From: an uncultured Opitutales bacterium
GTDB taxonomy: Bacteria > Verrucomicrobiota > Verrucomicrobiia > Opitutales > JABDGR01
Length of the DNA stretch: 64,000 nt
Reading direction: 5' to 3'
NCBI GenBank assembly: GCA_964562015.1
Contig: CAZLRH010000009.1
Span: forward strand, 83,557 to 147,556
Shown: one piece after another, positions 1 to 64,000 of the stretch
Position numbering within the stretch: position 1 is the stretch's first letter
Layout: each line of letters begins with the position of its first letter
Program-made: the position numbers and the translations under genes
The notes under the pieces: generated by a model
The model's database searches: none
Told to the model about the DNA's origin: nothing
What the model saw: only the letters and a program-made list of their open reading frames with translations

Positions 1-312
1 GGGAATGTCATCGAGGCGGCCGAGCTTGTACTTGGTCTGGCCCATGCCGCGGATGATTTCCTTGGCCTCGTCGCGCGAGACCTCGCGGCGGGTGAACGGT
101 TGGTTCTCGCCCGCGATGCGGCGCATTTCCTTTTCGAGCTTCTCGAGATCCTCGGGCGTGAATTTGTGGTCGAGGTCGAAGTCGTAGTAAAACCCCGTGT
201 CGGTCGGCGGGCCGATGTCGAGCTGCGCCTGCGGAAAAAGCCGCAGGACGGCGGTGGCCAGGACGTGCGCGCTGGAATGGCGCAGCTCCTCAAGCGGGGT
301 CATCTTCTTCAT
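1..312 (-). CDS. thrS: Threonine--tRNA ligase, 5' part (runs off the window start; not in the ORF track)
   Basis: Manual translation from ATG at 312: [63 protein letters not shown]. RHSxAH and GPxxxxGFYYDF are ThrRS N2-domain motifs. Confidence 0.93.
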
Positions 313-434
313 GGGAAACGGAGACGATACCGCGCGCGCGGGCCGGGGGAAAGGATTTTTTCCGGTCGTGCGCTTTCCGTAGACGGCACTTTGAAGTGGA
401 GGGAGCGCTCCGTGTGCGGCTTCGGCTGAAGGCA

Positions 435-459
435 AACGCGCCCGGAGGTCGCGTTCCAC
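435..459 (-). repeat. REP-like 25-nt hairpin GTGGAACGCGACCTCCGGGCGCGTT, with a possible degenerate inverted partner starting at 396
   Basis: GTGG tetranucleotide followed by an imperfect palindrome (AACGCG...CGCGTT) with CTCCG in the loop. Same length and layout as the GTAG copies at 696-720 and 41863-41887. Confidence 0.55.
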
Positions 460-506
460 CCCGGCCTTGCCAGCGGTGGGGAAAACGGTATTTTCATCCT
501 TTTCCC

Positions 507-2048
507 ATGAGCGCCGCCGCCAAGAAGACTAAGTCAGCACGCACCCGCGTCAACGTTCGCGGGCCGATTCAGCGCGCGAAGGTGAAAAGCGCAAAGGTTA
601 CCCGCACGAAGGTGGCACGTGCCAAAGCAGGGTCGCCTCTCCGAGGCGTCCGCTCCAAGGAAAAATTGAAACTAAGTGGCCAGAAAATCAAAAACGGACG
701 CCTCGGAGAGGCGTCCCTACCCCAGAAATCCAGCGCGGCAAACAGCGCCCGGAGGTATGTTGCAAATAAGAAGAATGCTGGAATTAACGAGAACGGTGAA
801 ATTAAAGCGGGAGGTGGCATCGAGCTTGAGATCACGCCTTTCCCCAAAAAAATCGACCGCGAATCCCTGCCGGATGCCCGCGGACATTTTGGCGTCTACG
901 GTGGCATGTATGTGCCGGAGACGTTGATGACTCCGCTCCTCGACCTCGAGCGCGCCTATCGCATCGCCAAGGACGATCCCGGGTTTCAAAAGGAATTGGC
1001 CGACTTGCTGAAAAATTATGCCGGGCGGCCCACCGGGCTTTATTTTGCCGAGCGCCTGACCGCGCGGCTGGGCGGCGCGAAAATTTATCTCAAGCGCGAG
1101 GACGGCCTGCATACCGGCGCGCACAAGATCAACAACGTCCTCGGCCAGGCGCTGCTTGCGCGGCGCATGGGCAAGGGGCGGGTCATTGCCGAGACGGGCG
1201 CGGGCCAGCACGGCACGGCGACGGCGGCGGTCGCGGCGAAATTCGGCCTCGAGTGCGTCATTTACATGGGCGCGGAAGATGCGCGGCGGCAGGCCTTGAA
1301 TGTTTTTCGCATGAAACTCATGGGCGCGGAAGTGCGCGAGGTGCACGCCGGGCAGAAGACTTTGAAGGAGGCCGTCAACGAGGCCATGCGCGACTGGGTG
1401 ACGAACGTGCGCACGACGCACTACATCCTGGGCACGGCCTACGGCGCGCATCCGTATCCGATGATGGTGCGGGATTTTCACCGCGTCATTGGGCGCGAGG
1501 CCCGTGCGCAAATGCTGGCGGCGGAAGGCCGCTTGCCCGATGAGGCTGTGGCGTGCGTGGGCGGCGGCAGCAATGCCATCGGCCTGTTTTTCGAATTTCT
1601 CGAGGAGAAAAACGTCAAGCTGACCGGAGTCGAGGCCGGGGGCCGCGGGATTACGCCTGGCGAACACGCCGCGCGGTTCGCGGGCGGACGCCTCGGCGTG
1701 CTCCAGGGCTGCATGACGTATTTGCTGCAAAATAAGGATGGCCAGATTTTGGGCACGCACTCGGTGTCGGCGGGCCTGGACTACGCGGCGGTGGGGCCGG
1801 AACATGCATATTACCGCGAGGCCGGGCGCATCGACTACGCCTACGCGACGGACGCCGAAGTGATGGAAGCTTTTGAAATTCTCTGCCGGACGGAAGGCAT
1901 CATCCCCGCGCTGGAAAGCACCCACGCCGTCGCCTACGCCATCAAGCGCGCGCCGCAAATGCGCCCCGACCAGATCCTGCTCGTCAACCTCTCCGGCCGC
2001 GGCGACAAGGACGTGCAGGAAGTGGCGCGACTCAAGCAAGTGCTTTAG
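507..2048 (+). CDS. trpB: Tryptophan synthase beta chain with a ~120-aa basic N-terminal extension
   Basis: [19 protein letters not shown], [16 protein letters not shown] (PLP lysine), [24 protein letters not shown] and [12 protein letters not shown] at 507 is the only in-frame ATG upstream of the conserved core. Confidence 0.95.
627..720. repeat. Inverted REP-like doublet (627-651 plus, 696-720 minus) inside the trpB reading frame
   Basis: The reverse complement of 696-720 is GTAGGGACGCCTCTCCGAGGCGTCC, identical to 41863-41887. The copy at 627-651 differs at 2 positions. Confidence 0.8.
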
Positions 2049-2160
2049 TGCTTGGTGTTCTAGTTCTTAGTTCAATGTGACACTCCTTTAGTAATTTTTG
2101 AATGGCGCTCTCTTTCACGCTTTTTGACACCAAGCACTAGAACACTAAGCACTAAAACAC
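2044..2160. repeat. Inverted element with 7/8-nt periodic arms between trpB and yicC
   Basis: Left arm tttagtgcttggtgttctagt; right arm caccaagcactagaacactaagcactaaaacac is its near reverse complement, built from AAGCACT/AGAACACT units. Confidence 0.65.
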
Positions 2161-2167
2161 TTTTCTT

Positions 2168-3067
2168 ATGAATAGCATGACCGGATTTGGGGCGGGGACG
2201 GCGGCGCTCGCGCTGGCGGGCGGGACGGCGCGCGAAGTGGCCGTGGAGGCTTCATCGGTGAATCGCAAAGGCCTTGAAATCGCGGTCTCGCTGCCGCGCG
2301 AGTGGAATGCCCATGAAGCGCCGCTGACCGAGCTGGCGCGCGCGCGCCTGCATCGCGGCCATGTGCGCCTGACGGTGAGCCTGCGTGAACCTGCCGCCCC
2401 GGGCGCCGCCCCCGCCACGCAGGCTTGGGATTTGGCGACCGTACGCGAAAGTTTTGAGCAGTTGCGCGTGTTGGCAGACCATTTGGACGTGCCCTTCGAG
2501 CCCGATGCCGCACTCCTTTTGCGCCTCGCCCTGGGCAGTCGCAAGGAAACGCCCCTACCTCCCGCCGACGACGCCTGGCCCGCGGTGCAAAAGGCCGCCG
2601 CCGCCGCACTCGGGCAATTAACCGCCCTGCGCAAACGCGAGGGCGAAACGTTGCGCGCGGATATGAGCGGCCGCCTCAAACTTCTGGCCACGTTGCGCGG
2701 GGAAATTGCGCCGCTCGCCCCAGCCTCGGTTGCGCGTTATCGCGACACTCTGCACGCGCGCCTGCGGCAAATCGGCCTGGAAGTTGATTTAAACGACGAG
2801 CGCATCTTGCGCGAAATCGCCCTTTTTGCCGACCGCTGCGACATCACCGAGGAACTCACGCGGCTCGCCAGCCACCTCACCGAATTTGAAAAAACGCTAG
2901 GCGAGGAAGGGTCCGTGGGCCGCAAGCTCGATTTCCTCTGCCAGGAAATTCATCGTGAAATCAACACCGTCGGCAGCAAGGCCCAGCACGTGGACATCAC
3001 CCGCCGCGTGCTCGAGGCCAAGAACGAACTCGAGCGCATCCGCGAGCAGGTGCAGAATGTGGAATGA
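2168..3067 (+). CDS. yicC: YicC/YloC family endoribonuclease
   Basis: MNSMTGFG start, E.xSVNRK motif, and C-terminal D(I)TEELTRLxSH, GRKLDFLxQExxRExNTxGSK, IREQVQNVE. Confidence 0.93.
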   Translation: MNSMTGFGAGTAALALAGGTAREVAVEASSVNRKGLEIAVSLPREWNAHEAPLTELARARLHRGHVRLTVSLREPAAPGAAPATQAWDLATVRESFEQLRVLADHLDVPFEPDAALLLRLALGSRKETPLPPADDAWPAVQKAAAAALGQLTALRKREGETLRADMSGRLKLLATLRGEIAPLAPASVARYRDTLHARLRQIGLEVDLNDERILREIALFADRCDITEELTRLASHLTEFEKTLGEEGSVGRKLDFLCQEIHREINTVGSKAQHVDITRRVLEAKNELERIREQVQNVE

Positions 3068-3092
3068 TTTCCGTCCGTCGTTTCCCGCGCCG

Positions 3093-4604
3093 CTACAATT
3101 GCAGTTGGTCAAGGACTTCCTGAATTTGCCGTTTGGCGGCGGGATTGCCAATGATGATGAGTATGCGGCCGGTGTCGTTTTGATCGATCGTTAACATTTC
3201 AATCTGTTGCATGAGGCCGGAATCTTGCAACCCTGCGACCATCTTATCCGCACTACTGAAGGGAAAAGGAAAGCTCATGTATTGCAACGGCGGGGCGGAG
3301 GGGTCGGCGTCAATGCTGATGTTATTTCCCAGGAGGGCGAATTTGTACCCGAGCGGGCGAAGCACGACTTCATACACCGTTTTCCAATCCACGTGGTGAA
3401 GAGTAACGGACGTGAGGCCCGCCAGCGCCGGTGGAAAATCAACCGTGAGGTTCGCCGCGGCGGCGGTGTCGCGCAATACCGTGGGTATGTCGGCATTGGC
3501 ATAGTCCACCAAAGGAAATAGCAGCGGACGTGGTTGGGTGGGGCGGATATAAGCGCCCGGTGCCGTGGGGAGGCGGCCAGTCATGGAAGGCACGGGCGTA
3601 AAATTTCCAGTCGCTGGATCGAGGCGCGACCAAGGGATGGCGGTATTTCCCGGCGTAGTATCGGTCGTTGCAGATGCAGGAGATGACGTGGGTGGAGCGA
3701 TGCGGGTTGAGGTGCTTGCTGGAGCGTTTGCCGTTAAAGTTGACGGGACTGGTACGGGCGGCGGTGTCTGCGGGGTTGAATCTGAAGCCCCCACCGAAAC
3801 CGGCGGGCTAGGGGGCAGTTGCTGCTTGACCAAGAGCGGAGATGGAGGGCGAAAGATGAGAGTTATCCCGAGGGCGACCAAGGCCAGCACGGTCGCGATA
3901 ATGAGAGTGAGTTTGGAGGAAATCATTGAGGTGAGTGGAGAAAAGGTCAAAGGAGCCACGATGGCCGCCGGGGCCGCCATGGCGGTGGCCGAGATGGACG
4001 TCACCAAGCCGGAGGGCACTGTCGTTTTGGCTCCAACATCGAGCGAGGTGGCTAGCAGCGCAGTGGAAAGAGTGAGGCCGCGTCGGGAAAGATGTGCGCG
4101 CATTTTTTCGAGTGCGCGGGCCACTCGTTTCTGCGCCGCCGCCTCGCTCAAGGCCAGGGCGCGGCCAGTTTCCTGCAGACTGCGGCCGTCAAAGAAGCGC
4201 AATAAAAGGGCGTCCTGGTCCACGCGCTTGAGGCGGCCCAAGGCATCGTCGAGCAAAGGGGAGAGATTATCCCAGCGGGTGGCCTGATCGTTTGTTTGTT
4301 CGGCGAGATTCATGGCTTGGGTTTCCCGTTGGCGTCGGCGATGCTCGCCCCGTTGGAGGTGGAACACTTCGCGCTGGGTGGTCCGGTACAGCCAGCCCGG
4401 CAGCGTCTGGCAGCCGCGCAAGCGGGCGGCTTGGCACGAAAGTTGAATAAAGACATTTTGGGCCACGTCCTGGGCGGCGGATGGCTGTTGCAGCATCCGC
4501 AGCGCCGTCCCGTAGACCAGCGGCAAATGCCGGTGTACCAATTCCCTAAAGGCCGATTCCGATTTTTCCTCGGCGTATTTTCTCAATAATTCGGCGTCTT
4601 CCAT
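3093..4604 (-). CDS. ECF sigma-70 factor fused to a TM helix, Pro/Thr linker and STN + secretin-N-like periplasmic domains
   Basis: Sigma2 (DAELLRKY..AFRELVHRHLPLVYGTALR..AQDVAQNVF) and sigma4 (LLLRFFDGRSLQETG..AAQKRVARALEK). TM at about aa 232-250. C-terminus resembles STN (ADIPTVLRDTA..VTLHHVDWKTVYEVVLRPLGY..GNNISI) and a NolW-like domain (LIIIGNPAAKRQIQEVLDQL). Confidence 0.85.
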   Translation of the reverse strand: MEDAELLRKYAEEKSESAFRELVHRHLPLVYGTALRMLQQPSAAQDVAQNVFIQLSCQAARLRGCQTLPGWLYRTTQREVFHLQRGEHRRRQRETQAMNLAEQTNDQATRWDNLSPLLDDALGRLKRVDQDALLLRFFDGRSLQETGRALALSEAAAQKRVARALEKMRAHLSRRGLTLSTALLATSLDVGAKTTVPSGLVTSISATAMAAPAAIVAPLTFSPLTSMISSKLTLIIATVLALVALGITLIFRPPSPLLVKQQLPPSPPVSVGASDSTPQTPPPVPVPSTLTANAPASTSTRIAPPTSSPASATTDTTPGNTAIPWSRLDPATGNFTPVPSMTGRLPTAPGAYIRPTQPRPLLFPLVDYANADIPTVLRDTAAAANLTVDFPPALAGLTSVTLHHVDWKTVYEVVLRPLGYKFALLGNNISIDADPSAPPLQYMSFPFPFSSADKMVAGLQDSGLMQQIEMLTIDQNDTGRILIIIGNPAAKRQIQEVLDQLQL

Positions 4605-4611
4605 GGGGGCG

Positions 4612-4649
4612 TTTATTATAATAAGCCCGCCGCCCGCGGAAATAAGACA
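4612..4649 (-). promoter_or_regulatory. Putative ECF-type promoter of the 3093-4604 gene
   Basis: Coding strand TGTC-N15-GCGGG-CTTATTATAATAAA, 45 nt before the ATG. The same layout occurs before the other two ECF paralogs. Confidence 0.55.
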
Positions 4650-4699
4650 AAAATCTTCTTTATTCTGGAGATGAGGGATGCCGCCGGCGCGAAATCGTC

Positions 4700-4738
4700 A
4701 AAAAAAAAATCTGCCGAACCCAAACGGGTTCGGCAGAT
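4700..4738 (-). terminator. Rho-independent terminator after the 4768-6264 gene
   Basis: Perfect 13-bp stem ATCTGCCGAACCC-aaac-GGGTTCGGCAGAT next to a 10-A run (U-tract on the minus strand). Confidence 0.85.
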
Positions 4739-4767
4739 GAGGCCAAGTAAGGAACTCGGCGCGAGGG

Positions 4768-6264
4768 TTACGGCGTCTGGTCCGACGACCTGAAGGTCAC
4801 AATCTGCCCGGGGCCGCCTGGCGTGGGAAACGAGCCTGGAGTTGAGCCCGCCGGCAGGGTCTGCGTGGTGATGACGCCGTCTTTGTTCGTCGTCACCGTG
4901 ATGGTGCCATCGGGATTTTTCACGCTTTTGCTGCTGAACTTGCTGGTCGTGAAGACACCGCTCGCTGTGCCCGCCGGATTGGCCAGCATAATCGTCCCGC
5001 TGGGACCGTTGCTGACGGCGCTGCCGGACGAGAAAGTGCCGGGATTGCCACTGCTGCCGCTGATGACCACGGTGGCTCCGCCATTGCTGGAACTCGTGGT
5101 GAAGGTCCCCGAAGCGGGAACGTTGACCGTGCGCGTGGTGCTGACGCCATTTTCCGTTGTGGTGAGGGTTGTGGTTCCTTCCGCCTCTGTCTGGAGGCTT
5201 TGACTGGAAAAATCGAGGGTTCCCTCAGTCGAGGCAGGATTCAAAACGAGCACGCCCTCGGTGACCATGGTTGCAGTCCCGGAATAATCAGGGGAAGGAA
5301 CATAAGCGGAAGCCGTTTCTGTTGCTGAAACCGAAGCCTCGGTTGCGTCAGGGACATTATTGACCGCAGCGGTGACCGGCGCCGCGACTGGGGCCGCCAC
5401 CCGCGGGCCGGCCTGGCGAACAGCCGCAGATTCGGGTGCGGGGGACACCGAGGCGCGGGATTGGATGGCCGGCGGGAGGGCGCCGGATGTGGACGGTTGA
5501 TGCGGCCAAGCGTAGGCGGCAAAACCGGCGACCGCCAAAGTGGCGAGCGAAGCGAGGGCGATTTTTGAGGTAAACATGGATTTAAGGGAGGTTAGAGAAA
5601 GACTCGTGGCTGCGCCTGCGCCGCTCAGCGCCGTGGCGGAAACTTTGGCCGCCAGCCCGAACGGGGCCGGCACGGCGGCGTTGGTATCGAGCGTGGTGGC
5701 GAGCAGGGCCGTGGAAAGCGTGAGCCCCCGTTTCGTCAAAAATCCGCGCAATTTATCCAACGCGCGGGCGACCCGCTTTTGGGCGGTGTCGTCGCTGAGG
5801 CCAAGTTCACGGCCAATGCACTGAAAATCCTGTTGCTGCAAATAACGCAGCACGATGGCGTCGCGGTCCGTGGCATTGAGGCCGTTGAGCGCTTCATCGA
5901 GCACCGGCGCAATGTTTTCCCAGGCAGTGGCGCGGCCGGACTTTTCTTCGAGAGCGTTGATTTCCATAAAAATCCGGTCGCGGGAGCGCCGCCGTTGTTC
6001 CGTACGCACCGCCTTCGCTGCCGTGAAGCAGGTGTGCCGGTGCAGCCAGCCGCCCAAGATTAAGTCGGCAGGCAGGGATCCCGCCTTGCGCGCCAAATCG
6101 GTGAACACGATTTGCGTAACGTCTTGCGCGAGATGGGTGTCGCCGGCGACCAGCCGGCGGGCCGTGGCATGGACGAGCCCGACGTGACGCTCTACCAATT
6201 CCCGAAAGGCTTGGTCGGAGCCTTCACGGGCGTATTGGCGCAGAAGTTGGGTGTCGTCGTTCAT
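4768..6264 (-). CDS. ECF sigma-70 factor fused to a TM helix and a Ser/Thr/Gly-rich extracytoplasmic tail
   Basis: MNDDTQLLRQY..AFRELVERHVGLVHATARR..LAQDVTQIVF and sigma4 (RDAIVLRY..TAQKRVARALDKLR). TM at about aa 235-252. Start placed at ATG 6264 by alignment with the paralogs. Confidence 0.85.
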   Translation of the reverse strand: MNDDTQLLRQYAREGSDQAFRELVERHVGLVHATARRLVAGDTHLAQDVTQIVFTDLARKAGSLPADLILGGWLHRHTCFTAAKAVRTEQRRRSRDRIFMEINALEEKSGRATAWENIAPVLDEALNGLNATDRDAIVLRYLQQQDFQCIGRELGLSDDTAQKRVARALDKLRGFLTKRGLTLSTALLATTLDTNAAVPAPFGLAAKVSATALSGAGAATSLSLTSLKSMFTSKIALASLATLAVAGFAAYAWPHQPSTSGALPPAIQSRASVSPAPESAAVRQAGPRVAAPVAAPVTAAVNNVPDATEASVSATETASAYVPSPDYSGTATMVTEGVLVLNPASTEGTLDFSSQSLQTEAEGTTTLTTTENGVSTTRTVNVPASGTFTTSSSNGGATVVISGSSGNPGTFSSGSAVSNGPSGTIMLANPAGTASGVFTTSKFSSKSVKNPDGTITVTTNKDGVITTQTLPAGSTPGSFPTPGGPGQIVTFRSSDQTP

Positions 6265-6270
6265 CGGCTG

Positions 6271-6308
6271 GTTTATATAATAGAACCCGCCGCAAGGCGA
6301 TTCCGACA
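6271..6308 (-). promoter_or_regulatory. Putative ECF-type promoter of the 4768-6264 gene
   Basis: Coding strand TGTC-N14-GCGGG-TTCTATTATATAAA, 44 nt before the ATG. Confidence 0.55.
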
Positions 6309-6447
6309 AGAAATCGCCCCAAACCAGGGACGCCGCCGGCGGCGACCCTACGGTCCAAACGACATAATTTGTAGGCGCCGCTGGCGACGGCCCATGGTCA
6401 CGGCTTCTGTTTCAAAATATAAACCATCCCAGCCTTCCGAGTCAGGC

Positions 6448-7956
6448 TTATCCGCCCACGCCGCCGCGGCCACCACCACCGCCGCCGAAGCCGCCGCCGT
6501 TGCCCGTGCCGCCACGATTGGCGCCCGCCGCCGGTTGGGCTGGAGCCGCGCCTGCGCCAGCATTCGGATCCCACGGGGCCAGGCGGTTGGCATTATTGAC
6601 AAAACCCGCGCCCATGCGGTTGAGGCGGTTAAGGGGACGCGTGTTGGCCGGATCCAGATTGTTGACCCAATCTGAAATCGCCTGTTTTTCATCCGCGGAA
6701 ATGTTGGGGTTCGCCTGCACGAATTTAAGCCCGCTTTGCGGGTCGTTCGCGATTTGGCGCGCAATGACGGAATCAATGATGCGCCCGGTGAGATTGGGGT
6801 CGGAAACGTGGGACGTGGCCCACATCACTGCGGTTTCCGGGTCCACGCGCCCGGCGCTGGTGGCGAAATTCACGACGGCCGGATCAGTGGCGGGAGAGGC
6901 GGGCAGGGCGCCCAGAATTTGCGCGGCGCTATTGAGGTCGTAACGCGTCAACGTGCGAATGGAATTCGCCAGCGCCGTGCCGGGCTGGTCGGTGCCGTTT
7001 TGGAGCGAAGCTTGGTCGAACTGGACGGCCCAGGCCGCGGCGGCCATCGGGTCGTTGCGCGTCCACGCCGCGACGACCTGGTTGCCGAGTTGCGCGCGTT
7101 GGGCCGGGTCGGTCAGGGTGGCCACGTAGTTCGCCGCGTCTGTCGGCGAATTTTGGGCCCAGCGGTTGAGCAACTGGGTGGAGGCGGCGGTCTTGGCGTC
7201 GTCGGGCAGCGTGGAGAACAATTTCACGGCGTCCTCGAATTTGCCGTCATCGGCGAGCGCGTTCGCCACGGCCTGGTAACTCTGGCGCTGCAAATTGCGG
7301 TCCGCCAAGGTCGAGTTGCCAAAGCTGGCGACGATGTCCAGCGCGCCCTGCGGATCCGTCGCGGCCATGCCGCCGAGCGCGGCCCGGTAACGCGCATTGA
7401 TTTGCTGCGGCGGCAGCGCTTCTTTTTCCTGGCCCAGCCAGGCCAGGGCGGCCTTCGGGTCATCCTTGGCCCACGACTTCAAGGCCGTGGCTACGCCCGC
7501 CTCGCGGGCCGACGGGTTGGTGATGTTGCTATGGGCGAGGAGGAAAGTAGACGGCGCTTTTTCGGCCCAGGAGCTGACGAGGGCGGCGAACATGGCGTCG
7601 CGCTGCATCCCGGCCGGCATGTCTTGCAGCGATTGGATGAATTCGGCGTAGTCGTTCGGGTCCACGCTGTCCGCCCAGAGCTTCAGCAACGCCGGATCCA
7701 GCTTGTTCTTATTCGCCAGCATTTCCTGAAAGGTCGGCAGCTTGCCCACCAAGCCGATGGGCGAGCCATCCGCTCCCGGCGCGCCATTGCCGCCGATGCT
7801 CATGGTCGCGCCATGGTCGGTGGAAGACTTGCCGGGTTTGCCGGTGGCGACTTTGCCGGTTTCCGGCGCGTGGTGGGAGCCGGCCCAATAGGAAAGGACG
7901 CTGCTGGCGGCCCAGACGGCGGCGAAGCCGAGGTATTTGAGGGATTTCGAATTCAT
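6448..7956 (-). CDS. Membrane-anchored or secreted helical-repeat protein (W-x3-DP-xAAxxW repeats) with a Gly-rich C-terminus
   Basis: N-terminal hydrophobic segment (MNSKSLKYLGFAAVWAASSVLSYWAG) and about 9 repeats of ~33 aa (e.g. WAKDDPKAALAWL, WTRNDPMAAAAWA). Confidence 0.8.
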   Translation of the reverse strand: MNSKSLKYLGFAAVWAASSVLSYWAGSHHAPETGKVATGKPGKSSTDHGATMSIGGNGAPGADGSPIGLVGKLPTFQEMLANKNKLDPALLKLWADSVDPNDYAEFIQSLQDMPAGMQRDAMFAALVSSWAEKAPSTFLLAHSNITNPSAREAGVATALKSWAKDDPKAALAWLGQEKEALPPQQINARYRAALGGMAATDPQGALDIVASFGNSTLADRNLQRQSYQAVANALADDGKFEDAVKLFSTLPDDAKTAASTQLLNRWAQNSPTDAANYVATLTDPAQRAQLGNQVVAAWTRNDPMAAAAWAVQFDQASLQNGTDQPGTALANSIRTLTRYDLNSAAQILGALPASPATDPAVVNFATSAGRVDPETAVMWATSHVSDPNLTGRIIDSVIARQIANDPQSGLKFVQANPNISADEKQAISDWVNNLDPANTRPLNRLNRMGAGFVNNANRLAPWDPNAGAGAAPAQPAAGANRGGTGNGGGFGGGGGGRGGVGG

Positions 7957-8174
7957 GGGGTACGTGGGGATGCTGCGATGGACGAGACCGGGCAAAGAAC
8001 AAAACCGAGGTGCGGCGCAGGGTGACGCCGTCAGGGGAATCTAGGTGGTGGGCGATGGGGCTGTCAACCGGTCGTTTGTCGGCTAGAAACCGGGCGATTT
8101 CGTCTCAATAAAAAATAATGAAAGAATATTTTATCCTTGATAAAAGGTCTCACCTCCGGCTCGCTCTTTCGAAA

Positions 8175-9287
8175 ATGAGCTTTGTTTTTTGGCGTCGCCT
8201 ATTGCTCAACATTGCCCTCAGTGGAGGTGCGCTGGCCGCGCTCTCGCCTGGGGTTAGGGCAGTCGTTTCCTACACCCTGACGGATTTGGGGTCGTTGGAC
8301 AATTCCTCGAACCTCTATTCCAGTTTTGCTACTGGCATTAATGCGTCGGGCGAGGTGTCGGGTTATTCCTACACCTCGGTGAGTGCTGGAAGTCACGCCT
8401 TTCTCTATTCCGGCGGCGTGATGTCCGATATCGGCGGGGGGAATAGTGTCGCCAATGGCATCAACGATTCCGGTCAAGTCGTCGGCTACATCACGGGCAT
8501 AGATGGGTTTCATCATGCTTTTCTCTATTCCGCTGGCAATTTAACTGACCTCAGTCCGCAAGTCGGGGTCGACACGATCGCTTATGCCATCAACAACAGC
8601 GGCCAAGTCGTTGGCAAAGGCCCGACTTTTTCCAATTCCTTTTTTTATTCCGGCGGGGTCGGGACTCTCTTCAATACGCTGGGGGCCGCGCGCGCCCTTA
8701 ACGATTCTGGAAATTTCGCCGGCGGGGGCGCCAATTTTGCCTATGTGGTCAATAGTGGAATAATGACGAATTTCGGCACCCTGGCGGGCGGAGGGCCCGC
8801 CCATGGTTACGGCATGAATAATCAAGGCGACGTGGTGGGTGCTGCGGATTTCAGCTTTCCGAGCGCCTACGACTTGATCGTGTATCACAATGGGACGCTT
8901 TTGGATCTGGGCCGCGCTGCTCCCACGGCCGATACCTATGGTTATGATATAAATGCCACGGGCCAAATTGTCGGCGAGTACAGATACACTTCGATGAGCG
9001 GTTTGGTTGACCAAGGTTTCCTTTATGAGAATGGGTCGTTCACCGACATGGATAGCTTACCCATTATCAATCTTGGGACCTGGCACGACATTTTCGCGAC
9101 AGCCATCAATGACAACGGCCAGATCGCGGGCTGGGGTACGGACGGAACCGGACGGACCCATGCCCTCCTTATTTCGCCGGTGCCTGAACCGGCGGCGTTT
9201 GCCTTTGGGGTAACGCTGACGGCCGGGCTGGTTGCATTGAGCAGACGGTATTATTCTCGCGCGGTGACCCGGCGGACTAGTCGTTGA
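8175..9287 (+). CDS. PEP-CTERM surface protein with HAF-type extracellular repeats
   Basis: Signal peptide, repeats such as AxxINxSGxVxG..HAFLYSGGxMxD(L)G, and a C-terminal VPEP motif followed by a TM helix and an Arg-rich tail. Confidence 0.88.
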   Translation: MSFVFWRRLLLNIALSGGALAALSPGVRAVVSYTLTDLGSLDNSSNLYSSFATGINASGEVSGYSYTSVSAGSHAFLYSGGVMSDIGGGNSVANGINDSGQVVGYITGIDGFHHAFLYSAGNLTDLSPQVGVDTIAYAINNSGQVVGKGPTFSNSFFYSGGVGTLFNTLGAARALNDSGNFAGGGANFAYVVNSGIMTNFGTLAGGGPAHGYGMNNQGDVVGAADFSFPSAYDLIVYHNGTLLDLGRAAPTADTYGYDINATGQIVGEYRYTSMSGLVDQGFLYENGSFTDMDSLPIINLGTWHDIFATAINDNGQIAGWGTDGTGRTHALLISPVPEPAAFAFGVTLTAGLVALSRRYYSRAVTRRTSR

Positions 9288-9356
9288 TTTTAGGTGGACG
9301 CTGTTTCGCAAAGAATCTATTTTAAGGCTAGACGGTCCATAAACAGGAAACATGTC

Positions 9357-10346
9357 ATGCCGGCCTTGATTCGCAATGAACTCGTGGAGTCCCTGGTGGG
9401 CCGGCTGTTTGCGGCCTACCGCATCACCGACGTGGAGCAGGTGGCCGCGGCCATGGCCGCATTGATTGAGGGCCGCATCAAAAGCATTACCGCGCGCACG
9501 CCGTGGAATCGGCGCAAGGCCGCCGAACTAACGGACGTGGCGGACCGGTTTGTCCTCGCGCTGGACCAGCGCCTGGCGAAGGAAGGCCCAGCGCACCGCG
9601 CGCTCCTGCTGCCGCGGCGCAAGGCCTTGTCCGCGCAGCAATTTTACCTGAGCGAATGGGCCGCCGGCGGAAACTACGCGCAGGGTCGTTGGCTCGACGC
9701 CGGCCAGTGGGCCGCGCATTTCAGCACCGTGCGCATGACGGTGCCGTTGTTGCTGATCCTCGCCTTTTTTGTCGTGGTGGAATTGGGCGGTGGGCGCCTG
9801 AGGCCGGAATTTTTCTGGGCGGATGTGCTGCTCTGGCTGCTGGCGTGGGGGTTTATGGAAATGTATACATTTCAAACTTTCAAAATGGTTTTCCAGCAAC
9901 GCCGGTTTGACGCGCTGCTGCGGGGAGATCTCGCGCGCTTTGTGGAATGCCAGCGGCAGATTGCCTCTGAGGACGGACCGTGGTTCGCGCTGAATCGGGA
10001 ATTTCCCATCTGGTGCGTGCGCGGGCTCGCGGTGCTGGCCCTGTTGTTTCTATTGCTAAAGGGTGACCCGCTGAACGGGCTCGCTGCCAGCGAATCCGCG
10101 ACCTTGGCCGCCGCCCTGGCCGCCCAAGACACCACTTTGCAACGCCATGGTGAGGCGGTTGCTGAACTCACCGCCAAACTGGACGACCTCGCCGCTGATT
10201 TGCCGGCCGAGGCGGTGCCGGATGACGATTTCCCCGCCTACGATTTTGCAAGCTACGGCGTCGCAGTCCCGAACATGCGCGTTGTCGCTGGTGGCAGTTC
10301 GGGTGGGAGTTATACCATTGGACGTGTGACCGTGACCGTGCGGTAG
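9357..10346 (+). CDS. Hypothetical membrane protein (about 3 TM segments)
   Basis: Long ORF with hydrophobic stretches (VPLLLILAFFVVV, VLLWLLAWGFM, LAVLALLFLLL). No family recognised. Confidence 0.6.
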   Translation: MPALIRNELVESLVGRLFAAYRITDVEQVAAAMAALIEGRIKSITARTPWNRRKAAELTDVADRFVLALDQRLAKEGPAHRALLLPRRKALSAQQFYLSEWAAGGNYAQGRWLDAGQWAAHFSTVRMTVPLLLILAFFVVVELGGGRLRPEFFWADVLLWLLAWGFMEMYTFQTFKMVFQQRRFDALLRGDLARFVECQRQIASEDGPWFALNREFPIWCVRGLAVLALLFLLLKGDPLNGLAASESATLAAALAAQDTTLQRHGEAVAELTAKLDDLAADLPAEAVPDDDFPAYDFASYGVAVPNMRVVAGGSSGGSYTIGRVTVTVR

Positions 10347-10406
10347 GGTGGGCGCAAGGGTTCGTCCACGGATTGATTTTAGACCTAATCTAAATCGGCC
10401 AGCCCT

Positions 10407-12341
10407 TCACTGGCCGATATTCGCATGGCCCAAGATTTGTTTTTTTGCGTCGTCGGACAAACTCGTCTGATTCAGCCAGCTTGTCGCTGCCGTTGGATCA
10501 GTTCTCGTCCAATCGCGAATGACCCGGTCAATGGTGTTGGTCCGTGTCTGTTCATCGGTAAGAGACTCGGCCCAAGGCGCTGCCGCCGCTGGATTTATCG
10601 GGGACAGCACACTGACATAAGCTCTGACCGCGTTCTGTTGGGCAAAACTGGGCGGCAATGTTTTGAGCCATTCCTCAGCGGCGGCAGGGTCGGCATCCAC
10701 CCATTTGTGCATAACTCCCAGCGCGGGGCCAAATTGATTTTGGCCGGCATTGGGCAGCGTGGCGATAAAGCCCATCGCCTGGGTTGGTTCCATCACTGGG
10801 AGGATCCCGGTCATAGCCGCGGATTTGTCGGAGTCGTTTGGCAACGCATTGGCCCAATTAAACGCCGCCTGGGCGTCGGATTTGCTCAGAGTGGCACCAA
10901 GCGACATCAGTGACATCGTACGTTGGTCGCCCGCCGGCAGCGCAAGTGTTTGTTTAATCGCCGCATGGGGGTCCTTTTTCGCCCAGCTGGCCATGAGGGA
11001 GGCCAAAGTTACGGGCGACGCATCCGGCCCGGCTAATTGCACCGCAACTTCCGGGTTGGTCTGGGCCAAGATATCCAAGAATTGCGACATCATCTCGTCG
11101 CGAGCCGAGCCGTGTGGAAGCTGCTGCACCCAGGCCCAGGCTGTGCTTGGATCTTTTTGCGCCCATGCTTCAAGAATCTGGCGCACTGCGATTTGGCGGG
11201 CCCGGGTTCCTTCAATTGTTTGTGCATATGCAAGTGCGGCGGCCGGGTCTGTGCGCACCCAGCGGTCGAGGATTTCCCTCATCAACAAGTCGCGTTCGGA
11301 GCCGCCTTCATGGTCGGCGTAGGCCAGCGCCGCGGCCATGCTTTGATTATCCAGCTGGTCGAGGAATTGGTAGAAAGCCTGCTTCGATGCGTCCGAATAC
11401 GCGCCGCTTTTCATCTCCACAATGACTTCCGCCAGCGCCGCCTGAATTTCGTCGAGGTTGGATGCCTCGGCGACCGATGCACTTTGTCCCATGGATGCGG
11501 ATGGCGCCGACCGGGGCCCGAGCTTCTTGACGGTGGAATTCCGCTCGTCGAGCCGCGCCTGCAGTTGGGCAATCTCGCGGTTTTGGGAAACGATGAAGGC
11601 GGCGGCCGAGACGGCCACGGCGGCGACAAGGATGGTTTTGATTTTCATGGTCATAAAAAAGATTTTCCAAACGGCGTGCGCCAATCCGCCCGCGCTTGTC
11701 GAGCCGGCCAAGGAGGCGCCTGTAACCTTGGCCGTTAAACCGGCCGGCAAGGGCGTGGCAGCCTGAACGGTAATCGCTGTGGCCAGGAGAGCCCCCGTGG
11801 TCGTCACGCCCTGCCGGGCGAAATGCCGGCGCATTTTTTCCAAGGCGCGTTCAACTCGCTTGTTTACCGTATTTTCATCCAGATGGAGAATCGCGGCCAC
11901 TTCGCGGTAGCTTTTGCCTTGGAAAAAGCGCAAAAGCACGGCATCGCGATCAGTTTCTCCGAGTTGGCCCACCGCCTCATCCAGAACGGGCCGCAGTTGT
12001 TCCAAACTTATTTCCTGAACTGGGTTGGGTTCATGCATGGCGACAGCTTTTTGTTCACGCACCTGGCGGCGCCATTGGCTACGCAGCGTTTTATGGGAGA
12101 GATAACGCGTGCTGGTGTGCAGCCATCCCGCCAAAGTTTCATGCCCGGACAACACACGGGCCTTCCGTGCCAAGTCGGTGAACACTCCTTGCGCTACGTC
12201 TTCGGCCAGATGAGCGTCACCAGCCAACAGACGGAAGGCGGTGCTGTAGACCAGGCGCAGGTAGCGTTGCACCACTTCGGCAAAGGCGGCCTCGTCGCCG
12301 GTTTCGGCATACTCGCGCAAGAGCTCGTGGTCTGGAGTCAT
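10407..12341 (-). CDS. ECF sigma-70 factor fused to a TM helix and W-DP helical repeats
   Basis: MTPDHELLREY..AFAEVVQRYLRLVYSTAFR..LAEDVAQGVF and sigma4 (RDAVLLRFFQGKSYREVA..KRVERALEKMRR). TM at about aa 236-252, then about 9-10 W-x3-DP-xAAxxW repeats. Confidence 0.88.
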   Translation of the reverse strand: MTPDHELLREYAETGDEAAFAEVVQRYLRLVYSTAFRLLAGDAHLAEDVAQGVFTDLARKARVLSGHETLAGWLHTSTRYLSHKTLRSQWRRQVREQKAVAMHEPNPVQEISLEQLRPVLDEAVGQLGETDRDAVLLRFFQGKSYREVAAILHLDENTVNKRVERALEKMRRHFARQGVTTTGALLATAITVQAATPLPAGLTAKVTGASLAGSTSAGGLAHAVWKIFFMTMKIKTILVAAVAVSAAAFIVSQNREIAQLQARLDERNSTVKKLGPRSAPSASMGQSASVAEASNLDEIQAALAEVIVEMKSGAYSDASKQAFYQFLDQLDNQSMAAALAYADHEGGSERDLLMREILDRWVRTDPAAALAYAQTIEGTRARQIAVRQILEAWAQKDPSTAWAWVQQLPHGSARDEMMSQFLDILAQTNPEVAVQLAGPDASPVTLASLMASWAKKDPHAAIKQTLALPAGDQRTMSLMSLGATLSKSDAQAAFNWANALPNDSDKSAAMTGILPVMEPTQAMGFIATLPNAGQNQFGPALGVMHKWVDADPAAAEEWLKTLPPSFAQQNAVRAYVSVLSPINPAAAAPWAESLTDEQTRTNTIDRVIRDWTRTDPTAATSWLNQTSLSDDAKKQILGHANIGQ

Positions 12342-12350
12342 TTGGTGTTT

Positions 12351-12384
12351 TCATAGTAACACCCGCAGGCACGGAAAACTGACA
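12351..12384 (-). promoter_or_regulatory. Putative ECF-type promoter of the 10407-12341 gene
   Basis: Coding strand TGTC-N14-GCGGG-TGTTACTATGA, 43 nt before the ATG. Confidence 0.55.
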
Positions 12385-12701
12385 ATAAAGTTCAGGTTTG
12401 GATCGATAATCGCCGCACGGACCTGGACTACGGTGGTGCCGTCGTTTACGCCTGATGAAGCCCGCTGACTTCAACAAGGCGGGGATGGTCGTCGCTATCC
12501 ACTTGCTGAAATTTGCGGCTAAAAGGTGCTCCAACCCCGCCCTTAGGCCCGCCGAAAGATTGCAATTCCACGCTTGATGACCGCCGGGGGATGCCTCACT
12601 CTGGTCGGAAACCCGGAGCGATTCAGACCGAAGAGGGGGCATTTGTACTGCAACCCTGCCACTGAAGAGTGACGGCCCAGCGGCCCCCCAAAGCAGATTA
12701 C

Positions 12702-14672
12702 ATGACGGACCAAGACACCTCCGCGCCCTTGCCGGCGCCGGAACCCACCGGTTCCCACGACCCGAGTCAGGCCAGCCTTGACTTGAGCGTGCTCAAAAAC
12801 ATTTCGTTTGGCCCGGACTGGAGCGCAACGCCCAGCACGGAAGCCCTCGTCCGCAAAGTCGGCGGCCGGGGCGGCCGGGACGACGGCCGCGACCGTGGCG
12901 GCCCGCCCGGAGGCCGTGATGGTCCGCCCCGGCGCGACCGTCGGCCCGCCCGCCCGCCCGCGGGTCCCGGTGGCGGCTTCGAAAATCGCGCCCGTCCGGC
13001 GGGCGACAACGGCCCCGGCTTCTCCGGCCCGCCCATGGATCGTGGCGGCGACCGCGGTGGTCCCCGTTTTGATCGCGGCATGCGCCAGGATGGCCCCCGT
13101 GGCCGGCGCGATACGCCTCCGCCGTTCCAGCCCACGCTCAGCGTGCTGTTTTACCCGGACGACAATGCCTTTCGCGCGCTGACCAAGGCCATCCGCACCT
13201 CCTGCCGCACTTATGAATTGTTCGAGGTGGCCCATCTCATTTTGGGCAAACCGGAGCGTTTTGTGGTTGTGCTCCAGCCGCCGCCCGACCGCGACGGCAA
13301 GCCCGGGCAGGTTTTTATCGCCCAGCCCGATCACCTGCCGTTCGAGACCGAGGAAGATGCCGTCAACCACGTCTTTGACCAACACCTCGAAAAATTCTGC
13401 GACACCGAGACCGTGGACGTGGAACCGCCCAAGGGCAATTTCGTGGGCATCAGCAAATGCGGCCTCACGGGAGAATTGATCGGGCCGCCGAATTACCACC
13501 GCTATCCCCAGTTGCTCCGCGAGCACCATGCGCGCCGCCTGGGCCGCACGCCCTACGAACGCTTTGCCTCGCGGGTGGAATTGGTGAAGGAGCCCGAGGC
13601 CATCGCCGCCTGGCTCGAAAAGATGAAAAAGGCCACGCGCTACAAGCTCAAGGAGCCCATCGCCGGCGCGCCGGAGTTTTTTGAAACCGTGGACGCCGCC
13701 CGCCAGTTTTTGCTCCAGCATAAGAAGGACCTCATCGTGCGGGCGCTGGAGACGGCGCGTTACCCCGGCAAGATGATGGACCAGTTTCCGCAGGGCGACA
13801 TCCGCCGTTCCGTGGAGGCCGTGCTCGACCAGCAGCGGCGCTTCCCGCTCGACACCGCGAACAATTTGCGCGGCCGGTTGCGGCGCATGAAGTTCAATTT
13901 GTATAAGAAGGGCTCGAAGGGCGTTTCGTACGTGTGCGCCGTCAAGCGCCGCTTCCGCGATCCGCAAACCGTGCTGGCCGACCACGTGAACAAGTTGATC
14001 TCGTTCCTGGAACAGCACCCGATGATCGTGGTTTCCCGCCTGGCGCACGAATTTTTGGGTTTGCCCCTGCCGCCCACGCCGGTGGCGGCGGCTCCCGCTG
14101 CGATCGCGGCGGTGCCTGCGCCGGTCGCGGAAGTTCCCGCGCCCGTGGCCGAGGCTCCGGTGGCGACATCGGGAGAAACGCCTGCGCCGGTCGCGCCCGA
14201 AACGGCGGCTGCGCCGGTGGGCGAAAATGGTACGGCTCCGGTCGCTGCCACAGAAGCGCCGAAGAGCGAACCCGCTCCCGCCGTGCCTGCCGCGTCGCAT
14301 CTCTCTCCCGAACAACAGCAGCAATTCCGCGAATTGGTTATTAATGTGAAGTGGCTGGTGAGTTCGGGCTACGTCGTCGAGTACGGCGACGGCAAATTGT
14401 TTGCGCTGCCCGTCGTGGAACCGCCGAAGGTCAAGGCCGCCGAGGGCGGTGCCACGCCTGCGACTGGCGAAGAATCCGACGAACTCGGCGAAACCGAGGA
14501 CACCGACGAAGGTGAAGCCGCGCTCTTGTCCGGCGAAGCCCCGGAGATTCCCGGCGGCGACGAAGCGGGGCCGTTGCTCGGCACGCCCGTGGGCGAGCCT
14601 GCGGCAACGTCCGCTGCCGCCGTCGAGCCGCCGGTCGCGACGCCTGCGTCCGAATCGTCCCCCAGCGCTTAG
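12702..14672 (+). CDS. Hypothetical protein with an RGG/Pro-rich N-terminus, a globular core and an acidic Ala/Pro-rich C-terminus
   Basis: Strong GC-biased coding pattern. Core at about aa 140-460 is non-repetitive (CGLTGELIGPPNYHRYP, LRGRLRRMKFNLYKKG). Function not recognised. Confidence 0.75.
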   Translation: MTDQDTSAPLPAPEPTGSHDPSQASLDLSVLKNISFGPDWSATPSTEALVRKVGGRGGRDDGRDRGGPPGGRDGPPRRDRRPARPPAGPGGGFENRARPAGDNGPGFSGPPMDRGGDRGGPRFDRGMRQDGPRGRRDTPPPFQPTLSVLFYPDDNAFRALTKAIRTSCRTYELFEVAHLILGKPERFVVVLQPPPDRDGKPGQVFIAQPDHLPFETEEDAVNHVFDQHLEKFCDTETVDVEPPKGNFVGISKCGLTGELIGPPNYHRYPQLLREHHARRLGRTPYERFASRVELVKEPEAIAAWLEKMKKATRYKLKEPIAGAPEFFETVDAARQFLLQHKKDLIVRALETARYPGKMMDQFPQGDIRRSVEAVLDQQRRFPLDTANNLRGRLRRMKFNLYKKGSKGVSYVCAVKRRFRDPQTVLADHVNKLISFLEQHPMIVVSRLAHEFLGLPLPPTPVAAAPAAIAAVPAPVAEVPAPVAEAPVATSGETPAPVAPETAAAPVGENGTAPVAATEAPKSEPAPAVPAASHLSPEQQQQFRELVINVKWLVSSGYVVEYGDGKLFALPVVEPPKVKAAEGGATPATGEESDELGETEDTDEGEAALLSGEAPEIPGGDEAGPLLGTPVGEPAATSAAAVEPPVATPASESSPSA

Positions 14673-15835
14673 TTTTTGGTTGGTGCGTTCGGTTGGACCG
14701 TGGTCACCGCTGGCGGCGAAGTCACGCCCGGCAGCAAGCCCGCGTGCACGAGGCCGTCGAGCAAGACTTCCGCATGAATTTGCTGCCCGAGCACCGAGGG
14801 GTGGGGATCTTGCTCCGAAAGCGTGAGGGGCGGATGCCGGGCATCGGCCAGGTGCAGGCGCGCCGCTTCCTCATCGAGCCGCGTTTCCGCATCGAAACAC
14901 GGGATTTTCAATTCGTCGCAGAGGTCGCGGAGTTGCCGCGGCAGACGGTACGAACCAAAAACCACCAGGCGAAATCCGTCCGTTTGCGCGAGATTTTGCA
15001 AAGTGCGAATGCCACCGAGGACCGCCGGCCAGCCGACCAAGGCGCGATACTCCGGCGGCACCTGCTCCGGATCGCCGACGAAACCGGCGGAGTTTTCCGC
15101 ATGCGGGGCCTCTTCGAGAAACGGGTCCGCAAAACGCGGCCGCCCGCGCACGACATTTTCCGCAAATTCCCACAAGAGTGAACGGCCCGGCGACCACGGG
15201 CTGCGCGGCGCGAGGAGGAAATTCGGCAGCGTCAAATCGTTGCCGATGAAATGCACGATCACCACATCCGGTTTCCACGCGCGCCAGCGGTTCTCGAAGG
15301 CCGCCGCTTCCATCGCGGTGTTGTAGCCCGGCACGGCGGTGTTGACGGTTTCCCACCGGGTCGCCGGATAAGCCGCGTTGAGCGTAGCCGCGGTGCGCGC
15401 AAGGTACGTCTCGTCGTTACCCACGCCCCAACCGAACATCACCGAATCCCCCAACCCCAGGATGCGAAAGTCGCCGGGGCTGCGCGGGCGGGGTACCAAG
15501 GCGCCGCGATAACCATCGGCGTTGATAGTCACGTTCGCGTTTTGAAAAATCACCTGCTGGTTCGGAATGAATTCAAAAATCACCCGCGCGTCCGCGCTCG
15601 CGCGCAGCATCTGGCCGAGCTTCACCGTGGCGCCCGGCGGCGGGGGCGCGACATCCGCATGGCCAAGGTTGGCGAGCGCGGCCGTTTCGCGGCGGTTGGC
15701 CAGCCAGGCCACGACGCGCAACCCGAATTCCGCCACCAGCAGCGTCAGCAACACCGTGCCCAGCGCCAGCGCGAGCAGGGCTTTCCGGGAGGCGGCGCGC
15801 GGCGCGCGGCCGGGAGTGGCGGACGGGATGGGCAT
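14669..15835 (-). CDS. SGNH/GDSL hydrolase family protein with an N-terminal TM anchor
   Basis: Block I LGDSVMFGWG, block II NTAVPGYNT, block III GND, block V DPHPS; LLVAEFGLR anchor. Confidence 0.85.
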   Translation of the reverse strand: MPIPSATPGRAPRAASRKALLALALGTVLLTLLVAEFGLRVVAWLANRRETAALANLGHADVAPPPPGATVKLGQMLRASADARVIFEFIPNQQVIFQNANVTINADGYRGALVPRPRSPGDFRILGLGDSVMFGWGVGNDETYLARTAATLNAAYPATRWETVNTAVPGYNTAMEAAAFENRWRAWKPDVVIVHFIGNDLTLPNFLLAPRSPWSPGRSLLWEFAENVVRGRPRFADPFLEEAPHAENSAGFVGDPEQVPPEYRALVGWPAVLGGIRTLQNLAQTDGFRLVVFGSYRLPRQLRDLCDELKIPCFDAETRLDEEAARLHLADARHPPLTLSEQDPHPSVLGQQIHAEVLLDGLVHAGLLPGVTSPPAVTTVQPNAPTKN

Positions 15836-15900
15836 GGGTCGAAAATACATCAAACTCAAAACTCGAAACGGCGCGAGATTTGGTTTAGCGTCACCGCCCG

Positions 15901-16833
15901 ATGACTGACCCTTGGGAATTGCTCAAGCTCGTGGCCGACCCGACGCGCCTGCGCCTCGCGTGCCTGCTCGCGCGGGAGGAATTGTCGGTCGCCGAGTTGC
16001 AGGAAATTCTCGGCATGGGCCAGTCGCGCATTTCCTCGCACCTTGCGCTGCTGCGACAGGGCGGCTTGGTGACTGATCGCAAGGAGGGCAAAAAGACTTT
16101 CTACATCTGCAATCCGGAATTGCCTGAGGCGCAGCGCCACCTCGTCGAGGCCGCCGCGCACTCCGTGGCCGACCGGCCCGCCGTCAAGGACGACCGCGCG
16201 AATTTGCAGCGCATTCTGGATAAGCGCCGCCGCCGGGCCGAGGAATATTTTAATACCGTCGCGGGCCGCCTGGGAAAAAATTACTGCCCCGGCCGCTCGT
16301 GGGAAGCCCTCGGCCATTTACTGCTCCGGCTCACGCCAACCATCCGTATTGCTGACCTCGGCGCGGGCGAGGGCGTGCTCTCGCAATTGCTCGCGCGGCA
16401 GGCGGAGTTCGTCCACTGCATCGACAACTCGGAAAAAATGGTCGAGTTCGGCAGCGAACTGGCGCGCCGCCACGGCATCGCGAATCTGGAATACAAGCTC
16501 GGCGACATCGAAAATGTCCCGCTCCCGGCAGCCAGCGTGCACCTCGCGCTTTTGAGCCAGGCGCTCCACCATGCCGAGCATCCGCCGCAGGCGCTGGCTG
16601 AGGCTTACCGCATTTTAAAACCCGGTGGTAAAGTCCTCGTCCTCGACCTCAAGGAGCACACGTTCGAAAAAGCCCGCGAACTTTACGCCGACCGCTGGCT
16701 CGGCTTTACGGAAAACACCCTCTATCAATGGCTGCGCAAAGCCGGCTTTGCCCAAGTGGAAGTAGAAATCGTCGCCCGCGAGGAAAAAGAACCGCACTTC
16801 GAGACCCTGCTGGCCAGCGGGGTGAAGAAGTAG
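15901..16833 (+). CDS. ArsR-family HTH regulator fused to a class I SAM-dependent methyltransferase domain (SahR-like)
   Basis: ADPTRLRLACLL..ELSVAELQEILGMGQSRISSHLALLRQGGLV; IADLGAGEG motif I; QALHHA; LKPGGKVLVLDL. Confidence 0.9.
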   Translation: MTDPWELLKLVADPTRLRLACLLAREELSVAELQEILGMGQSRISSHLALLRQGGLVTDRKEGKKTFYICNPELPEAQRHLVEAAAHSVADRPAVKDDRANLQRILDKRRRRAEEYFNTVAGRLGKNYCPGRSWEALGHLLLRLTPTIRIADLGAGEGVLSQLLARQAEFVHCIDNSEKMVEFGSELARRHGIANLEYKLGDIENVPLPAASVHLALLSQALHHAEHPPQALAEAYRILKPGGKVLVLDLKEHTFEKARELYADRWLGFTENTLYQWLRKAGFAQVEVEIVAREEKEPHFETLLASGVKK

Positions 16834-16837
16834 CGTT

Positions 16838-16964
16838 TAACCGCAGATTTCGCAGATTAACGCAGATGAAAGCGAAAGCAGGATTAGCCGCGAAGGCATG
16901 ACGGTCGTGAAGAGTCCTGCTGTTTTGATTTTGAATCTGCGCGTATCTGCGCCATCTGCGGTTA
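16838..16964. repeat. Inverted element with 9-nt periodic (CGCAGAT) arms between convergent genes
   Basis: Left arm TAACCGCAGATTTCGCAGATTAACGCAGAT; right arm ATCTGCGCGTATCTGCGCCATCTGCGGTTA, whose end supplies the TAA stop of the M14 gene. Confidence 0.8.
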
Positions 16965-17741
16965 CTTCTTTGTTTCTTTCTCCCATTCCGCAATCGCCGC
17001 TTTGACGCCCATCACATGCGCCGCGACGCGGCGGGGCAAATCCTGCGCGGAGGGCGCTTCGAGCGTCAGGCAGTGGTCCGTGTGCTTGAGCGCGAGGTAG
17101 ATGGCCTCGGGGAAAACGGGCCGGTTGCGCAGGTCATCCACTGGGCGGGTGATGAGGCCGTTTTTTGCTTCCATGCCTTCGATGATGGGCGAACGGTCCA
17201 CGCCGCAAATGGATTCCACCGCCGCCAAAATGGCGTTGCCATAAAGCGGCCCGGTGGTGCCGTTGAGTTCGTACAAATAATAGCCGGAAGTCTCCCAATC
17301 CTCGTGGAGGCAGATGGCCAGGGCGTAACGGCGGCGGGCCATTTCCTCGCGCACGAGCCACGCGGTATGCTGCCGGGCCTCGGGCGACTGGCTGTTGCAA
17401 TAATCGCGATTCACATCCACGCCCGCCGGATTTTCCCGCGTTTTGGCCGCCAGTCCGCCGGGATTCAGCGCGGGGAATAACAGCCAGTGATAACGAGCAT
17501 CGAGCGCGCCTTCGCGGAGCAATTCCAAAATCGCCAGCGGCCCGGCGGGTTCGTCGCCATGAATACCGGAAGAGATATAAAGCGTCGGCGCCGCGGGATC
17601 GGCAGCGTCGCGCCGCAACAGGAGCAACGGCCAGCCGGCTGCCTCGCCGAAAGTCTCAATCGCGAAGCCGGCGGCTGTCGCCGCGGCTTTCACGTCGGCG
17701 AAAAAGGGCAGCAAGTCGAGCGCGGGGCCTTGGTAGGACAT
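16962..17741 (-). CDS. M14 family metallocarboxypeptidase / succinylglutamate desuccinylase-like protein
   Basis: GIHGDEPAG (HxxE), LNPGGL..TREN..GVDVNRDY, LHEDWE, TLEAPS. Start ATG at 17741. Confidence 0.85.
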   Translation of the reverse strand: MSYQGPALDLLPFFADVKAAATAAGFAIETFGEAAGWPLLLLRRDAADPAAPTLYISSGIHGDEPAGPLAILELLREGALDARYHWLLFPALNPGGLAAKTRENPAGVDVNRDYCNSQSPEARQHTAWLVREEMARRRYALAICLHEDWETSGYYLYELNGTTGPLYGNAILAAVESICGVDRSPIIEGMEAKNGLITRPVDDLRNRPVFPEAIYLALKHTDHCLTLEAPSAQDLPRRVAAHVMGVKAAIAEWEKETKK

Positions 17742-17747
17742 TGCAGA

Positions 17748-17789
17748 AGAAGGTAGAATGGAGAAGGTAGAAGGTGGAATGCAGAAGGC
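17748..17789. repeat. Degenerate heptamer tandem array (NGAANGN x6) directly 5' of the M14 start codon
   Basis: AGAAGGT AGAATGG AGAAGGT AGAAGGT GGAATGC AGAAGGC. Confidence 0.8.
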
Positions 17790-17966
17790 AAGGCGAGTTG
17801 AGCTTGTTGTCATGGAAGCCTCTCCAAGGGTCTGTGGACGGCTTAGAAAGCCTTCCCTGTACCAAACCGCAAATTGCCGACTGCCCATGAGCTTCTCGTC
17901 TTGATTGGCGGGTGGGTTATTCGGCAGACTTCCTGTTGCGGTTCTTGTGCCGCACCCCTCTCTCCC

Positions 17967-20966
17967 ATGAAATTCTGTTCCGCCAAGACTTTATCTCTTC
18001 GTCTGCTCGCTGCCCTCCTCGCGTTTACCGCAGCCAGCTTGGCGCGGGCCCAGCCGGTGGAAATCGTGCCGGTGCGTGATGCCGCCGCGCGCCAGTCGCT
18101 CGACGGCCCCTGGAAATTCCGCTACGTCGCCGGTCCGGTGACCGAGGCGGACGCCGCATTTTCCGCCGCCGCCTTTGACGACAAGGCCTGGGCTTCTATT
18201 CCCGTGCCCTCGCATTGGGAACTGGAGGGTTTCGCGGAGCCGAAATACGCCAAAGTGGATGAGGGCGCGGGCTACTACCGCCGCACTTTCCAGGTGCCCG
18301 CCGCCTGGCGCGGCCAACGTGTGATGCTGCGTTTTGATGGCGCGCTCTACGGGCTCGAAGTCTGGGTCAACGGCACGCGGGTGGGCGAGTGGGCCAGCAG
18401 CTATAATCCCGTCACTTTCGACATCACCGACGCCCTCAAGACCGCCGCCGACAACGTGCTCGCCGTGCGCGTCACAACGCATCCGAAGGGCTGGGAGTTT
18501 GACACCAACGATTGCTGGGCACTCTCGGGCATCTACCGCGAAGTCACGCTCATGGCCGTGCCGCCCACGCATTTTCAGCACTATACCGCGCGGACGACGT
18601 TGACGCCCGCCGGCGGCGCGAAGCTGCAACTCACCACGCTCCTGGCCGGTGATCCCGCGGGCGCGACCGTCCACGGAAAGTTGCGCGCGCCCGGCGGCGC
18701 ACTCGTGCAGGACTTCACGGTGCCGTTGAACGGCGCGCAGGGCGAAACGGCCATCGAGGTGGCGCAGCCCGAGTTGTGGACCGCCGAGACGCCGAATTTG
18801 TACGGGCTCGAACTCGTGCTCGAGCGGCCCGGCCAGCCCGCGCAGACGTTGAACGAGAAAATCGGCCTGCGCCAAATTTCGATCATCGACGGCATCCTCT
18901 GCCTCAACGGCCAGCCGGTGAAGCTGCGCGGCGTGGACCATCACGACATCTGGCCGGTCGCGGGCCGCGTGGCCACGGAGGAGTTAATGCGTCACGACCT
19001 GGAAATGATCAAGGGCGCCAACGCAAATTTCATCCGCACTTCGCACTACCCGCCGCATCCGCGTTTCATTGAGCTGTGCGACGAAATGGGCGTTTACGTG
19101 ATGGATGAAGTGCCCTTCGGCTTCGGCGACAACCACCTCACTGACCCGAGTTACCAGGACATTTTGCTCACCCGCGCGCGGGCCACCGTCCTGCGCGATG
19201 AGAATCACCCGAGTGTCATCGTCTGGAGCGTGGGCAATGAAAACAACAACACCCCGCTGACCCTCGCCACCGGCGCGCGCGTGAAGGAACTCGATCCCTC
19301 GCGCCCGATTTGCTTCCCGCAAGTCGGCTCCTATTTCGGCCGCAGTTATCGTGAGTTGCCGGATTTCGTGGACATTTACGCCCCGCACTATCCCGAGGTG
19401 AACACCGTTCGCTCCTACGCGACGCAACTCTCGCGCCCGGTGATATTCACGGAGTATGCCCACGCGCTCGGCCTGGCCACCGACCGCATTCAAAGCGAAT
19501 GGGCCATCATGCAGGCCAGCCCGCGCCTGGCCGGCGGCGCGGTGTGGATGTTCCAGGACCAGGGCATCCTGCGCACCAGCGAAAAATCCGCCGATGAGCG
19601 TGAAGCCAATCCCTACGTCTGGCTCGACGCGCATCATTATTACGACACCAACCAACTCGACGGCATGGACGGCATCGTCTATTCCGACCGCACTCCGCAG
19701 CCGGATTATTTCGAAGTACGCAAAGTTTATTCGCCTGTGCAAATCGCCACGACCAGTGCGCCCGTGCAGCCGGGCGCGAATGAAGTGACGCTCCCGGTGG
19801 AAAACCGTTTCGATTTTCGCAGCCTCGAACATTACACGCTCGAGTGGACTGTGCGCGACAACCGCTCCATCCTCGCCGAAGGCCGGGTGCCTCTCCAGGC
19901 CGCGGCGCACGCGACGGAGCAGGTGAAGATTCCGGTCAAATTGCCCGACAACTTATCCGGCGATTTCTTTACGCTGGCGCTACGCTGCGTGGATGAAAAG
20001 GGCAACTCCCTTTACGAGCGCATGGTGCGGCTGGAACCTTCGGCCGCGTTGAACCCCGCTCAAGCCGTGGTCCAGGGCGCGGCGGCTTCGCCGTTGCAAC
20101 TGACGGAAACGCCGGACGCTTTCGTCGTGCGGCATCCGCTGATTTCGCTTTCCCTCGACCGGCACACCGGAGAATTGACCTTGAGCGATCCGGCGGGCGC
20201 GGTGCTGGCGCGCGGGCCGCTGCCGCACACGGGCCGCACGCGCATCACGCAGACAGAGGAATTGCGCGCCAAGGCCGATTCGCTCTGGCTCGGCTCCACG
20301 CTCAGCCATCCAGCGGATTTGGCCACCACCGCCACGCAGAAGGCCGACGGCATCACGCTGCATGTGCAGGGCAAATATTCGCGCAACGACATTCCCGCGC
20401 AATTCATCGTGGGCGGGTTCACGGCCACGCTGCGCCCGACGGGGGCGCTCGAAATCAGCTACGAATTCACGCCGGAACAGGCGGATGGGCGCATGATTGA
20501 AGCGGGCGTTTCCTTCGTCGCGGCCCCGGCGGCCACGGAATTTCGCTGGGTGGGCCAGGGGCCGTATCCTGGCTATCCGGCGAAGGATGCGCTCGACGAA
20601 TTCGGCATTTTCCACCTCAGCCGCGACGACCTTTATTTCGGCGGCAACCGCCGCGGTACCGAAGTCGCCGTGCTTTCGACTCCGGCTGGCAACGGCTTTG
20701 CACTGCTCAGCCCGCCGGCGGATATTGCGGTGGAAGTCACGCCCGAGGGCGTGATTCTCAGCCACAACGCCGCGCTTTCCAGCCGCGGTAACAAGGGGAA
20801 TTCCGCTGAAGTGCCCTTGCGCGTCTCGTCCTTGAAGACGATTGCCGGGCAATTCACCTTGCTGCCGCTCGGTTCAGCGTGGCCAGTGGCGCTCGCGCGC
20901 TGGGTTGGCCCGCCGACAGAAAACGTGGCGGTGCAAAAGCCTTTCTACCGCAGTTACGATCAATAA
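17967..20966 (+). CDS. Secreted GH2 beta-galactosidase-like glycoside hydrolase (LacZ/EbgA architecture)
   Basis: Signal peptide; SLDGPWKF, VPSHWELEG, RFDGALY, LSGIYREV, LNGQPVKLRGVDHH, RTSHYP, WSVGNE (acid/base), TEYAHALG (nucleophile); C-terminal Bgal_small-like domain. Confidence 0.9.
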   Translation: MKFCSAKTLSLRLLAALLAFTAASLARAQPVEIVPVRDAAARQSLDGPWKFRYVAGPVTEADAAFSAAAFDDKAWASIPVPSHWELEGFAEPKYAKVDEGAGYYRRTFQVPAAWRGQRVMLRFDGALYGLEVWVNGTRVGEWASSYNPVTFDITDALKTAADNVLAVRVTTHPKGWEFDTNDCWALSGIYREVTLMAVPPTHFQHYTARTTLTPAGGAKLQLTTLLAGDPAGATVHGKLRAPGGALVQDFTVPLNGAQGETAIEVAQPELWTAETPNLYGLELVLERPGQPAQTLNEKIGLRQISIIDGILCLNGQPVKLRGVDHHDIWPVAGRVATEELMRHDLEMIKGANANFIRTSHYPPHPRFIELCDEMGVYVMDEVPFGFGDNHLTDPSYQDILLTRARATVLRDENHPSVIVWSVGNENNNTPLTLATGARVKELDPSRPICFPQVGSYFGRSYRELPDFVDIYAPHYPEVNTVRSYATQLSRPVIFTEYAHALGLATDRIQSEWAIMQASPRLAGGAVWMFQDQGILRTSEKSADEREANPYVWLDAHHYYDTNQLDGMDGIVYSDRTPQPDYFEVRKVYSPVQIATTSAPVQPGANEVTLPVENRFDFRSLEHYTLEWTVRDNRSILAEGRVPLQAAAHATEQVKIPVKLPDNLSGDFFTLALRCVDEKGNSLYERMVRLEPSAALNPAQAVVQGAAASPLQLTETPDAFVVRHPLISLSLDRHTGELTLSDPAGAVLARGPLPHTGRTRITQTEELRAKADSLWLGSTLSHPADLATTATQKADGITLHVQGKYSRNDIPAQFIVGGFTATLRPTGALEISYEFTPEQADGRMIEAGVSFVAAPAATEFRWVGQGPYPGYPAKDALDEFGIFHLSRDDLYFGGNRRGTEVAVLSTPAGNGFALLSPPADIAVEVTPEGVILSHNAALSSRGNKGNSAEVPLRVSSLKTIAGQFTLLPLGSAWPVALARWVGPPTENVAVQKPFYRSYDQ

Positions 20967-20976
20967 CGGAAAGCCC

Positions 20977-22887
20977 TTACTGATTCGCAATGTTCTGCGC
21001 GGTCTTCAGCAAGTCCGCGCGCAGGGATTCCGGAATCTGCGCCGACTGAATCGCGGCGATCGCGGCGGGCGCGTCTTTCTTGGCCCACTGCGTGGTCACC
21101 GCGCGCAGGGTCGTGGTGCGATTGGCGCTGTCGTTGATGGAGCCGGCCCAGTTGAAGGCCGAGGGCAAATCATTCGGGCCTTCGGTGGCGATGAGTTTTT
21201 GCACGGCGTTGTCGCGGCCCTCGCCCGCGGGCAACGTGTTAATCCATTCGGAAGCCGCGAGCGGATCCTGCTTGAGGTAACTGTCGGCGACCTTGGCGAT
21301 GGCGTCGGACTGAATTTTCGGGTCGGTCAAGCTGCCCAGCAGCGCCGCGGCCTGCGCCGGATCCTGGGCGCTCCACGTGCTGATGATGTTGCCGAGCGTG
21401 CGGTTGCGGTTGTCGCCGGCGGGCAAGTCGGCGGCGTAGTTCCAGGCCGCTTGCGGATCGACACTGGCCACGGCACTGATGGCGCCGCGCACCGCCGAGT
21501 CCTGCCCGGTGCCCGCGGGCAGCGCTTCCGCCCACGCGAGGGCGCCCTTGGGGTCGGCGTTGGCCCAATTGGTGGCAACCTGGCCGGTCAGTTTGCTGTA
21601 ATTGGGATCGTTCCCCATCGTTTGAATATAGGCGGCGGAACCGGCGGGATCGCTGGAGATCCAGGTGCCGAGCACATTTTGCATGGCGGCCTGGCGCACA
21701 GCGGCATTGTCGGACGGCAGGGATTGCGCCCAACTGAGCGCGGCTTGAATATCCTGACGGGCCCAGGCGCTGGCCAATTCCGGCACGCCCTTGTCGCGAA
21801 TGGCGGTGTCACTCATGTTCATGAGATAAGTGGCGGTGCCGGCGGGATCGACCTGGCTCATTTGCATCAACGCAGTGGTCATGGCCTTGTCGTGCGTCTG
21901 GCCGGTGGCCACCGTATCGATCCAGGCGAGCGTGGCGGCCGGGTCTTTTTGCGCCCAGGTTTGGGCGATGGTGCCGATCAAGCTGTCGCGGCGGTCGCCA
22001 TTGGGCAGGGTGCCCACATAAGCGGTGGCCGCCTGCGGATCCTGAGTGGCGAGCGAAGTCAAAACGCTACTCACCGCACTGTTGCGGGCGCTGGCGATGG
22101 GAAGATTGCCGGCCCAGGCGAGCGCAGCCTGCGGGTCTTCCTGCGCCCAGGCGCTGGCGACATTTTGCAGGGCCTGATTGCGGGCCTGGCTGGCCGGGAG
22201 GTCGAGCGCGGCGGCGGCGGCGGCCGTGGAGTCCTGTTTGGCCCAGGCGGAGAAGACACTGCCATAAAGCTGGGCCGACTGCTGGCCCACGGGCAATTTA
22301 CGCACGGTGTCGAGCGCACCCGTCGGGTCTTTCATGGCCATGTTGGACAGCACGTTTTGCTGGATGGCGCTGCGTATGCCTGCGTTTTCAATTTTGTCGA
22401 GGCTCGCGAGTGCCGCGTTCGGATCCTTGGCCGACCAGGAATCAAAAACCAGGTAAAGGTCGGTGGTGCGTTCGTTGGCATTGGGTTGTCCTTTGGCCCA
22501 ATCCAGCGCGGCCGCCGGATCCGCGTCGGCCCAGCGCGCGGCGATGATGGCTTTGGCGAGCTGGTTGTCCGAGGTCGCGGGCATTTTGGCGAGCGAGTCG
22601 AGCAGCGAGTGGGCGCCCGCGGGGTCGAGATTGCTGGCAAAATCGAGCAAATCCCGATAGCGGGCGACGATACCGGGCGCCGTCAGGATTTTGGTCAGCT
22701 TGGATTGCTGGGAAGCGACGGAGCCGGAAGCCGTGGTTTTAGCGGTGGCCTTTTCCGCCGCGCCGGCCGGGCCGTGGCTCTGGGCCGCAGCGAGTTCCTC
22801 GCCCAAGCGGGAATTTTGACGATACTGCCAGCCGATGACGGCGAGGGCGGCGATGATGAGCGCAGTGAGCAGGGAATTTGATTTCAT
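20977..22887 (-). CDS. Membrane-anchored W-DP helical-repeat protein (about 17 repeats)
   Basis: N-terminal TM (LLTALIIAALAVIGWQY) followed by ~33-aa repeats such as WADADPAAALDWA, WAQEDPQAALAWA, WANADPKGALAWA. Confidence 0.85.
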   Translation of the reverse strand: MKSNSLLTALIIAALAVIGWQYRQNSRLGEELAAAQSHGPAGAAEKATAKTTASGSVASQQSKLTKILTAPGIVARYRDLLDFASNLDPAGAHSLLDSLAKMPATSDNQLAKAIIAARWADADPAAALDWAKGQPNANERTTDLYLVFDSWSAKDPNAALASLDKIENAGIRSAIQQNVLSNMAMKDPTGALDTVRKLPVGQQSAQLYGSVFSAWAKQDSTAAAAAALDLPASQARNQALQNVASAWAQEDPQAALAWAGNLPIASARNSAVSSVLTSLATQDPQAATAYVGTLPNGDRRDSLIGTIAQTWAQKDPAATLAWIDTVATGQTHDKAMTTALMQMSQVDPAGTATYLMNMSDTAIRDKGVPELASAWARQDIQAALSWAQSLPSDNAAVRQAAMQNVLGTWISSDPAGSAAYIQTMGNDPNYSKLTGQVATNWANADPKGALAWAEALPAGTGQDSAVRGAISAVASVDPQAAWNYAADLPAGDNRNRTLGNIISTWSAQDPAQAAALLGSLTDPKIQSDAIAKVADSYLKQDPLAASEWINTLPAGEGRDNAVQKLIATEGPNDLPSAFNWAGSINDSANRTTTLRAVTTQWAKKDAPAAIAAIQSAQIPESLRADLLKTAQNIANQ

Positions 22888-23099
22888 GAAGGTGGGTTGC
22901 TACCTAGGTTATACGATAACGGGCGCGGATGTTTCCGAATATTACAATGGGCGGTGATTTTTATAGAGGATGGAACGGCGCGAGGCCTGGGCGCCCGGCT
23001 GGATGGGCGGTTGAAAGCGGGGAGTGGCACCGGCGATTGCTTTCCACCTTACATTAGGCACCGGCATCCCGTTGAGTTTACAAAAAATTTATGTTCTCT

Positions 23100-23813
23100 C
23101 TAACTGGCCGGCTGCAACAGCCACGCTGTGGTGCGTTGTTGGCGGGCATGGGCAATTAAAAGTACTAGCAGCGGCACGGTGGCTTCCGGCCAGTTCGAAT
23201 TTAGCGCAGGGAGAAACCAATGGTGAAAGCCGCCATAAATCCCGAGCATGAAACTATGCGGCTCCAAATTGGCGTGAAAAAAAAGCGCGTACAGCGAGCA
23301 TAGTCCGCACGCCAGCACCGACCAGGCGAAGTTCAAGGCCGCGCGGCGGGCCAGCCTGTGATAGATGGCGGCGATCAATCCTATCGCGGCAAATTTGCCC
23401 AGGCCCACTCCTATCAGCATCACGCCAAATTGCGCCGGCACGTCGAAATAGAACTGGAACCCCGTGCGGCCCACGAGCACGGAGCTATAAACCGCGACGA
23501 GCCAAAACAGTATCCACAACACCGGCGTCGCCAAAATCGGCACGAGGCCAAAGCCCAAACGCGGATGCCGCCCCCACCACGAGGATTCGCGCAACCTCGT
23601 CAAATGCTGTTCCGCCAGTGCCGCGGGTTCACCGAGGCACAGGGCGGCCTGCGCGCTGGCCGCGGTTTCGGTGAGCCCGCCCGCGAGTCCGGCTTGGCGC
23701 AGATCCTCCAAGTGGTCGGCCGTTTCCGCGACGATGCGCTTCGCCACGGCGAGCGGGCAGCCGAGTTCGGCCAGTCGCCGGCGCAATTGCAGAATGGGGG
23801 CAGGGTTAGACAT
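23100..23813 (-). CDS. Membrane protein with a permease-prefix/HAAS-like N-terminal helical domain (PadR partner)
   Basis: RRLAELG..RIVAETADHLED..AAQAALCLGEPAALA followed by 4 TM segments; overlaps the padR stop by 8 nt. Confidence 0.75.
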   Translation of the reverse strand: MSNPAPILQLRRRLAELGCPLAVAKRIVAETADHLEDLRQAGLAGGLTETAASAQAALCLGEPAALAEQHLTRLRESSWWGRHPRLGFGLVPILATPVLWILFWLVAVYSSVLVGRTGFQFYFDVPAQFGVMLIGVGLGKFAAIGLIAAIYHRLARRAALNFAWSVLACGLCSLYALFFHANLEPHSFMLGIYGGFHHWFLPALNSNWPEATVPLLVLLIAHARQQRTTAWLLQPAS

Positions 23814-24141
23814 GTTGCCCTCCCATCACCAAGGCCACGGCATCGGTTACGCGCGCCCATTCGCTGGTCAGGGCCTCGAGGCGTTTCTGGCCGCGCGCCG
23901 TCAAGTCATAGTAGTGGCGGCTGCGGCCCTCGATTTGGCGGCGCTCGCTGCGGACAAATTTTTCGGCTTCGAGATAATGCAGGTACGGATAAATGCAGCC
24001 CTCGCCGAAAGTCAGGGCGTCCTTGGTCTGCACCTGGATTTCCTTCACGATTTCATAGCCATACATCGTGCGGCGGGCCAGCAGCCGCAGGACGAGCAGT
24101 TCGGGCACCCCATTCAAGAAGCTGGGATTGGTTTTCTTCAT
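23806..24141 (-). CDS. PadR family transcriptional regulator
   Basis: LLVLRLLARRTMYGYEIVKEI..EGCIYPYLHYLE..GRSRHYYDLTARG..W. Confidence 0.92.
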   Translation of the reverse strand: MKKTNPSFLNGVPELLVLRLLARRTMYGYEIVKEIQVQTKDALTFGEGCIYPYLHYLEAEKFVRSERRQIEGRSRHYYDLTARGQKRLEALTSEWARVTDAVALVMGGQHV

Positions 24142-24161
24142 GGCGGCGGTTTTGCCTCAAG

Positions 24162-24185
24162 GTTCAAGGTACGTCAACCTTGAAC
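24162..24185. promoter_or_regulatory. Palindromic operator candidate upstream of padR
   Basis: Perfect 9-bp inverted repeat GTTCAAGGT-N6-ACCTTGAAC, 21 nt upstream of the padR ATG. Confidence 0.6.
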
Positions 24186-24239
24186 TGTGAGGTATGAAGG
24201 TGGGCGCGGGCAGAAGGAATGAAACGAGTTCAACTCGGC

Positions 24240-25916
24240 TCAGTTCTTTGCGCCCGCGCGGCGGCCTTTCCACGCCTGCCACAGGGGCCACAGCACGAAC
24301 AGCATCGGCAGCCAGCAAAGCACGAGGAACCAGCGCGAGCCGGCCAAGCCATCCTGCGCCACTTTGAAAAACGTCCGCCCTTGAATAAATGCTTTGGCGG
24401 CTTCGTCATTGGCATGGAGCGCGGAGGCCGCGCCCCCGAGCGCGAATTGTTTCGCGACCGCCGCTCCGCCGCAGGCCGCCTCCCACGCCAGGGCGCAACC
24501 GCCAAACGCAAAGTTGCCCACGGCCACTCCACCCATCGCCCACCAGCCGGCGGCCACGCCGCCGCCCGCCCAAATTCCCAGCGCGGCCCCGCCAACGGCC
24601 AGCAAGCCAAAGGCCGCGCCGCCAAAGCTAATCAACCCCACGGTCATTCCACCGAAACTTAACGGTGCGATCGCCACGCCGCCTGCAGCGCACAATCCTC
24701 CAATGGCGAAATCTCCGCCCGCAATCCAGCCGACCGCCGGGCGCAACTTTTCCTCGTCCCGCCGGCCGGCGCGGATATGCACCAGAGGCAAACCCAGAAA
24801 ACTCCAAGCACTGCGGTATTCTTTGACCGGCCAGAAATCGAAACGCACTTTGCTCGGTTCGACGGGTGTGGGTCCCACATTTTGTTCCGCTCGCAATTGC
24901 CGCAATCGTTGATTGGAACGCAGCGCGAACGGGACCAGCAGCGCCACATACGCGGCCCAAATTCCCGCAAACCCCAGCACCGTCAGCAACGGATTAACCG
25001 CCCACAAATCTTCGAAGAAAATACTCCAAAGGGCGGTCAAGACCACGACCACGGCCACCAGCGCCACGATGGTCCAGGCATTTTTCTTGATCATTTTTTT
25101 CTCTTCGGCGGAGCGCGCGAACTTGAGTTGCACACTGACGCCGACCCACCCGCCCACGATTCCCAGCACCGGGCCCAGCACCGTGGCCGCGAGTCCCGCC
25201 CAGCCCAGGCCGCCGGCCATCGCTCCGCCCTTGGCCATGCCGGCGCCCATGGCGCCAATTTTTCCCGACACAGCCAGCATCGGCAGCGCGGCCTGTACGC
25301 TGAGCGTAAAAGCAGTCCCCGGTCCGCTGCGACCCAGTGCCGTTTCCACAAAGGCGAGCATGCGCTCCTGCAACATTTTCCGCCCGCGGGACAGGCGCTG
25401 CATGACCGCGTCCTCGCTTAGTTCCAAGGCTTCAGCTACGCGTGCCACCGACTGTTCGCCGCGATAATACAACACCAGGGGCTCGCGATAGAGTTCCGGC
25501 AGTTGCCCGAGTTCGCGCCAGAGCAGGGCGGATTCCTCGCGGCTGATGGCTTGGGCCGCGGGCGGTGGTTCCGACGCGGGCAGATTTTCTGCGGCCTCCA
25601 GCGTTGCGGCGGCATGCGACGGCTCGCGTCCCAACTGCCGCCGGTCTTGGTTAATAGTGTGGCGCGCAATGCCGCACAACCAGGAGCGAAGTTTGGCGGG
25701 CTCGCGCAGTTCGCCCAGGTGCTGCCAGGCCGCGATGAATGTCTTCTGCGCCAGGTCTTCGCTTTGGCTTACGTTGCCGGTGGCGCTGTAAGCCAGGGCG
25801 CAAACGAGCGCCTGGTAGCGCGCGACGATTTGCCCGAAGGCCTCGCGCTGGCCTTCGAGGCTTTGGGCCACGAGCGCGGCGTCTGGGGCGGGTGCGATGG
25901 ATTCAGTGGTTGGCAT
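24240..25916 (-). CDS. ECF sigma-70 factor fused to a polytopic membrane domain with Gly-rich hydrophobic repeats
   Basis: DAALVAQSLEGQREAFGQIVARYQ..SEDLAQKTF..LRSWLCGIARH; LPELYREPLVLYY..QRLSRGRKML; then several TMs and EYRS..FLGLPLVHI..GWIAGGD..GG repeats. Start ATG 25916. Confidence 0.85.
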   Translation of the reverse strand: MPTTESIAPAPDAALVAQSLEGQREAFGQIVARYQALVCALAYSATGNVSQSEDLAQKTFIAAWQHLGELREPAKLRSWLCGIARHTINQDRRQLGREPSHAAATLEAAENLPASEPPPAAQAISREESALLWRELGQLPELYREPLVLYYRGEQSVARVAEALELSEDAVMQRLSRGRKMLQERMLAFVETALGRSGPGTAFTLSVQAALPMLAVSGKIGAMGAGMAKGGAMAGGLGWAGLAATVLGPVLGIVGGWVGVSVQLKFARSAEEKKMIKKNAWTIVALVAVVVVLTALWSIFFEDLWAVNPLLTVLGFAGIWAAYVALLVPFALRSNQRLRQLRAEQNVGPTPVEPSKVRFDFWPVKEYRSAWSFLGLPLVHIRAGRRDEEKLRPAVGWIAGGDFAIGGLCAAGGVAIAPLSFGGMTVGLISFGGAAFGLLAVGGAALGIWAGGGVAAGWWAMGGVAVGNFAFGGCALAWEAACGGAAVAKQFALGGAASALHANDEAAKAFIQGRTFFKVAQDGLAGSRWFLVLCWLPMLFVLWPLWQAWKGRRAGAKN

Positions 25917-26010
25917 GTCACCCCTTAAGTGGCGCAAACGGACGCCAACCTGACCGGAAATTTTGCGCCTGCCGATTCGGCTGCAAATCCGCGGCGAAGT
26001 TCGCCCGCAT

Positions 26011-28401
26011 TCAATAAACGACAATCACTTCATGATCAACCACCGTGGCCACCGTGAAGCGCACCCAATTGTCCGCGACCGTCAAATTCGTCACTTTCGG
26101 GCCCACGAGTGCATCGGCGACGGGATGCAAAATGTCCGGCGGCAGTTTAATACCGACATCGAGCGGGCCGACGGGGATGAACTCTTCCGCCGGGGCGCGC
26201 CAGGTCGAGGCATTGGTCAGGTTGACGAGGTGCAGAATCAGGCGCGGCGGTTTCCGGTCTTTGGTAATGGGATCAAGGTGCGTTGCCTGGTAATAAAGTT
26301 GGCAGTCGATAAAGCCGGGCCCGGAGACGGCCAGCGGTATGCAAACCTGGGCATTATCGTCATTGGCGGCCCAACGCGCGATGTTGGCGAGGAGGTCGCC
26401 GTGGTCCGGGATGTTGTCCCGCGCATACCGGCGGTCCAAATCGGCCAGCAGGTAGGCGACCCGCGCCGTGCCGAACGAATGCAGCACCAGGGCCGTGGCA
26501 TCGGATTTCGTGACTTCCATGTAGGCCTCCTCCGTGGGCGTCGTTTGGAACGGCGGCACGAAGGTCACGGTATCCAATTCGTCGGGCTCGACATGGGCGG
26601 GCACCAGCGTGCCGCCGTACGGAATAAGATTCGTCGCCTCGAAGCCGGCCAGCACCGGATGCCGTTTGACGGTGGAGTCGGAGCTTCCGTCAGTCTTGGG
26701 ACCGTCGATGTCCGGGCTCATTTCCGGCGTGAGGCGCAAATAAGACTGCACGTTTTCTCCGGCGGCCTGCACCCGCGCGGCCTCCTGGCGCACCCGCGCA
26801 CCATCGGGAATTTGCGAACGGAAGAGGTCCGACAGCGCAAAGTCCGGCAGCGCGTCGCCATTTTCATCAAACAAACTCGTGAGTCCGGTGGCGAAAACGC
26901 ACCCGCCATTTTTGACCCAGGCTTGCACTTGTTTGACCTGGGGGTCCGTCATCACGCCGAGGTTGGGAAAAATCAAAAGCTGCAGCGGGCCGGGCTTGGC
27001 GGGCAGGTCGTCGGCATGGATCATCACGTACGGAATCCGCGCCCGTAACAAAGCCTGCGTGATGCCGCGCTGCGGCAGGTTGACCATCAATTCCGCGTGG
27101 TCGCGCCCGAAATAGTCGTTGTTGCGCTGGGACCACACCACGCCGACGGTCGCCATGGGGACGCGGTTGTAAAGGAAGTCCTCCTGGGTTTCATGCCACT
27201 TGAACAGGGACACGGGAGTGGGGTACATGCGCCGGTCTTCACCATAAGCGCCCACATAGTGCCAGCTGGGCTGGATGCCGCCGGCATAGCCATCGAGGGT
27301 CCACAGGCGTACCTCCGACTCGGGCTTGGTGACGCCCCGGAACACCGGATCCGCCAAGTCGTACATGGCCTGGCTTTCAGCGACGGGTTTTTGCCAGCCC
27401 AGCATCTGATGGTAAAGCTTGCCGGCCTCGCCATTGGCCTGCACGCCGGTGCGGTCGGTGCGGCGCTGGTAGTCGAGGTAGATGATTTCCGAGCGGTGGC
27501 AGATTTCCCGGACATCGCGGAAATTCGCCGCCTGGACTTCGACCGTGCCGTCATTCATGCCGAGCCAGAGGCAGTCTTTGCCGCCCGCGCTGCGGGTAAG
27601 GTTGTTGTTGGCGTCCCACAAGGTGAGGCGCAGCCCGTAATTCCAGTCGAGCCAGGTGCGGTAGGTGGGATCCTCCCAGTCCTTTTTCGGGGGCAAATCC
27701 AGTTTGTACTTCTTGAAAAAGGCCGTGACACAGTTCTGGCAGTAGCAGATGAGGTCGCGCGGCAGGCCGCTCCAACTGGTGTCCACGAAACCATCGGGGC
27801 GATAGACCTTGAGCACCATGCGGATCATATTTCCGATCCAGACCGAATAGTACGGACTGTTAACACAAGGAATATAAAGGCCGCGCCCCAGATAATGCTG
27901 CCCCTTGGCGTCCACGGTAAACCAGTCCGGGTTGGCGTCGAAGGCCATTTGCTTCGCACCGCTGGAGTCCATCCGCGCCAGCACAATCAAATGCTCCTCG
28001 CGGGCGGCCTTGGTCAGCGCGCCGAACAAGTCGAAATTATTCAGGTATTTTGCCTGCTCGTACGGCGGGAGCACCGGGAAGAACTCCACGATGCCGCCGG
28101 CGTCGATCACCACGGCCTGGATCTTCGTGCGCCGCCACTCCTCGCGCCACCAAGCGATGTCATAATGGGCCGGGTCCCTTTCGGTGATGCTCGTGTGGCC
28201 CCAGCGGCGCGCCCACTTGTACCACGGGTCCGTGTGCACGATGCCCGCGGCGTCGGTAAAGGTCGGCGTGGCCTGGGCCGTGGCGGCGGCCAGCGGGCCC
28301 AGCCGCGCCCCAGCCAGCGCAGCCGAGGTGAGCACGGTTTTTTTCAAAAAGCTCCGGCGGGTTTCGAGGCCCGGCGCCGGCGTGGGGTCATCGGCATGCA
28401 T
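26011..28401 (-). CDS. Tat-exported putative glycoside hydrolase (GHL6-like TIM barrel plus beta-galactosidase trimerisation-like domain)
   Basis: Twin-arginine signal TRRSFLK; QAVVIDAGGIV, DLFGALTKAAR, PCVNSPYY, PDGFVD, CYCQNC; C-terminal LLIFPNLGVMTD..GG. Start ATG 28401. Confidence 0.7.
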   Translation of the reverse strand: MHADDPTPAPGLETRRSFLKKTVLTSAALAGARLGPLAAATAQATPTFTDAAGIVHTDPWYKWARRWGHTSITERDPAHYDIAWWREEWRRTKIQAVVIDAGGIVEFFPVLPPYEQAKYLNNFDLFGALTKAAREEHLIVLARMDSSGAKQMAFDANPDWFTVDAKGQHYLGRGLYIPCVNSPYYSVWIGNMIRMVLKVYRPDGFVDTSWSGLPRDLICYCQNCVTAFFKKYKLDLPPKKDWEDPTYRTWLDWNYGLRLTLWDANNNLTRSAGGKDCLWLGMNDGTVEVQAANFRDVREICHRSEIIYLDYQRRTDRTGVQANGEAGKLYHQMLGWQKPVAESQAMYDLADPVFRGVTKPESEVRLWTLDGYAGGIQPSWHYVGAYGEDRRMYPTPVSLFKWHETQEDFLYNRVPMATVGVVWSQRNNDYFGRDHAELMVNLPQRGITQALLRARIPYVMIHADDLPAKPGPLQLLIFPNLGVMTDPQVKQVQAWVKNGGCVFATGLTSLFDENGDALPDFALSDLFRSQIPDGARVRQEAARVQAAGENVQSYLRLTPEMSPDIDGPKTDGSSDSTVKRHPVLAGFEATNLIPYGGTLVPAHVEPDELDTVTFVPPFQTTPTEEAYMEVTKSDATALVLHSFGTARVAYLLADLDRRYARDNIPDHGDLLANIARWAANDDNAQVCIPLAVSGPGFIDCQLYYQATHLDPITKDRKPPRLILHLVNLTNASTWRAPAEEFIPVGPLDVGIKLPPDILHPVADALVGPKVTNLTVADNWVRFTVATVVDHEVIVVY

Positions 28402-28522
28402 GGGGTGAGGCGGCAACCACGGATAATTATTGCCAAGGGGGCCGTTAGTTAAAGCAAATTCGCGGGTGTGATTTCCGGCTTTTCCTTTCGGGCGGCACCT
28501 GCCAGTCTTGCCGGTTTCACCG

Positions 28523-29896
28523 ATGTCCACGCCCACCGTCCGCGTCCGTTTTGCCCCGAGCCCCACCGGGTATTTCCACATTGGCAGCGCCCGCACCGCG
28601 CTGTTCAACTGGCTGTACGCGCGCCACACCGGTGGCACCTTTGTGCTGCGCATCGAGGACACCGACAAGGAGCGCAACACCCCCGAGGCCTTGCGCGTCC
28701 TGCTCGAGGGCATGCGCTGGCTGGGCTTGGAATGGGACGAGGGCCCGGAAAAGGGCGGCGACTGCGGGCCTTATTTCCAGAGCCAGCGCGGTGTTCTTTA
28801 CCAAAAATACCGCGACCAGCTTTTCGCCGCGGGCCGGGCCTACGAAAAGGACGGCGCGGTTTATTTCAAGCTCCTCGGCGAGCGTTACCAGGCCTGGGAC
28901 GACCACAAGCAAAAGCACGTCGAAAAGGTCAAATCGCCGCCGCCGGTGATTGAGGACGCCGTGCGCGGACGCGTCGAGCGCGAGCTGGACGAGGATTTCG
29001 TCATCTTTCGCGCCAATGGCGATCCCGTGTTCCACTTTGTGAATGTAGTGGACGACATCGCCATGCGCATCACGCACGTCATCCGCGGCGAGGACCATTT
29101 GTCCAACACGCCCCGGCACGTCGCCCTCTTCCAGGCTTTCGGCGCGCCGCTGCCGCAGTACGCCCACATCCCGCTCATTCTCAAAACCCATGGCGCGGGC
29201 AAAATGAGCAAACGCGACCAGGGCGCCCTCATCGAGGAGTATCAGAAAAAGCATTATCTGCCCGAGGCCGTGCGCAACTACCTGTGCCTGCTCGGCTGGT
29301 CGCCCAAGGACGACCGCGAGATTCTGCCCATCGATGAAATCATCCGGCTCTTCGATTTGCCCGCCATCAACCAGAACAACGCGCGCTTCGACGAAAAGAA
29401 AATGGCGCACATCAACACCCATTATGTCCGCGCCCTGCCCGCCGGCAACCTGGGCTGGCTGGGCCGGCCCATCCTCGCCGAAGCCGGCCTGGTGAAGGAC
29501 GAAACGCCGGAGGATTACGTGCAGGCCGTGCTCTTGCTCTGCCAGGAAAAAATCCGCGCCCTCGACGAGCTGCCGCATTTTTCCGCCTACTTCTTCCGCG
29601 ACGAATTTCCCATCGACGAGGCCGCCAAGGCCAAATTACTGAAGACCGGCGACCCGCTGGCGCGCCTGCGTGAACTGCGCGCCGCCCTCGTGGCGCAGGC
29701 CGATTGGTCCGACGCCGCGCTCGAAAAGCGCGTGCAGGAACTCGCGGCCGAGCACAACGTCAAGACCGCCGATTACATTCACAGCGCGCGGCTCGCAGTC
29801 TCCGGCGTCAGCGTCGGCCCGAGTTTTTACGGGATGCTGCGCGTGCTCGGAAAAGAGAAAATCCTCGCGCGGCTCGACCGGTTTTTACAGAGTTGA
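28523..29896 (+). CDS. gltX: Glutamate--tRNA ligase
   Basis: [15 protein letters not shown] (HIGH), [30 protein letters not shown] (KMSKS). Confidence 0.96.
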
Positions 29897-29968
29897 ACCG
29901 CTGAGAACGCAGAGTGCGCTGAGAGCGATCTTTAGCGCACTTCTTTTCTCGGTGTGCTCTGTGGTTCA
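29894..29968. repeat. Inverted element with ~9-nt periodic (CAGAG/CTGAG) arms between convergent gltX and hpnDE
   Basis: Begins TGAACCGCTGAGAACGCAGAG (including the gltX TGA stop) and ends CTCGGTGTGCTCTGTGGTTCA. Confidence 0.6.
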
Positions 29969-29973
29969 AATTC

Positions 29974-32160
29974 TTACGCCAGATCAATGGTGCGGGCCGC
30001 AGCCTCGCCGCTGAGGGCCGCGCCTTCGAGCGTCGCGGGCAGGCCGGTGTCCGTCCAGTCGCCGGCCAGGAAAAAATTCTTCCACGGCGTACGCGGGCCG
30101 GGGCGGAAGCCTTCGGCGGCGGGCGTGGCGGCGAAGGTCGCGTCCTTCGTCTTGATGACCAATTCGCGGCTGAATTTGGCCTCGCTGACCGCCGGGAAGA
30201 AACGCGCGAGCTCAGTGCGCAGCGCGGCCAAAATCTCGTCGCTCTTGCGATTGAGCCAGGTCTCGCCCGCGGCGCTCATTGTGACTGCGTAGAGAAATTC
30301 CTTGCCCTGTCTCTCGGTCGGCAAATGGTCCGAACGGTCGAAGACCCAATGGAAGGGTGAATCGAGCAGGCCCGCGAAGGGCACGTCGAACAAGGGCCGG
30401 TCGCACAGCAAATGGATATTCAAAATCCCCGCCGGCTTGAGTTCCTGAAGTTGCGTGCGCAAGGGCGCGTCTTCCGGCAGTACCGCCCGCAGCGCCATCC
30501 ACGGCAGCGCGGAAATAAAATAATCCGCCGCGATGGTTTCGCCGCGTGAGGTTTCGGCCGACACCACTTTGCCGCCGGCAAAATTTAATTGGGAAAGTTG
30601 CGTGCCGTAATGCAAAGAACCTCCCGTGGCCGCCAGGAACCGCTCCGCCTCGGGCCGGAACAAGTCGCTCAACCCGACGCGGGAAAAGAAAATCGCCGAG
30701 TCTCCACGTTTCCCAAAAAGCGAGCGCCGCAAGGTTTCGTGCAGCAAGCGCGCGCTCGCGGTGGCGAGCGGTTCGTTCAACGCCGCGATGCAAAACGGTT
30801 CCCAGAGCGCGCGGATCGCCCCGGGTGTCTGGCCGTTTTCCTCCAGCCACGCCGCGGCGGTCTGATTCGCATTCGGCCGCCAGCCCCAGCGCATGAACAG
30901 GCCCAGTTTCAAAATGGCGGTGCGGTCTTCGACGTTGAGCGCGCCAAACCCGAGCAGCGCGGTCAGCAAGTGCAAGGGCGCAGGGAGTTCACCAGCTTGC
31001 ATGCGCGACCGTTTCCCGCCGGGCTCAACATAGTCGACCGCCAACCCCGCCGCTTCGGCGAGACGGTCGCGCGTGCCTAATCGATCCAACAGGCGCAGAA
31101 ATCCGTGGTAGCAACCCATGACGATATGCTGGCCATTATCCAACGTCAGTCCGCTAGGGGCGTCGCGCAAACTCGAGGCGCGGCCCCCCGGAAAAGTTTT
31201 CGCCTCGTAAACATCGACGGCAAAGCCCTGCTCGGCCAGTTGCATTGCCGCCGTGAGGCCCGCGACCCCCGCGCCAAAAACCGCCACGCGGCCCGGCTGC
31301 GCCAGTCGTTGGCCCGTCCGCCGCCGCGCGCCCAGCGTGCGGGCGACCAGTTGAAATTTCCTGAATTTGCTCAAACGGACGCGTTGTTCCGTAAGCTGAA
31401 AATTTCCCGCCGCGATTTTTTCCAAAATATCCTCATAAAAGGCGGCCATGATCAACGCTGCCTGCAAGCGTGGCCGGTCCGCTTCGGGCAGCAAACGGCG
31501 GGCCTTGTGGAAATAATGTTTCGCGCGGAAATACTGGAGGCGAAACAGCCGCGCGCACGCCGGCTGCGCATTCGGTTCTTCAAGGTCGCTCGCGGACACC
31601 CCGCAGGCGGTCATTTCGTCCTGCGGCAGGTAGATGCGCCCGTACAGGCGCTTGTCCTCCACCACGTCGCGCAAAATATTGGTCAACTGCAAGGCATAGC
31701 CGAGGTTTTCCGCAAATTCCGGGCAACGCGCATCACGGCAGCCGAAAATCTTGATGGACACCAGCCCCACTGCGGAGGCGACACCGTAGCAGTACTGGCG
31801 CAATTCCTCAAAATTCGCGTAGGTACGCGGCGCGATGTCGTGCGCCACCCCGGCCACGATTTCATGCAAATCTTTCACCACGACGCCAAAACGTGCCACG
31901 ACGGGCGCCAATTCCCGCGCCAGCGGCTGCGCGGGTGTCCGCCCATTCGCGATGGCGTCGAGGTCCGTCCGCCACGCATTGAGCGCGGCCGTTTTGGCGG
32001 CGGCCGGCGTGGCCGGGTCGTCCGAAATATCGTCCACCTGCCGGCAAAAGTCATAAAAAACCGACATGGCCGCGCGTTCCTCCGGTTGCAACGAGAGGAA
32101 GGAAAAGGCGAGGTTGGACTGGCGTCGCGCCTCGACGGCGGTGGACGGCACGGAAGACAT
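29974..32160 (-). CDS. hpnD-hpnE: Fused presqualene diphosphate synthase (HpnD) and hydroxysqualene dehydroxylase (HpnE)
   Basis: N-half: SNLAFSF..YDFCRQVDDISDD, YCYGVASAVG, LQLTNILRDV.ED..GRIYLP. C-half: VAVFGAGVAGLTAA (FAD), GGRASS, LDNGQHIVMGCY, FLAGDWTDTGLPATLEGAALSG. One uninterrupted 728-aa ORF. Confidence 0.88.
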   Translation of the reverse strand: MSSVPSTAVEARRQSNLAFSFLSLQPEERAAMSVFYDFCRQVDDISDDPATPAAAKTAALNAWRTDLDAIANGRTPAQPLARELAPVVARFGVVVKDLHEIVAGVAHDIAPRTYANFEELRQYCYGVASAVGLVSIKIFGCRDARCPEFAENLGYALQLTNILRDVVEDKRLYGRIYLPQDEMTACGVSASDLEEPNAQPACARLFRLQYFRAKHYFHKARRLLPEADRPRLQAALIMAAFYEDILEKIAAGNFQLTEQRVRLSKFRKFQLVARTLGARRRTGQRLAQPGRVAVFGAGVAGLTAAMQLAEQGFAVDVYEAKTFPGGRASSLRDAPSGLTLDNGQHIVMGCYHGFLRLLDRLGTRDRLAEAAGLAVDYVEPGGKRSRMQAGELPAPLHLLTALLGFGALNVEDRTAILKLGLFMRWGWRPNANQTAAAWLEENGQTPGAIRALWEPFCIAALNEPLATASARLLHETLRRSLFGKRGDSAIFFSRVGLSDLFRPEAERFLAATGGSLHYGTQLSQLNFAGGKVVSAETSRGETIAADYFISALPWMALRAVLPEDAPLRTQLQELKPAGILNIHLLCDRPLFDVPFAGLLDSPFHWVFDRSDHLPTERQGKEFLYAVTMSAAGETWLNRKSDEILAALRTELARFFPAVSEAKFSRELVIKTKDATFAATPAAEGFRPGPRTPWKNFFLAGDWTDTGLPATLEGAALSGEAAARTIDLA

Positions 32161-32217
32161 GAACGTGAAGAAAGGTGAAAAGTGTAAAGTAAAAGAGGGA
32201 AAAGAAAAGGGCTGAAG
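32161..32217. repeat. Purine-rich degenerate ~7-nt array directly 5' of the hpnD-hpnE start codon
   Basis: GAACGT GAAGAAAGGT GAAAAGT GTAAAGT AAAAGAG GGAAAAG AAAAGGG; more degenerate than the other arrays. Confidence 0.45.
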
Positions 32218-32232
32218 CGGAACCCGCCCTTG

Positions 32233-33105
32233 CTACCGGCTAATCAACGCTTTGAGCAGGATGCGCACTTTGTCGCCCTTGCCGACCTTGGGCCGCGCGC
32301 GCAACGTATCACAATCTTGGGCAATGACTTTGTCGAGAATGGCACTGCCGCCCAGCCACGTCACGCGGATTTCCAGGCTCAACGGAAAGGGCAGGGAGCG
32401 CGGCAGGGGCCGGCCTTGGGCAAACAGCCCGCGTGTGCGCTCGACCTGAAACCGCAGGCACGCCTTAAATCCCGCCGAGGCCGCGGGCGCCGCGAAGTCG
32501 GCCTCCGTCACCCCAAACCGCGACCAGTCCTCCTGGGGCACATACACGCGTTGGTCCTTGCGCCAGTCCACCGCCACATCCTGCCAGAAATTGGCCAGTT
32601 GCAACGCCGTGCAAATCGCATCCGATTGCGCAAAGCGTTCCTCATCACGAAAGCCGTGGAGCAAAAGCACCAGCCGGCCCACGGGATTCGCACTGCGCCG
32701 GCAATAATCGAGCACGCTCGCAAAGGTCGCATAGCGTTTCACCGTCACGTCCTGGCTGAAGGCGGACACCAGGTCGGTGAACAGCGAAAGAGGTAATTGG
32801 TGCTCATAGCGGGTGTCGGCTAGTGCGGTAAAGATCCAGTCCCATTCCACCGGCACCGGTTGACTACGGTCGCTGGCGAGCAAGGCATTTTCGAACGCGC
32901 GCAACTGGTCCAGACGCTCCTGCGGCTGGCGGCGGTTCGGGCCTTCATAATCCTCGTCCGCCATGTCATCCGCCGTCCGGGCGAAGGCATAAACTGCCGC
33001 GACTGCCGGTTGCAGGCGCCGGGGCACGAGCCGGGCCACCGGAAAGTTTTCATAGTGGTCCCGGGTCAGTTGCAGGCAGCGGGCATAGGCCTCGTCGAGT
33101 TGCAT
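32233..33105 (-). CDS. hpnC: Hydroxysqualene synthase HpnC
   Basis: HYENFPVA, VYAFARTADDMADE, YCRRSANPVGRLVL, SDAICTALQLANFWQDV, ELRxTWLGG-like C-terminus. Confidence 0.92.
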   Translation of the reverse strand: MQLDEAYARCLQLTRDHYENFPVARLVPRRLQPAVAAVYAFARTADDMADEDYEGPNRRQPQERLDQLRAFENALLASDRSQPVPVEWDWIFTALADTRYEHQLPLSLFTDLVSAFSQDVTVKRYATFASVLDYCRRSANPVGRLVLLLHGFRDEERFAQSDAICTALQLANFWQDVAVDWRKDQRVYVPQEDWSRFGVTEADFAAPAASAGFKACLRFQVERTRGLFAQGRPLPRSLPFPLSLEIRVTWLGGSAILDKVIAQDCDTLRARPKVGKGDKVRILLKALISR

Positions 33106-33288
33106 GGGTGGCGGCGGGGGTCGTTTGTAGAGAGGCGCGGGCGCGGTGACGAGTAATGAATGCAGTTCGCGGCGGACGGGTTAACGGCATGGGGGAAAAC
33201 CCGTATTTGGCCTGCTGACCGTGCATTTAACCTTGTCCGTGGCCCAGGTTACGAGTAGGCAACAGGGTTTACCCATCGGGAGTCAACC

Positions 33289-34635
33289 GTGCCCATTTTC
33301 TTTTCTCAACGGAATGCCGCCAAGCTGGGGTTGGTGGCGCTGGTTTTGGCCTGGCCGATGACCCTCTGGGGCCCGGCAAATCCAAACCCGAACTTCCAGC
33401 AGGGCCCCACCAATCCGTTCATTTTTGACGGGGCCAAGGCCGACGGTCGTCTGGTGCCGGAAGGTGGCGTCGTTCATATCGCCGCCCCCGCCGGAATGCA
33501 GGGTCCGGCCATTGTCGCCAAGTTGCTGGTCAAGACCGACGATTGGGTCGAGGCTGGCCAGCTTTTGGCGGTGCTGAATACCCAGCCTTTATTGGAGGCG
33601 CAGTACAACGTGGCCTTGGGCGAGCAAGCCGCCGCCACCTCCGCCCTCGTCCAGACCAAGGCCGCTGAAACCCGGGTCAATGCCGAGATGCAAATGCAGT
33701 TGGCGGATTTTGAGGCCCGCGCGGCGCTTGCCGATGCCAACGCCCACAAGGCCGCCGAAAGCAGCCGCCTTGCCCTCGAATCCGCCCAACGCGACCAAGC
33801 CGCCGCGCAAACTGCCCTCGCGGCCGGTCAGCGCTTGGAGCCGGTGGTCATTGCCAATGCCACCGCCGCCATCGGGGTCGTGCAAGTGCAGGTCGACATC
33901 ATTCCCAAAGGCCGGGATGAACATAAAGTGGCAGCAGCCCAACTCGAGCAAGCCAAGGCCGGCGCCGACCGTGCCAAACTGGAAATGGCCGGGCAGATCG
34001 AGCAATTGCAGGCGCAGGCGGATTTGGCTGCTCTGCGCTTGAAACAGGCCCAGGCTAATTTGATTTTGGAACCTGCGCCCAGCGATGCCTCCCTGCTTGC
34101 GCCCGTGCAAATCGAGGCCCGCTCAGCCAAGGCCGCCTTTGATTTGGAGCATATTTTAGTGGATGCCGCCAAAGCCGAGCAGGCCGCCAATGTCGCGGGC
34201 GCCCAAGGTCGTCTGGCCGCGGCGGACACCGCCGTCGCCCTGGCCAAGGCCCAATTGGCGCTGGCGGAAATTCACGCGCCGTCGGCTGGGCGCGTCCTCG
34301 TCGTGCGCGCCAAGCCGGGTGAGGCCGTGGGTCCCGCCGGCATTTTGGATTTGGGCGACACGCGGACGATGTACGTGGATGCGGAAGTGCCTTACAGCGA
34401 TATCCGGGGCGTGCGCATCGGCCAGCCCGCGCTGGTCTCGGGTGACGCCTTTCCCGAAAACCTCAAGGGCAAGGTCGTGGCCGTCAACGCCATCATTGGC
34501 AACAGCACCATCACGAGCACCGACGTGCTGAAATTTTCCACCGATGCCGTGGTCCTGGTCCGGGTGATGCTCGACAATCCCAGCCAGGTTTCCAATCTCG
34601 TCAACGGCCAGGTCACGGTGCAAATTAATCCATGA
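33289..34635 (+). CDS. DevB-type membrane fusion (periplasmic adaptor) protein
   Basis: GRLVPEGGVVHIAAP, VAKLLVKTDDWVEAGQLLAVL, long coiled coil, IHAPSAGRVL, AEVPYSDI..VRIGQ. Confidence 0.82.
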   Translation: MPIFFSQRNAAKLGLVALVLAWPMTLWGPANPNPNFQQGPTNPFIFDGAKADGRLVPEGGVVHIAAPAGMQGPAIVAKLLVKTDDWVEAGQLLAVLNTQPLLEAQYNVALGEQAAATSALVQTKAAETRVNAEMQMQLADFEARAALADANAHKAAESSRLALESAQRDQAAAQTALAAGQRLEPVVIANATAAIGVVQVQVDIIPKGRDEHKVAAAQLEQAKAGADRAKLEMAGQIEQLQAQADLAALRLKQAQANLILEPAPSDASLLAPVQIEARSAKAAFDLEHILVDAAKAEQAANVAGAQGRLAAADTAVALAKAQLALAEIHAPSAGRVLVVRAKPGEAVGPAGILDLGDTRTMYVDAEVPYSDIRGVRIGQPALVSGDAFPENLKGKVVAVNAIIGNSTITSTDVLKFSTDAVVLVRVMLDNPSQVSNLVNGQVTVQINP

Positions 34636-35837
34636 TGCGGGCGGCGCGGCGTGTCGGAGTCCTGTTGCGCGAACGGTTTTTTCCGCTCGGCATTCCCCTC
34701 GCATGGCGGCAACTGGTGGCCGAAAAAAAACGTTTCGCCGCCGCGGTGGCCGGCATCACTTTTGCCGTGACCATGATGCTGTACCAGATGGGCCTCGAGT
34801 CCGCGTTGTTTGACCAGGTGGTCGCGCCCCTGCTGCAAATGAACGGCGATATTGTGCTCATCAGCCCCCAGTACGAATATTTCGGCATCAGCCGCGAATT
34901 CCCGCAGACGCGCCTCACCCAGGCCTCCTCCCTGCCCGAGGTGTTCGACACCGCGGCGTTGTTGCAGGGCACGCTGCCGTTTAAAAATCCGCAAACGGGC
35001 CGTGACCGCGACATCTTCGTCATGGCGTTCAACCCGTCCGATTATCCGTTTACCAATCCGGACATCGTGAACCACCAGGCGCTGTTGAAGCGGGACCGCA
35101 TGGTGTTGTTCGACACCCTGTCCCGCGCCGATTACGGACCTATTGGCGAACTCTTTGCGCAAAAAGGCGAAGTCACCACGGAGATCGCGGGCAAGAGCGC
35201 GAAGGTCGTTGGCGTCTTCGAAATGGGCCCGACGTTCGCCGCCGACGGCAACCTGCTCATGGGGCGCGACGCCTTTCTTGCCCTCTGGCCGAGCGCTCGC
35301 GAAAATCAGATCAGCATCGGCTTGTTGCAACTAAAGCCCGGCGCCGACCCCAACGCCGTCGCGCAGAAATTGCGCACCAAGCTCACCGCCGGCGACGTGG
35401 ACGTGTACACGCGCGACGAATTCATCCAGAAGGAAAAAACATACTGGTCCCAGCGCACACCCATCGGCTTCGTCATCGGCGCATCGCTGCTGGTCTCGCT
35501 GATTGTCGGCGCCGTCATCGTTTACCAGATTTTGTACACCGACGTGACGGACCACCTGCACGAGTACGCCACGCTGAAATCCATCGGCTTCACCGACGGC
35601 TTTTTCGTCAAGCTCGTGCTCCAGGAATCGCTCATCCTTTCCATCCTCGGCTTCGTGCCGGGCACCGGCCTCGCGGCCCTGCTGTATTGGCTGACGCAGA
35701 CGCTCGGCCACATGCCGACGAAGCTCTATGCCATCAATGTGCTGGGCGTTTTCGGCCTCTCCTTGATGATGTGCCTGCTGGCCGGCGGCCTGGCCACCCG
35801 CAAGCTCCGCCAGGCGAACCCCGCCGATATTTTTTAA
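34632..35837 (+). CDS. DevC-type ABC exporter permease (FtsX-like)
   Basis: PLAWRQL..KKRFAAAVAGITFAVTMMLYQMG, VIVYQILYTDVTDHLHEYATLKSIG, RKLRQANPADIF. Confidence 0.9.
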   Translation: MMRAARRVGVLLRERFFPLGIPLAWRQLVAEKKRFAAAVAGITFAVTMMLYQMGLESALFDQVVAPLLQMNGDIVLISPQYEYFGISREFPQTRLTQASSLPEVFDTAALLQGTLPFKNPQTGRDRDIFVMAFNPSDYPFTNPDIVNHQALLKRDRMVLFDTLSRADYGPIGELFAQKGEVTTEIAGKSAKVVGVFEMGPTFAADGNLLMGRDAFLALWPSARENQISIGLLQLKPGADPNAVAQKLRTKLTAGDVDVYTRDEFIQKEKTYWSQRTPIGFVIGASLLVSLIVGAVIVYQILYTDVTDHLHEYATLKSIGFTDGFFVKLVLQESLILSILGFVPGTGLAALLYWLTQTLGHMPTKLYAINVLGVFGLSLMMCLLAGGLATRKLRQANPADIF

Positions 35838-35841
35838 TCCC

Positions 35842-36531
35842 ATGCCTGCCGACGCCATCATCCGCGTGCGCGACTTGCACCACTCCTTCACTGAAGGGAT
35901 GGCGGCCAAGGAGGTCCTGCATGGCATCGACGCCGATTTTGCGCGCGGGGAAATCTGCCTCATCATGGGCCCTTCCGGCTCGGGCAAGACCACGCTGTTA
36001 AAACTCATTGGCGGCCAGCGCGGCCTGCAAAAAGGCAGCATCGTCGTGGACGGCCGCGAACTCGCCGGCGCGAAGCAGCGCGACCTCGTCGCCGTGCGGC
36101 GCAAGATTGGTTTCATCTTCCAAGGCCACCACCTGCTCGATGCGCTCACGGTCTGCCAAAATGTGCAGATGCCGTTGAGTTTTGACCCCGCGCAAACGGG
36201 CGCCACCTCGCGCGCCGCCGCGCTCGAGATGCTCCGCCGCGTGGGGCTGGAGGATCATGCCGAGAAAAAACCCGAGCACCTTTCCGGCGGCCAGAAGCAG
36301 CGTGTGGCCATCGCCCGTGCCTTGATTCACAAGCCCTCCATTATTCTGGCGGACGAACCGACCGCCTCGCTCGATAAAAAAACGGGCCGCGAAGTCGTGG
36401 ATCTCCTCCAGCACCTCGCCAAGGAAGTCGGCTGCACCATTGTGTTAGTCACCCACGACAGCCGCATCATGGACGTCGCCGACCGCCTCATCCACCTCGA
36501 GGACGGCCGCCTGGCCGCGCTGGAGGGTTAA
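35842..36531 (+). CDS. DevA-type ABC ATP-binding protein
   Basis: GPSGSGKTT, LSGGQKQRVAIARAL, ILADEPTASLD, LVTHD. Confidence 0.92.
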   Translation: MPADAIIRVRDLHHSFTEGMAAKEVLHGIDADFARGEICLIMGPSGSGKTTLLKLIGGQRGLQKGSIVVDGRELAGAKQRDLVAVRRKIGFIFQGHHLLDALTVCQNVQMPLSFDPAQTGATSRAAALEMLRRVGLEDHAEKKPEHLSGGQKQRVAIARALIHKPSIILADEPTASLDKKTGREVVDLLQHLAKEVGCTIVLVTHDSRIMDVADRLIHLEDGRLAALEG

Positions 36532-36560
36532 GCGGCATCTTGAAATCCGGAACCGGAGTT

Positions 36561-36638
36561 TTGACAGAATTTACAAAATTTCCAGAATTGAAATCCCGGT
36601 TTGGTTTGAATTTTTTCAATTCTGTTAATTCTGTCCAA
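36561..36638. repeat. Inverted element with 9-nt periodic (CAGAATT) arms between convergent devA and ispD
   Basis: Left arm TTGACAGAATTTACAAAATTTCCAGAATTG; right arm CAATTCTGTTAATTCTGTCCAA. Confidence 0.7.
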
Positions 36639-36674
36639 ACTCTTTCAGAAACGGGACAGACGGTGGCTCCTCTA

Positions 36675-37388
36675 CTAACCTTTTGTTCGCCCCAGCAGCA
36701 ACTCCACCCACGCAAAATCCTCCGGGTGTGTGAGCTTCGGGTTGGGGGAGGGGTTTTCCACGATGGTTACGGGGTGGCCGAGTGCCGTGACAGCGGCCAC
36801 GTCATCGGTCACACGGAGCTTTTTTGCGCGAACTTTTTCGTAGGCTCGCAAAATCAATTCCCGCGCGAAGGCCTGGGGCGTTTCCATCGCCCACAGCGTT
36901 TCGCGGCGCAGGTCGCGTAGCTTTTGTCGCTCCAGCTTTTTTTCGGCGCGCACTTGCTTGATGGTGTCTGTTACCCGATGCGCGAGCACCGCCGCCTGGT
37001 CCTTTTGCACTGCCGCCAGCAACGTTTGCAGCACGGCGGGCGTGATCAGTGGCCGCGCGCAATCGTGGATAAACACACAGTCCACCTTCGTCGATAATTT
37101 GCGCACGCCGTTGTAAACCGAATCCTGCCGTTCCGCTCCGCCGCGCACGTAGAGCGCTTTCGCATTTTTTCCACGCGCGACTTGGGCAAACAGCTTTGCA
37201 ATCGCCCGCTGCTGTTCGGTGTCGCGCACGACAAAGACAAATTGATCGACAATCCCCGCCGCGAGAAAGGCTTGAATCGAATACGCCAGCGCCGGGCGGC
37301 CCGCGAGCGGGGCCAGCACTTTGTCGGCCACCGCGCCTTGCATGCGGGTGGCGCGTCCGGCGCAGAGCATCACGGCGGCGTGGGCCAT
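36675..37388 (-). CDS. ispD: 2-C-methyl-D-erythritol 4-phosphate cytidylyltransferase
   Basis: LCAGRATRM..DKV, GGAERQDSVYNG, IHDCARP, ETPQAF, TDDVAAV, NPKLTHPED. Confidence 0.92.
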   Translation of the reverse strand: MAHAAVMLCAGRATRMQGAVADKVLAPLAGRPALAYSIQAFLAAGIVDQFVFVVRDTEQQRAIAKLFAQVARGKNAKALYVRGGAERQDSVYNGVRKLSTKVDCVFIHDCARPLITPAVLQTLLAAVQKDQAAVLAHRVTDTIKQVRAEKKLERQKLRDLRRETLWAMETPQAFARELILRAYEKVRAKKLRVTDDVAAVTALGHPVTIVENPSPNPKLTHPEDFAWVELLLGRTKG

Positions 37389-37399
37389 CGGCAAATTTT

Positions 37400-38110
37400 T
37401 TAGGAATTGCACGCGCCGTGCAAGGTGGCGTGCAGCGCGGCCAGGGCGGCGCGGGGATCGGCGGCCTGCAACAGCGGCCGGCCCACCACGAGCAAATCAG
37501 CGCCCGCGGCGGCGGCGGCGGCGGGCGTGAGCGAGCGTTTCTGATCGCCGGGGTCTGAGCCCGGCGGGCGAATGCCGGGCGTGACGAGCAGGGGCGTGGG
37601 GCCGAAACGCGCGCGCAACGCGGGCAACTCTTCCGGCGAGCACACCAGGCCTGGAATGCCGGTGTCGAGGGCCAGCGCGGCCAGACGCTCGACCTGGCTG
37701 GCCGGCGTGGCGGGAACACCCGTGGCCACCAGCGCTTGCGCATCCAGTGAAGTCAGGACCGTCACCGCGAGCAGGCGCAAATTCGGCGACGTTTCCGCCG
37801 CGGCCATCACCGCCTGCCGCAGCATTTCCGGCCCGCCCGCGGCGTGCACCGTCAGTAACTCGCACGGCCGGTCGCGCAGACTCCGAATGGCCGAGGCCAC
37901 GGTGTGCGGGATGTCATGCAATTTGAGATCAAGAAAAATGCGATGGCCACGCCGGGCGACCACGTCGAGCAGTGCGGGCCCTTCGCGCACAAATAGCTGC
38001 AGGCCGATTTTGACCCATTTCAGATTCGGGCCAATCCGGTCCAGAAAAGCTTCGGCCTCGACGCGCGAGGGCACGTCGAGGGCCAGGACGATTTCGCAGG
38101 GAGAACGCAT
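37400..38110 (-). CDS. pyrF: Orotidine 5'-phosphate decarboxylase
   Basis: LALDV, VKIGLQLF, FLDLKLHDIPHTV, AVTVLTS, TPGIRP..DQKR, VVGRP. Confidence 0.95.
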   Translation of the reverse strand: MRSPCEIVLALDVPSRVEAEAFLDRIGPNLKWVKIGLQLFVREGPALLDVVARRGHRIFLDLKLHDIPHTVASAIRSLRDRPCELLTVHAAGGPEMLRQAVMAAAETSPNLRLLAVTVLTSLDAQALVATGVPATPASQVERLAALALDTGIPGLVCSPEELPALRARFGPTPLLVTPGIRPPGSDPGDQKRSLTPAAAAAAGADLLVVGRPLLQAADPRAALAALHATLHGACNS

Positions 38111-38114
38111 GCGG

Positions 38115-38156
38115 GAAAGTTAGAAGTCGGAATGCAGAATGCAGAAGTCTGAAGCA
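38115..38156. repeat. Degenerate heptamer tandem array (x6) directly 5' of the pyrF start codon
   Basis: GAAAGTT AGAAGTC GGAATGC AGAATGC AGAAGTC TGAAGCA. Confidence 0.75.
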
Positions 38157-38226
38157 AATACGCAAAGGAAAAAACTTGGGCCAGTAACGGAGCATGGATA
38201 TTCTTTGCCTCACCCGGAGGAAACTC

Positions 38227-38255
38227 TTGACGGGGCCGGGTGGGCGCGCTTAAAT
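38227..38255 (+). promoter_or_regulatory. Sigma-70-like promoter of tRNA-Ala
   Basis: TTGACG-N17-TTAAAT, 20 nt before the tRNA 5' end. Confidence 0.6.
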
Positions 38256-38275
38256 CAACGTTTCCGCAGTCGACT

Positions 38276-38351
38276 GGGGTCGTAGCTCAGTTGGAAGAGC
38301 GCCACAATGGCATTGTGGAGGTCGTGGGTTCGAGCCCCATCGGCTCCACCA
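38276..38351 (+). tRNA. tRNA-Ala (GGC)
   Basis: 76-nt cloverleaf, anticodon loop AT-GGC-AT, G3:U70 alanine identity pair, GGTTCGA T-loop, encoded CCA. Confidence 0.97.
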
Positions 38352-38408
38352 GTCGCATGATAAAAAAGACGGAGGGAAAGACGGAAGCTGGACGTAAGGG
38401 GCGGTTAA

Positions 38409-39629
<1,221 letters not shown>

Positions 39630-39639
39630 TTCAAAACGA

Positions 39640-39712
39640 AACCGCAGTTGACGCGGGGGAGCGCAGATTTTTAAATCCGAAAATCTGTGTAAATCTGCGC
39701 CATCTGCGGTTA
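39640..39712. repeat. Inverted element with 9-nt periodic arms between gap and pgk
   Basis: The right arm ATCTGCGCCATCTGCGGTTA (39693-39712) is identical to 16945-16964; the left arm AACCGCAG..GCGCAGAT is degenerate. Confidence 0.75.
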
Positions 39713-39729
39713 ATTCTTATCTTCTTCTC

Positions 39730-40932
39730 ATGCCTCGCACCAAGACCGTTCACGACCTGAATCTCGCCGGCCAGCGCGTGTTTGTGCGCGTGGATTTCAA
39801 TGTCCCGCTCGACGAGCACGGCCACGTTTCCGACGACACTCGCATTGTCGAGTCGCTGCCCACCATTCGGCACCTGGTCAGCCAGGGGGCGAAGGTGATC
39901 TTGGCCAGCCACCTCGGGCGGCCCAAGGGTAAGCGCGATCCGAAACAGTCGCTCAAGCCCGTCGCGGCGATCTTGTCCAAGCACCTCGGTACGACGGTGG
40001 CCTTTGCGGACGACTGCGTCGGCCCAGTCGCGGAAGCCGCGGCGGCGGCGTTGAAAAACGGCGAGGTCCTGCTGCTCGAGAACGTGCGCTTTTACGCGGC
40101 CGAAGAAAAGAACGACGCCGCTTTTGCCCAGCAGTTGGCGAAACTCGCGGAAGTTTTTGTCAACGATGCCTTCGGCTCGGCCCACCGGGCCCATGCCTCG
40201 ACCGCCGGCATCGCGGCGCATCTGCCCGCGCGGGTCGCCGGTTTGCTCATGCAAAAAGAGTTGGCCTTCCTCGGCGATAAAACCGCCCAGCCGGTGCGGC
40301 CTTTCTGCGTCATCCTCGGCGGCGCCAAAGTCAGCGACAAAATCAAGGTCATCGACACCCTCCTCGACAAGGCGGACTCCATGCTCATCGGCGGCGCAAT
40401 GGCTTACACCTTCGGCCTCGCGCTGGGCAAGAAAGTCGGCAAGAGCCTCACCGAGCCCGACAAAATCGGCCTCGCCCAATCCGCTATCGACAAGGCCAAG
40501 GCCAAGGGCGTGAAGCTGCTCCTGCCGGTCGATAATCTGATTACCGACAAGCTGGATTTCGCCAACGCGCAGGTCGGCGCCACCCAAATCGTCGCCGGTG
40601 ACATTCCCGACGGCTGGGAAGGCGTGGACATCGGGCCCAAGACCATCGAGCTTTTCAATGCGGAAATCGCCCGGGCCAAGACCATCTTGTGGAACGGCCC
40701 GATGGGCGTGTTCGAAATCAAGGCCTGCAACCAAGGCACTTTCGCGGTGGCTGGCGCGGTCGCGGCCAACTCCGGCGCCATTTCCATCATTGGTGGCGGC
40801 GACTCCGTGAAGGCCGTCAAAAAGAGCGGCCAGGCTGGAAAAGTGACGTTCATCAGCACCGGCGGCGGCGCGAGCCTCGAGTTCCTCGAAGGCCAGGTGC
40901 TGCCCGGCGTGGCTTGTCTGGAAACTGTTTGA
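39730..40932 (+). CDS. pgk: Phosphoglycerate kinase
   Basis: RVDFNVP, SHLGRPKG, LLENVRF, NDAFGSAHRAHAS, GGAKVSDK, WNGPMGVFE, STGGGASLE. Confidence 0.97.
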   Translation: MPRTKTVHDLNLAGQRVFVRVDFNVPLDEHGHVSDDTRIVESLPTIRHLVSQGAKVILASHLGRPKGKRDPKQSLKPVAAILSKHLGTTVAFADDCVGPVAEAAAAALKNGEVLLLENVRFYAAEEKNDAAFAQQLAKLAEVFVNDAFGSAHRAHASTAGIAAHLPARVAGLLMQKELAFLGDKTAQPVRPFCVILGGAKVSDKIKVIDTLLDKADSMLIGGAMAYTFGLALGKKVGKSLTEPDKIGLAQSAIDKAKAKGVKLLLPVDNLITDKLDFANAQVGATQIVAGDIPDGWEGVDIGPKTIELFNAEIARAKTILWNGPMGVFEIKACNQGTFAVAGAVAANSGAISIIGGGDSVKAVKKSGQAGKVTFISTGGGASLEFLEGQVLPGVACLETV

Positions 40933-41001
40933 GTTTGGGCCGGCACTTGTGCTAGGGATGGCCTTCGCGCGCGGCCTTTTTCGCCGCGCCCGCCATTTCC
41001 C

Positions 41002-41790
41002 ATGTCCAAAAGCGTTCGCAAATTTCTCATCGCCGGCAACTGGAAGATGAACAAGACCGCCGCCGAAGCGGTGGACTTGATTCAGCAAATCGCCACCGAA
41101 GTAGGCAAGGAAACCGACGTCACCGTTGCCGTCTGCCCGCCCTTCACGGCGCTCGAAAGCGCGGCCCGCGCCCTCGAGAATTTCCAGGTCAAGCTTGGCG
41201 CGCAAAACCTGCACCCCGAGCCGTCGGGCGCCTTTACCGGCGAGATTTCCGCGCATATGCTGCGCACTCTTTTTGTCACCTACGTGATCCTCGGCCACAG
41301 TGAACGCCGCCAGTATTTTGCCGAGACGGACGCCTTCATCAACCGCAAGGTGCTCGCCGCGCTCGAAGCCAACCTCAGCCCCATTCTTTGCGTCGGTGAA
41401 ACGCTCGCCGAGCGCGAGGCCGGCAAGACGATGGACGTCGTGCGCCGCCAGCTCGAAGGCGGCCTGACCGGCGTCGGCGCCGTGCACGCTGAAAAACTCG
41501 TCATCGCCTATGAGCCCGTATGGGCCATCGGCACCGGCAAGACCGCGACGCCCGCCATGGCGCAGGAAGTCCATGGCGCCATCCGGTTGCTGCTGAACAG
41601 CCAGTTGGGCGCGGCCGGGGGTGCCAAGGTGCGTATTCTTTACGGAGGCTCCATGAAGCCCGACAATGCCGACGCGCTGATGGCCGAGGCGGACATCGAC
41701 GGCGGGCTCATCGGCGGAGCCTCGCTCGAAGCCAAGTCCTTCGTGAAAATCATCCAGGCCGCGCAGCACCATGCGAAGCGCCGGAATTAA
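41002..41790 (+). CDS. tpiA: Triosephosphate isomerase
   Basis: AGNWKMNK, GAFTGEIS, ILGHSERR, AYEPVWAIGTG, LYGGS, GGLIGGASL. Confidence 0.97.
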   Translation: MSKSVRKFLIAGNWKMNKTAAEAVDLIQQIATEVGKETDVTVAVCPPFTALESAARALENFQVKLGAQNLHPEPSGAFTGEISAHMLRTLFVTYVILGHSERRQYFAETDAFINRKVLAALEANLSPILCVGETLAEREAGKTMDVVRRQLEGGLTGVGAVHAEKLVIAYEPVWAIGTGKTATPAMAQEVHGAIRLLLNSQLGAAGGAKVRILYGGSMKPDNADALMAEADIDGGLIGGASLEAKSFVKIIQAAQHHAKRRN

Positions 41791-41862
41791 GCGGCGCTCA
41801 TTTTCGGATCCGTGCTAAATTTTAGCGCGGTTTAAATTAACGTGCAGCCCGTAGCTTGGGTG

Positions 41863-41922
41863 GTAGGGACGCCTCTCCGAGGCGTCCGGCACCAGCTACG
41901 GACAGCTCGGAGCCGTGCCAAC
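41863..41922. repeat. REP-like doublet downstream of tpiA
   Basis: GTAGGGACGCCTCTCCGAGGCGTCC (41863-41887) plus a degenerate inverted partner GGACAGCTCGGAGCCGTGCCAAC (41900-41922). Confidence 0.75.
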
Positions 41923-41968
41923 CTCGGCAAGGACTTGGACACGACCTCAGCTTTTTGAAAATGCTCTT

Positions 41969-42064
41969 TTAATACCACACGACCCACGTCAGGGCGGTGG
42001 CGGCAATTACGAGCAGCACCGTCAAAGCGCGGGCCTCCGTGCGCGTGAGCTGGAAAAAGTGCAT
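41969..42064 (-). CDS. Candidate 31-aa small membrane protein (not in the ORF track)
   Basis: ATG 42064 to TAA 41969: MHFFQLTRTEARALTVLLVIAATALTWVVWY; one TM-length hydrophobic stretch, mostly G/C third positions. Confidence 0.35.
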   Translation of the reverse strand: MHFFQLTRTEARALTVLLVIAATALTWVVWY

Positions 42065-42148
42065 GGCGCTTTTTATTTTTTCGCTCCAGGTCGGTGCGTT
42101 CCAAGGTAAACGTCAACCACCGTTAAACGACGTCAACACCGCTAAAAT

Positions 42149-42223
42149 TGGTGGGCCGGCGGGGACTCGAACCCCGAACCAACGGCTTAAAAGGCCGCTG
42201 CTCTACCATTGAGCTACCAGCCC
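42149..42223 (-). tRNA. tRNA-Lys (TTT)
   Basis: GGGCTGGTAGCTCAATGGTAGAGCAGCGGCCTTTTAAGCCGTTGGTTCGGGGTTCGAGTCCCCGCCGGCCCACCA; anticodon loop CT-TTT-AA, encoded CCA. Confidence 0.96.
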
Positions 42224-42336
42224 GCGGGCGAGACGGGTCTTTTGCCATGCGCCCAAAGAAAGCTTCTAAAGCAGTCACGCTGCCTTTGGCAAGCCGGTTT
42301 GAGCCCAGGGCAATAAAATCGCACATCCCGCCGGTC

Positions 42337-42927
42337 TCACAGAAATTTAATCAGCAACCCCCAGAAAACACAGCCGGCCACCGCCAGCGCGACCGCCAGC
42401 AGGCGCACCCGCCGGGCGAGTTCGCCACTTCCGCGCGCGGCCAGCGCGCCCGCCAGTTTTAGGACGAACCACGCGAGGGGCGGAAAAATAAACGACAGGC
42501 CGCACAGCGTGTACGCACGGCTCGCGAAGGCCGGGTCCGCTGGATTCGAGCCGAGAAATTCTGCCAGCACGGGCACCACGCCGGCCTGGCGTGGCCTGAC
42601 CGCTGACGACGAGGAAGAGGCTCCAGGGCGGGCGCTCGCCGGAAGGGTGGTGGTGTCGGCGGCGGCCTTTCCGTCCGCGGTGGTGTCAGCGATTCCTTCC
42701 GCTGTGGATGAGGCGGTGCCGTTCGAGGCCGCGCCGCTCAACAAATGTGCCCAGCGCCCGCCCTCGGCCTGTTGCAATAACTGCCGCAGGGGCACCGACC
42801 CTTGATCCGTTTCCACGCGATGCAGCAGGCTGATTTCACCGCGTTGGAGCAACTCCGCCAATTGCTCGACTGAGTACGGACCGTCGTGTCGCCCCTTCCA
42901 GGAAACGAAATAGGTGGAGGCGGGCAT
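42337..42927 (-). CDS. GYF_2 (DUF4339)-like domain protein with C-terminal TM hairpin
   Basis: YFVSWKGRHDGPYSVEQLAELLQRGEI pattern, low-complexity linker, and two hydrophobic C-terminal segments. Start ATG 42927. Confidence 0.75.
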   Translation of the reverse strand: MPASTYFVSWKGRHDGPYSVEQLAELLQRGEISLLHRVETDQGSVPLRQLLQQAEGGRWAHLLSGAASNGTASSTAEGIADTTADGKAAADTTTLPASARPGASSSSSAVRPRQAGVVPVLAEFLGSNPADPAFASRAYTLCGLSFIFPPLAWFVLKLAGALAARGSGELARRVRLLAVALAVAGCVFWGLLIKFL

Positions 42928-42932
42928 TGGAA

Positions 42933-43010
42933 GAAAGGCAGAAGGTAGAACGTAGAATGCAGAAAGCTGAACGCAGAAGTTAGAATGGAGAAAGTAGAAG
43001 TTGGAATTAC
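42933..43010. repeat. Degenerate heptamer tandem array (about 10-11 units) directly 5' of the GYF gene start codon
   Basis: AGAAGGT AGAACGT AGAATGC AGAAAGC TGAACGC AGAAGTT AGAATGG AGAAAGT AGAAGTT GGAATTA. Confidence 0.85.
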
Positions 43011-43080
43011 AGATTGAGCAATGCAAGCACGGGGTTGCCAGCCTGGTGCAACAGCAAATATTTTCAGGACTCGTTTCCCT

Positions 43081-45987
43081 TTACGGCGTCGCCGGAATAT
43101 CGCGCGAGAACAGCAGCGGGGTCAAGCGCGCGGGCGGGGCTGTCGGGGTGTTGCTGCCAGCGCCATAAAGCGGCCGCCAGTTTCCCGCGGTGTCCATGCC
43201 CCACAGCGGCCACGCGCCGGTGGGCGGGTTGACGATGACGGCCTTTTGGTCGAGGTCCACGAAGCCGGCGAATTGAAAGGTGGTGGCCCGCAAGGTGAGA
43301 AGTTTTTGCAGGTTCTGCGCCGCTTCGTCGTAATAACGGTGGCCCGCGGTGCGTGTGTAAAAGGCGGCCAGATCCGCGGCCAGGTGGGAACTCGCGGCGG
43401 GAAACAACCAGTCCGCCGGCTGCAATTTGCCGCCGGTGAGGCGGTCCAGCTCGGCGGCCTCCATTTGCGCGGTGGGCGAAAACGCCAGGCCCCAGTCGTT
43501 CGGGCGGTTCTTCGCGATGGCGATGATCTCCTGCTGCAAATACGCCTTGAGGATGGGCGAGGCGTCGGCATCGGCGCGCACATCATCCAGCACGCGCAGG
43601 AGCGGCTCGCGAATCGTGCCGGCGCGGGGCTCATAGGCCTGTTTCAGACGCGCCACCAGTTGCGACTCCGGCGTCATTTGCAGCCCGTCGAACAAATCGC
43701 CGCTGGGCGATTGGTTGTAATTTTTCCAAAGGACCTGGCGGATCGTGGTCGTGCCGTCCGGATTGATGATGCTGCCGGACTCGCGCACCAGGACATTATT
43801 ACCCGTCAAGGCTTCGTCCGAGCGCGTGATTTGCCCCGCCAAAAACACCGGCGTCGTCGCTGTCACGTTGCCATTTTCGTAATGCACGAGATTGGCGCGG
43901 TAGGTGTTCGCCAGGAGGTCGCTGATGACGCGGCGCGCGTACGCGAGGTCCTCGTTTTGCGCGCTGGCGGCGGGCTGGAGGCGGGTGTCTTTGACCGCGC
44001 CCAAGTACGTCCACTGGGCGGATTCGCCCGGCAGCAGGATGCGCTGCGCGAGGTTGTTCCAGTCAAATTTATCGCCCAGCAGGGCGTGGGCGGAAGCGAC
44101 CGCGGCGTCGCCCACGATGGGATTCGCCGCGAGGCGGTCGAGCGGCCCGCGATACTCCTCGAGCGAGTGGGCCTGGGGATACTGGCTTTCCGCCGCCAGC
44201 GCGTCACGGGCGGCGGCGTCGAGCACGTCGAGTTGGGTGGTGAACGCCATGATTTGCGCGCGGGCGTTTTCTTCGCCGGGCGACTCGTGGCCCGGATTGG
44301 GCGCAATGGCCCCGGCCTCCGCGAGGATGGCCCGCGCGGGCGCAATGGCCGCCGCCACGGTTTCCGCATTGGCCGTTGTCGGCAATTTTTCGGCAAAATA
44401 CTGGCCGAGGCGATTCGCAATTTCCGCCAACGTGGCCGCCCGTTGCTCCTGCACTTGCGCCAGTTGCTGCGTCCAGCGCGTGCGGCGGTCGGCCACGGCT
44501 GACTGGATTGGCGCGGCAGATTCGGCGTCCAGTTTGGCGGCGCGCTTCTCCATGTCCGCCAGCGCCGCCAGCCCCTCGGCGAGTTGCGCCGGGTTGGGGG
44601 CATGGGCGACGAGGGCATCGATGCGGGCGAAATCTTTTTGGAAACCGTCCTGCACGGAAGCCTGCGCGCCAACAAAGGTGCGCGCCCGCGCCAGCAACGG
44701 CGAGAGCGTGGGATCGTCGTTGAGGTCGGCGTAATGCGCGTCGAAATCCTTGAGCGCCTCGGCCAGGGGCGCATAGGCCTCATGCTGGAGTAATTCATCG
44801 AAGCGGTTGATTTGCGCCTCCCGCCGCTGTTGGCGAAAATGGCCCCACATCGCCAGGCCCACGACCAGCGCCACCACCGCCGCCGCCGCCAGGCCCAGCC
44901 CTACGCGGTGCAGGCGGCGCCGTTTGAGTTCGGCGCGCACGCGGGCGATTTGGTCGTCGAAGCGCGAGCGCAGCGGACCAGCGGGCGCGGCCCCCTTGGC
45001 CGCCATGGCGTCGATCCGCATCTGCAAGTCGTCCAATCGTGCAGCCACGGCGGCATCGGTTAACGGCCGCAGCGATTCTCCCGCGAGACGCTCAAGGTGC
45101 GCGGCCAGTTCGCGCTGGGCGTGTTGCTGCTCCTCGGCCCGGCGCTGTTCCGCGAGCAGGCCGGCGGACCAGGTGCGCACGGCGTCGGTCAAGCTTTCCG
45201 TTTCCGGCGCGAGGGTGAAGGAAAACTGGCTGCGCAAGGCGTCCCATTCGGCCAGCAAGGGCAGCGATTCGCTCCACTGCGCGGACTCCCGCAATTGGTG
45301 CAAGGCGCCCGCCAGTTCCTGGCAACGGGCGCGGGCGTTTTCGAACTGGTGTTGTTCGCGCACGACCACGGCGCGCTGCCACCCGGCATCCTGCTCGAGG
45401 GCGGCCCAGCCATCCGCTTCCAGTGATTCCATCAAGCCCAGCAGGCGCGCGGTGTCATTGCGCTCCAGCGCCACGGCCAGCTCGGCCAGCTTGTGTTCGG
45501 CCAGCTTGCGCGACAGGCGGGCCACCTCGGCATGAGCGTTGGCGTCCTCGGGGTTGACCCGCAAAATAGACTGCAAAACGCGCAGGGCCTGCTCCTCCTG
45601 CCGGGTGCGCATGGCCTGCCGGTAGTCCCGGTACAACGGATGGGATTCGCCAATAGTTTTTCCGTAAAGTTGATTGACGAGGTCCACCTGCCGCTCGTCG
45701 AACGGCGGGGCCACCGGCAGGCCGCGCCGCTGGCAGAAGGCCCGCCAGGCTTCGACTTCGGCAAACGACAATTGCCGGGCGACATCCAGCACCGGCGGGG
45801 GTGCCTCTGCAATTTGCAAGGCCTGGTAATCCTGCCCGCTGCGAATTAGCGGGACGATTTGCTCGATCCGGCGCGCCGCCGCCGCGCACGCTTCCACATA
45901 TTCAGCGGCAAGCGCGCGCTGCTCGAATTCCGAGGCGTAATCCTGCAACGCGGCGCGAATGCGGTTAAGGAGTCGATCCAGTTGCAT
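43081..45987 (-). CDS. Large helical/coiled-coil single-pass membrane protein of the GTPase/GAP1 operon
   Basis: Ala/Glu/Arg-rich helical N-terminus, TM (GLGLAAAAVVALVVGLAMWG) at about aa 365-385, long extracytoplasmic part; start overlaps the upstream gene's stop by 23 nt. Confidence 0.8.
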   Translation of the reverse strand: MQLDRLLNRIRAALQDYASEFEQRALAAEYVEACAAAARRIEQIVPLIRSGQDYQALQIAEAPPPVLDVARQLSFAEVEAWRAFCQRRGLPVAPPFDERQVDLVNQLYGKTIGESHPLYRDYRQAMRTRQEEQALRVLQSILRVNPEDANAHAEVARLSRKLAEHKLAELAVALERNDTARLLGLMESLEADGWAALEQDAGWQRAVVVREQHQFENARARCQELAGALHQLRESAQWSESLPLLAEWDALRSQFSFTLAPETESLTDAVRTWSAGLLAEQRRAEEQQHAQRELAAHLERLAGESLRPLTDAAVAARLDDLQMRIDAMAAKGAAPAGPLRSRFDDQIARVRAELKRRRLHRVGLGLAAAAVVALVVGLAMWGHFRQQRREAQINRFDELLQHEAYAPLAEALKDFDAHYADLNDDPTLSPLLARARTFVGAQASVQDGFQKDFARIDALVAHAPNPAQLAEGLAALADMEKRAAKLDAESAAPIQSAVADRRTRWTQQLAQVQEQRAATLAEIANRLGQYFAEKLPTTANAETVAAAIAPARAILAEAGAIAPNPGHESPGEENARAQIMAFTTQLDVLDAAARDALAAESQYPQAHSLEEYRGPLDRLAANPIVGDAAVASAHALLGDKFDWNNLAQRILLPGESAQWTYLGAVKDTRLQPAASAQNEDLAYARRVISDLLANTYRANLVHYENGNVTATTPVFLAGQITRSDEALTGNNVLVRESGSIINPDGTTTIRQVLWKNYNQSPSGDLFDGLQMTPESQLVARLKQAYEPRAGTIREPLLRVLDDVRADADASPILKAYLQQEIIAIAKNRPNDWGLAFSPTAQMEAAELDRLTGGKLQPADWLFPAASSHLAADLAAFYTRTAGHRYYDEAAQNLQKLLTLRATTFQFAGFVDLDQKAVIVNPPTGAWPLWGMDTAGNWRPLYGAGSNTPTAPPARLTPLLFSRDIPATP

Positions 45988-48493
45988 CGGCGGAGAATTC
46001 AATCAGGGGAGAAAGGTGGGCGGCGTCGGGGCCGTAAAGCAAGGCCCAGGGGGCGGTGGTGCGGGCCCAGTTGGGCTGGGTGGCGGCCAGGGCCTGGGCC
46101 TCGTCCTGTGTGATGGTGTTTTTTAATTTTTCCACAGCTAGGCGGGTTTGGTCAACATCAACGGGATCCGGTCGTTCGCCGACTGGATTGTCGCGCAACT
46201 GCTTTTCGAGGCTGGCAAGGGTCTCCTGTAGCTGGGCCAAATCCGTTTTTTCGCTGAGTGCGGCCTGGCGGCGCTGGTCGGCGAACCACGCGGGGGTGTA
46301 TCCGACGCTGGCAAGTTCAGTCGCCGGTTTCCCCGCGAGCGCCGCGAACCCCGCCGCCACTATGGTGCTGCGATTCGGCGGCAACAGCCAAAACGGCGCG
46401 GGCGCATGAATGGTTAATCCGCGGGCCAGCCACGCAGGGAGGGCGAGCCGGGTGGGTTCGTTTTGCGCAGCGAGCCAGGCCACCGGCAGGCGCAGGGGTT
46501 TCCACGTCGGCGCCCCGCCGGGCGGCAGGCGTAATAGCAAATAAACGGCCGGGCCGGAGTCACGGCTTAGCCGCACCCAAAAATGGTCGGTGCCCGCCCG
46601 CAACGCCGCATTGCCGGGATTTTGTTTGAAAAAATCACTCTCGGCGGTGAAGACCCGCCACGTCAAACGCACGGCACCCGGACCTTCGGCCAGCAATTGC
46701 AGGAAGCGGCCGCCGGAAGCTCCGCGCGAGGCATCCGGCAATACGATAAAATCGCCGGGCGAGAAATCCTCGCCGCGCAGGTCAAAATGAAACCACTGGT
46801 CGTCGGGCGGCAGGCTGAAATTGGCGGCGGTCACCGCCGCGGCGTGAATCGCCAGGGTGGGCGACTGGAGCAGCGCGGTGACTTCAGGTATTTTAAGCGT
46901 GCCGCTGAATTCCTGGTAGTCGGGGCCTGCGCCTGCGCTGGTGAGATGGTCCACGAGCCAGACCGGGGCGTTGGGCAATCGGGCGATAACGGCCAGTTCG
47001 CTGTCGATTCTGGACCACGCTTGCGTAAGGGCTGCGGCGTCGGGCAAAGGCCAGGTGGTGGGAAAATCACGCAAATCCGCCATCTGCGCGGCCAACGCCT
47101 GCCGGGCGGCGGCGTCCAAGGGCCCGGCCTCGAGGCGCGCCGTGATTTCCTGCAGTTGATTTTGCCAGTCCTTTTGCGCGCCGGGCAAAAGGGTTGAGCG
47201 GAAATAGTCTTCATGCACCTGCGCGAGCTCCGGCGAAGAGACGACCAGGGTCTTCCATAATCCGAGGGCTTTATAAAATTGGCCATCCCGCGCCAGATTT
47301 TGAAGATCGATAAACTGCTGCTGATTGGCGATGGCAGTCGTCGCGGAACTGAGGGTGGTCGCGGGCGAGGGCGGTTGTTGATTCGGCACGCTGGCCGAAG
47401 GTTTGGTCGGGGCCGTAACTGTCACTGTTTCCGGCGGGGGCGGCGCCGGAGTGGGTGCTGCCGGCACCAGCCACATCCACAGAAGTACCCCCACGCCTCC
47501 GGCCAACAACACCCCGAGGCCAATCACCAATCCATTCACCTTTTTATCCACGGTCGTCTTGGACGCCGTCGTGTTTGTAACAGGCGGTGCGGGCAGCGCC
47601 GCCGCCGGTGGCGCGGCTGGCGGAGTTTTCGCGAGGGGCAATGATGGGGTTGAAGTTGTCGCAGCGACCGGCGTGCGCGGACGGGGAGGGGCGGCGCCCG
47701 CGGCGTCACCTTGTCGCGCGCGGCGTGAAACCGCATTCGCGGGTGGAGCCGGCAATAGGGAAAGCTGGGTGAGGTCGAGCATCTCTATGGGCCGCGTGGT
47801 CGCGCCTTCGGCCGGCAAGTCTTTGCGTTGCGCGGCCCAGCAGAAATCTGTCGCACTGTCGGAGCTTTGGAGCGCGGTGACAAACTCGGTGCGCCACGCC
47901 TCGGAGTTATCCATCAACGCCGAGGATTCGCGGAAAAGAGGCAGCAAAAGATTTTCTTGCGCGGAGGTGCAGCGCACCAAGCGCCGGGCGGGTCGCACGC
48001 CTTCGAGCAGGAGGGCGGCGTGGCCGGCATCGCCGGTAAGATTCTGCCAGGTCCGCGCCGGCAACGCGGGCTGCGGGGCGGGCGGCAGTTGCTGCAAGTC
48101 CACCAAGGCGGCGTCGTCCAGCCAGCGAGGCTCAGCGTCCCAGCGATTGAGCCAGCCGGGCCAGCGCAGAAAAATATCCGCCGGCGTCGGCAACCCGGCA
48201 ATTTCCGCCGGTTCCAGCAACAAATGATGCGCTAGAAAATTGGTGCGGCGGGTATAATCGTGGCCGGCGTCCACCAGCCGTGACAACAGCGGAAAGCGCT
48301 GGCCCGCGAGTTCCAGCAAGCGGAATGAGCAAATCACCGGCGCGGGCTGCCAGCCGTGCGGATACACGCTCAGGCCCTCAATCATCGGCACCAGCCTTTC
48401 GCGCAAATCGCCGTGCCGCGCCACCGTGCAAAAGCCTGTGCGGCCGGGCGTCAACCCCTGCGGGGCGCTGGTAAACACAAGTTGCCGGGCCAT
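45965..48493 (-). CDS. GAP1-N2/GAP1-M-like domain protein with Pro-rich linker, TM helix and extracytoplasmic domain
   Basis: N-terminus QLVFTSAPQGLTPGRTGFCTVA..YTRRTNFLAHHLLL..W matches the GAP1-N2 pattern as I recall it; TWQNLTGDAGHA..W..F.T resembles GAP1-M; TM at about aa 322-344. Confidence 0.75.
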   Translation of the reverse strand: MARQLVFTSAPQGLTPGRTGFCTVARHGDLRERLVPMIEGLSVYPHGWQPAPVICSFRLLELAGQRFPLLSRLVDAGHDYTRRTNFLAHHLLLEPAEIAGLPTPADIFLRWPGWLNRWDAEPRWLDDAALVDLQQLPPAPQPALPARTWQNLTGDAGHAALLLEGVRPARRLVRCTSAQENLLLPLFRESSALMDNSEAWRTEFVTALQSSDSATDFCWAAQRKDLPAEGATTRPIEMLDLTQLSLLPAPPANAVSRRARQGDAAGAAPPRPRTPVAATTSTPSLPLAKTPPAAPPAAALPAPPVTNTTASKTTVDKKVNGLVIGLGVLLAGGVGVLLWMWLVPAAPTPAPPPPETVTVTAPTKPSASVPNQQPPSPATTLSSATTAIANQQQFIDLQNLARDGQFYKALGLWKTLVVSSPELAQVHEDYFRSTLLPGAQKDWQNQLQEITARLEAGPLDAAARQALAAQMADLRDFPTTWPLPDAAALTQAWSRIDSELAVIARLPNAPVWLVDHLTSAGAGPDYQEFSGTLKIPEVTALLQSPTLAIHAAAVTAANFSLPPDDQWFHFDLRGEDFSPGDFIVLPDASRGASGGRFLQLLAEGPGAVRLTWRVFTAESDFFKQNPGNAALRAGTDHFWVRLSRDSGPAVYLLLRLPPGGAPTWKPLRLPVAWLAAQNEPTRLALPAWLARGLTIHAPAPFWLLPPNRSTIVAAGFAALAGKPATELASVGYTPAWFADQRRQAALSEKTDLAQLQETLASLEKQLRDNPVGERPDPVDVDQTRLAVEKLKNTITQDEAQALAATQPNWARTTAPWALLYGPDAAHLSPLIEFSADATGSTP

Positions 48494-48534
48494 GGAAGAT
48501 TCGCGGATCGCAGTAAAAATTCAGGAAGCCAAAT

Positions 48535-50967
48535 TCAAGCCTTGGTCGGCGAGCCCGCCACGGTTGCCGGGGCCGGCGTCACGTGCACCACCACGGTTCC
48601 GCGGATGTCATCTGAGGCTGCGCCGACGCGCAATTCGTACGCGCCCGGGTTCACAATATAGCTGTGTGTGGTCGCGTCCCACCGCCGCAAAACTTCGGCC
48701 CGAATTTTCAAATTCACGGTCACTTGCTGGCCCTTCGCAAGGGCGACGCGTTGAAAGGCGCAGAGGCGCTCGCGGGGCAGGTTAGGCGCGGTGGAGTCGG
48801 CTTCATGCGCATAAATTTGCACGACTTCCTCGCCGTCACGCTCACCCGTGTTGGCCACGTCCACCGTCACTTCGATGGTTTCCGTCGCTCCGACACTTTC
48901 CTGGCCGAGCTTCACCGCGCCGTACTTGAACTGGGTAAAGCTCAGGCCATGACCAAAGGCAAATTCGGGCTTCCCGGAAAAATAGCGGTAAGTACGGTTG
49001 GACATGCTGTAATTTTCGAACGCCGGCAAGTCTGCCGTGCCACGGTAAAAGGTGATGGGCAGGCGGCCGGCGGGATTGTAGTCGCCAAAGAGCACATCGG
49101 CCACCGCGGTGCCGCCGTTTTCGCCGGGATACCAGGCCTGCAAAATGGCCGGGAGATTGTCGGCCTCCCAGCGCATGGCCATGGCGCTGCCACTGCAATT
49201 CACGAAAATGACGGGCTTGCCCAGCGCCTGCAGGGCCTGGAGCAACTCCGTCTGCACCGCCGGCAATTCGATGCGGGTACGGTCGCCGCCGGAAAAACCG
49301 TCGACATCGATGCTCATTTCTTCGCCCTCCAGTTGCGCGGTGATACCGCCGACAAAAATCACCGCATCGGCCTGGCGCGCGAGGTCGAGGGCAACCGCCG
49401 GATCCGGTGCCGCGATATTGGCGTTCCGATTTCGTGCGCCATAATAGCCCGTAACCAGCGGGCACCCCGGCGCATAGGTGACCTCGATGCCGGTGATATT
49501 CGCGGCGTTGCGGATGCCTTGCAAAATGGTGATGGGATGCGAGGGCGTGCCGTTGTAATTGCCCAGCAGCATCGTCAGTGAATCCGCATTGGGGCCGATG
49601 ACCGCGAGGCGCTTGACTTTCGTGCGGTCAAGTGGCAGCACGCCCGCGTTTTTCAACAGGACCATCGATTCGCGGGCGGCCTGGAGCGCGAGGGCGGAAT
49701 GCGCGGGCGTATCCACATCCGCGAGGCTGAGTTTCGCAAATGGCACTTTTTCCGGTGGGTCGAACAAGCCCAATTGAAAGCGCCCCGCCAGCACGCGATG
49801 CAGCGCGAGGTTGATGTCGGCTTCACTGACCAAACCTTGTTGCGCCGCGGCGATGAGATAGTTGAAGGTGCGCCCGCAGTTGAGGTCGTCGCCCGCTTTG
49901 AGCGCGACGGCCGCGGCCTCGGCGGGCGTGGCCACCAGCAGGTGGGTTTGGAAAATGTCCGCCACGGCGTCGCAGTCCGACACGACATAGCCCTTAAACC
50001 CCCACTGATTGCGCAAAATCTGCGTGAGCAGCAGGGGGCTACCGGTGGCCGAGGCGCCGTACACGCGGTTGTACGCACTCATCACGCAGCCGACGTTCGC
50101 CTCGCGCACCGCCGCCTCGAAATGCGGCAGGTAGTTGTCGAAAAAATCCGTTTCCGTCGGTTCCACGTCCACCTCGTGGCGCGTGGATTCCGGTCCGCTG
50201 TGCACGGCAAAATGTTTGGCGCAGGCCAGCGCCTTCACGTAATTCGGATCGTCGCCCTGCAAGCCCTCGATGAAAGCCACGCCCATGCGCGCCGTCAAAA
50301 AAGTATCCTCGCCGTAAGTCTCCTGGCCCCGGCCCCAGCGCGGATCGCGAAAGAGATTGATGTTCGGCGTCCAGAAAGTGAGGCCGAAATAGCGGGCGCT
50401 GCCGCCGTAGGTGGCGAAATAGTCGTTGTACTTGCCGCGCGCTTCGGTGGCGATGGTGTCGGCGACGGTCTGGACCAGCGGCGTGTCCCACGTCGCCGCG
50501 AGTCCGATGGTTTGCGGGAAAACCGTGGCCACGCCCGCCCGCGCCACCCCGTGCAGCGCCTCGTTCCAATAATCATAGGCGGGCAAATTCAGCCGGCGAA
50601 TCGAAATCGCACCATTGAGCAGCTGGCTCACTTTTTCCCGGAGAGACATCCGGGCGATCAAATCATCCACGCGTTCATCCCGCGGCTTGGAGGGGTCGGT
50701 GTAAATCACCGGCGTGGTCACATTCGGAATCGCATCCACTTCGACCGGCCCGGGCAGCGCGGGGGCCTCCAGTGCGCCATACACCAAACCTGGCGCATGC
50801 CAAACCGGCAGCGCCTCCCACGAGGCGAAACGCATAAAACCGCCAAGGGGCTTGGCGCTGGCGGAGGGCGCGGCGGGGACGTTGCAACCGCAATCGCTGT
50901 CCTCCACCACGTCCGCGCGGGCCAGCACGGCGAGGAGGGCGGCGGCCAGGATGGCGGGAAATTTCAT
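48535..50967 (-). CDS. Secreted GH3 beta-glucosidase/xylosidase with a C-terminal Fn3-like domain
   Basis: Signal peptide MKFPAILAAALLAVLARA; WNEALHGVAR, TVFPQTIG, NINLFRDPRWGRGQETYGED, KHFAVH, VVSDC (nucleophile Asp), EGEE, YPGENGG, GEEVVQIY. Confidence 0.93.
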   Translation of the reverse strand: MKFPAILAAALLAVLARADVVEDSDCGCNVPAAPSASAKPLGGFMRFASWEALPVWHAPGLVYGALEAPALPGPVEVDAIPNVTTPVIYTDPSKPRDERVDDLIARMSLREKVSQLLNGAISIRRLNLPAYDYWNEALHGVARAGVATVFPQTIGLAATWDTPLVQTVADTIATEARGKYNDYFATYGGSARYFGLTFWTPNINLFRDPRWGRGQETYGEDTFLTARMGVAFIEGLQGDDPNYVKALACAKHFAVHSGPESTRHEVDVEPTETDFFDNYLPHFEAAVREANVGCVMSAYNRVYGASATGSPLLLTQILRNQWGFKGYVVSDCDAVADIFQTHLLVATPAEAAAVALKAGDDLNCGRTFNYLIAAAQQGLVSEADINLALHRVLAGRFQLGLFDPPEKVPFAKLSLADVDTPAHSALALQAARESMVLLKNAGVLPLDRTKVKRLAVIGPNADSLTMLLGNYNGTPSHPITILQGIRNAANITGIEVTYAPGCPLVTGYYGARNRNANIAAPDPAVALDLARQADAVIFVGGITAQLEGEEMSIDVDGFSGGDRTRIELPAVQTELLQALQALGKPVIFVNCSGSAMAMRWEADNLPAILQAWYPGENGGTAVADVLFGDYNPAGRLPITFYRGTADLPAFENYSMSNRTYRYFSGKPEFAFGHGLSFTQFKYGAVKLGQESVGATETIEVTVDVANTGERDGEEVVQIYAHEADSTAPNLPRERLCAFQRVALAKGQQVTVNLKIRAEVLRRWDATTHSYIVNPGAYELRVGAASDDIRGTVVVHVTPAPATVAGSPTKA

Positions 50968-50990
50968 GGCAGGGATTCGACCGGCTTGGC

Positions 50991-52838
50991 TCACGCCCGG
51001 CCGGACGCTGGCACCAAATGGGGCGCCAGCTTGGAAAGCGCCCACAGCGTCGGGATTTCGATCTGGATGGGAAGAATCTGGCGCGGATCGGGGGCGAGAA
51101 ACCCCGCGGCCGGGCCGGTTTCAATGTGTGCGGGCGAATGGCCAAAGGCACTGACCGGAAAATAGCGCACATGGTGCGCCAGGCCCTCGGCGTGGGCGAC
51201 AATCACCGGGTCCACCTTGATCATGAATTCGCGCAGCCGCTCCGAATTCGCATCCACGATGGCATGGTCAAGCCGGCCGTCATGCAGCGGGGACTTGAAC
51301 GCCGGCCAGTCCACCAAATGCTTCCACACGTCGCACTTGCCGATGAGCATCGCGAGCGGGGTCTCGATTTTGCGGCCCGGTTCGAGCACGAGCAGGCGCT
51401 TCACGCGCATTTCCATCTCGGCCAGGATGCTGTCCTGCTGGTCCAGCCGCGTTTGCTGCGAGATTTGCGGGTCGCTCGAATCGGTCAGGATGGAGCGAAA
51501 GCCGAAATTCGAGGTCGGGTCGAACAGGAAGAAGATGGCGGCGGAGCTGGCCACGTGCAGCGCCCCTGGCGAATCGTCGAGGTCCACGCCCGGCTCGAAA
51601 TGCTCGCCCGCGTTGTCGTAAAAAATGACGGAACAATCCGCGCCTTGGGCGGCCTCGTCCGCGGCGGCCTCCTCGGCGGCGGCAAATTCCCGGTGTGCGG
51701 CGTGGCCCAGGGTGTAAATGAAGGGGCGGGGCAGGGCCACCATCTTGCCATAACGCGGAAACCGCTCGTACATCGCGCCCTCGAGCGCGGTTTTCGCCAG
51801 CACGGCGTCCTGCGGCTTCGAGGCCGAGAACAACCGGCTTTTCATTTGGTTGAGCAGCATGTTGCCCGTCGGGTCGCCGTCCTTCAGCACCAATCCGAAT
51901 TCCCGGTAGAGCGCGTGCTGGAGCGTGCGCAGGAGAATGGCCAGGTAATAGGACTTGCCCGCGCTGGGCGCGCCCACAATGGAAAAAATGTGATGGGGAA
52001 TATCCAGAAATCCCGGTGGAAGCTTGCGGCGGCAATGCGGGCAGGCCAGGTCCGCCGAGGGCATCCCCATCGGGTCGATGGCCTGGCCGAGATCGTTGAA
52101 GCGCGTCGGAAAAAACCGCAGGCGGGCGTCTTCGCCGAGCACCGGGTCGCCGCGCAGGCTGTCGTGGGCCGCGATGTTCATGGCGTCGCCAATGTCAAAC
52201 TTCTGCCAGCACACCGGGCACGTCAGCGCGCCGTGCGTGCCGTCCAGCGTCACGGCTTCGGACGGCGTGGCGGGCGGCGGCTTTATCTCGACGCCGAGCA
52301 CGCCGAAAACCTGCGTCAGGTAAAATCCCGCGTTCAGGCCCAGCGGAGCGGCGGCGAACTGCGCCGGGTTCAACCCGCGCTGTTGGATGAAGCCCGGCAC
52401 GTCGCGAAATCGCGTGACGCCGACCGTCTCGCCATTATCCAGCCGGTAAATGCGCCAGTCGTCGGCTTGCACTTTGGCCAACGCTTGTTCGGCTTCGTCG
52501 CCGGCCGCGAGCGCCACCAGGTCGCGGCCAATTTGCAACGACGCCAAGCCGGCCGCGGGCAAGTCCGTCGCGACCGTCAGGGCCTGCCCATTGAGATAGG
52601 CGATGCCCGGTGATTCCGGCGTCACGCGAAAACCATTGGGCGTCGTATCGACGAGACAGCCGGCTTCGCCCGGCGCGAGGCTTAGGGCCGTCCAGGCGGA
52701 ATCAGCGCCATGGCCCAGCCGGCAGGGAAATTTGCCCAATTCACTTTGCTGCCCGCGCAAACAATCAAGCAAAACCAGATGCGGACGCCCCAGCGACTTC
52801 TTGGCCAGCGAGAGCAGGTTGGGCAGGGGCAGGGACAT
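50991..52838 (-). CDS. TRAFAC-class GTPase (DO-GTPase2-like) with N-terminal FHA-like and GYF-like domains and a Zn ribbon
   Basis: CPVC...CPHC; Walker A GAPSAGKS; G3 DNAGEHF; FLFDP; G4 GKCD; C-terminal YFPVSAFG. Start placed at ATG 52838. Confidence 0.8.
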   Translation of the reverse strand: MSLPLPNLLSLAKKSLGRPHLVLLDCLRGQQSELGKFPCRLGHGADSAWTALSLAPGEAGCLVDTTPNGFRVTPESPGIAYLNGQALTVATDLPAAGLASLQIGRDLVALAAGDEAEQALAKVQADDWRIYRLDNGETVGVTRFRDVPGFIQQRGLNPAQFAAAPLGLNAGFYLTQVFGVLGVEIKPPPATPSEAVTLDGTHGALTCPVCWQKFDIGDAMNIAAHDSLRGDPVLGEDARLRFFPTRFNDLGQAIDPMGMPSADLACPHCRRKLPPGFLDIPHHIFSIVGAPSAGKSYYLAILLRTLQHALYREFGLVLKDGDPTGNMLLNQMKSRLFSASKPQDAVLAKTALEGAMYERFPRYGKMVALPRPFIYTLGHAAHREFAAAEEAAADEAAQGADCSVIFYDNAGEHFEPGVDLDDSPGALHVASSAAIFFLFDPTSNFGFRSILTDSSDPQISQQTRLDQQDSILAEMEMRVKRLLVLEPGRKIETPLAMLIGKCDVWKHLVDWPAFKSPLHDGRLDHAIVDANSERLREFMIKVDPVIVAHAEGLAHHVRYFPVSAFGHSPAHIETGPAAGFLAPDPRQILPIQIEIPTLWALSKLAPHLVPASGRA

Positions 52839-53020
52839 GACTGGGTAACGGGCGCGAGCGTGGGTGGGGAACAAGGCGCGACGCGGCCCTCATTGTCCCG
52901 CAATCCCCGTAGGTTTGCCAATCCTGAAAAATCACCCGGTGTGGCCGTCCCTTGAACCGCAAATAGCGGTGGACAAACCGGCCCGGCCCGCGAACACTGG
53001 CCCCCGGAAAATTTTTCTGC

Positions 53021-53419
53021 ATGGATCCCGACGAACAACAAATCCGCGACCTGATTGATGCTTGGATGCAGGCTTCCCAGGCCGGCGACGCCGACCGCCT
53101 GCACGGCATGATGGCGGAAGATGTCGTATTCCTCCGGCCCGGCCTGCCGCCGATGCGGGGTCGCGCGGCCTTTGTGGCGGGTTTCCGGAACGCGATGGAT
53201 CACGTCCGCCTCGAACTGCTTTCGAACATCCAGGAAATCACCCTTTCAGGCGACCTCGCCTTTTGCTGGAATCAGTTGAACGTGACCGCCATTCCCCGGC
53301 GCGGCGGACCCGCCATGCGCCATTCCGGCAACGTGCTCTCCATGTTGCGCAAGCTGCCTGAGGGCAACTGGGTCATCGCCCGCGATGCCAACATGCTCAT
53401 CCCCGAAGCGATGCAATAA
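53021..53419 (+). CDS. NTF2-like SnoaL/DUF4440 (SgcJ/EcaC-like) protein
   Basis: DEQQIRDLIDAWMQASQAGD..EDVVFL..PMRGR..GNVLSMLRK..GNWVIARD. Confidence 0.85.
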   Translation: MDPDEQQIRDLIDAWMQASQAGDADRLHGMMAEDVVFLRPGLPPMRGRAAFVAGFRNAMDHVRLELLSNIQEITLSGDLAFCWNQLNVTAIPRRGGPAMRHSGNVLSMLRKLPEGNWVIARDANMLIPEAMQ

Positions 53420-53434
53420 ACCGAAGAGCGGGTT

Positions 53435-54682
53435 CTAGCTCGCCTTGCCGACTACGATAACATCGAGGAAGGAAGGCCCGTTGTTGCCACCGCCGCCACG
53501 GCGGCCACCGCCTGCGCGGGCGCCTGCCGGAGGAGCGCCTGCACCGGGAGCCGCCGCCACGCTGGCCGGAGCACCTGCTGAAGTCGTGGCCGGAGCTGCC
53601 GCTGCCGCCGGAGCGGGAGTTGCTGCCGCGGTGGTTGCGGGAGGCGTGGCGGCCGGGGCCGCTTCCGTGGTGATGACGATGACGTGACCGGTCTTCGCAT
53701 CGAGCGTGCAGGTCTTTGCGCCCTGCTGGGTCGTCACGGTCGGCTCCAAGGCAAAACTCGTCGGGCTGTTTTCCTTGATGATGGAAAGGGTGCCGTTGCC
53801 GTGGGAGCTAAAGGCTTCCATGGTGGCCGGATTGAAAACCGCGCCATCGCTGCTGCCGGCGAGCGGTAGGGTGGTGATGATTTTGCCGTCCGTGGCGCTG
53901 AGAATCACGCACGTCGGCCCGCCGCTGCCCGCGGAACCGCGGCACATGGCAAACAGAATGTGATTTTTGTTATCCAAGGCCAGGCCCGCTGCCCCGCCGC
54001 CCGACGGACCGAGGTCGTAGTGCCCCGTGACCTTGAGGGTCTTGGCATCCACCACGGCGATGCAGCCTTGGTCCTCGACGTCGAAATAAAGATGGCCTTG
54101 GCCATCCGAAGCTCCCTGCTCGATGGCGCCATTGGTGTCGTCTTTGCCGAGTTTGTCCACCGTGCCGACAATGGAGCCGTCCTTCGAATCGATGACCAGC
54201 AAGTTAGGCGCGCGGTGGCTGAGAATGAAGAAATGATGTGTCGCGGCGTCGAACAAGATGCCGTCGGCGCCGGGCGCGGGAATGGTTTTGATCTGTGCCA
54301 GCGTTTCGATATTCCACATCACCGCCGGGTCGCCCGAGCAAATGCCCGTTTTGTTTTCCGGGTCCACCACCGCGCCGTGCGCGCGCGCGTTGGAGATGTT
54401 ACCCACGGCTTTCAGTGTATCGAGATCGTAGATGCCGACCTCAGTGCCGCGCGGGACGTAAAGACGCCGGTTCGCGCTGTCCGCGAAAACGTAATCGAGG
54501 CCGCCGGTGCCCATGAACTGGGCCTTGTTGACTACTTTATAAGTGGCGGGGCCGGTGGGGGCGGCGGGAGCAGCCGCCGGAGTGGCGGGGGCGGGTTGGG
54601 CAAAAATCGTCGTGGCTGGGAGCATGGCTCCAACTACCAGCAACGCGCGCAAAACAGGAGAAGAGGTATTCATCGTGCGCAC
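53435..54682 (-). CDS. Secreted YncE/YVTN-type beta-propeller protein
   Basis: Signal peptide; GGLDYVFAD..RRLYVPRG, GADGILFD, LYFDVED, TQQGAKTCTLD; Ala/Pro-rich loop before the last strand. Confidence 0.8.
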   Translation of the reverse strand: MRTMNTSSPVLRALLVVGAMLPATTIFAQPAPATPAAAPAAPTGPATYKVVNKAQFMGTGGLDYVFADSANRRLYVPRGTEVGIYDLDTLKAVGNISNARAHGAVVDPENKTGICSGDPAVMWNIETLAQIKTIPAPGADGILFDAATHHFFILSHRAPNLLVIDSKDGSIVGTVDKLGKDDTNGAIEQGASDGQGHLYFDVEDQGCIAVVDAKTLKVTGHYDLGPSGGGAAGLALDNKNHILFAMCRGSAGSGGPTCVILSATDGKIITTLPLAGSSDGAVFNPATMEAFSSHGNGTLSIIKENSPTSFALEPTVTTQQGAKTCTLDAKTGHVIVITTEAAPAATPPATTAAATPAPAAAAAPATTSAGAPASVAAAPGAGAPPAGARAGGGRRGGGGNNGPSFLDVIVVGKAS

Positions 54683-54802
54683 GTTGTAGCAGGCCCACCA
54701 TTACCTCAAGATTATGCGTTCGTGACGCTCAATGAAGATATATTTCATCGCCGTTATGGTATTTATCCACCCACCATCAAGTATGATCACGGTCCAGTCG
54801 CC

Positions 54803-55324
54803 TTAATCACGAGCATGTTTTTCCAGCAACCCCTCAATCAACTCCGCCAGGGGCTGAAAGTTTTCCGCGAGCCGGAGTATAATCTTCACACTTTCCTCCG
54901 GGCTGGCTTTGACCCAGCCTTGCATAAGGGTTTGCGGGCCGAAATCCGTCCGCACCTTGGGCCAGTGTTTCTTGTAGGGGCGAAAGCCCGCGCGAAAAGC
55001 CGCCGCAAACTTTCGGCTCTCCAACGCATAGCCTTCCAATTGCCGCAATTTCAGCGCGTGGATGTTGTAATGCATCCGGCCCGCTGCGGCAAATTGCTCA
55101 TCGACCCACACGGAAAAGAAAAGGCCGGAGGCATTGCGCACTGCGGCGGTCGGGTCGTTACTCCAATGCGCCCGCCGCAATTTAAACACGACGCATTCCG
55201 GTTTCGCATGGCTCGGCGACCAGCCCGTCTTACACACCCAATCGTCCGCGAACCACGGCTCATATCGGATACGCGCTTGGGCTTGCGCAAAGGGCCGGAA
55301 ATAGCAATTGAACAAGGGCGTCAT
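54803..55324 (-). CDS. Hypothetical protein
   Basis: 173-aa non-repetitive ORF (FFSVWVDE, HYNIHALKLRQL, FGPQTLMQGW); no function recognised. Confidence 0.6.
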   Translation of the reverse strand: MTPLFNCYFRPFAQAQARIRYEPWFADDWVCKTGWSPSHAKPECVVFKLRRAHWSNDPTAAVRNASGLFFSVWVDEQFAAAGRMHYNIHALKLRQLEGYALESRKFAAAFRAGFRPYKKHWPKVRTDFGPQTLMQGWVKASPEESVKIILRLAENFQPLAELIEGLLEKHARD

Positions 55325-55411
55325 GGGTAATCACACGCAGCGAATCAGCATCATATTAACGCGTGAGGGACGCGAGGCATCTTGCCCCGATGCCATGGTG
55401 GCCTTCAACCC

Positions 55412-55943
55412 TTACTTTGTGGTGGCCGTGCCGTCCGGCTGCGCCAGTCGAGCGAGCTCCGCGCGGGCGAGTTGGTATTCATCATAAGTTTGTTTGCCGG
55501 TCCCGACGCACTTTTGAAAATAATCCCGGGCGGCGGTTTGCTCATGCTTGGCCAGACACAGCATGCCGAGATGGTAATAGGCTTCGCAGGTTTGGCCTTG
55601 GACCGTCAAGGAGTCGCCCGTTTCCGCCGCTTGCAGGAGCGTGGCGGCGTCAATCTCGCCCGCCAAATACCGGCCCAGGGTCTTGTTCCAGCCATCCTTC
55701 CACGTCGCGACCTGCGCGCCAAAGCCGGGCGACGCCGGCTCCGTCCAAGTCGTTGGCCTGGAGCTTGCGACCGCCGCTGGCCACGAGTTGGTCGGCCGTG
55801 GAAGCCGCAGCGGCCTGCAGGATGTCGTCCGTCGTTTGGGCGGCGCAGATATCCGGCTGCGAGACGGCGAACGCGATCAGAAAAAGGCCAAGGAGCCAGG
55901 GCGATCTGCCGACCCAAGGAAGAAGCTTTTTGAGCATGTCCAT
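55412..55943 (-). pseudogene. Disrupted TPR/NlpI-like protein (internal deletion with frameshift)
   Basis: Frame A gives a signal peptide and the start of a TPR (ASGGRKLQANDLDGA). Frame B, offset by 1 nt, gives WKDGWNKTLGRYLAGEIDAATLL..CEAYYHLGM..ARDYFQKCV.TG..YDEYQLARAEL, the typical C-terminal cap. No TPR array lies between them. Confidence 0.7.
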
Positions 55944-56026
55944 AAAGACCAATAGCCGGAACCAGCAAAATCTCACAAAAAAGGTCTCCTTCTCTATTCC
56001 CACTCCCAGCTTCCCGGGTCAAGCCT

Positions 56027-57037
56027 CTACGCGCACCGGTCGTGAATCCAACTGAAGGCGGTGGGCGGGTGCCGCTTGGCTTTGCGGGTCACGGAATCCG
56101 CGATACTTTCCAGGCGGACGGCTTGCAGGCACAAAAATTCCTGCGCCGCGGCGGCCGGCCCAGACAGCGACAGCGTGGCGACGCCCCAGGTGTCGATGAG
56201 ATGCTGGAGAATTTGCGCGTAGTCGCGCACCGTGTAAACGCCCAGCCGTTGCGCCACCAACGCGAAATGTTCGAAGAGGTCGGCATCTTTTCCGTCGGTC
56301 ATCGTGCGGCCCGGCATGGCGATGACGCGCCGCATCAAATTCGCAAACACCACGACGCCGCGCTCCGGGTCGCGCTCCATCACCTCCGCCATCATGCGGG
56401 TGTAAAATTCCTCGTGGCGCGATTCGTCGCCCGCGATTTTACGGCAGATTTTGGCCAGATTGTCGTCGCCGTCGCGCGCGGCGAGGCGGCCGACGTTGCC
56501 GTGCGAAATCTTCGTGGCGCGTTCCTGGAAGGACGTGTAAATGAGCCCGGCGTAGGGGTCCTCCGCGTGGCGCGGGTCGAACCCGGCGGAGATGAGGTGC
56601 TGCACGGTGACCTCGACGGAGCGCATGTTCACGCGGCCCGTCAGTCGGAGAAAAGCGTTGAGCAAATCGCCGTGGCGGTTTTCCTCGGCCACCCAGCCGC
56701 GCATCCACAGGGCCCAGGGCTGCTGGCCGGTGCCCTGCTCATCGCCCGCCAAATTATTCAGTGAGATGGCGTAATTGGGCAGGGCCTCCTCGGTCACCAT
56801 GTCGCCCACCAGCACGACGAGCACCTCGTCGCTGAGTTCCTGCGCGGGCTCGCGAAACTTGGCCAGTTGCTCGCTCCAGTCCTCGCCCGTCAAATCGGGC
56901 AGATAATCCGTGGGTTGCCAGGCTTGCTCAATGGGGAGGAGCAAGTTGAGGTTTTTTTCTACGACGCTTTGCAGGCTTCGCAATAACTCGAGTTGGGAGG
57001 GAAGACGAGTGATCTCTTCATCGGTAATCAACGGCAC
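56027..57037 (-). CDS. Soluble acyl-ACP desaturase (ferritin-like di-iron, FA_desaturase_2)
   Basis: WQPTDYLP, DMVTEEALPNY, WVAEENRHGDLL, YTSFQERATKISHGN, IAGDESRHE (two ExxH iron motifs). Confidence 0.9.
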   Translation of the reverse strand: MPLITDEEITRLPSQLELLRSLQSVVEKNLNLLLPIEQAWQPTDYLPDLTGEDWSEQLAKFREPAQELSDEVLVVLVGDMVTEEALPNYAISLNNLAGDEQGTGQQPWALWMRGWVAEENRHGDLLNAFLRLTGRVNMRSVEVTVQHLISAGFDPRHAEDPYAGLIYTSFQERATKISHGNVGRLAARDGDDNLAKICRKIAGDESRHEEFYTRMMAEVMERDPERGVVVFANLMRRVIAMPGRTMTDGKDADLFEHFALVAQRLGVYTVRDYAQILQHLIDTWGVATLSLSGPAAAAQEFLCLQAVRLESIADSVTRKAKRHPPTAFSWIHDRCA

Positions 57038-57317
57038 AGCCCCTTTTTAATCCGCTTGGGCGCCGGAAGCAAGGGTCATAAACGACTTCGCCCATTTGTC
57101 ATAATGTGCCCCTGCGGTACAAAAGATAGACCTTGCTTCAGCGGGCGATTGCGGCGATGCTTGCGGCTTCGTCGAGCGTTGGGTCACTGGGTTTACCGGT
57201 TTTCATGGCGTTCGGAACCCAGCGGGCATCTCTCCGAGAAGTGGCCGTGCAGCGGTCCTTTAATTCCTCGGATTTTAGCATTTACGGGAGGCACTCTAGC
57301 CTTGCCGTTTTTACACC

Positions 57318-58790
57318 ATGACTGACAGCCAGCCTACCCAGACCACGTTTGCCCAATTGGGCCTTGCGGCCCCGCTTTTGCGGGCGCTCGCCGAAAAAAA
57401 CTATACGCAGCCTTCGCCCATCCAGGCGGGTGCGATTCCGCATTTGCTCGCCGGCCGCGACATCATGGGCTCCGCCCAGACCGGCACCGGCAAGACGGCG
57501 GCCTTTGCGCTGCCCATCCTGCATCTCCTTTCCGCGCGCCCCGCAGCCAAGACCCCGTCGATGCCGCGCGCCTTGATTTTGACGCCCACGCGCGAACTCG
57601 CCGTGCAAATTGGCGTGAACTTCAGCGCCTATGGTCGCTATCTGCCGCTGCGCCATGTCGTCATTTACGGCGGAGTGGGGCAGGGCAACCAAGTGCGCGG
57701 CCTTGCGCAAGGCGCGGAAATCGTCATCGCCACGCCCGGCCGCCTCCTCGACCTCGCCCAGCAAGGCGAAGTGCGTTTTGATCGCGTGGAAATTTTTGTG
57801 CTCGATGAAGCCGACCGCATGTTGGACATGGGCTTTGCCCCGGCCATCAAGCGCATCACGGGTTGGCTGCCGCCCCAGCGCCAGTCCCTGCTCTTTTCGG
57901 CGACGCTGCCTTCGAGCATCTTGAGCCTCGCGTCGCGCATCGTGCGCGACCCCGTGCGCGTCGAGATGAAATCCGAGACGCCCGCCGCCGAAGGCATCGC
58001 GCAGGAGGTCTGCCATGTGGCCCAGGGCGACAAGTACGCGTTGCTCCGCCATGTGCTCGATGAAAGTGAAAAAGGCCTCGTGCTGGTGTTTTCGCGCACG
58101 AAGCACGGCGCGAAGAAGTTGGCGAAAAATCTGAGCAAGGACGGCTATCCGTCCGAGGACATTCACGGCAACAAGTCGCAGAGCGCCCGGCAGCGCTCGC
58201 TCGAAAATTTCCGCTCCGGCAAGGTCCGCGTGCTGGTGGCGACGGATGTCGCGGCGCGCGGGCTCGACGTGAAAGGCATCGCGCTCGTGGTCAATTACAA
58301 CATTCCCCACGAACCGGAAGCTTATGTGCATCGCATTGGCCGCACCGCGCGCGCCGGCACCCTCGGTCGCGCGCTGTCGTTCTGCGAACCCGCCGAGCGC
58401 GGGCAATTGCGCGACATTCAAAGGCTTCTGCGCACCACGATTCCCGTCCGCGACGATCATCCCTTTACGAAATCTTCTCCGGCATCCCGCGACACGTCGG
58501 TGATGGAACACTCCTCTTCGCCGCCGCGCCAGCACGACCACCACCGGGCGCACAGTCACTCGGTGCCGAATCGCAATCACCGGCACGACGAACACCGGCA
58601 TTTTGAACAGCGTTCGTCCATGCCTGTCTCATCGTCGTCGGCTGGCTCAGCGCCGCGCCGCGAGGATGACCGCGCACCGCAAGGCGCGCCGCGCGAGGGC
58701 GGACCCCGCCGGTCGCCTTTTCCGCCAGCCAAGCACGGCTGGTTTGTGCGCCAGCGCCGCGGCGGCCAGCGTTCGAATTGGGATCGATAA
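57318..58790 (+). CDS. rhlE: DEAD-box RNA helicase (RhlE-like)
   Basis: Q motif, AQTGTGKT, PTRELA, TPGR, DEAD, SAT, HGNKSQ, ATDVAARGLD, YVHRIGRTAR; Arg/His-rich C-terminal tail. Confidence 0.9.
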   Translation: MTDSQPTQTTFAQLGLAAPLLRALAEKNYTQPSPIQAGAIPHLLAGRDIMGSAQTGTGKTAAFALPILHLLSARPAAKTPSMPRALILTPTRELAVQIGVNFSAYGRYLPLRHVVIYGGVGQGNQVRGLAQGAEIVIATPGRLLDLAQQGEVRFDRVEIFVLDEADRMLDMGFAPAIKRITGWLPPQRQSLLFSATLPSSILSLASRIVRDPVRVEMKSETPAAEGIAQEVCHVAQGDKYALLRHVLDESEKGLVLVFSRTKHGAKKLAKNLSKDGYPSEDIHGNKSQSARQRSLENFRSGKVRVLVATDVAARGLDVKGIALVVNYNIPHEPEAYVHRIGRTARAGTLGRALSFCEPAERGQLRDIQRLLRTTIPVRDDHPFTKSSPASRDTSVMEHSSSPPRQHDHHRAHSHSVPNRNHRHDEHRHFEQRSSMPVSSSSAGSAPRREDDRAPQGAPREGGPRRSPFPPAKHGWFVRQRRGGQRSNWDR

Positions 58791-58900
58791 GGCCTGACAA
58801 AATTAAGGCAAGAAAGGCATTATCGGCATGATTCTGCTGGGCCGAATGGACGCACCATTAGAGATTGAAACATCAGAAATAAAAATGACAAAATAAGGGC

Positions 58901-59485
58901 GTGGATGACGAATTTGATACCCAACCCCAATGGGTGAAGGAAGCCGGGTCGCGGCGCGCGTCCGCACCGCCCCAACCCGTCGGCGTAAGATCGTTGCCTC
59001 ATCGCGCGCCGGATTTGTCGCCGGCAACGGATGATCTCGCGGAATACGTTCTGCCTAATGCTTACGCCTTCTGCGGGATGATTTCCGCCGCCTTGGCTGG
59101 ATTGGGCGTGGACTTTCCAGTCATGTATACTTCTTTTGTTGATGTTAACATGATTTCCGAAGAACACTTTGCCTATGGTTTCATTGTAGCTCTTCTCGCC
59201 CTAGGCGCCATTGTGGCCCTTTTGGTCCGAAAATATACTTTTGCGGCAGGCTTATCAGTTCTCATACTCATAACAGCTGGCCTTGATCTCTGGAAAGTTT
59301 TGCAAAAACTACAAGAGATGAAGGCGTTATTGGCCGACCCTCAGAATGACCTAGGCCCTGTCTTCGCCATTTTCTCCAGATCCGGTGTCGATTTTGGACT
59401 GCCATTTATCATGATCACGAGCGTCATAACTTTCATACTGTGCATTTGCGCGCGGCAACGTGAGCGCAATGAAAGTTATCCCTAA
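58901..59485 (+). CDS. Hypothetical membrane protein (about 4 TM), AT-richer than its neighbours
   Basis: GTG start after AAGGG; several hydrophobic segments; no family recognised. Confidence 0.6.
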   Translation: MDDEFDTQPQWVKEAGSRRASAPPQPVGVRSLPHRAPDLSPATDDLAEYVLPNAYAFCGMISAALAGLGVDFPVMYTSFVDVNMISEEHFAYGFIVALLALGAIVALLVRKYTFAAGLSVLILITAGLDLWKVLQKLQEMKALLADPQNDLGPVFAIFSRSGVDFGLPFIMITSVITFILCICARQRERNESYP

Positions 59486-59593
59486 CACCATCAGGTCGGG
59501 TTTCGCAGTTGGTTCAAGGCCCGCAACCTTTGTAAACCACCAGCCCCTTTCCTGATGACAAGGATTTTACATGGGTTACAGGCTGAACACTAC

Positions 59594-59625
59594 TCATTTA
59601 TGGTCAATTACTTACGCATAAATGA
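59594..59625. promoter_or_regulatory. Inverted-repeat operator candidate in the AT-rich region upstream of the ECF sigma gene
   Basis: TCATTTATG-N14-CATAAATGA, perfect 9-bp arms. Confidence 0.4.
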
Positions 59626-59789
59626 AGGTATTTTCTTTGCGCGTGAAGAGCAATTTGATGCGACAATTCAACGAGAATCGGAATAATGGAGTCATACACG
59701 TCATCCGACTTACCAGATTCGGCCACGAGGCCGCCACCGCCGGCTCCCACTGCTCCAGCGATGGCACCTAGGCCGAACGCTGACTTGCC

Positions 59790-60386
59790 ATGAACGCTTC
59801 TGAAACCACTCCCGACAAAGATCTCCTCAATCGTTACCGCTCCGGCGATGACCGCGCCTTTGACGACATCGTGCGGCTCTACCGCGACCGGATTTTTCGC
59901 CGCGTGTTCGGCATGTTGAAAAATCACGAGGACGCCGAGGAAGTCACCCAAGACACCTTCCTGCGCGCCCGCCGGGGCCTGGAAAGCTTTAGGGGCGACG
60001 CCGCCTTTTCCACCTGGCTTTATCAAATCGCCACCAACCTGGCCCACAACCGCTACTGGTTTTGGTGGCGCCGCCGCCGCCATGCGTCCGTGTCGCTCGA
60101 CGCCGCCCTCGGGCCCGAGACCACCTTGACGCTCGAAGAAGTGCTGCCGGACGAGCAGCCCAATCCCGGCGAGGAAGCCGTGACGCAGGAACTCGTCGAG
60201 CGCGTCGAGGCCGCCATGGAGAAGCTCAGCCCGGCCCACCGGGAAATCTTGACCTTGCGCAATGTCCGCAATCTGTCATATGAAGAAATTGCCGCCCGCT
60301 TGGATCTCAGCCTGGGCACGGTAAAAAGCCGGATTGCCCGGGCGCGGGATGCCCTCAAACAATCCCTGGGCGAACAAGCCGCATAA
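59790..60386 (+). CDS. Stand-alone ECF sigma-70 factor (RpoE-like)
   Basis: GDDRAFDDIVRLYRDRI, DAEEVTQDTF, FRGDAAFSTWLYQIATN, LSYEEIA..GTVKSRIARAR. Confidence 0.93.
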   Translation: MNASETTPDKDLLNRYRSGDDRAFDDIVRLYRDRIFRRVFGMLKNHEDAEEVTQDTFLRARRGLESFRGDAAFSTWLYQIATNLAHNRYWFWWRRRRHASVSLDAALGPETTLTLEEVLPDEQPNPGEEAVTQELVERVEAAMEKLSPAHREILTLRNVRNLSYEEIAARLDLSLGTVKSRIARARDALKQSLGEQAA

Positions 60387-61345
60387 TGGACGACCGGTTC
60401 GAAGATCTCGTCAACCTCTACCTCGACAAGGAAATTGGCCGGCAAGAGTTGGACGAGTTGAAACGCGCGATCAAGGACAACCTCGTGCGGCGGCAGCAGT
60501 TTGAACGCGCCTGCAAGTTGCACCAGGCCGCGCGCAAGGCGTTGGTCGAGCGTTCCGGCAGCTCGCCCAAGCGCGGCGGGGTCGTGGCGCCGGCGAGTTC
60601 GTCGCGGCTGCCTTCCCCCAAGGAGCGGCACGCGAGCCTGAACGCCGCCCATGAACAGGCCCATGTGAACGCCCGCGTACCGACGATGGCCTCGCGGCAG
60701 GAAAAGCAGGGGGCCGCCGCCAGCATTTCCATCAAAGCGGCCGGCAAGAAAAGTAAAGCAACCAAGGGGCACTCCGCTGCCGGCAAGCAGCCGGTGCGCT
60801 TTCAATCGGCTTTGTTTTTGACCTCGGTCGTCATGCTGGCTGCCGGGTTGATGTACGTCTTGAATCCGGCGGCAAAAAATCCGGACGCGCCCCTGCCCGT
60901 GGATTCCACGCCGCACTATAATTTCAGCGTCAATCCCCCGGAAAACGGCGTGGCGGGGCTGCCCCCCACGGCGGCGGAAGAATCCATTCGGGCGCGGGTT
61001 TATGCCTCGGTGTTGTCGGAGGGCACGGTCTCGCAATCGTTTATGATGGAGGGCCTGGGCAACGGCGCGGAAAATGCCATGACCGGCGACGCCGGTGCAG
61101 CACGCTCCTCGCTTTTCTCCAACGGACGGATTCTGCTGGGTTCGAGCACCTGGTCGACGGAGCGATGGGAACTGGGACAAACTCCCGCGTCCACCAGCCT
61201 GGCGCCCTCACTCGCGCCCCAACCGCCCTTGTTGGAACCAGCCTTGTTGCCCGCGGCCTCCGGAAATGGCGAAGCGCCGCTGGAGGTGGGCCGTGGTGGC
61301 AATACCATGGCCAATCGCCCGGTCGCTGATCGACCCGCCCCATGA
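60386..61345 (+). CDS. Putative anti-sigma factor (single TM)
   Basis: Coupled to the sigma stop (TAATG); N-terminus RFEDLVNLYLDKEI..EL resembles an anti-sigma domain without full ZAS ligands; one TM at about aa 135-157. Confidence 0.65.
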   Translation: MDDRFEDLVNLYLDKEIGRQELDELKRAIKDNLVRRQQFERACKLHQAARKALVERSGSSPKRGGVVAPASSSRLPSPKERHASLNAAHEQAHVNARVPTMASRQEKQGAAASISIKAAGKKSKATKGHSAAGKQPVRFQSALFLTSVVMLAAGLMYVLNPAAKNPDAPLPVDSTPHYNFSVNPPENGVAGLPPTAAEESIRARVYASVLSEGTVSQSFMMEGLGNGAENAMTGDAGAARSSLFSNGRILLGSSTWSTERWELGQTPASTSLAPSLAPQPPLLEPALLPAASGNGEAPLEVGRGGNTMANRPVADRPAP

Positions 61346-61419
61346 GCCAACCTTGACACCACCGGCACCCTCCCGTAGCGGTCAGTCCAGGTCCGGCGTC
61401 GTTCGCCCCTTTATAAATT

Positions 61420-62274
61420 ATGAAACGAATTCTGCTTTGCGCCGATGGTTCCGCCTACAGCGAGGTCTGCTGCCGTTACGCCGCGTGGGTGGCGCACCGC
61501 GCCGGTTACGCCATCGACGGCGTTTACGTGTCCGACGTGTGGCGCTACGAAACTTCCTTCCTCACGGACCTGGGCGGCAGCCTGGGTATCCAGCCTTATC
61601 AGGATATGTTAGGGCGGCTCGGGGCGCTCGAGGAACAGAAGTCGCACCTCATCGAGGCCGCCCTGCGCACGCGGTTAAAAGCCGACGGCCTCGAAGCCCG
61701 GCTGGCGTTTCACCACCGCACCGGGAGCGTGGTCGATAATCTGGCGGCGTTTGAAAAAGGACCCAACGCGGTTTCCCTCGTGATGATGGGGCGGCGCGGC
61801 GAAAACGCCATCGCCAACCCCGAGCACCTCGGCTCCACCATGGAGCGCTTGCTGCGCGCGAGCACGAAGCCGTGTCTTGTCACCACGCAAAAATTCCGGC
61901 CCATCCACAAATTGCTGCTGGCCTACGACGGCAGCCCTAGCGCCACCAAGGCCTTGCACTGGCTCGTCCAGGCGGATCCGTTCAAGGATTTGAAAATCCA
62001 CCTCGTCACCGCCGGTGGCCCGCACGGCGACGACGCCTCCGCCCGGATTTTGCGGGACGGGGAAAATATTTTGCGCGCCGGCGCCTGGAAGCCCGTCTGC
62101 CAGTTGCTCACCGGCGAACCCGGCGACGCCATCGCGGATTATGCCGCGCAGCAGGACGTGGACTGTCTCATCATGGGCGCCTACGGCCACGGTGCCATCC
62201 GGCACCTCATCATCGGCAGCACCACGACGGAACTCATCCGCCGCTGCCAGGTGCCGGTGCTGCTGTTCCGGTAG
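61420..62274 (+). CDS. Tandem-domain universal stress protein
   Basis: KRILLCADGS, LVMMGRRG..LGSTMERLLRAS.KPCLV, LLLAYDGSPSA, LIMGAYGHG..IGSTT..PVLLFR. Confidence 0.9.
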   Translation: MKRILLCADGSAYSEVCCRYAAWVAHRAGYAIDGVYVSDVWRYETSFLTDLGGSLGIQPYQDMLGRLGALEEQKSHLIEAALRTRLKADGLEARLAFHHRTGSVVDNLAAFEKGPNAVSLVMMGRRGENAIANPEHLGSTMERLLRASTKPCLVTTQKFRPIHKLLLAYDGSPSATKALHWLVQADPFKDLKIHLVTAGGPHGDDASARILRDGENILRAGAWKPVCQLLTGEPGDAIADYAAQQDVDCLIMGAYGHGAIRHLIIGSTTTELIRRCQVPVLLFR

Positions 62275-62289
62275 GATGTGTGTCGCCCG

Positions 62290-62673
62290 TCACTTCAAAT
62301 CCAGTTTCTTTCCGGGAACCAGCCGGTGGCCCACGAAGTCAATCGCAGCTTGGCACTGTTCGAGTGGTATGTAACCAATGATGGGCTCGTAGGTGCCGCG
62401 TTCCTCTTTCATTTCCACGAAAACAATTTCGGAAAAAACCGGCTCGAAGCCTTTGAGGGTGATTTTCACCGGGCCGCACACGGTGCCGGTCACGGTGTCC
62501 TGGTTGGCCAGGCTCATGTGAATCTTCCTGATTTCTTCGAGCGGCCCCAACTGTTCCCGCCACGCGGCAGGAAGAATCAGATGGCTCGCCCCGGAATCAA
62601 CCAGTCCGGTAAAAGTCATCTTCTTGTGCTCAATGATGTTTTCAAGCAAAACACTGGTGACGATGCGGCCCAT
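62290..62673 (-). CDS. Clan AA (retropepsin-like) aspartic protease
   Basis: GLVDSGASHLILP catalytic motif and C-terminal PIIGYIPLE..IDF. Confidence 0.75.
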   Translation of the reverse strand: MGRIVTSVLLENIIEHKKMTFTGLVDSGASHLILPAAWREQLGPLEEIRKIHMSLANQDTVTGTVCGPVKITLKGFEPVFSEIVFVEMKEERGTYEPIIGYIPLEQCQAAIDFVGHRLVPGKKLDLK

Positions 62674-62721
62674 GGATAAATCCTTTTCGCCAGTCTATGC
62701 GCCCAAACGCCGCGTGGCAAG

Positions 62722-63543
62722 TTATCTTGCCACCAGGTGAAATAAATAATACGCCGTGGGAGCGGCCAGGAGCAGGCTGTCGGCGAGGTCGAGTGCGCCG
62801 CCGATGCCGGGGATGCGCCGGCCCGAGTCTTTCACGCCCGCGCGGCGTTTGAGCGCGGATTCGGATAAATCGGAAATAATCCCCGCAAGGCCGATGGGCA
62901 CGGCGAGGAGCGCCGCCCGTTCCGGGGTCAGCCAGCCGGGCAGCCAGTCGGGCAGGTACTTTGCGGCGGCATAACCCACGCCCGCTGCGAACGCCAGCCC
63001 GCCGGCGACGCCTTCCCAGGTCTTGCCGGGGCTGATGGACGGCGCGAGCTTGTGCCGGCCAATCGCCCGGCCCACGGCGTAGCCGCCCACGTCGGTGAAC
63101 TTCGCCGCCGCAATCACCCACACGGCGAGGCCCACGCCGCCGCCCTGGGGAATCCCCGCGCCGAAGTCCCGCATAATCAAAGCGTAGTATTGCATGAGTC
63201 CCGGCACATAAATCACCGCGAAGAGGGAACCGGCCAGCCGGGGCAGCGCGGCGGCGTCCTGCACGGCCGCAAAAGCGCCGACCATCAACCCCACCGCCGC
63301 CGCCAGCCAGAGGGAATTTCCGTCCGGACACAAGCCCGCGCCCAGCACGATGCCGGTGCCCAGCGCCAACGCGGGCACCCGCCACGGCGGCAGGCCGGAC
63401 TTTTCCAAAAGCCCCTGCAATTCAAATTGCGCCAGCGCGCTGAGGACTGCGAGCAGCGCCAGTCCTCCGTAAGCGCCGCCAAAATGAATCGCCGCGATCA
63501 CGAGCGCCCAGAGCGCAATGGTGCTGAGAATGCGGGTAATCAC
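62722..63543 (-). CDS. cdsA: Phosphatidate cytidylyltransferase
   Basis: TDVGGYAVG..GRHKLAPSISPGKTWEG, SDLSESALKR..VKDSG..IPGIGGALDLADS. Confidence 0.95.
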   Translation of the reverse strand: MITRILSTIALWALVIAAIHFGGAYGGLALLAVLSALAQFELQGLLEKSGLPPWRVPALALGTGIVLGAGLCPDGNSLWLAAAVGLMVGAFAAVQDAAALPRLAGSLFAVIYVPGLMQYYALIMRDFGAGIPQGGGVGLAVWVIAAAKFTDVGGYAVGRAIGRHKLAPSISPGKTWEGVAGGLAFAAGVGYAAAKYLPDWLPGWLTPERAALLAVPIGLAGIISDLSESALKRRAGVKDSGRRIPGIGGALDLADSLLLAAPTAYYLFHLVAR

Positions 63544-64000
63544 TTCGGCAACGCGGCTTCGGCCGCGGCGGGGCGCACTTGTTCGCCCGTCTGGCCGAAC
63601 CGGCGCTCGCGGCGTTTAAACGCTTCAATCGCTTCCACGAGGTGCGCGCGGCTGAACTCGGGCCAGTACACCGGGCTGAAATACATTTCCGCGTACGCGG
63701 CTTGCAGGAGGAGAAAATTGCTCAGGCGGCTTTCGCCGGAGGTGCGGATGATTAAATCCGGGTCAGGCATCCCCGCCGTGTGGAGGTACGAGGAAAAGCG
63801 CGGCCAGTCGAGCGCGCTCACGTCTTCGCGCCCGGCTTTCACGGCTTCGGCGTAGGCGCGGACGGCTTCGAGGGTTTCCTGCCGGGAGCCGTAATTGAGC
63901 GCGAGCACCAGCGTGCGTTCGGTAAAACCCGCCGTGCGCGCCAGCGCGCGTTCGAGGCAGGCGAGCGGGCGCGCCGGCAATTCCTCATAGCGCCCGATGA
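63540..64000 (-). CDS. uppS: Undecaprenyl diphosphate synthase, 3' part (start lies beyond the window)
   Basis: LALNYGSRQE, PDPDLIIRTSGESRLSNFLLLQAAYAE..WPEF..RERRFG. Confidence 0.93.
   Translation of the reverse strand, partial: IGRYEELPARPLACLERALARTAGFTERTLVLALNYGSRQETLEAVRAYAEAVKAGREDVSALDWPRFSSYLHTAGMPDPDLIIRTSGESRLSNFLLLQAAYAEMYFSPVYWPEFSRAHLVEAIEAFKRRERRFGQTGEQVRPAAAEAALPK

Follow-up and report, generated by a model that had tools for sequence, protein, structure and literature searches.

A GAP1-N2 DO-GTPase cassette of Verrucomicrobiota resembles an inherited envelope-sensing switch more than a mobile system of anti-phage defence

The window analyzed here, a 64,000-nt stretch of DNA from an uncultured Opitutales bacterium (contig CAZLRH010000009.1), carries five co-oriented minus-strand genes at positions 42337-52838, which an earlier note had read as a candidate undescribed variant of NTP-dependent conflict systems with an envelope-spanning function. 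Which of these genes belong together, and does the locus resemble a defence system or a component of the cell envelope? The DO-GTPase/GAP1 systems, including those of the GAP1-N2 type and those of verrucomicrobiae, have been interpreted as conflict systems whose sensor is proposed to be a variable non-enzymatic module (Kaur, Burroughs, Iyer & Aravind, eLife 2020; PMC7159879). They are otherwise known only from this one computational survey, and a literature search found no experimental work on any member of the DO-GTPase/GAP1 family. The five genes are real ORFs, whose coordinates agree with the orientation and gaps given in the note (23 nt, 41 nt, and a 23-nt overlap), with 153 nt between G4 and G5:

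50991..52838, minus strand: G1, 615-aa cytoplasmic GTPase (ATG start matches ortholog N-termini)
52503-52781, minus strand: FHA-fold beta-sandwich of G1, residues ~20-112 (AF2 and Foldseek)
G1 residues 124-181, minus strand: small alpha/beta domain (AF2 topology)
52023-52226, minus strand: Cys4 Zn ribbon of G1 with a highly conserved 55-aa insert, residues 205-272 (invariant Cys)
51009-51995, minus strand: TRAFAC GTPase domain of G1, DO-GTPase2 type, residues 282-610 (GAPSAGKS, DNAGE, and GKCD motifs)
48535..50967, minus strand: GH3 glycoside hydrolase, beta-xylosidase/beta-glucosidase-like (Pfam; ATG start)
45965..48493, minus strand: G3, 842-aa GAP1 protein (Pfam and TM prediction)
48119-48493, minus strand: GAP1-N2 domain of G3, residues 1-125 (Pfam PF20013)
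47789-48061, minus strand: conserved region of G3 at the expected GAP1-M position, residues ~145-235 (conservation profile)
47453-47542, minus strand: single TM helix of G3 after a Pro-rich linker, residues ~318-347 (TM prediction)
45968-47452, minus strand: fast-evolving ectodomain of G3, 495 aa (conservation profile)
43081..45987, minus strand: G4, 968 aa, unnamed family (ORF)
45508-45987, minus strand: conserved N-terminal ~160 aa of G4, inside a helical cytoplasmic part of ~357 aa
44833-44916, minus strand: single TM helix of G4, residues ~358-385 (TM prediction)
43084-44832, minus strand: helical ectodomain of G4, ~580 aa, with a five-strand beta-meander at residues 695-771 and small C-terminal strands
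42337..42927, minus strand: G5, 196 aa (Pfam and TM prediction)
~42763-42912, minus strand: N-terminal GYF_2 domain of G5, followed by a low-complexity linker
42340-42516, minus strand: two C-terminal TM helices of G5 (TM prediction), an RDD-like TM part in some orthologs

Four of the five genes, G1-G3-G4-G5, are one unit, and the GH3 gene lies outside it; the view of the locus as a five-gene operon with GH3 as a partner has to be dropped, as this gene is missing from every other complete cassette. We identified 86 related loci, among which 58 are complete, 25 are cut by contig ends, and only three really lack parts. The full gene order is kept in 58 of the 61 untruncated loci, all from Verrucomicrobiota (taxonomic range was read from the best 80 loci, in 80 genomes). 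Median intergenic gaps within complete cassettes are 1-3 nt, and the block is also present in distant relatives of G4. In the 80 genomes examined, the four genes form a module that is fixed and vertically inherited, and several hundred verrucomicrobial species probably carry it. Among the carriers are Opitutales abundant in the human gut and cultured strains, for example Puniceicoccaceae Marseille-Q1082. Because of their abundance, the 574-aa gut orthologs of the loci L001-L003 were considered as Akkermansia proteins, an assignment that was rejected: they are 88% identical to those of Marseille-Q1082 and Ca. Merdousia, and the GC content of the locus is 48%.

The cytoplasmic protein G1 combines a P-loop GTPase, whose guanine-nucleotide motifs are intact, with a Cys4 Zn ribbon and, at the N-terminus, an FHA fold. 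The motifs D408-N-A-G-E412 (with the Walker-B Glu), G289..G294-K295, and G500-K501-x-D503 are invariant among its orthologs, and the GTPase part of the AF2 model (mean pLDDT of 81 for the whole protein) matches EF-Tu, EF1a, atlastin, G-alpha, and YcjX in Foldseek, while a profile search of PDB sequences with G1 returned nothing at E<=1. DO-GTPase2 is the best Pfam family for the window protein, yet below threshold (21.5 bits vs. a gathering score of 27), and the best family in 34 of 35 orthologs (E<=0.05); the protein thus represents a divergent subfamily. The cysteines C207-P-x-C210 and C266-P-H-C269 are invariant as well and form a single Zn site divided by the conserved 55-aa insert, not two complete ribbons. 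The GTPase and Zn-ribbon labels given from the sequence are thereby supported. The FHA label is borne out by fold: residues 20-112 are modeled with pLDDT >90 and superimpose on the FHA domains of GarA and OdhI with TM-scores of 0.71-0.78 (rmsd 2.5-3.4 over ~100 residues). It is not borne out by the FHA Pfam profile, which has no match in 35 G1 orthologs, or by the phosphothreonine-binding residues. Canonical FHA domains bind pThr through Gly-Arg, Ser-x-x-His, and Asn-Gly; in G1 only N83-G84 is kept, and at the expected loops the ortholog alignment shows no conservation of Arg, Ser, or His. The GYF-like label for residues 124-181 found no support: this domain has no Pfam match, and hhalign comparison with the GYF domain of G5 gave 15% probability (P=0.0018, 18 columns).

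The N-terminus of G3 matches PF20013 with 70.1 bits against a cut-off of 24, and 66/66 orthologs match as well, in agreement with the proposed GAP1-N2 domain. The GAP1-M Pfam model has no match in the window protein and weak sub-threshold matches in 5/66 orthologs (residues ~170-233, best 20.7 bits vs. 24); the conserved block at this position comprises P145, W149, W200, F204-T-T, and W219. GAP1-C was absent from Pfam scans of the window protein and five orthologs, and beyond the middle region G3 consists of a linker, the TM helix, and an unrelated ectodomain. In some lineages this ectodomain shrinks to ~30 aa and therefore cannot be a universal sensor. Docking of a GYF domain on the Pro-rich juxtamembrane linker was also considered and is weakened by the Pro content of the linker, which is 22% in the window and L004 and 2-15% in most orthologs.

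The third cassette gene, always at this position, encodes G4, which we describe as a large new protein family lacking a Pfam model and a fold relative in the PDB: its 2324 clusters at 50% identity consist mostly of full-length proteins, Pfam and NCBIfam scans assigned it to no family, and a fold search of the PDB gave nothing significant (best E-value 4e-3, TM-scores <0.2, generic TPR/helical repeats). The AF2 model is almost wholly helical (mean pLDDT 86), which together with one predicted TM helix supports the description of G4 as a helical TM protein of ~970 aa. An NTF2-like or hot-dog-like identity of its beta-meander was rejected, the matches being weak and not significant. G5 was labeled a GYF_2-TM protein, and rightly so, with two predicted TM helices and GYF_2 matches in 19/52 orthologs (E<=0.01, best 1.6e-13), although the window protein itself scores 18.5-19 bits against a cut-off of 25.8; an RDD match is found in 9/52 orthologs. 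G3 and G4 have one predicted helix each and G5 has two, and the single-pass topology goes with conserved TM positions. Three membrane partners with large extracytoplasmic parts had been proposed, a description that suits G3 and G4; it does not suit G5, whose two close TM helices leave essentially no ectodomain.

With GAP1-N2 in 66/66 and DO-GTPase2 in 34/35 of the orthologs, the locus belongs to the DO-GTPase/GAP1-N2 systems, as had been suspected. As in the described systems (PMC7159879), a TRAFAC GTPase with the Walker-B Glu and an N-terminal Zn ribbon is followed directly by the GAP1-N2 gene (in all relatives; GH3 intervenes in the window), GAP1 carries a C-terminal TM helix, and a GYF-plus-TM partner is present. 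G1 is indeed the only GTPase here, but a single GTPase, which the earlier note had stressed, is the common and not an unusual state: paired GTPases occur in only 38% of DO-GTPase/GAP1 systems, and the GAP1-N2 type usually has one GTPase with N-terminal Zn ribbons, usually two (PMC7159879). The same survey already covers Zn-ribbon GTPases, TM-fused GAP1 proteins, and GYF-plus-TM partners (in planctomycetes), and reports membrane proximity; the cassette is therefore a clade-wide variant of described GAP1-N2 systems. In contrast to these systems, it lacks an FNIII-repeat component, GAP1-C, a variable effector, and any tubulin, HSP70, or kinase theme, has one Cys4 ribbon with the 55-aa insert instead of two ribbons, and has a constant third component, G4, within a fixed and vertically inherited gene content. 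The fn3 profile had no match in G3, G4, G5, or the scanned orthologs, and the only Fn3-like domain of the locus sits in the inserted GH3. The FHA-fold N-terminus of G1 is unmentioned in the text of the paper; the synteny with an ECF sigma/anti-sigma pair described below likewise sets the cassette apart, the words 'sigma' and 'ECF' being absent from the main text of PMC7159879. The genera Opitutus, Coraliomargarita, and Akkermansia are unlisted in the supplement text. Thus, the claim of an undescribed variant stands for what is new here (no FNIII component, no effector, the new G4 family, the FHA-fold N-terminus, and the sigma synteny), but not for TM-fused GAP1, GYF-TM proteins, or occurrence in verrucomicrobiae.

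The mode of inheritance bears directly on the choice between defence and envelope functions. The cassette is flanked by housekeeping genes and has a host-like GC3. Pairwise identities of G1 correlate with those of a neighboring ECF sigma factor (r=0.96), G3N (0.93), and G4 (0.91-0.92), at mean identities of 0.61-0.66 for G1 vs. 0.59 for sigma; by these identities, the GTPase evolves as slowly as sigma and the parts of the cassette are co-inherited. The conserved parts are the GTPase and Zn ribbon of G1, GAP1-N2 of G3, the N-terminal ~160 residues of G4, and the GYF domain of G5; from these cytoplasmic parts, conservation drops steeply toward the fast-evolving ectodomains of G3 and G4, a profile that fits the envelope-associated, non-classical-defence reading offered in the note.

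We consider it unlikely that the cassette is a biological-conflict (anti-phage or abortive-infection) system, in which the variable ectodomains of G3 and G4 would sense an invader at the envelope and the GTPase would license membrane damage by G4 or the RDD-like G5. Its GAP1-N2 membership and the sensor role that Kaur et al. propose for a variable non-enzymatic module (PMC7159879) speak for this possibility, as do the fast ectodomains themselves (G4C has a mean identity of 0.23 between species, and the G3 ectodomain has only three detectable homologs), and membrane perturbation by the TM-rich G5 is conceivable in principle. However, gene content and order do not vary across 58 loci and very divergent relatives, in a housekeeping context and with co-inheritance of sigma, and strain-level diversification is not seen: in one gut population the cassette proteins are 98.6-99.3% identical, with no hypervariable patch. 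Highly variable effectors differing between close relatives, a feature of the systems of Kaur et al., are not seen here, the same four genes being present in every one of these 58 loci. The note had found no nuclease or other effector, and the scans agree: neither Pfam nor PADLOC revealed an effector domain in the window proteins and scanned orthologs, none of the five window proteins matched any PADLOC-DB 2.0 family at E<=0.1, and searches of plasmids, phages, and IMG/VR found no relatives of the cassette. Overall, an inherited switch sensing the cell envelope seems to fit the cassette better than mobile defence against phages does.

The ECF sigma factor just mentioned and its partner lie upstream of the cassette, where a promoter-like site was also found:

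52892..52921, minus strand: promoter-like site of the cassette, TTGGCA-N18-GACAAT, with TTTTCAGGA before it (consensus scan)
59790..60386, plus strand: ECF sigma factor (Pfam Sigma70_r2, Sigma70_r4, and Sigma70_ECF; NCBIfam sigma70-ECF, 105 bits)
60386..61345, plus strand: putative single-pass anti-sigma factor, its start overlapping the sigma stop codon, co-transcribed with the ECF sigma gene

This pair had been missed by the earlier note. The best NCBIfam models for the sigma factor are SigW/RpoE, under their equivalog cut-offs. The translation of the putative anti-sigma gene shows an anti-sigma-like helix at its N-terminus, crosses the membrane with a TM helix at residues ~150-170, and includes an ectodomain of low complexity; a weak zf-HC2 match was obtained for the equivalent gene in L001, and the same position is filled in L087 and L088. 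The pair is found immediately upstream of the cassette and divergent from it in 53/71 loci, and a sigma ortholog is so placed in L087, L089, and the P0186 contig; in the window, sigma lies 6.9 kb upstream, displaced by inserted genes. The ECF sigma/anti-sigma pair is the ancestral divergent neighbor of the cassette. Neither the window nor L004 keeps this adjacency, nor does a group of loci whose G3 proteins are long (~1250 aa), and inherited synteny alone could therefore account for the linkage. The window, L087, L088, and L004 all keep the promoter block in front of G1, regardless of which gene comes before it; the block was not found in more distant loci and looks sigma-70-like, not ECF-like. 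The sigma-G1 intergenic regions contained no match to the ECF-type promoter GAAC-N15-18-CGT and no shared ECF-type motif, and the k-mers enriched in these regions were traced to closely related lake MAGs and rejected as a shared motif.

The best explanation, to which we give an even chance, is that G1-G3-G4-G5 is a clade-wide, vertically inherited Opitutae-type GAP1-N2 DO-GTPase variant, with GH3 inserted in the window, that acts as an envelope-sensing switch. Through their conserved N-terminal domains, G3 and G4 would hold G1 at the inner membrane, on its cytoplasmic face, and their periplasmic domains would report the state of the envelope or an extracellular ligand; this signal would alter GTP loading or hydrolysis by G1, a timed switch, with G5 acting at the membrane as a GYF adaptor. 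An envelope-stress or homeostasis response, which may run via the ECF sigma/anti-sigma pair, would be the most likely output, and killing of an infected cell a less likely one. No output domain was found in the cassette, and nothing indicates contact with the anti-sigma factor. The absence of an effector, the slow GTPase, and the ancestral ECF sigma neighbor reframe this branch of the family as a probable envelope-sensing switch; this role is plausible for the cassette. For the link to the envelope, single-pass topology, the fall of conservation toward the ectodomains, sigma adjacency, and structural likeness to YcjX were counted in favor, and the sigma-70-like promoter, an FHA fold lacking the pThr residues, the loss of sigma adjacency in some loci, the shrunken G3 ectodomain of some lineages, and the first proposal of the family as a conflict system were counted against.

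More tentatively, the cassette may be a domesticated Opitutae-wide pathway, in which a DO-GTPase/GAP1 switch gated by two single-pass sensors controls the ECF sigma/anti-sigma pair or is its dedicated effector arm. If so, part of the 'NTP-dependent conflict system' family would be housekeeping signaling, not immunity, and control of the sigma pair by the GTPase would amount to GTPase-timed envelope-stress signaling, undescribed in bacteria; we know of no case of a GTPase regulating an ECF sigma factor. Like the RpoE-RseA and SigW-RsiW modules, the neighboring pair consists of an ECF sigma factor and a co-transcribed putative single-pass anti-sigma factor, to which the cassette adds two single-pass proteins with periplasmic domains; unlike in these modules, no DegS/RseP/PrsW-type protease is linked and no ECF-type promoter precedes the cassette. 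The longest Foldseek alignment of G1 was with YcjX-GDPCP (PDB 6NZ5; 521 columns, E 4.8e-4). YcjX/YcjF of Gammaproteobacteria similarly combine a large atypical Ras-like stress GTPase with membrane protein(s); however, YcjX has no detectable sequence-level similarity to G1 and lacks the FHA fold, Zn ribbon, and GAP1 partner, and YcjF is a multi-pass membrane protein, in contrast to the single-pass G3 and G4. The Streptomyces conservons CvnA-D and MglA/MglB also pair a membrane sensor, accessory proteins, and a GTPase switch in one operon, as the cassette does, but their Ras/MglA-like GTPase is unrelated to DO-GTPase, and the cassette lacks a Roadblock/LC7 and a histidine-kinase-like component. 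The simple and constant cassette offers a setting in which to work out the biochemistry of the DO-GTPase/GAP1 pair.

The core-like vertical distribution, the slowly evolving GTPase, and the sigma-70-like character of the cassette's own conserved promoter would suit a machine working constitutively in envelope biogenesis or cell architecture, one whose GTPase drives assembly of a membrane scaffold, e.g., for wall or outer-membrane organization or division-site placement, with no signaling and no functional tie to sigma; G4, as a helical, TPR-like scaffold of great length that extends to either side of the membrane, speaks for it too. We regard such a machine as improbable, as no cell-wall, division, or Lol/Bam/Lpt genes lie nearby in any lineage examined and the ectodomains vary too much for a partner that is conserved, be it enzymatic or structural. 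Moreover, most of the cassette is lost in three termite-gut Puniceicoccales MAGs, which argues against essentiality.

Returning to the cassette, the GH3 gene is found between G1 and G3 in the window only and is therefore a lineage-specific insertion: the window alone among the loci has a G1-G3 distance >200 nt, by a 2.5-kb insertion, vs. a median gap of 1 nt in its relatives, and the closest of these, L004, L087, and L088, at 69-72% G1 identity, lack GH3 in the cassette. It is very unlikely that all five genes form one glycan-sensing regulator of polysaccharide use, in which periplasmic GH3 would free a xylan or beta-glucan sugar to be sensed by the G3 and G4 ectodomains, since, despite gaps of 23 and 41 nt with no terminator-like site at either junction and a signal peptide that places GH3 in the same compartment as the ectodomains, even these relatives lack the gene and none of the loci links the cassette to another gene for a CAZyme, transporter, or regulator. 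The terminator scan of the locus gave a chance-level count, with none at gene junctions. The GH3 label itself is well founded, with both Glyco_hydro_3 domains (PF00933, 4e-47; PF01915, 1.6e-56) and an Fn3-like domain (PF14310, 2.2e-16) found by Pfam; the best NCBIfam model is the xylosidase Xyl3A, with a score of 878 bits, which is below the equivalog cut-off. The protein begins at an ATG start followed by the signal peptide MKFPAILAAALLAVLARA, and the GC3 of its gene is host-like.

Five minus-strand ORFs, all in the same orientation, lie at positions 42337-52838 of the window, with start codons set by the N-termini of orthologues and by upstream context:

50991-52838, minus strand, G1, GTPase with an FHA-fold N-terminus and a Zn ribbon, 615 aa
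48535-50967, minus strand, GH3, glycoside hydrolase with the signal peptide MKFPAILAAALLAVLARA directly after the start
45965-48493, minus strand, G3, GAP1-N2 single-pass membrane protein, 842 aa
43081-45987, minus strand, G4, helical single-pass membrane protein, 968 aa
42337-42927, minus strand, G5, small GYF_2-TM protein, 196 aa

From G1 to G5, the first two intergenic gaps measure 23 and 41 nt, G3 and G4 overlap by 23 nt, and 153 nt lie between G4 and G5; the ORF coordinates thus confirm the co-oriented, tightly spaced arrangement described in the earlier note. The glycolytic gap-pgk-tpiA cluster (38481-41790, plus strand) converges on these genes from the downstream side. A minus-strand 713-aa ORF (39631-41772) overlaps pgk and tpiA and has no family match, and is therefore a shadow ORF in a genome of high GC content.

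Homologues of G1 are numerous. In relatives that are 70% and 45% identical, the GTPase gene is followed by genes for the GAP1-N2 protein, for a third protein of ~920-980 aa and for a fourth of 138-155 aa, without GH3, and each of the four has its orthologue among the window proteins. When one genome per species was scanned, 585 matching stretches were obtained, the best 80 of which belong exclusively to Verrucomicrobiota (labels Opitutales, Opitutia, Puniceicoccales and Coraliomargarita). We surveyed 86 loci, the window and a few near-duplicates among them, with HMMs derived from the window sequence and two orthologues. In 58 loci the cassette G1-G3-G4-G5 is present in this order and the median gaps are 1-3 nt, so that homologues of these four genes co-occur in other genomes. 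Contig ends cut 25 loci, and parts are missing despite sufficient room in three only, all from termite-gut Puniceicoccales MAGs: L008 retains G1 and G3, and L013 and L067 retain G1 only. This erosion indicates that at least some host-associated lineages can do without the cassette. Locus L044, from a record titled Akkermansia muciniphila isolate HRS-HS9-bin-183, has a GC content of 62%, and its cassette is of the type seen in lake Opitutae; the MAG probably carries a wrong organism name.

The window is the only surveyed locus in which G1 and G3 lie more than 200 nt apart, and the spacers in its closest relatives are short, namely 102 nt in L087 (71% identity), 73 nt in L088 (69%) and 16 nt in L004 (70%). 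GH3, which has strong Pfam matches to the N and C domains and an Fn3-like domain, thus entered the spacer between G1 and G3 as a lineage-specific insertion. The gene has a host-like GC3 (0.77), and no terminator-like site was found at its junctions, so GH3 is probably co-transcribed with the cassette as a passenger. Directly 3' of the cassette in L088 (18229-18923), a Gp49 (HigB-like) gene and a small partner gene form a probable toxin-antitoxin pair, which has no equivalent in the window.

The Pfam DO-GTPase2 profile scores below threshold in the window G1 (21.5 vs 27 bits) and matches 34 of 35 G1 orthologues (best 7e-6). Invariant across these 35 sequences are the P-loop GAPSAGKS, the Walker-B motif DNAGE, whose Glu is the defining residue of DO-GTPases (PMC7159879), the GKCD motif and four cysteines (CPxC...CPHC). 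The AF2 model of G1 (mean pLDDT 81) distinguishes four parts:

residues 20-112, beta-sandwich
residues 124-181, small alpha/beta unit
residues 205-272 (nt 52023-52226), Zn-ribbon region, the ribbon being poorly modelled
residues 282-610, GTPase domain

In Foldseek comparisons with PDB, the GTPase domain resembles translational GTPases, atlastin, G-alpha and YcjX, and the N-terminus resembles the FHA domains of GarA/OdhI (TM-score 0.71-0.78). The canonical Arg/Ser/His phosphothreonine-binding residues are lost from this FHA fold, where N83-G84 alone is conserved. The description of the middle domain as GYF-like found no support (hhalign probability 15%). Few parts of the cassette are as well conserved as the 55 residues that separate the CxxC halves of the Zn ribbon (WxKFDxGDxxxIAxHxSLRxDxxLGxDxxLRFxPTxF...). 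They have no family match and are modelled with low confidence (pLDDT <50 at residues 226-243); this insert may be a partner-binding segment.

GAP1-N2 is strongly matched in the window G3 (70 bits vs 24) and in 66 of 66 G3 orthologues, which, together with the DO-GTPase2 matches, bears out the proposed assignment to the DO-GTPase/GAP1-N2 family; GAP1-M matches five of the 66, each time weakly. G3 and G4 each have one TM helix (residues ~318-347 and ~358-385, respectively) at a position conserved family-wide, and G5 has 2-3 C-terminal TM helices. The GYF_2 match of the window G5 is sub-threshold (18.5 vs 25.8 bits); among 52 G5 orthologues, Pfam finds GYF_2 in 19 and RDD in nine. With the TM position fixed, the G3 ectodomain ranges from ~30 residues in proteins of 338-344 aa to ~900 residues in proteins of ~1250 aa, a contrast drawn between L015, L018 and L042 and a set comprising L026, L031, L033, L047 and others. 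The loci with long G3 proteins have a G5 of GYF_2+RDD type (~370 aa) and no adjacent sigma factor. The window G3 ectodomain has three detectable homologues only. The window G4 has no Pfam match, and its AF2 model (mean pLDDT 86), helical over residues 1 to 690 and continuing into a five-strand beta-meander and more helices, has no significant fold relative in PDB. The G4 family is large and full-length: clustering at 50% identity gives 2324 clusters, of which 914 have E<=1e-30. Neither PADLOC nor NCBIfam has a name for any of the four cassette proteins. A short contig from a record labelled Chloroflexi bacterium (L086, protein P0185) encodes a full-length, 27% identical G4 homologue, with a TM2-domain protein next to it where the GYF-TM protein would stand, and MotA/ExbB after that; the label may reflect a binning error.

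The DO-GTPase/GAP1 systems were defined by Kaur et al. 2020 (PMC7159879), and our literature search found no experimental follow-up. In their description, the GAP1-N2 type occurs in planctomycetes and verrucomicrobiae and usually contains a single GTPase component bearing N-terminal Zn ribbons (GTPases are paired in 38% of systems overall), its GAP1 protein frequently carries C-terminal TM helices, the system is placed close to the membrane, and GYF-plus-TM partners accompany it in planctomycetes (PMC7159879). The single GTPase and the membrane anchoring, which the earlier note had presented as features of a candidate undescribed variant, therefore fall within the published description. Further listed parts are an FNIII-repeat component, GAP1-M, GAP1-C and variable effectors or tubulin/HSP70/kinase themes (PMC7159879); of these, FNIII, GAP1-C and effectors were not found in the cassette, and GAP1-M is only weakly detectable. 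The new elements are a variant of these systems that has four fixed genes, no effector and a clade-wide distribution, along with the G4 family, the FHA-fold N-terminus of the GTPase and a synteny with an ECF sigma factor; the words "sigma" and "ECF" are absent from the text of Kaur et al. 2020 (PMC7159879).

This sigma factor, overlooked in the earlier gene inventory, emerged from clustering of flanking ORFs, in which one family present in 53 loci is an ECF sigma factor encoded divergently just 5' of G1 and followed by a gene for a small single-pass protein. By HMM, an orthologous sigma gene lies immediately upstream of G1 in 52 of the 71 loci with enough upstream DNA (53 with L074), and also in L087, L089 and the P0186 contig. 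In the window, a 180-nt spacer 5' of G1 is followed by a divergent SnoaL-like gene, and the sigma gene lies further upstream:

53021-53419, plus strand, SnoaL-like gene
53435-54682, minus strand, and 53960-55330, plus strand, ORF pair without assignment
56027-57037, minus strand, fatty-acid desaturase
57318-58790, plus strand, DEAD-box helicase
within 53021-59700, 194-aa ORF
59790-60386, plus strand, ECF sigma factor (Pfam and NCBIfam ECF)
60386-61345, plus strand, putative single-pass anti-sigma factor, its start overlapping the sigma stop codon
59790-62274, plus strand, block of ECF sigma, putative anti-sigma and tandem Usp genes

The Usp/anti-sigma/sigma block is common to the window, L087 and L088. 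It directly adjoins G1 in L087, is separated from it by a 3.1-kb insert in L088, and lies 6.9 kb away in the window, where the SnoaL-like gene, an unknown gene, the desaturase and the helicase intervene. The insert of L088 differs, carrying an amine-oxidase gene and NicO genes in this position, and the spacer between sigma and G1 (window 53021-59700) seems to be an insertion hotspot. A promoter-like block 5' of G1, TTTTCAGGATTGGCA-N18-GACAAT (window 52921-52892), is conserved between this locus and L087, L088 and L004 irrespective of the upstream gene. Judged by its sequence, it looks like the sigma-70 type; a search for an ECF-type motif upstream of G1 found none.

The G1 Zn ribbon with its 55-aa insert and the GTPase core are the most conserved parts of the cassette (62-76% identity to the window, 82 sequences); GAP1-N2, G4 residues 1-160 and the GYF domain are also highly conserved, and the G3 and G4 ectodomains are the least conserved (5-28%). 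Pairwise identities of G1 correlate with those of sigma (r=0.96) and of the N-terminal parts of G3 (0.93) and G4 (0.92) and the C-terminal part of G4 (0.91), and the conservation of G1 equals or exceeds that of the sigma factor. In a single abundant population of gut Opitutales, the four proteins are 98.6-99.3% identical and lack a hypervariable patch. Searches of plasmids, phages and IMG/VR found no cassette relatives, and the flanking genes are housekeeping genes in every lineage examined. Thus, on sequence evidence, the pattern is that of a vertically inherited chromosomal module and not of a diversifying mobile defence island. A true conflict system, the reading originally proposed for the family, is unlikely for this effector-less cassette.

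The cassette has a fixed operon order and encodes a GTPase whose nucleotide motifs are intact, together with three membrane-anchored partners; its cytoplasmic modules are conserved and its ectodomains vary. We give about even credence to its being an envelope-sensing switch. In such a switch, G3 and G4 would tether G1 to the membrane via GAP1-N2 and the G4 N-terminus, their ectodomains would sense the envelope or periplasmic state, G1 would turn this state into a GTP-timed signal, and G5 would serve as a GYF adaptor. For the output, the best candidate is the pair of ECF sigma and anti-sigma factors that is the ancestral neighbour. To a constitutive envelope or architecture machine we assign the same low probability as to a conflict system. 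A GH3-coupled glycan sensor is highly improbable: GH3, counted among the operon's genes in the earlier note, is absent between G1 and G3 in the relatives and is a passenger.

Follow-up and report, generated by a model that had tools for sequence, protein, structure and literature searches.

A GH3 glycoside hydrolase gene lies between the GTPase and GAP1-N2 genes of a conserved operon in the 64,000-nucleotide stretch of Opitutales DNA analysed here (the window), and is very probably a lineage-specific passenger in that operon rather than a functional component of the GTPase-GAP1 system. A passenger is the most likely reading because the GH3 gene occupies this slot in only one Opitutales lineage. 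Under the explanation that we favour, a native GH3 gene would have moved, in this one lineage, into the short GTPase-GAP1-N2 spacer, cleanly and as a single gene. The recipient would be an otherwise invariant four-gene operon, comprising genes for the GTPase, the GAP1-N2 protein, a 968-aa transmembrane (TM) protein and a GYF-TM protein. Read-through from the operon promoter would transcribe the GH3 gene, and transcription of the downstream genes would pass through it. The GH3 product would act on xylo-oligosaccharides or related plant glycans, presumably without functional coupling to the proteins encoded on either side.

Operon layout and junctions

Five tightly packed minus-strand genes extend across 42.3-52.9 kb of the window (Table 1). 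The GTPase stop codon (TGA, 50993..50991) precedes the GH3 ATG at 50967, and the GH3 stop codon (TGA, 48537..48535) precedes the GAP1-N2 ATG at 48493. The original prediction gave spacings of 23 nt on the GTPase side and 41 nt on the GAP1-N2 side of the GH3 gene, and both are exact. It also saw no terminator hairpin beside the GH3 gene; a consensus scan likewise found neither a terminator-like nor a promoter-like site at the GTPase-GH3 or GH3-GAP1-N2 junction. Near the operon start, the same kind of scan returns a sole minus-strand promoter-like site (52921..52892), which is located upstream of the GTPase gene and is likely the operon promoter. Beyond the last gene, a hairpin that probably terminates transcription in both directions marks the likely end of the transcription unit. 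Because neither a promoter nor a terminator can be recognised for the GH3 gene itself, read-through transcription is most likely, and the gene is probably co-transcribed with the operon.

Table 1. Features of the GTPase-GAP1-N2 operon and of the GH3 gene within it (window coordinates).
Feature	Coordinates	Strand	Remarks
Promoter-like site, sigma-70-like candidate	52892..52921	-	TTGGCA-18-GACAAT; consensus match 9/12 only
GTPase gene, 615 aa, first gene of the operon	50991..52838	-	P-loop GAPSAGKS and CPVC/CPHC zinc-ribbon pairs
GTPase-GH3 spacer, 23 nt	50968..50990	-	Without hairpin or promoter-like site
GH3 glycoside hydrolase gene, 810 aa, beta-xylosidase-like, lineage-specific insert	48535..50967	-	Pfam, NCBIfam, PDB
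Signal peptide (residues 1-18) and linker (residues 19-97) with acidic CxC (DSDCGC)	50677..50967	-	Homologue comparison
GH3 N-terminal catalytic domain	49789..50565	-	KHFA, RDPRWGR and GFKGYVVSD (nucleophile Asp) motifs
GH3 C-terminal domain	48940..49665	-	Pfam
Fn3-like domain PF14310, standard C-terminal module of GH3 enzymes	48613..48828	-	Pfam
GH3-GAP1-N2 spacer, 41 nt	48494..48534	-	Between GH3 stop and GAP1-N2 start
GAP1-N2 protein gene, 842 aa, Pro-rich linker and TM segment	45965..48493	-	Conserved partner of the GTPase
Conserved 968-aa gene, central TM segment	43081..45987	-	23-nt overlap with GAP1-N2 stop
GYF_2-like and TM-rich gene, 196 aa, last gene of the operon	42337..42927	-	GYF_2 18.5 bits, under cut-off
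A-run/stem/T-run hairpin, likely two-way terminator	42054..42074	.	Between tRNA-Lys (42223..42149, minus) and convergent tpiA

This arrangement could also suggest that the GH3 protein is a recruited effector or accessory output of the GTPase-GAP1-N2 system that acts on glycans of the envelope, of a phage receptor or of competitors once the system is triggered. The gene lies exactly between two core genes, lacks terminator and promoter motifs at both of its ends, and is flanked by genes that are still intact. We nonetheless consider an effector decidedly unlikely, on the comparative evidence from related operons and GH3 homologues given below.

The host operon

The gene downstream of the GH3 gene encodes a GAP1-N2 domain (PF20013, 70.1 bits, cut-off 24). 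The GTPase scores 21.5 bits against DO-GTPase2 (PF19993), which is under the cut-off of 27, and several of its homologues have a precomputed PF19993 match. GTPase-centric conflict systems of the GAP1-N2 type have been described previously (Kaur, Burroughs, Iyer, Aravind 2020, eLife, PMC7159879), and include a zinc-ribbon GTPase, a GAP1 protein with TM segments and, in planctomycetes, a GYF plus TM-rich gene. The host operon matches the planctomycete/verrucomicrobial variant in that work: a zinc-ribbon GTPase gene comes first, then a gene for a TM-containing GAP1-N2 protein, and a GYF-like plus TM-rich gene is also present. However, the FNIII-repeat component of GAP1-N2 systems is undetected by Pfam in the window's operon, where the 968/973-aa protein has no such match. 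PADLOC defence models do not match any of the operon proteins.

GAP1-N2 systems are predicted to act at the membrane or cell wall and to have variable components, some of them separately encoded (PMC7159879). An envelope-active glycosidase is not absurd in principle for such membrane-proximal systems. However, no glycosidase is named among the variable components in that paper, whereas the window's operon holds a GH3 gene: the terms "glycosidase" and "glycoside hydrolase" never occur in its text, and a lone "glycohydrolase" is within a reference title. It is highly improbable that the GH3 protein was captured as a periplasmic output, expressed only with the operon on and remodelling either a phage receptor or the glycan on the cell's own surface. 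If true, NTP-dependent conflict systems would gain their first glycosidase effector, observed in a single lineage just as it was being recruited.

The slot between the GTPase and GAP1-N2 genes in relatives

Genes for the GTPase, the GAP1-N2 protein, p973 (~970 aa) and p229 (GYF-TM) are contiguous at the corresponding loci of all nine relatives whose 20-kb regions were searched by tblastn with the window's proteins (six of them members of the same family, three members of other families in the order). GH3 is absent from all nine of these regions. A broader search of 301 Opitutales genomes used the GTPase and the Pfam GAP1-N2 model, and the resulting coordinates were joined. The GTPase is present in 60 genomes, and 52 contain a linked pair, meaning that both genes are on one contig and strand within 3 kb. 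The alignment gap between the two genes is about 7-105 nt in 51 of the 52 pairs, and only the window's genome (G000) has a gap of 2,500 nt. The three nearest metagenomic homologues of the GTPase (70-72% identity) in a collection of 5.8 billion proteins have a GAP1-N2 gene 6-112 nt downstream. No gene of any kind is found in the slot in the 51 other linked pairs or in the three metagenomic loci. Besides the sequence itself, the protein collections searched contain no relative with more than 71% (GH3) or 72% (GTPase) identity, and a contig search of genomes for closer relatives returned only family-level loci that were already known.

The slot is not variable, and the insert is unique to one species-level lineage of Opitutales. 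A comparison of orthologous loci had been named beforehand as a test of the original prediction, and its outcome goes against the effector idea: the GTPase gene adjoins the GAP1-N2 gene in every related operon examined. The GH3 gene does separate two genes expected to be adjacent partners, since they adjoin in 51 of the 52 linked pairs. The proposal that this is a slot for variable effectors does not fit the relatives, whose slots are empty, and these empty slots also argue against an effector role for GH3 itself, which is not a conserved component of the GTPase/GAP1-N2 operon family.

Natural spacers between the GTPase and GAP1-N2 genes are 3-20 nt long in most lineages and 102-112 nt long in two. 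The mostly short distances suggest coupled expression, and it is conceivable that the 2.5-kb insert breaks a tight, probably translationally coupled junction, with the onset of decay or down-tuning of the system. The window's genome also contains an orphan GAP1-N2/GAP1-M paralogue without an adjoining GTPase gene, indicating that GAP1 genes do become uncoupled in this genome. However, strict GTPase/GAP1-N2 coupling is not essential, judging from the natural 102-112-nt spacers, and all four core genes are full length and free of stop codons. The GTPase C-terminus, which reads ..LVPASGRA before the stop, is within the natural variation of its relatives (..LVPGG, ..LVPPS and ..LVPAAH, each before the stop). 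Terminal branches of the window's genome in the family trees are 0.083 for the GTPase, which is the shortest in its family, 0.65 for GAP1-N2 and 0.51 for p973, compared with 0.27-0.52 for relatives. By these estimates the branches are not markedly long and the operon genes are not fast-evolving. A disruptive insertion is therefore very unlikely.

Family and domains of the GH3 enzyme

The inserted gene encodes the three domains typical of its family: GH3 N-terminal (PF00933, 161.6 bits, cut-off 27, 4e-47), GH3 C-terminal (PF01915, 191.9 bits, cut-off 31, 1.6e-56) and Fn3-like (PF14310, 60.2 bits, cut-off 25, 2.2e-16). The best PDB matches are the beta-xylosidases 7zb3 and 7vc6, and the RDPRWGR and KHFA motifs are conserved along with the nucleophile Asp motif G-F-x-G-x-V-V-S-D, with GFKGYVVSDCDAV aligned to GFEGIVVSDYFAV of 7zb3. 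The top-scoring NCBIfam family is xylan 1,4-beta-xylosidase Xyl3A (NF041776), at 878.6 bits over two stretches. This score is under the curated cut-off of 1250 for the equivalog level, and we therefore call the enzyme only "beta-xylosidase-like".

The trio of GH3 N-terminal, GH3 C-terminal and Fn3-like domains is common to this protein and the Xyl3A/BglX-like GH3 beta-xylosidases (NF041776; PDB 7zb3, 7vc6, 6q7i). The catalytic motifs and the signal peptide are also alike, and close homologues are found in xylan-utilisation clusters. Unlike known GH3 beta-xylosidases, the window's enzyme has a verrucomicrobial N-terminal acidic CxC with a shortened linker, and its gene sits inside an unrelated operon, a unique position. 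Judged by its sequence, the protein is an ordinary native Opitutales carbohydrate-degrading enzyme, predicted to be a periplasmic or secreted beta-xylosidase-like exo-glycosidase. From these family and context data we infer xylo-oligosaccharides or related plant glycans as its substrates.

Genomic contexts and phylogeny of GH3 homologues

Thousands of GH3 homologues with about 62-71% identity are present in Verrucomicrobiota. The genes of relatives lie elsewhere in their genomes, as the passenger reading in the original prediction anticipated. The closest homologue, P0002 (71%), is in a xylan cluster among GH53, AXE1 (acetyl-xylan esterase), GH115 and GH10 genes, behind an upstream intergenic region of 315 nt. 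In homologue P0003 and the same-family genomes G005 and G009 (64-66%), the GH3 gene is directly behind moa/modAB genes, and a glucuronoyl esterase gene comes after it in P0003. The gene for P0006 (68%) adjoins ppk. Such xylan-related or other metabolic contexts argue against an effector role. No similarity was detected between the flanks of the window's GH3 gene and those of its closest homologues.

The modAB-linked GH3 genes (G005, G009 and the P0003 contig) belong to the same subfamily, have a CxC N-terminus, and likewise follow closely on an operon of unrelated function. One modAB-linked homologue, in L053, starts 31 nt past modB, so for this GH3 subfamily tight spacing is not evidence of partnership. 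In the window's genome, by contrast, nuoN comes next after modB (C29:8099-8842), and no GH3 gene is present there. No homology was found past modB, and so no GH3 remnant is seen at the modB-proximal site. A genome-wide GH3 search had matches only on contigs C9, C14 and C21 at E <= 1e-20, a threshold that is too strict for a decayed remnant.

A maximum-likelihood tree places the window's GH3 as sister (98/95 support) to a clade of P0002, P0006, P0007 and P0012. The modAB-linked clade is the next sister group, that is, sister to the clade that holds the window's GH3. Strict orthology with the modAB-linked genes was rejected, because the tree joins the window's GH3 to the P0002, P0006, P0007 and P0012 clade instead.

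The N-terminal DCGC segment

The GH3 protein begins with the signal peptide MKFPAILAAALLAVLARA, continues with DVVEDSDCGCNVP..., and reaches its conserved core motif only at residue 98. The extra segment with DCGC that was noticed between the signal peptide and the catalytic domain is thus real. A CxC or CxxC motif occurs within the first 70 aa of 84 of the 99 full-length top homologues. An acidic CxC right after the signal peptide is also present in P0003 (EEPCEC), P0004 (DDPCDC) and P0005 (EEDCDC), and recurs in P0027 (NDDCDC), P0108 (DEPCNC) and others. Most homologues have a malectin domain (PF11721) in the N-terminus, and their catalytic core usually begins 200-225 residues from the start, compared with 98 in the window's GH3. 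The N-terminus of the window's GH3 is thus a shortened version of the CxC plus malectin form.

The first 100 residues of the GH3 protein were compared with the four core proteins. The best BLASTP match has E = 0.12 and corresponds to a low-complexity Pro/Ala stretch, and phmmer gave no significant match. No adaptor or shared domain ties the GH3 protein to the core proteins, which argues against an effector, as does the inherited and shortened nature of its N-terminal segment. The DCGC segment is a feature inherited within the GH3 subfamily and not an adaptor to the GTPase system. With an invariant slot, GH3 homologues located elsewhere and an inherited DCGC segment, the idea of a recruited variable effector gains no comparative support.

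Origin of the insert

The GH3 gene has the composition of its genome. Its GC3 is 0.77, versus 0.73-0.81 for neighbouring operon genes, and in tetranucleotide usage it ranks at the 18th percentile of random chunks for distance to the genome. It is 65-71% identical to its homologues, a divergence in line with the 51-81% identity of flanking housekeeping genes in the same contigs. A recent horizontal transfer was rejected on the native composition and this comparable divergence. We read the insert as an ordinary CAZyme gene that was either relocated within the genome or acquired long ago and fully adapted since. The original prediction offered a recent passenger insertion as one possibility. The passenger part agrees with the invariant slot in relatives and with GH3 homologues located elsewhere, but "recent" is not supported, given the native composition and the lack of any relative above about 70% protein identity.

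No transposase or integrase is encoded in the operon. A search for terminal repeats or a target-site duplication found only short flanking repeats at chance level. The sole pair bracketing the GH3 gene, a 19-nt inverted match of 84% (GTPase stop region versus GAP1-N2 codons 14-19), was judged not significant. The GAP1-N2 start is preceded by ~15 nt (CGAATCTTCC-ATG) similar to those that precede the GH3 start (CGAATCCCTGCC-ATG), a weak and post hoc match in which a CGAATC-N4-6-CC-ATG pattern precedes both start codons. This resemblance may reflect a short duplication of the GAP1-N2 initiation region. The natural short spacers in relatives imply that the GH3 ORF brought along no more than a few tens of flanking nucleotides. 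The locus presents a clean single-gene insertion, with no mobile-element signature to explain its mechanism.

The window is part of contig C9 of a 67-contig Opitutales metagenome-assembled genome, and in an assembly of this kind a chimeric contig or a binning error could have joined the GH3 gene into the operon. However, the exact GH3 protein is found on three contigs, one of which is from an independent ENA assembly (187,027 nt, versus 169,802 nt for the window's contig). The ENA contig keeps all five genes in this order and shows 3 mismatches to the window across 18,433 nt (99.984% identity), which indicates that the gene order did not arise by chimeric assembly. The two junctions are clean, the ORFs flanking each of them are intact, and the native composition also argues against an artefact, which is extremely improbable.

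Implications

The locus is mainly a cautionary case: a gene packed tightly into a conflict-system operon, with no terminator, turned out not to be a new effector. Set beside 50-odd related operons, it shows a one-off insertion of a housekeeping CAZyme. Of minor value is that the locus offers a clean natural case of a single gene in an intra-operon spacer of roughly 10-100 nt with neither neighbour broken. In sister genera, members of this GH3 subfamily likewise follow an operon unrelated to them (modAB). Of more interest than the GH3 gene is the conserved four-gene GTPase/GAP1-N2 operon that carries it.

GH3 genes with the same N-terminal motif and in other operons

An acidic CxC/CxxC motif lies immediately after the signal peptide in the GH3 protein of the window. 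Of 99 verrucomicrobial GH3 homologues, 84 conserve it (P0003, P0004, P0005, P0027 and P0108 among them), and a malectin domain usually comes next. The motif may be a metal site, form a disulfide or serve in anchoring. Elsewhere in Opitutales, in three genomes, a GH3 gene follows the molybdate transporter genes modAB, either 31 nucleotides apart or overlapping, and in one of these (L053, the contig that carries P0003) a glucuronoyl esterase gene accompanies it. The modAB-linked arrangement is a second example of the same CAZyme at the tail end of an unrelated operon. The third GH3 paralogue of the window's own genome shares 35% identity with the window's GH3. Its reading frame is interrupted by a single TGA, which could reflect either a pseudogene or an error in sequencing.

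Features within the window and at other loci
Feature	Location	Strand
Acidic CxC/CxxC motif of GH3	window 50880-50913	
Imperfect heptamer/21-mer tandem array (AAGGCAG/AGAAAGT)	window 42935-43000	
19-nt inverted match, arms either side of GH3 (84% complementary)	window 48438-48456 and 50988-51006	
modAB-linked GH3 loci	L053:5474-11124; L037; L038	
Third GH3 paralogue	contig C21:7517-9793	
Orphan GAP1-N2 + GAP1-M protein, 772 aa	contig C13:89629-91946 (locus L020:14629-16947)	minus

Repeats in and around the operon

The intergenic DNA that separates the GYF-TM gene from the 968-aa gene is largely taken up by a tandem array of ~6-9 copies (70-76% matches). The arms of the inverted match overlie the GTPase stop codon region and GAP1-N2 codons ~14-19; with 105 pairs of this kind in all, we judged the match no better than chance and rejected it as a meaningful pair.

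GTPase and GAP1-N2 genes in Opitutales

The window's genome encodes a second GAP1-N2 protein, the orphan GAP1-N2 + GAP1-M protein on contig C13, whose first ~340 residues are 56% identical to the window's GAP1-N2. Its gene has >250 nucleotides of non-coding DNA upstream, RNase R as its downstream neighbour and no adjoining GTPase gene, and no GTPase homologue besides the window's was found across the whole assembly. In family f4 (G012, G052, G076, G097, G117, G135 and G152), the GTPase match is restricted to residues ~200-607, and GTPase and GAP1-N2 are on separate contigs or unlinked (67.9 kb apart in G052). GAP1-N2 is found in genus g57 of family f30 (G088, G108, G128, G192, G258, G289 and G297), but with zero GTPase matches at E <= 1e-20. 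The f4 and g57 arrangements look like further architectural variants of the GTPase/GAP1-N2 system.
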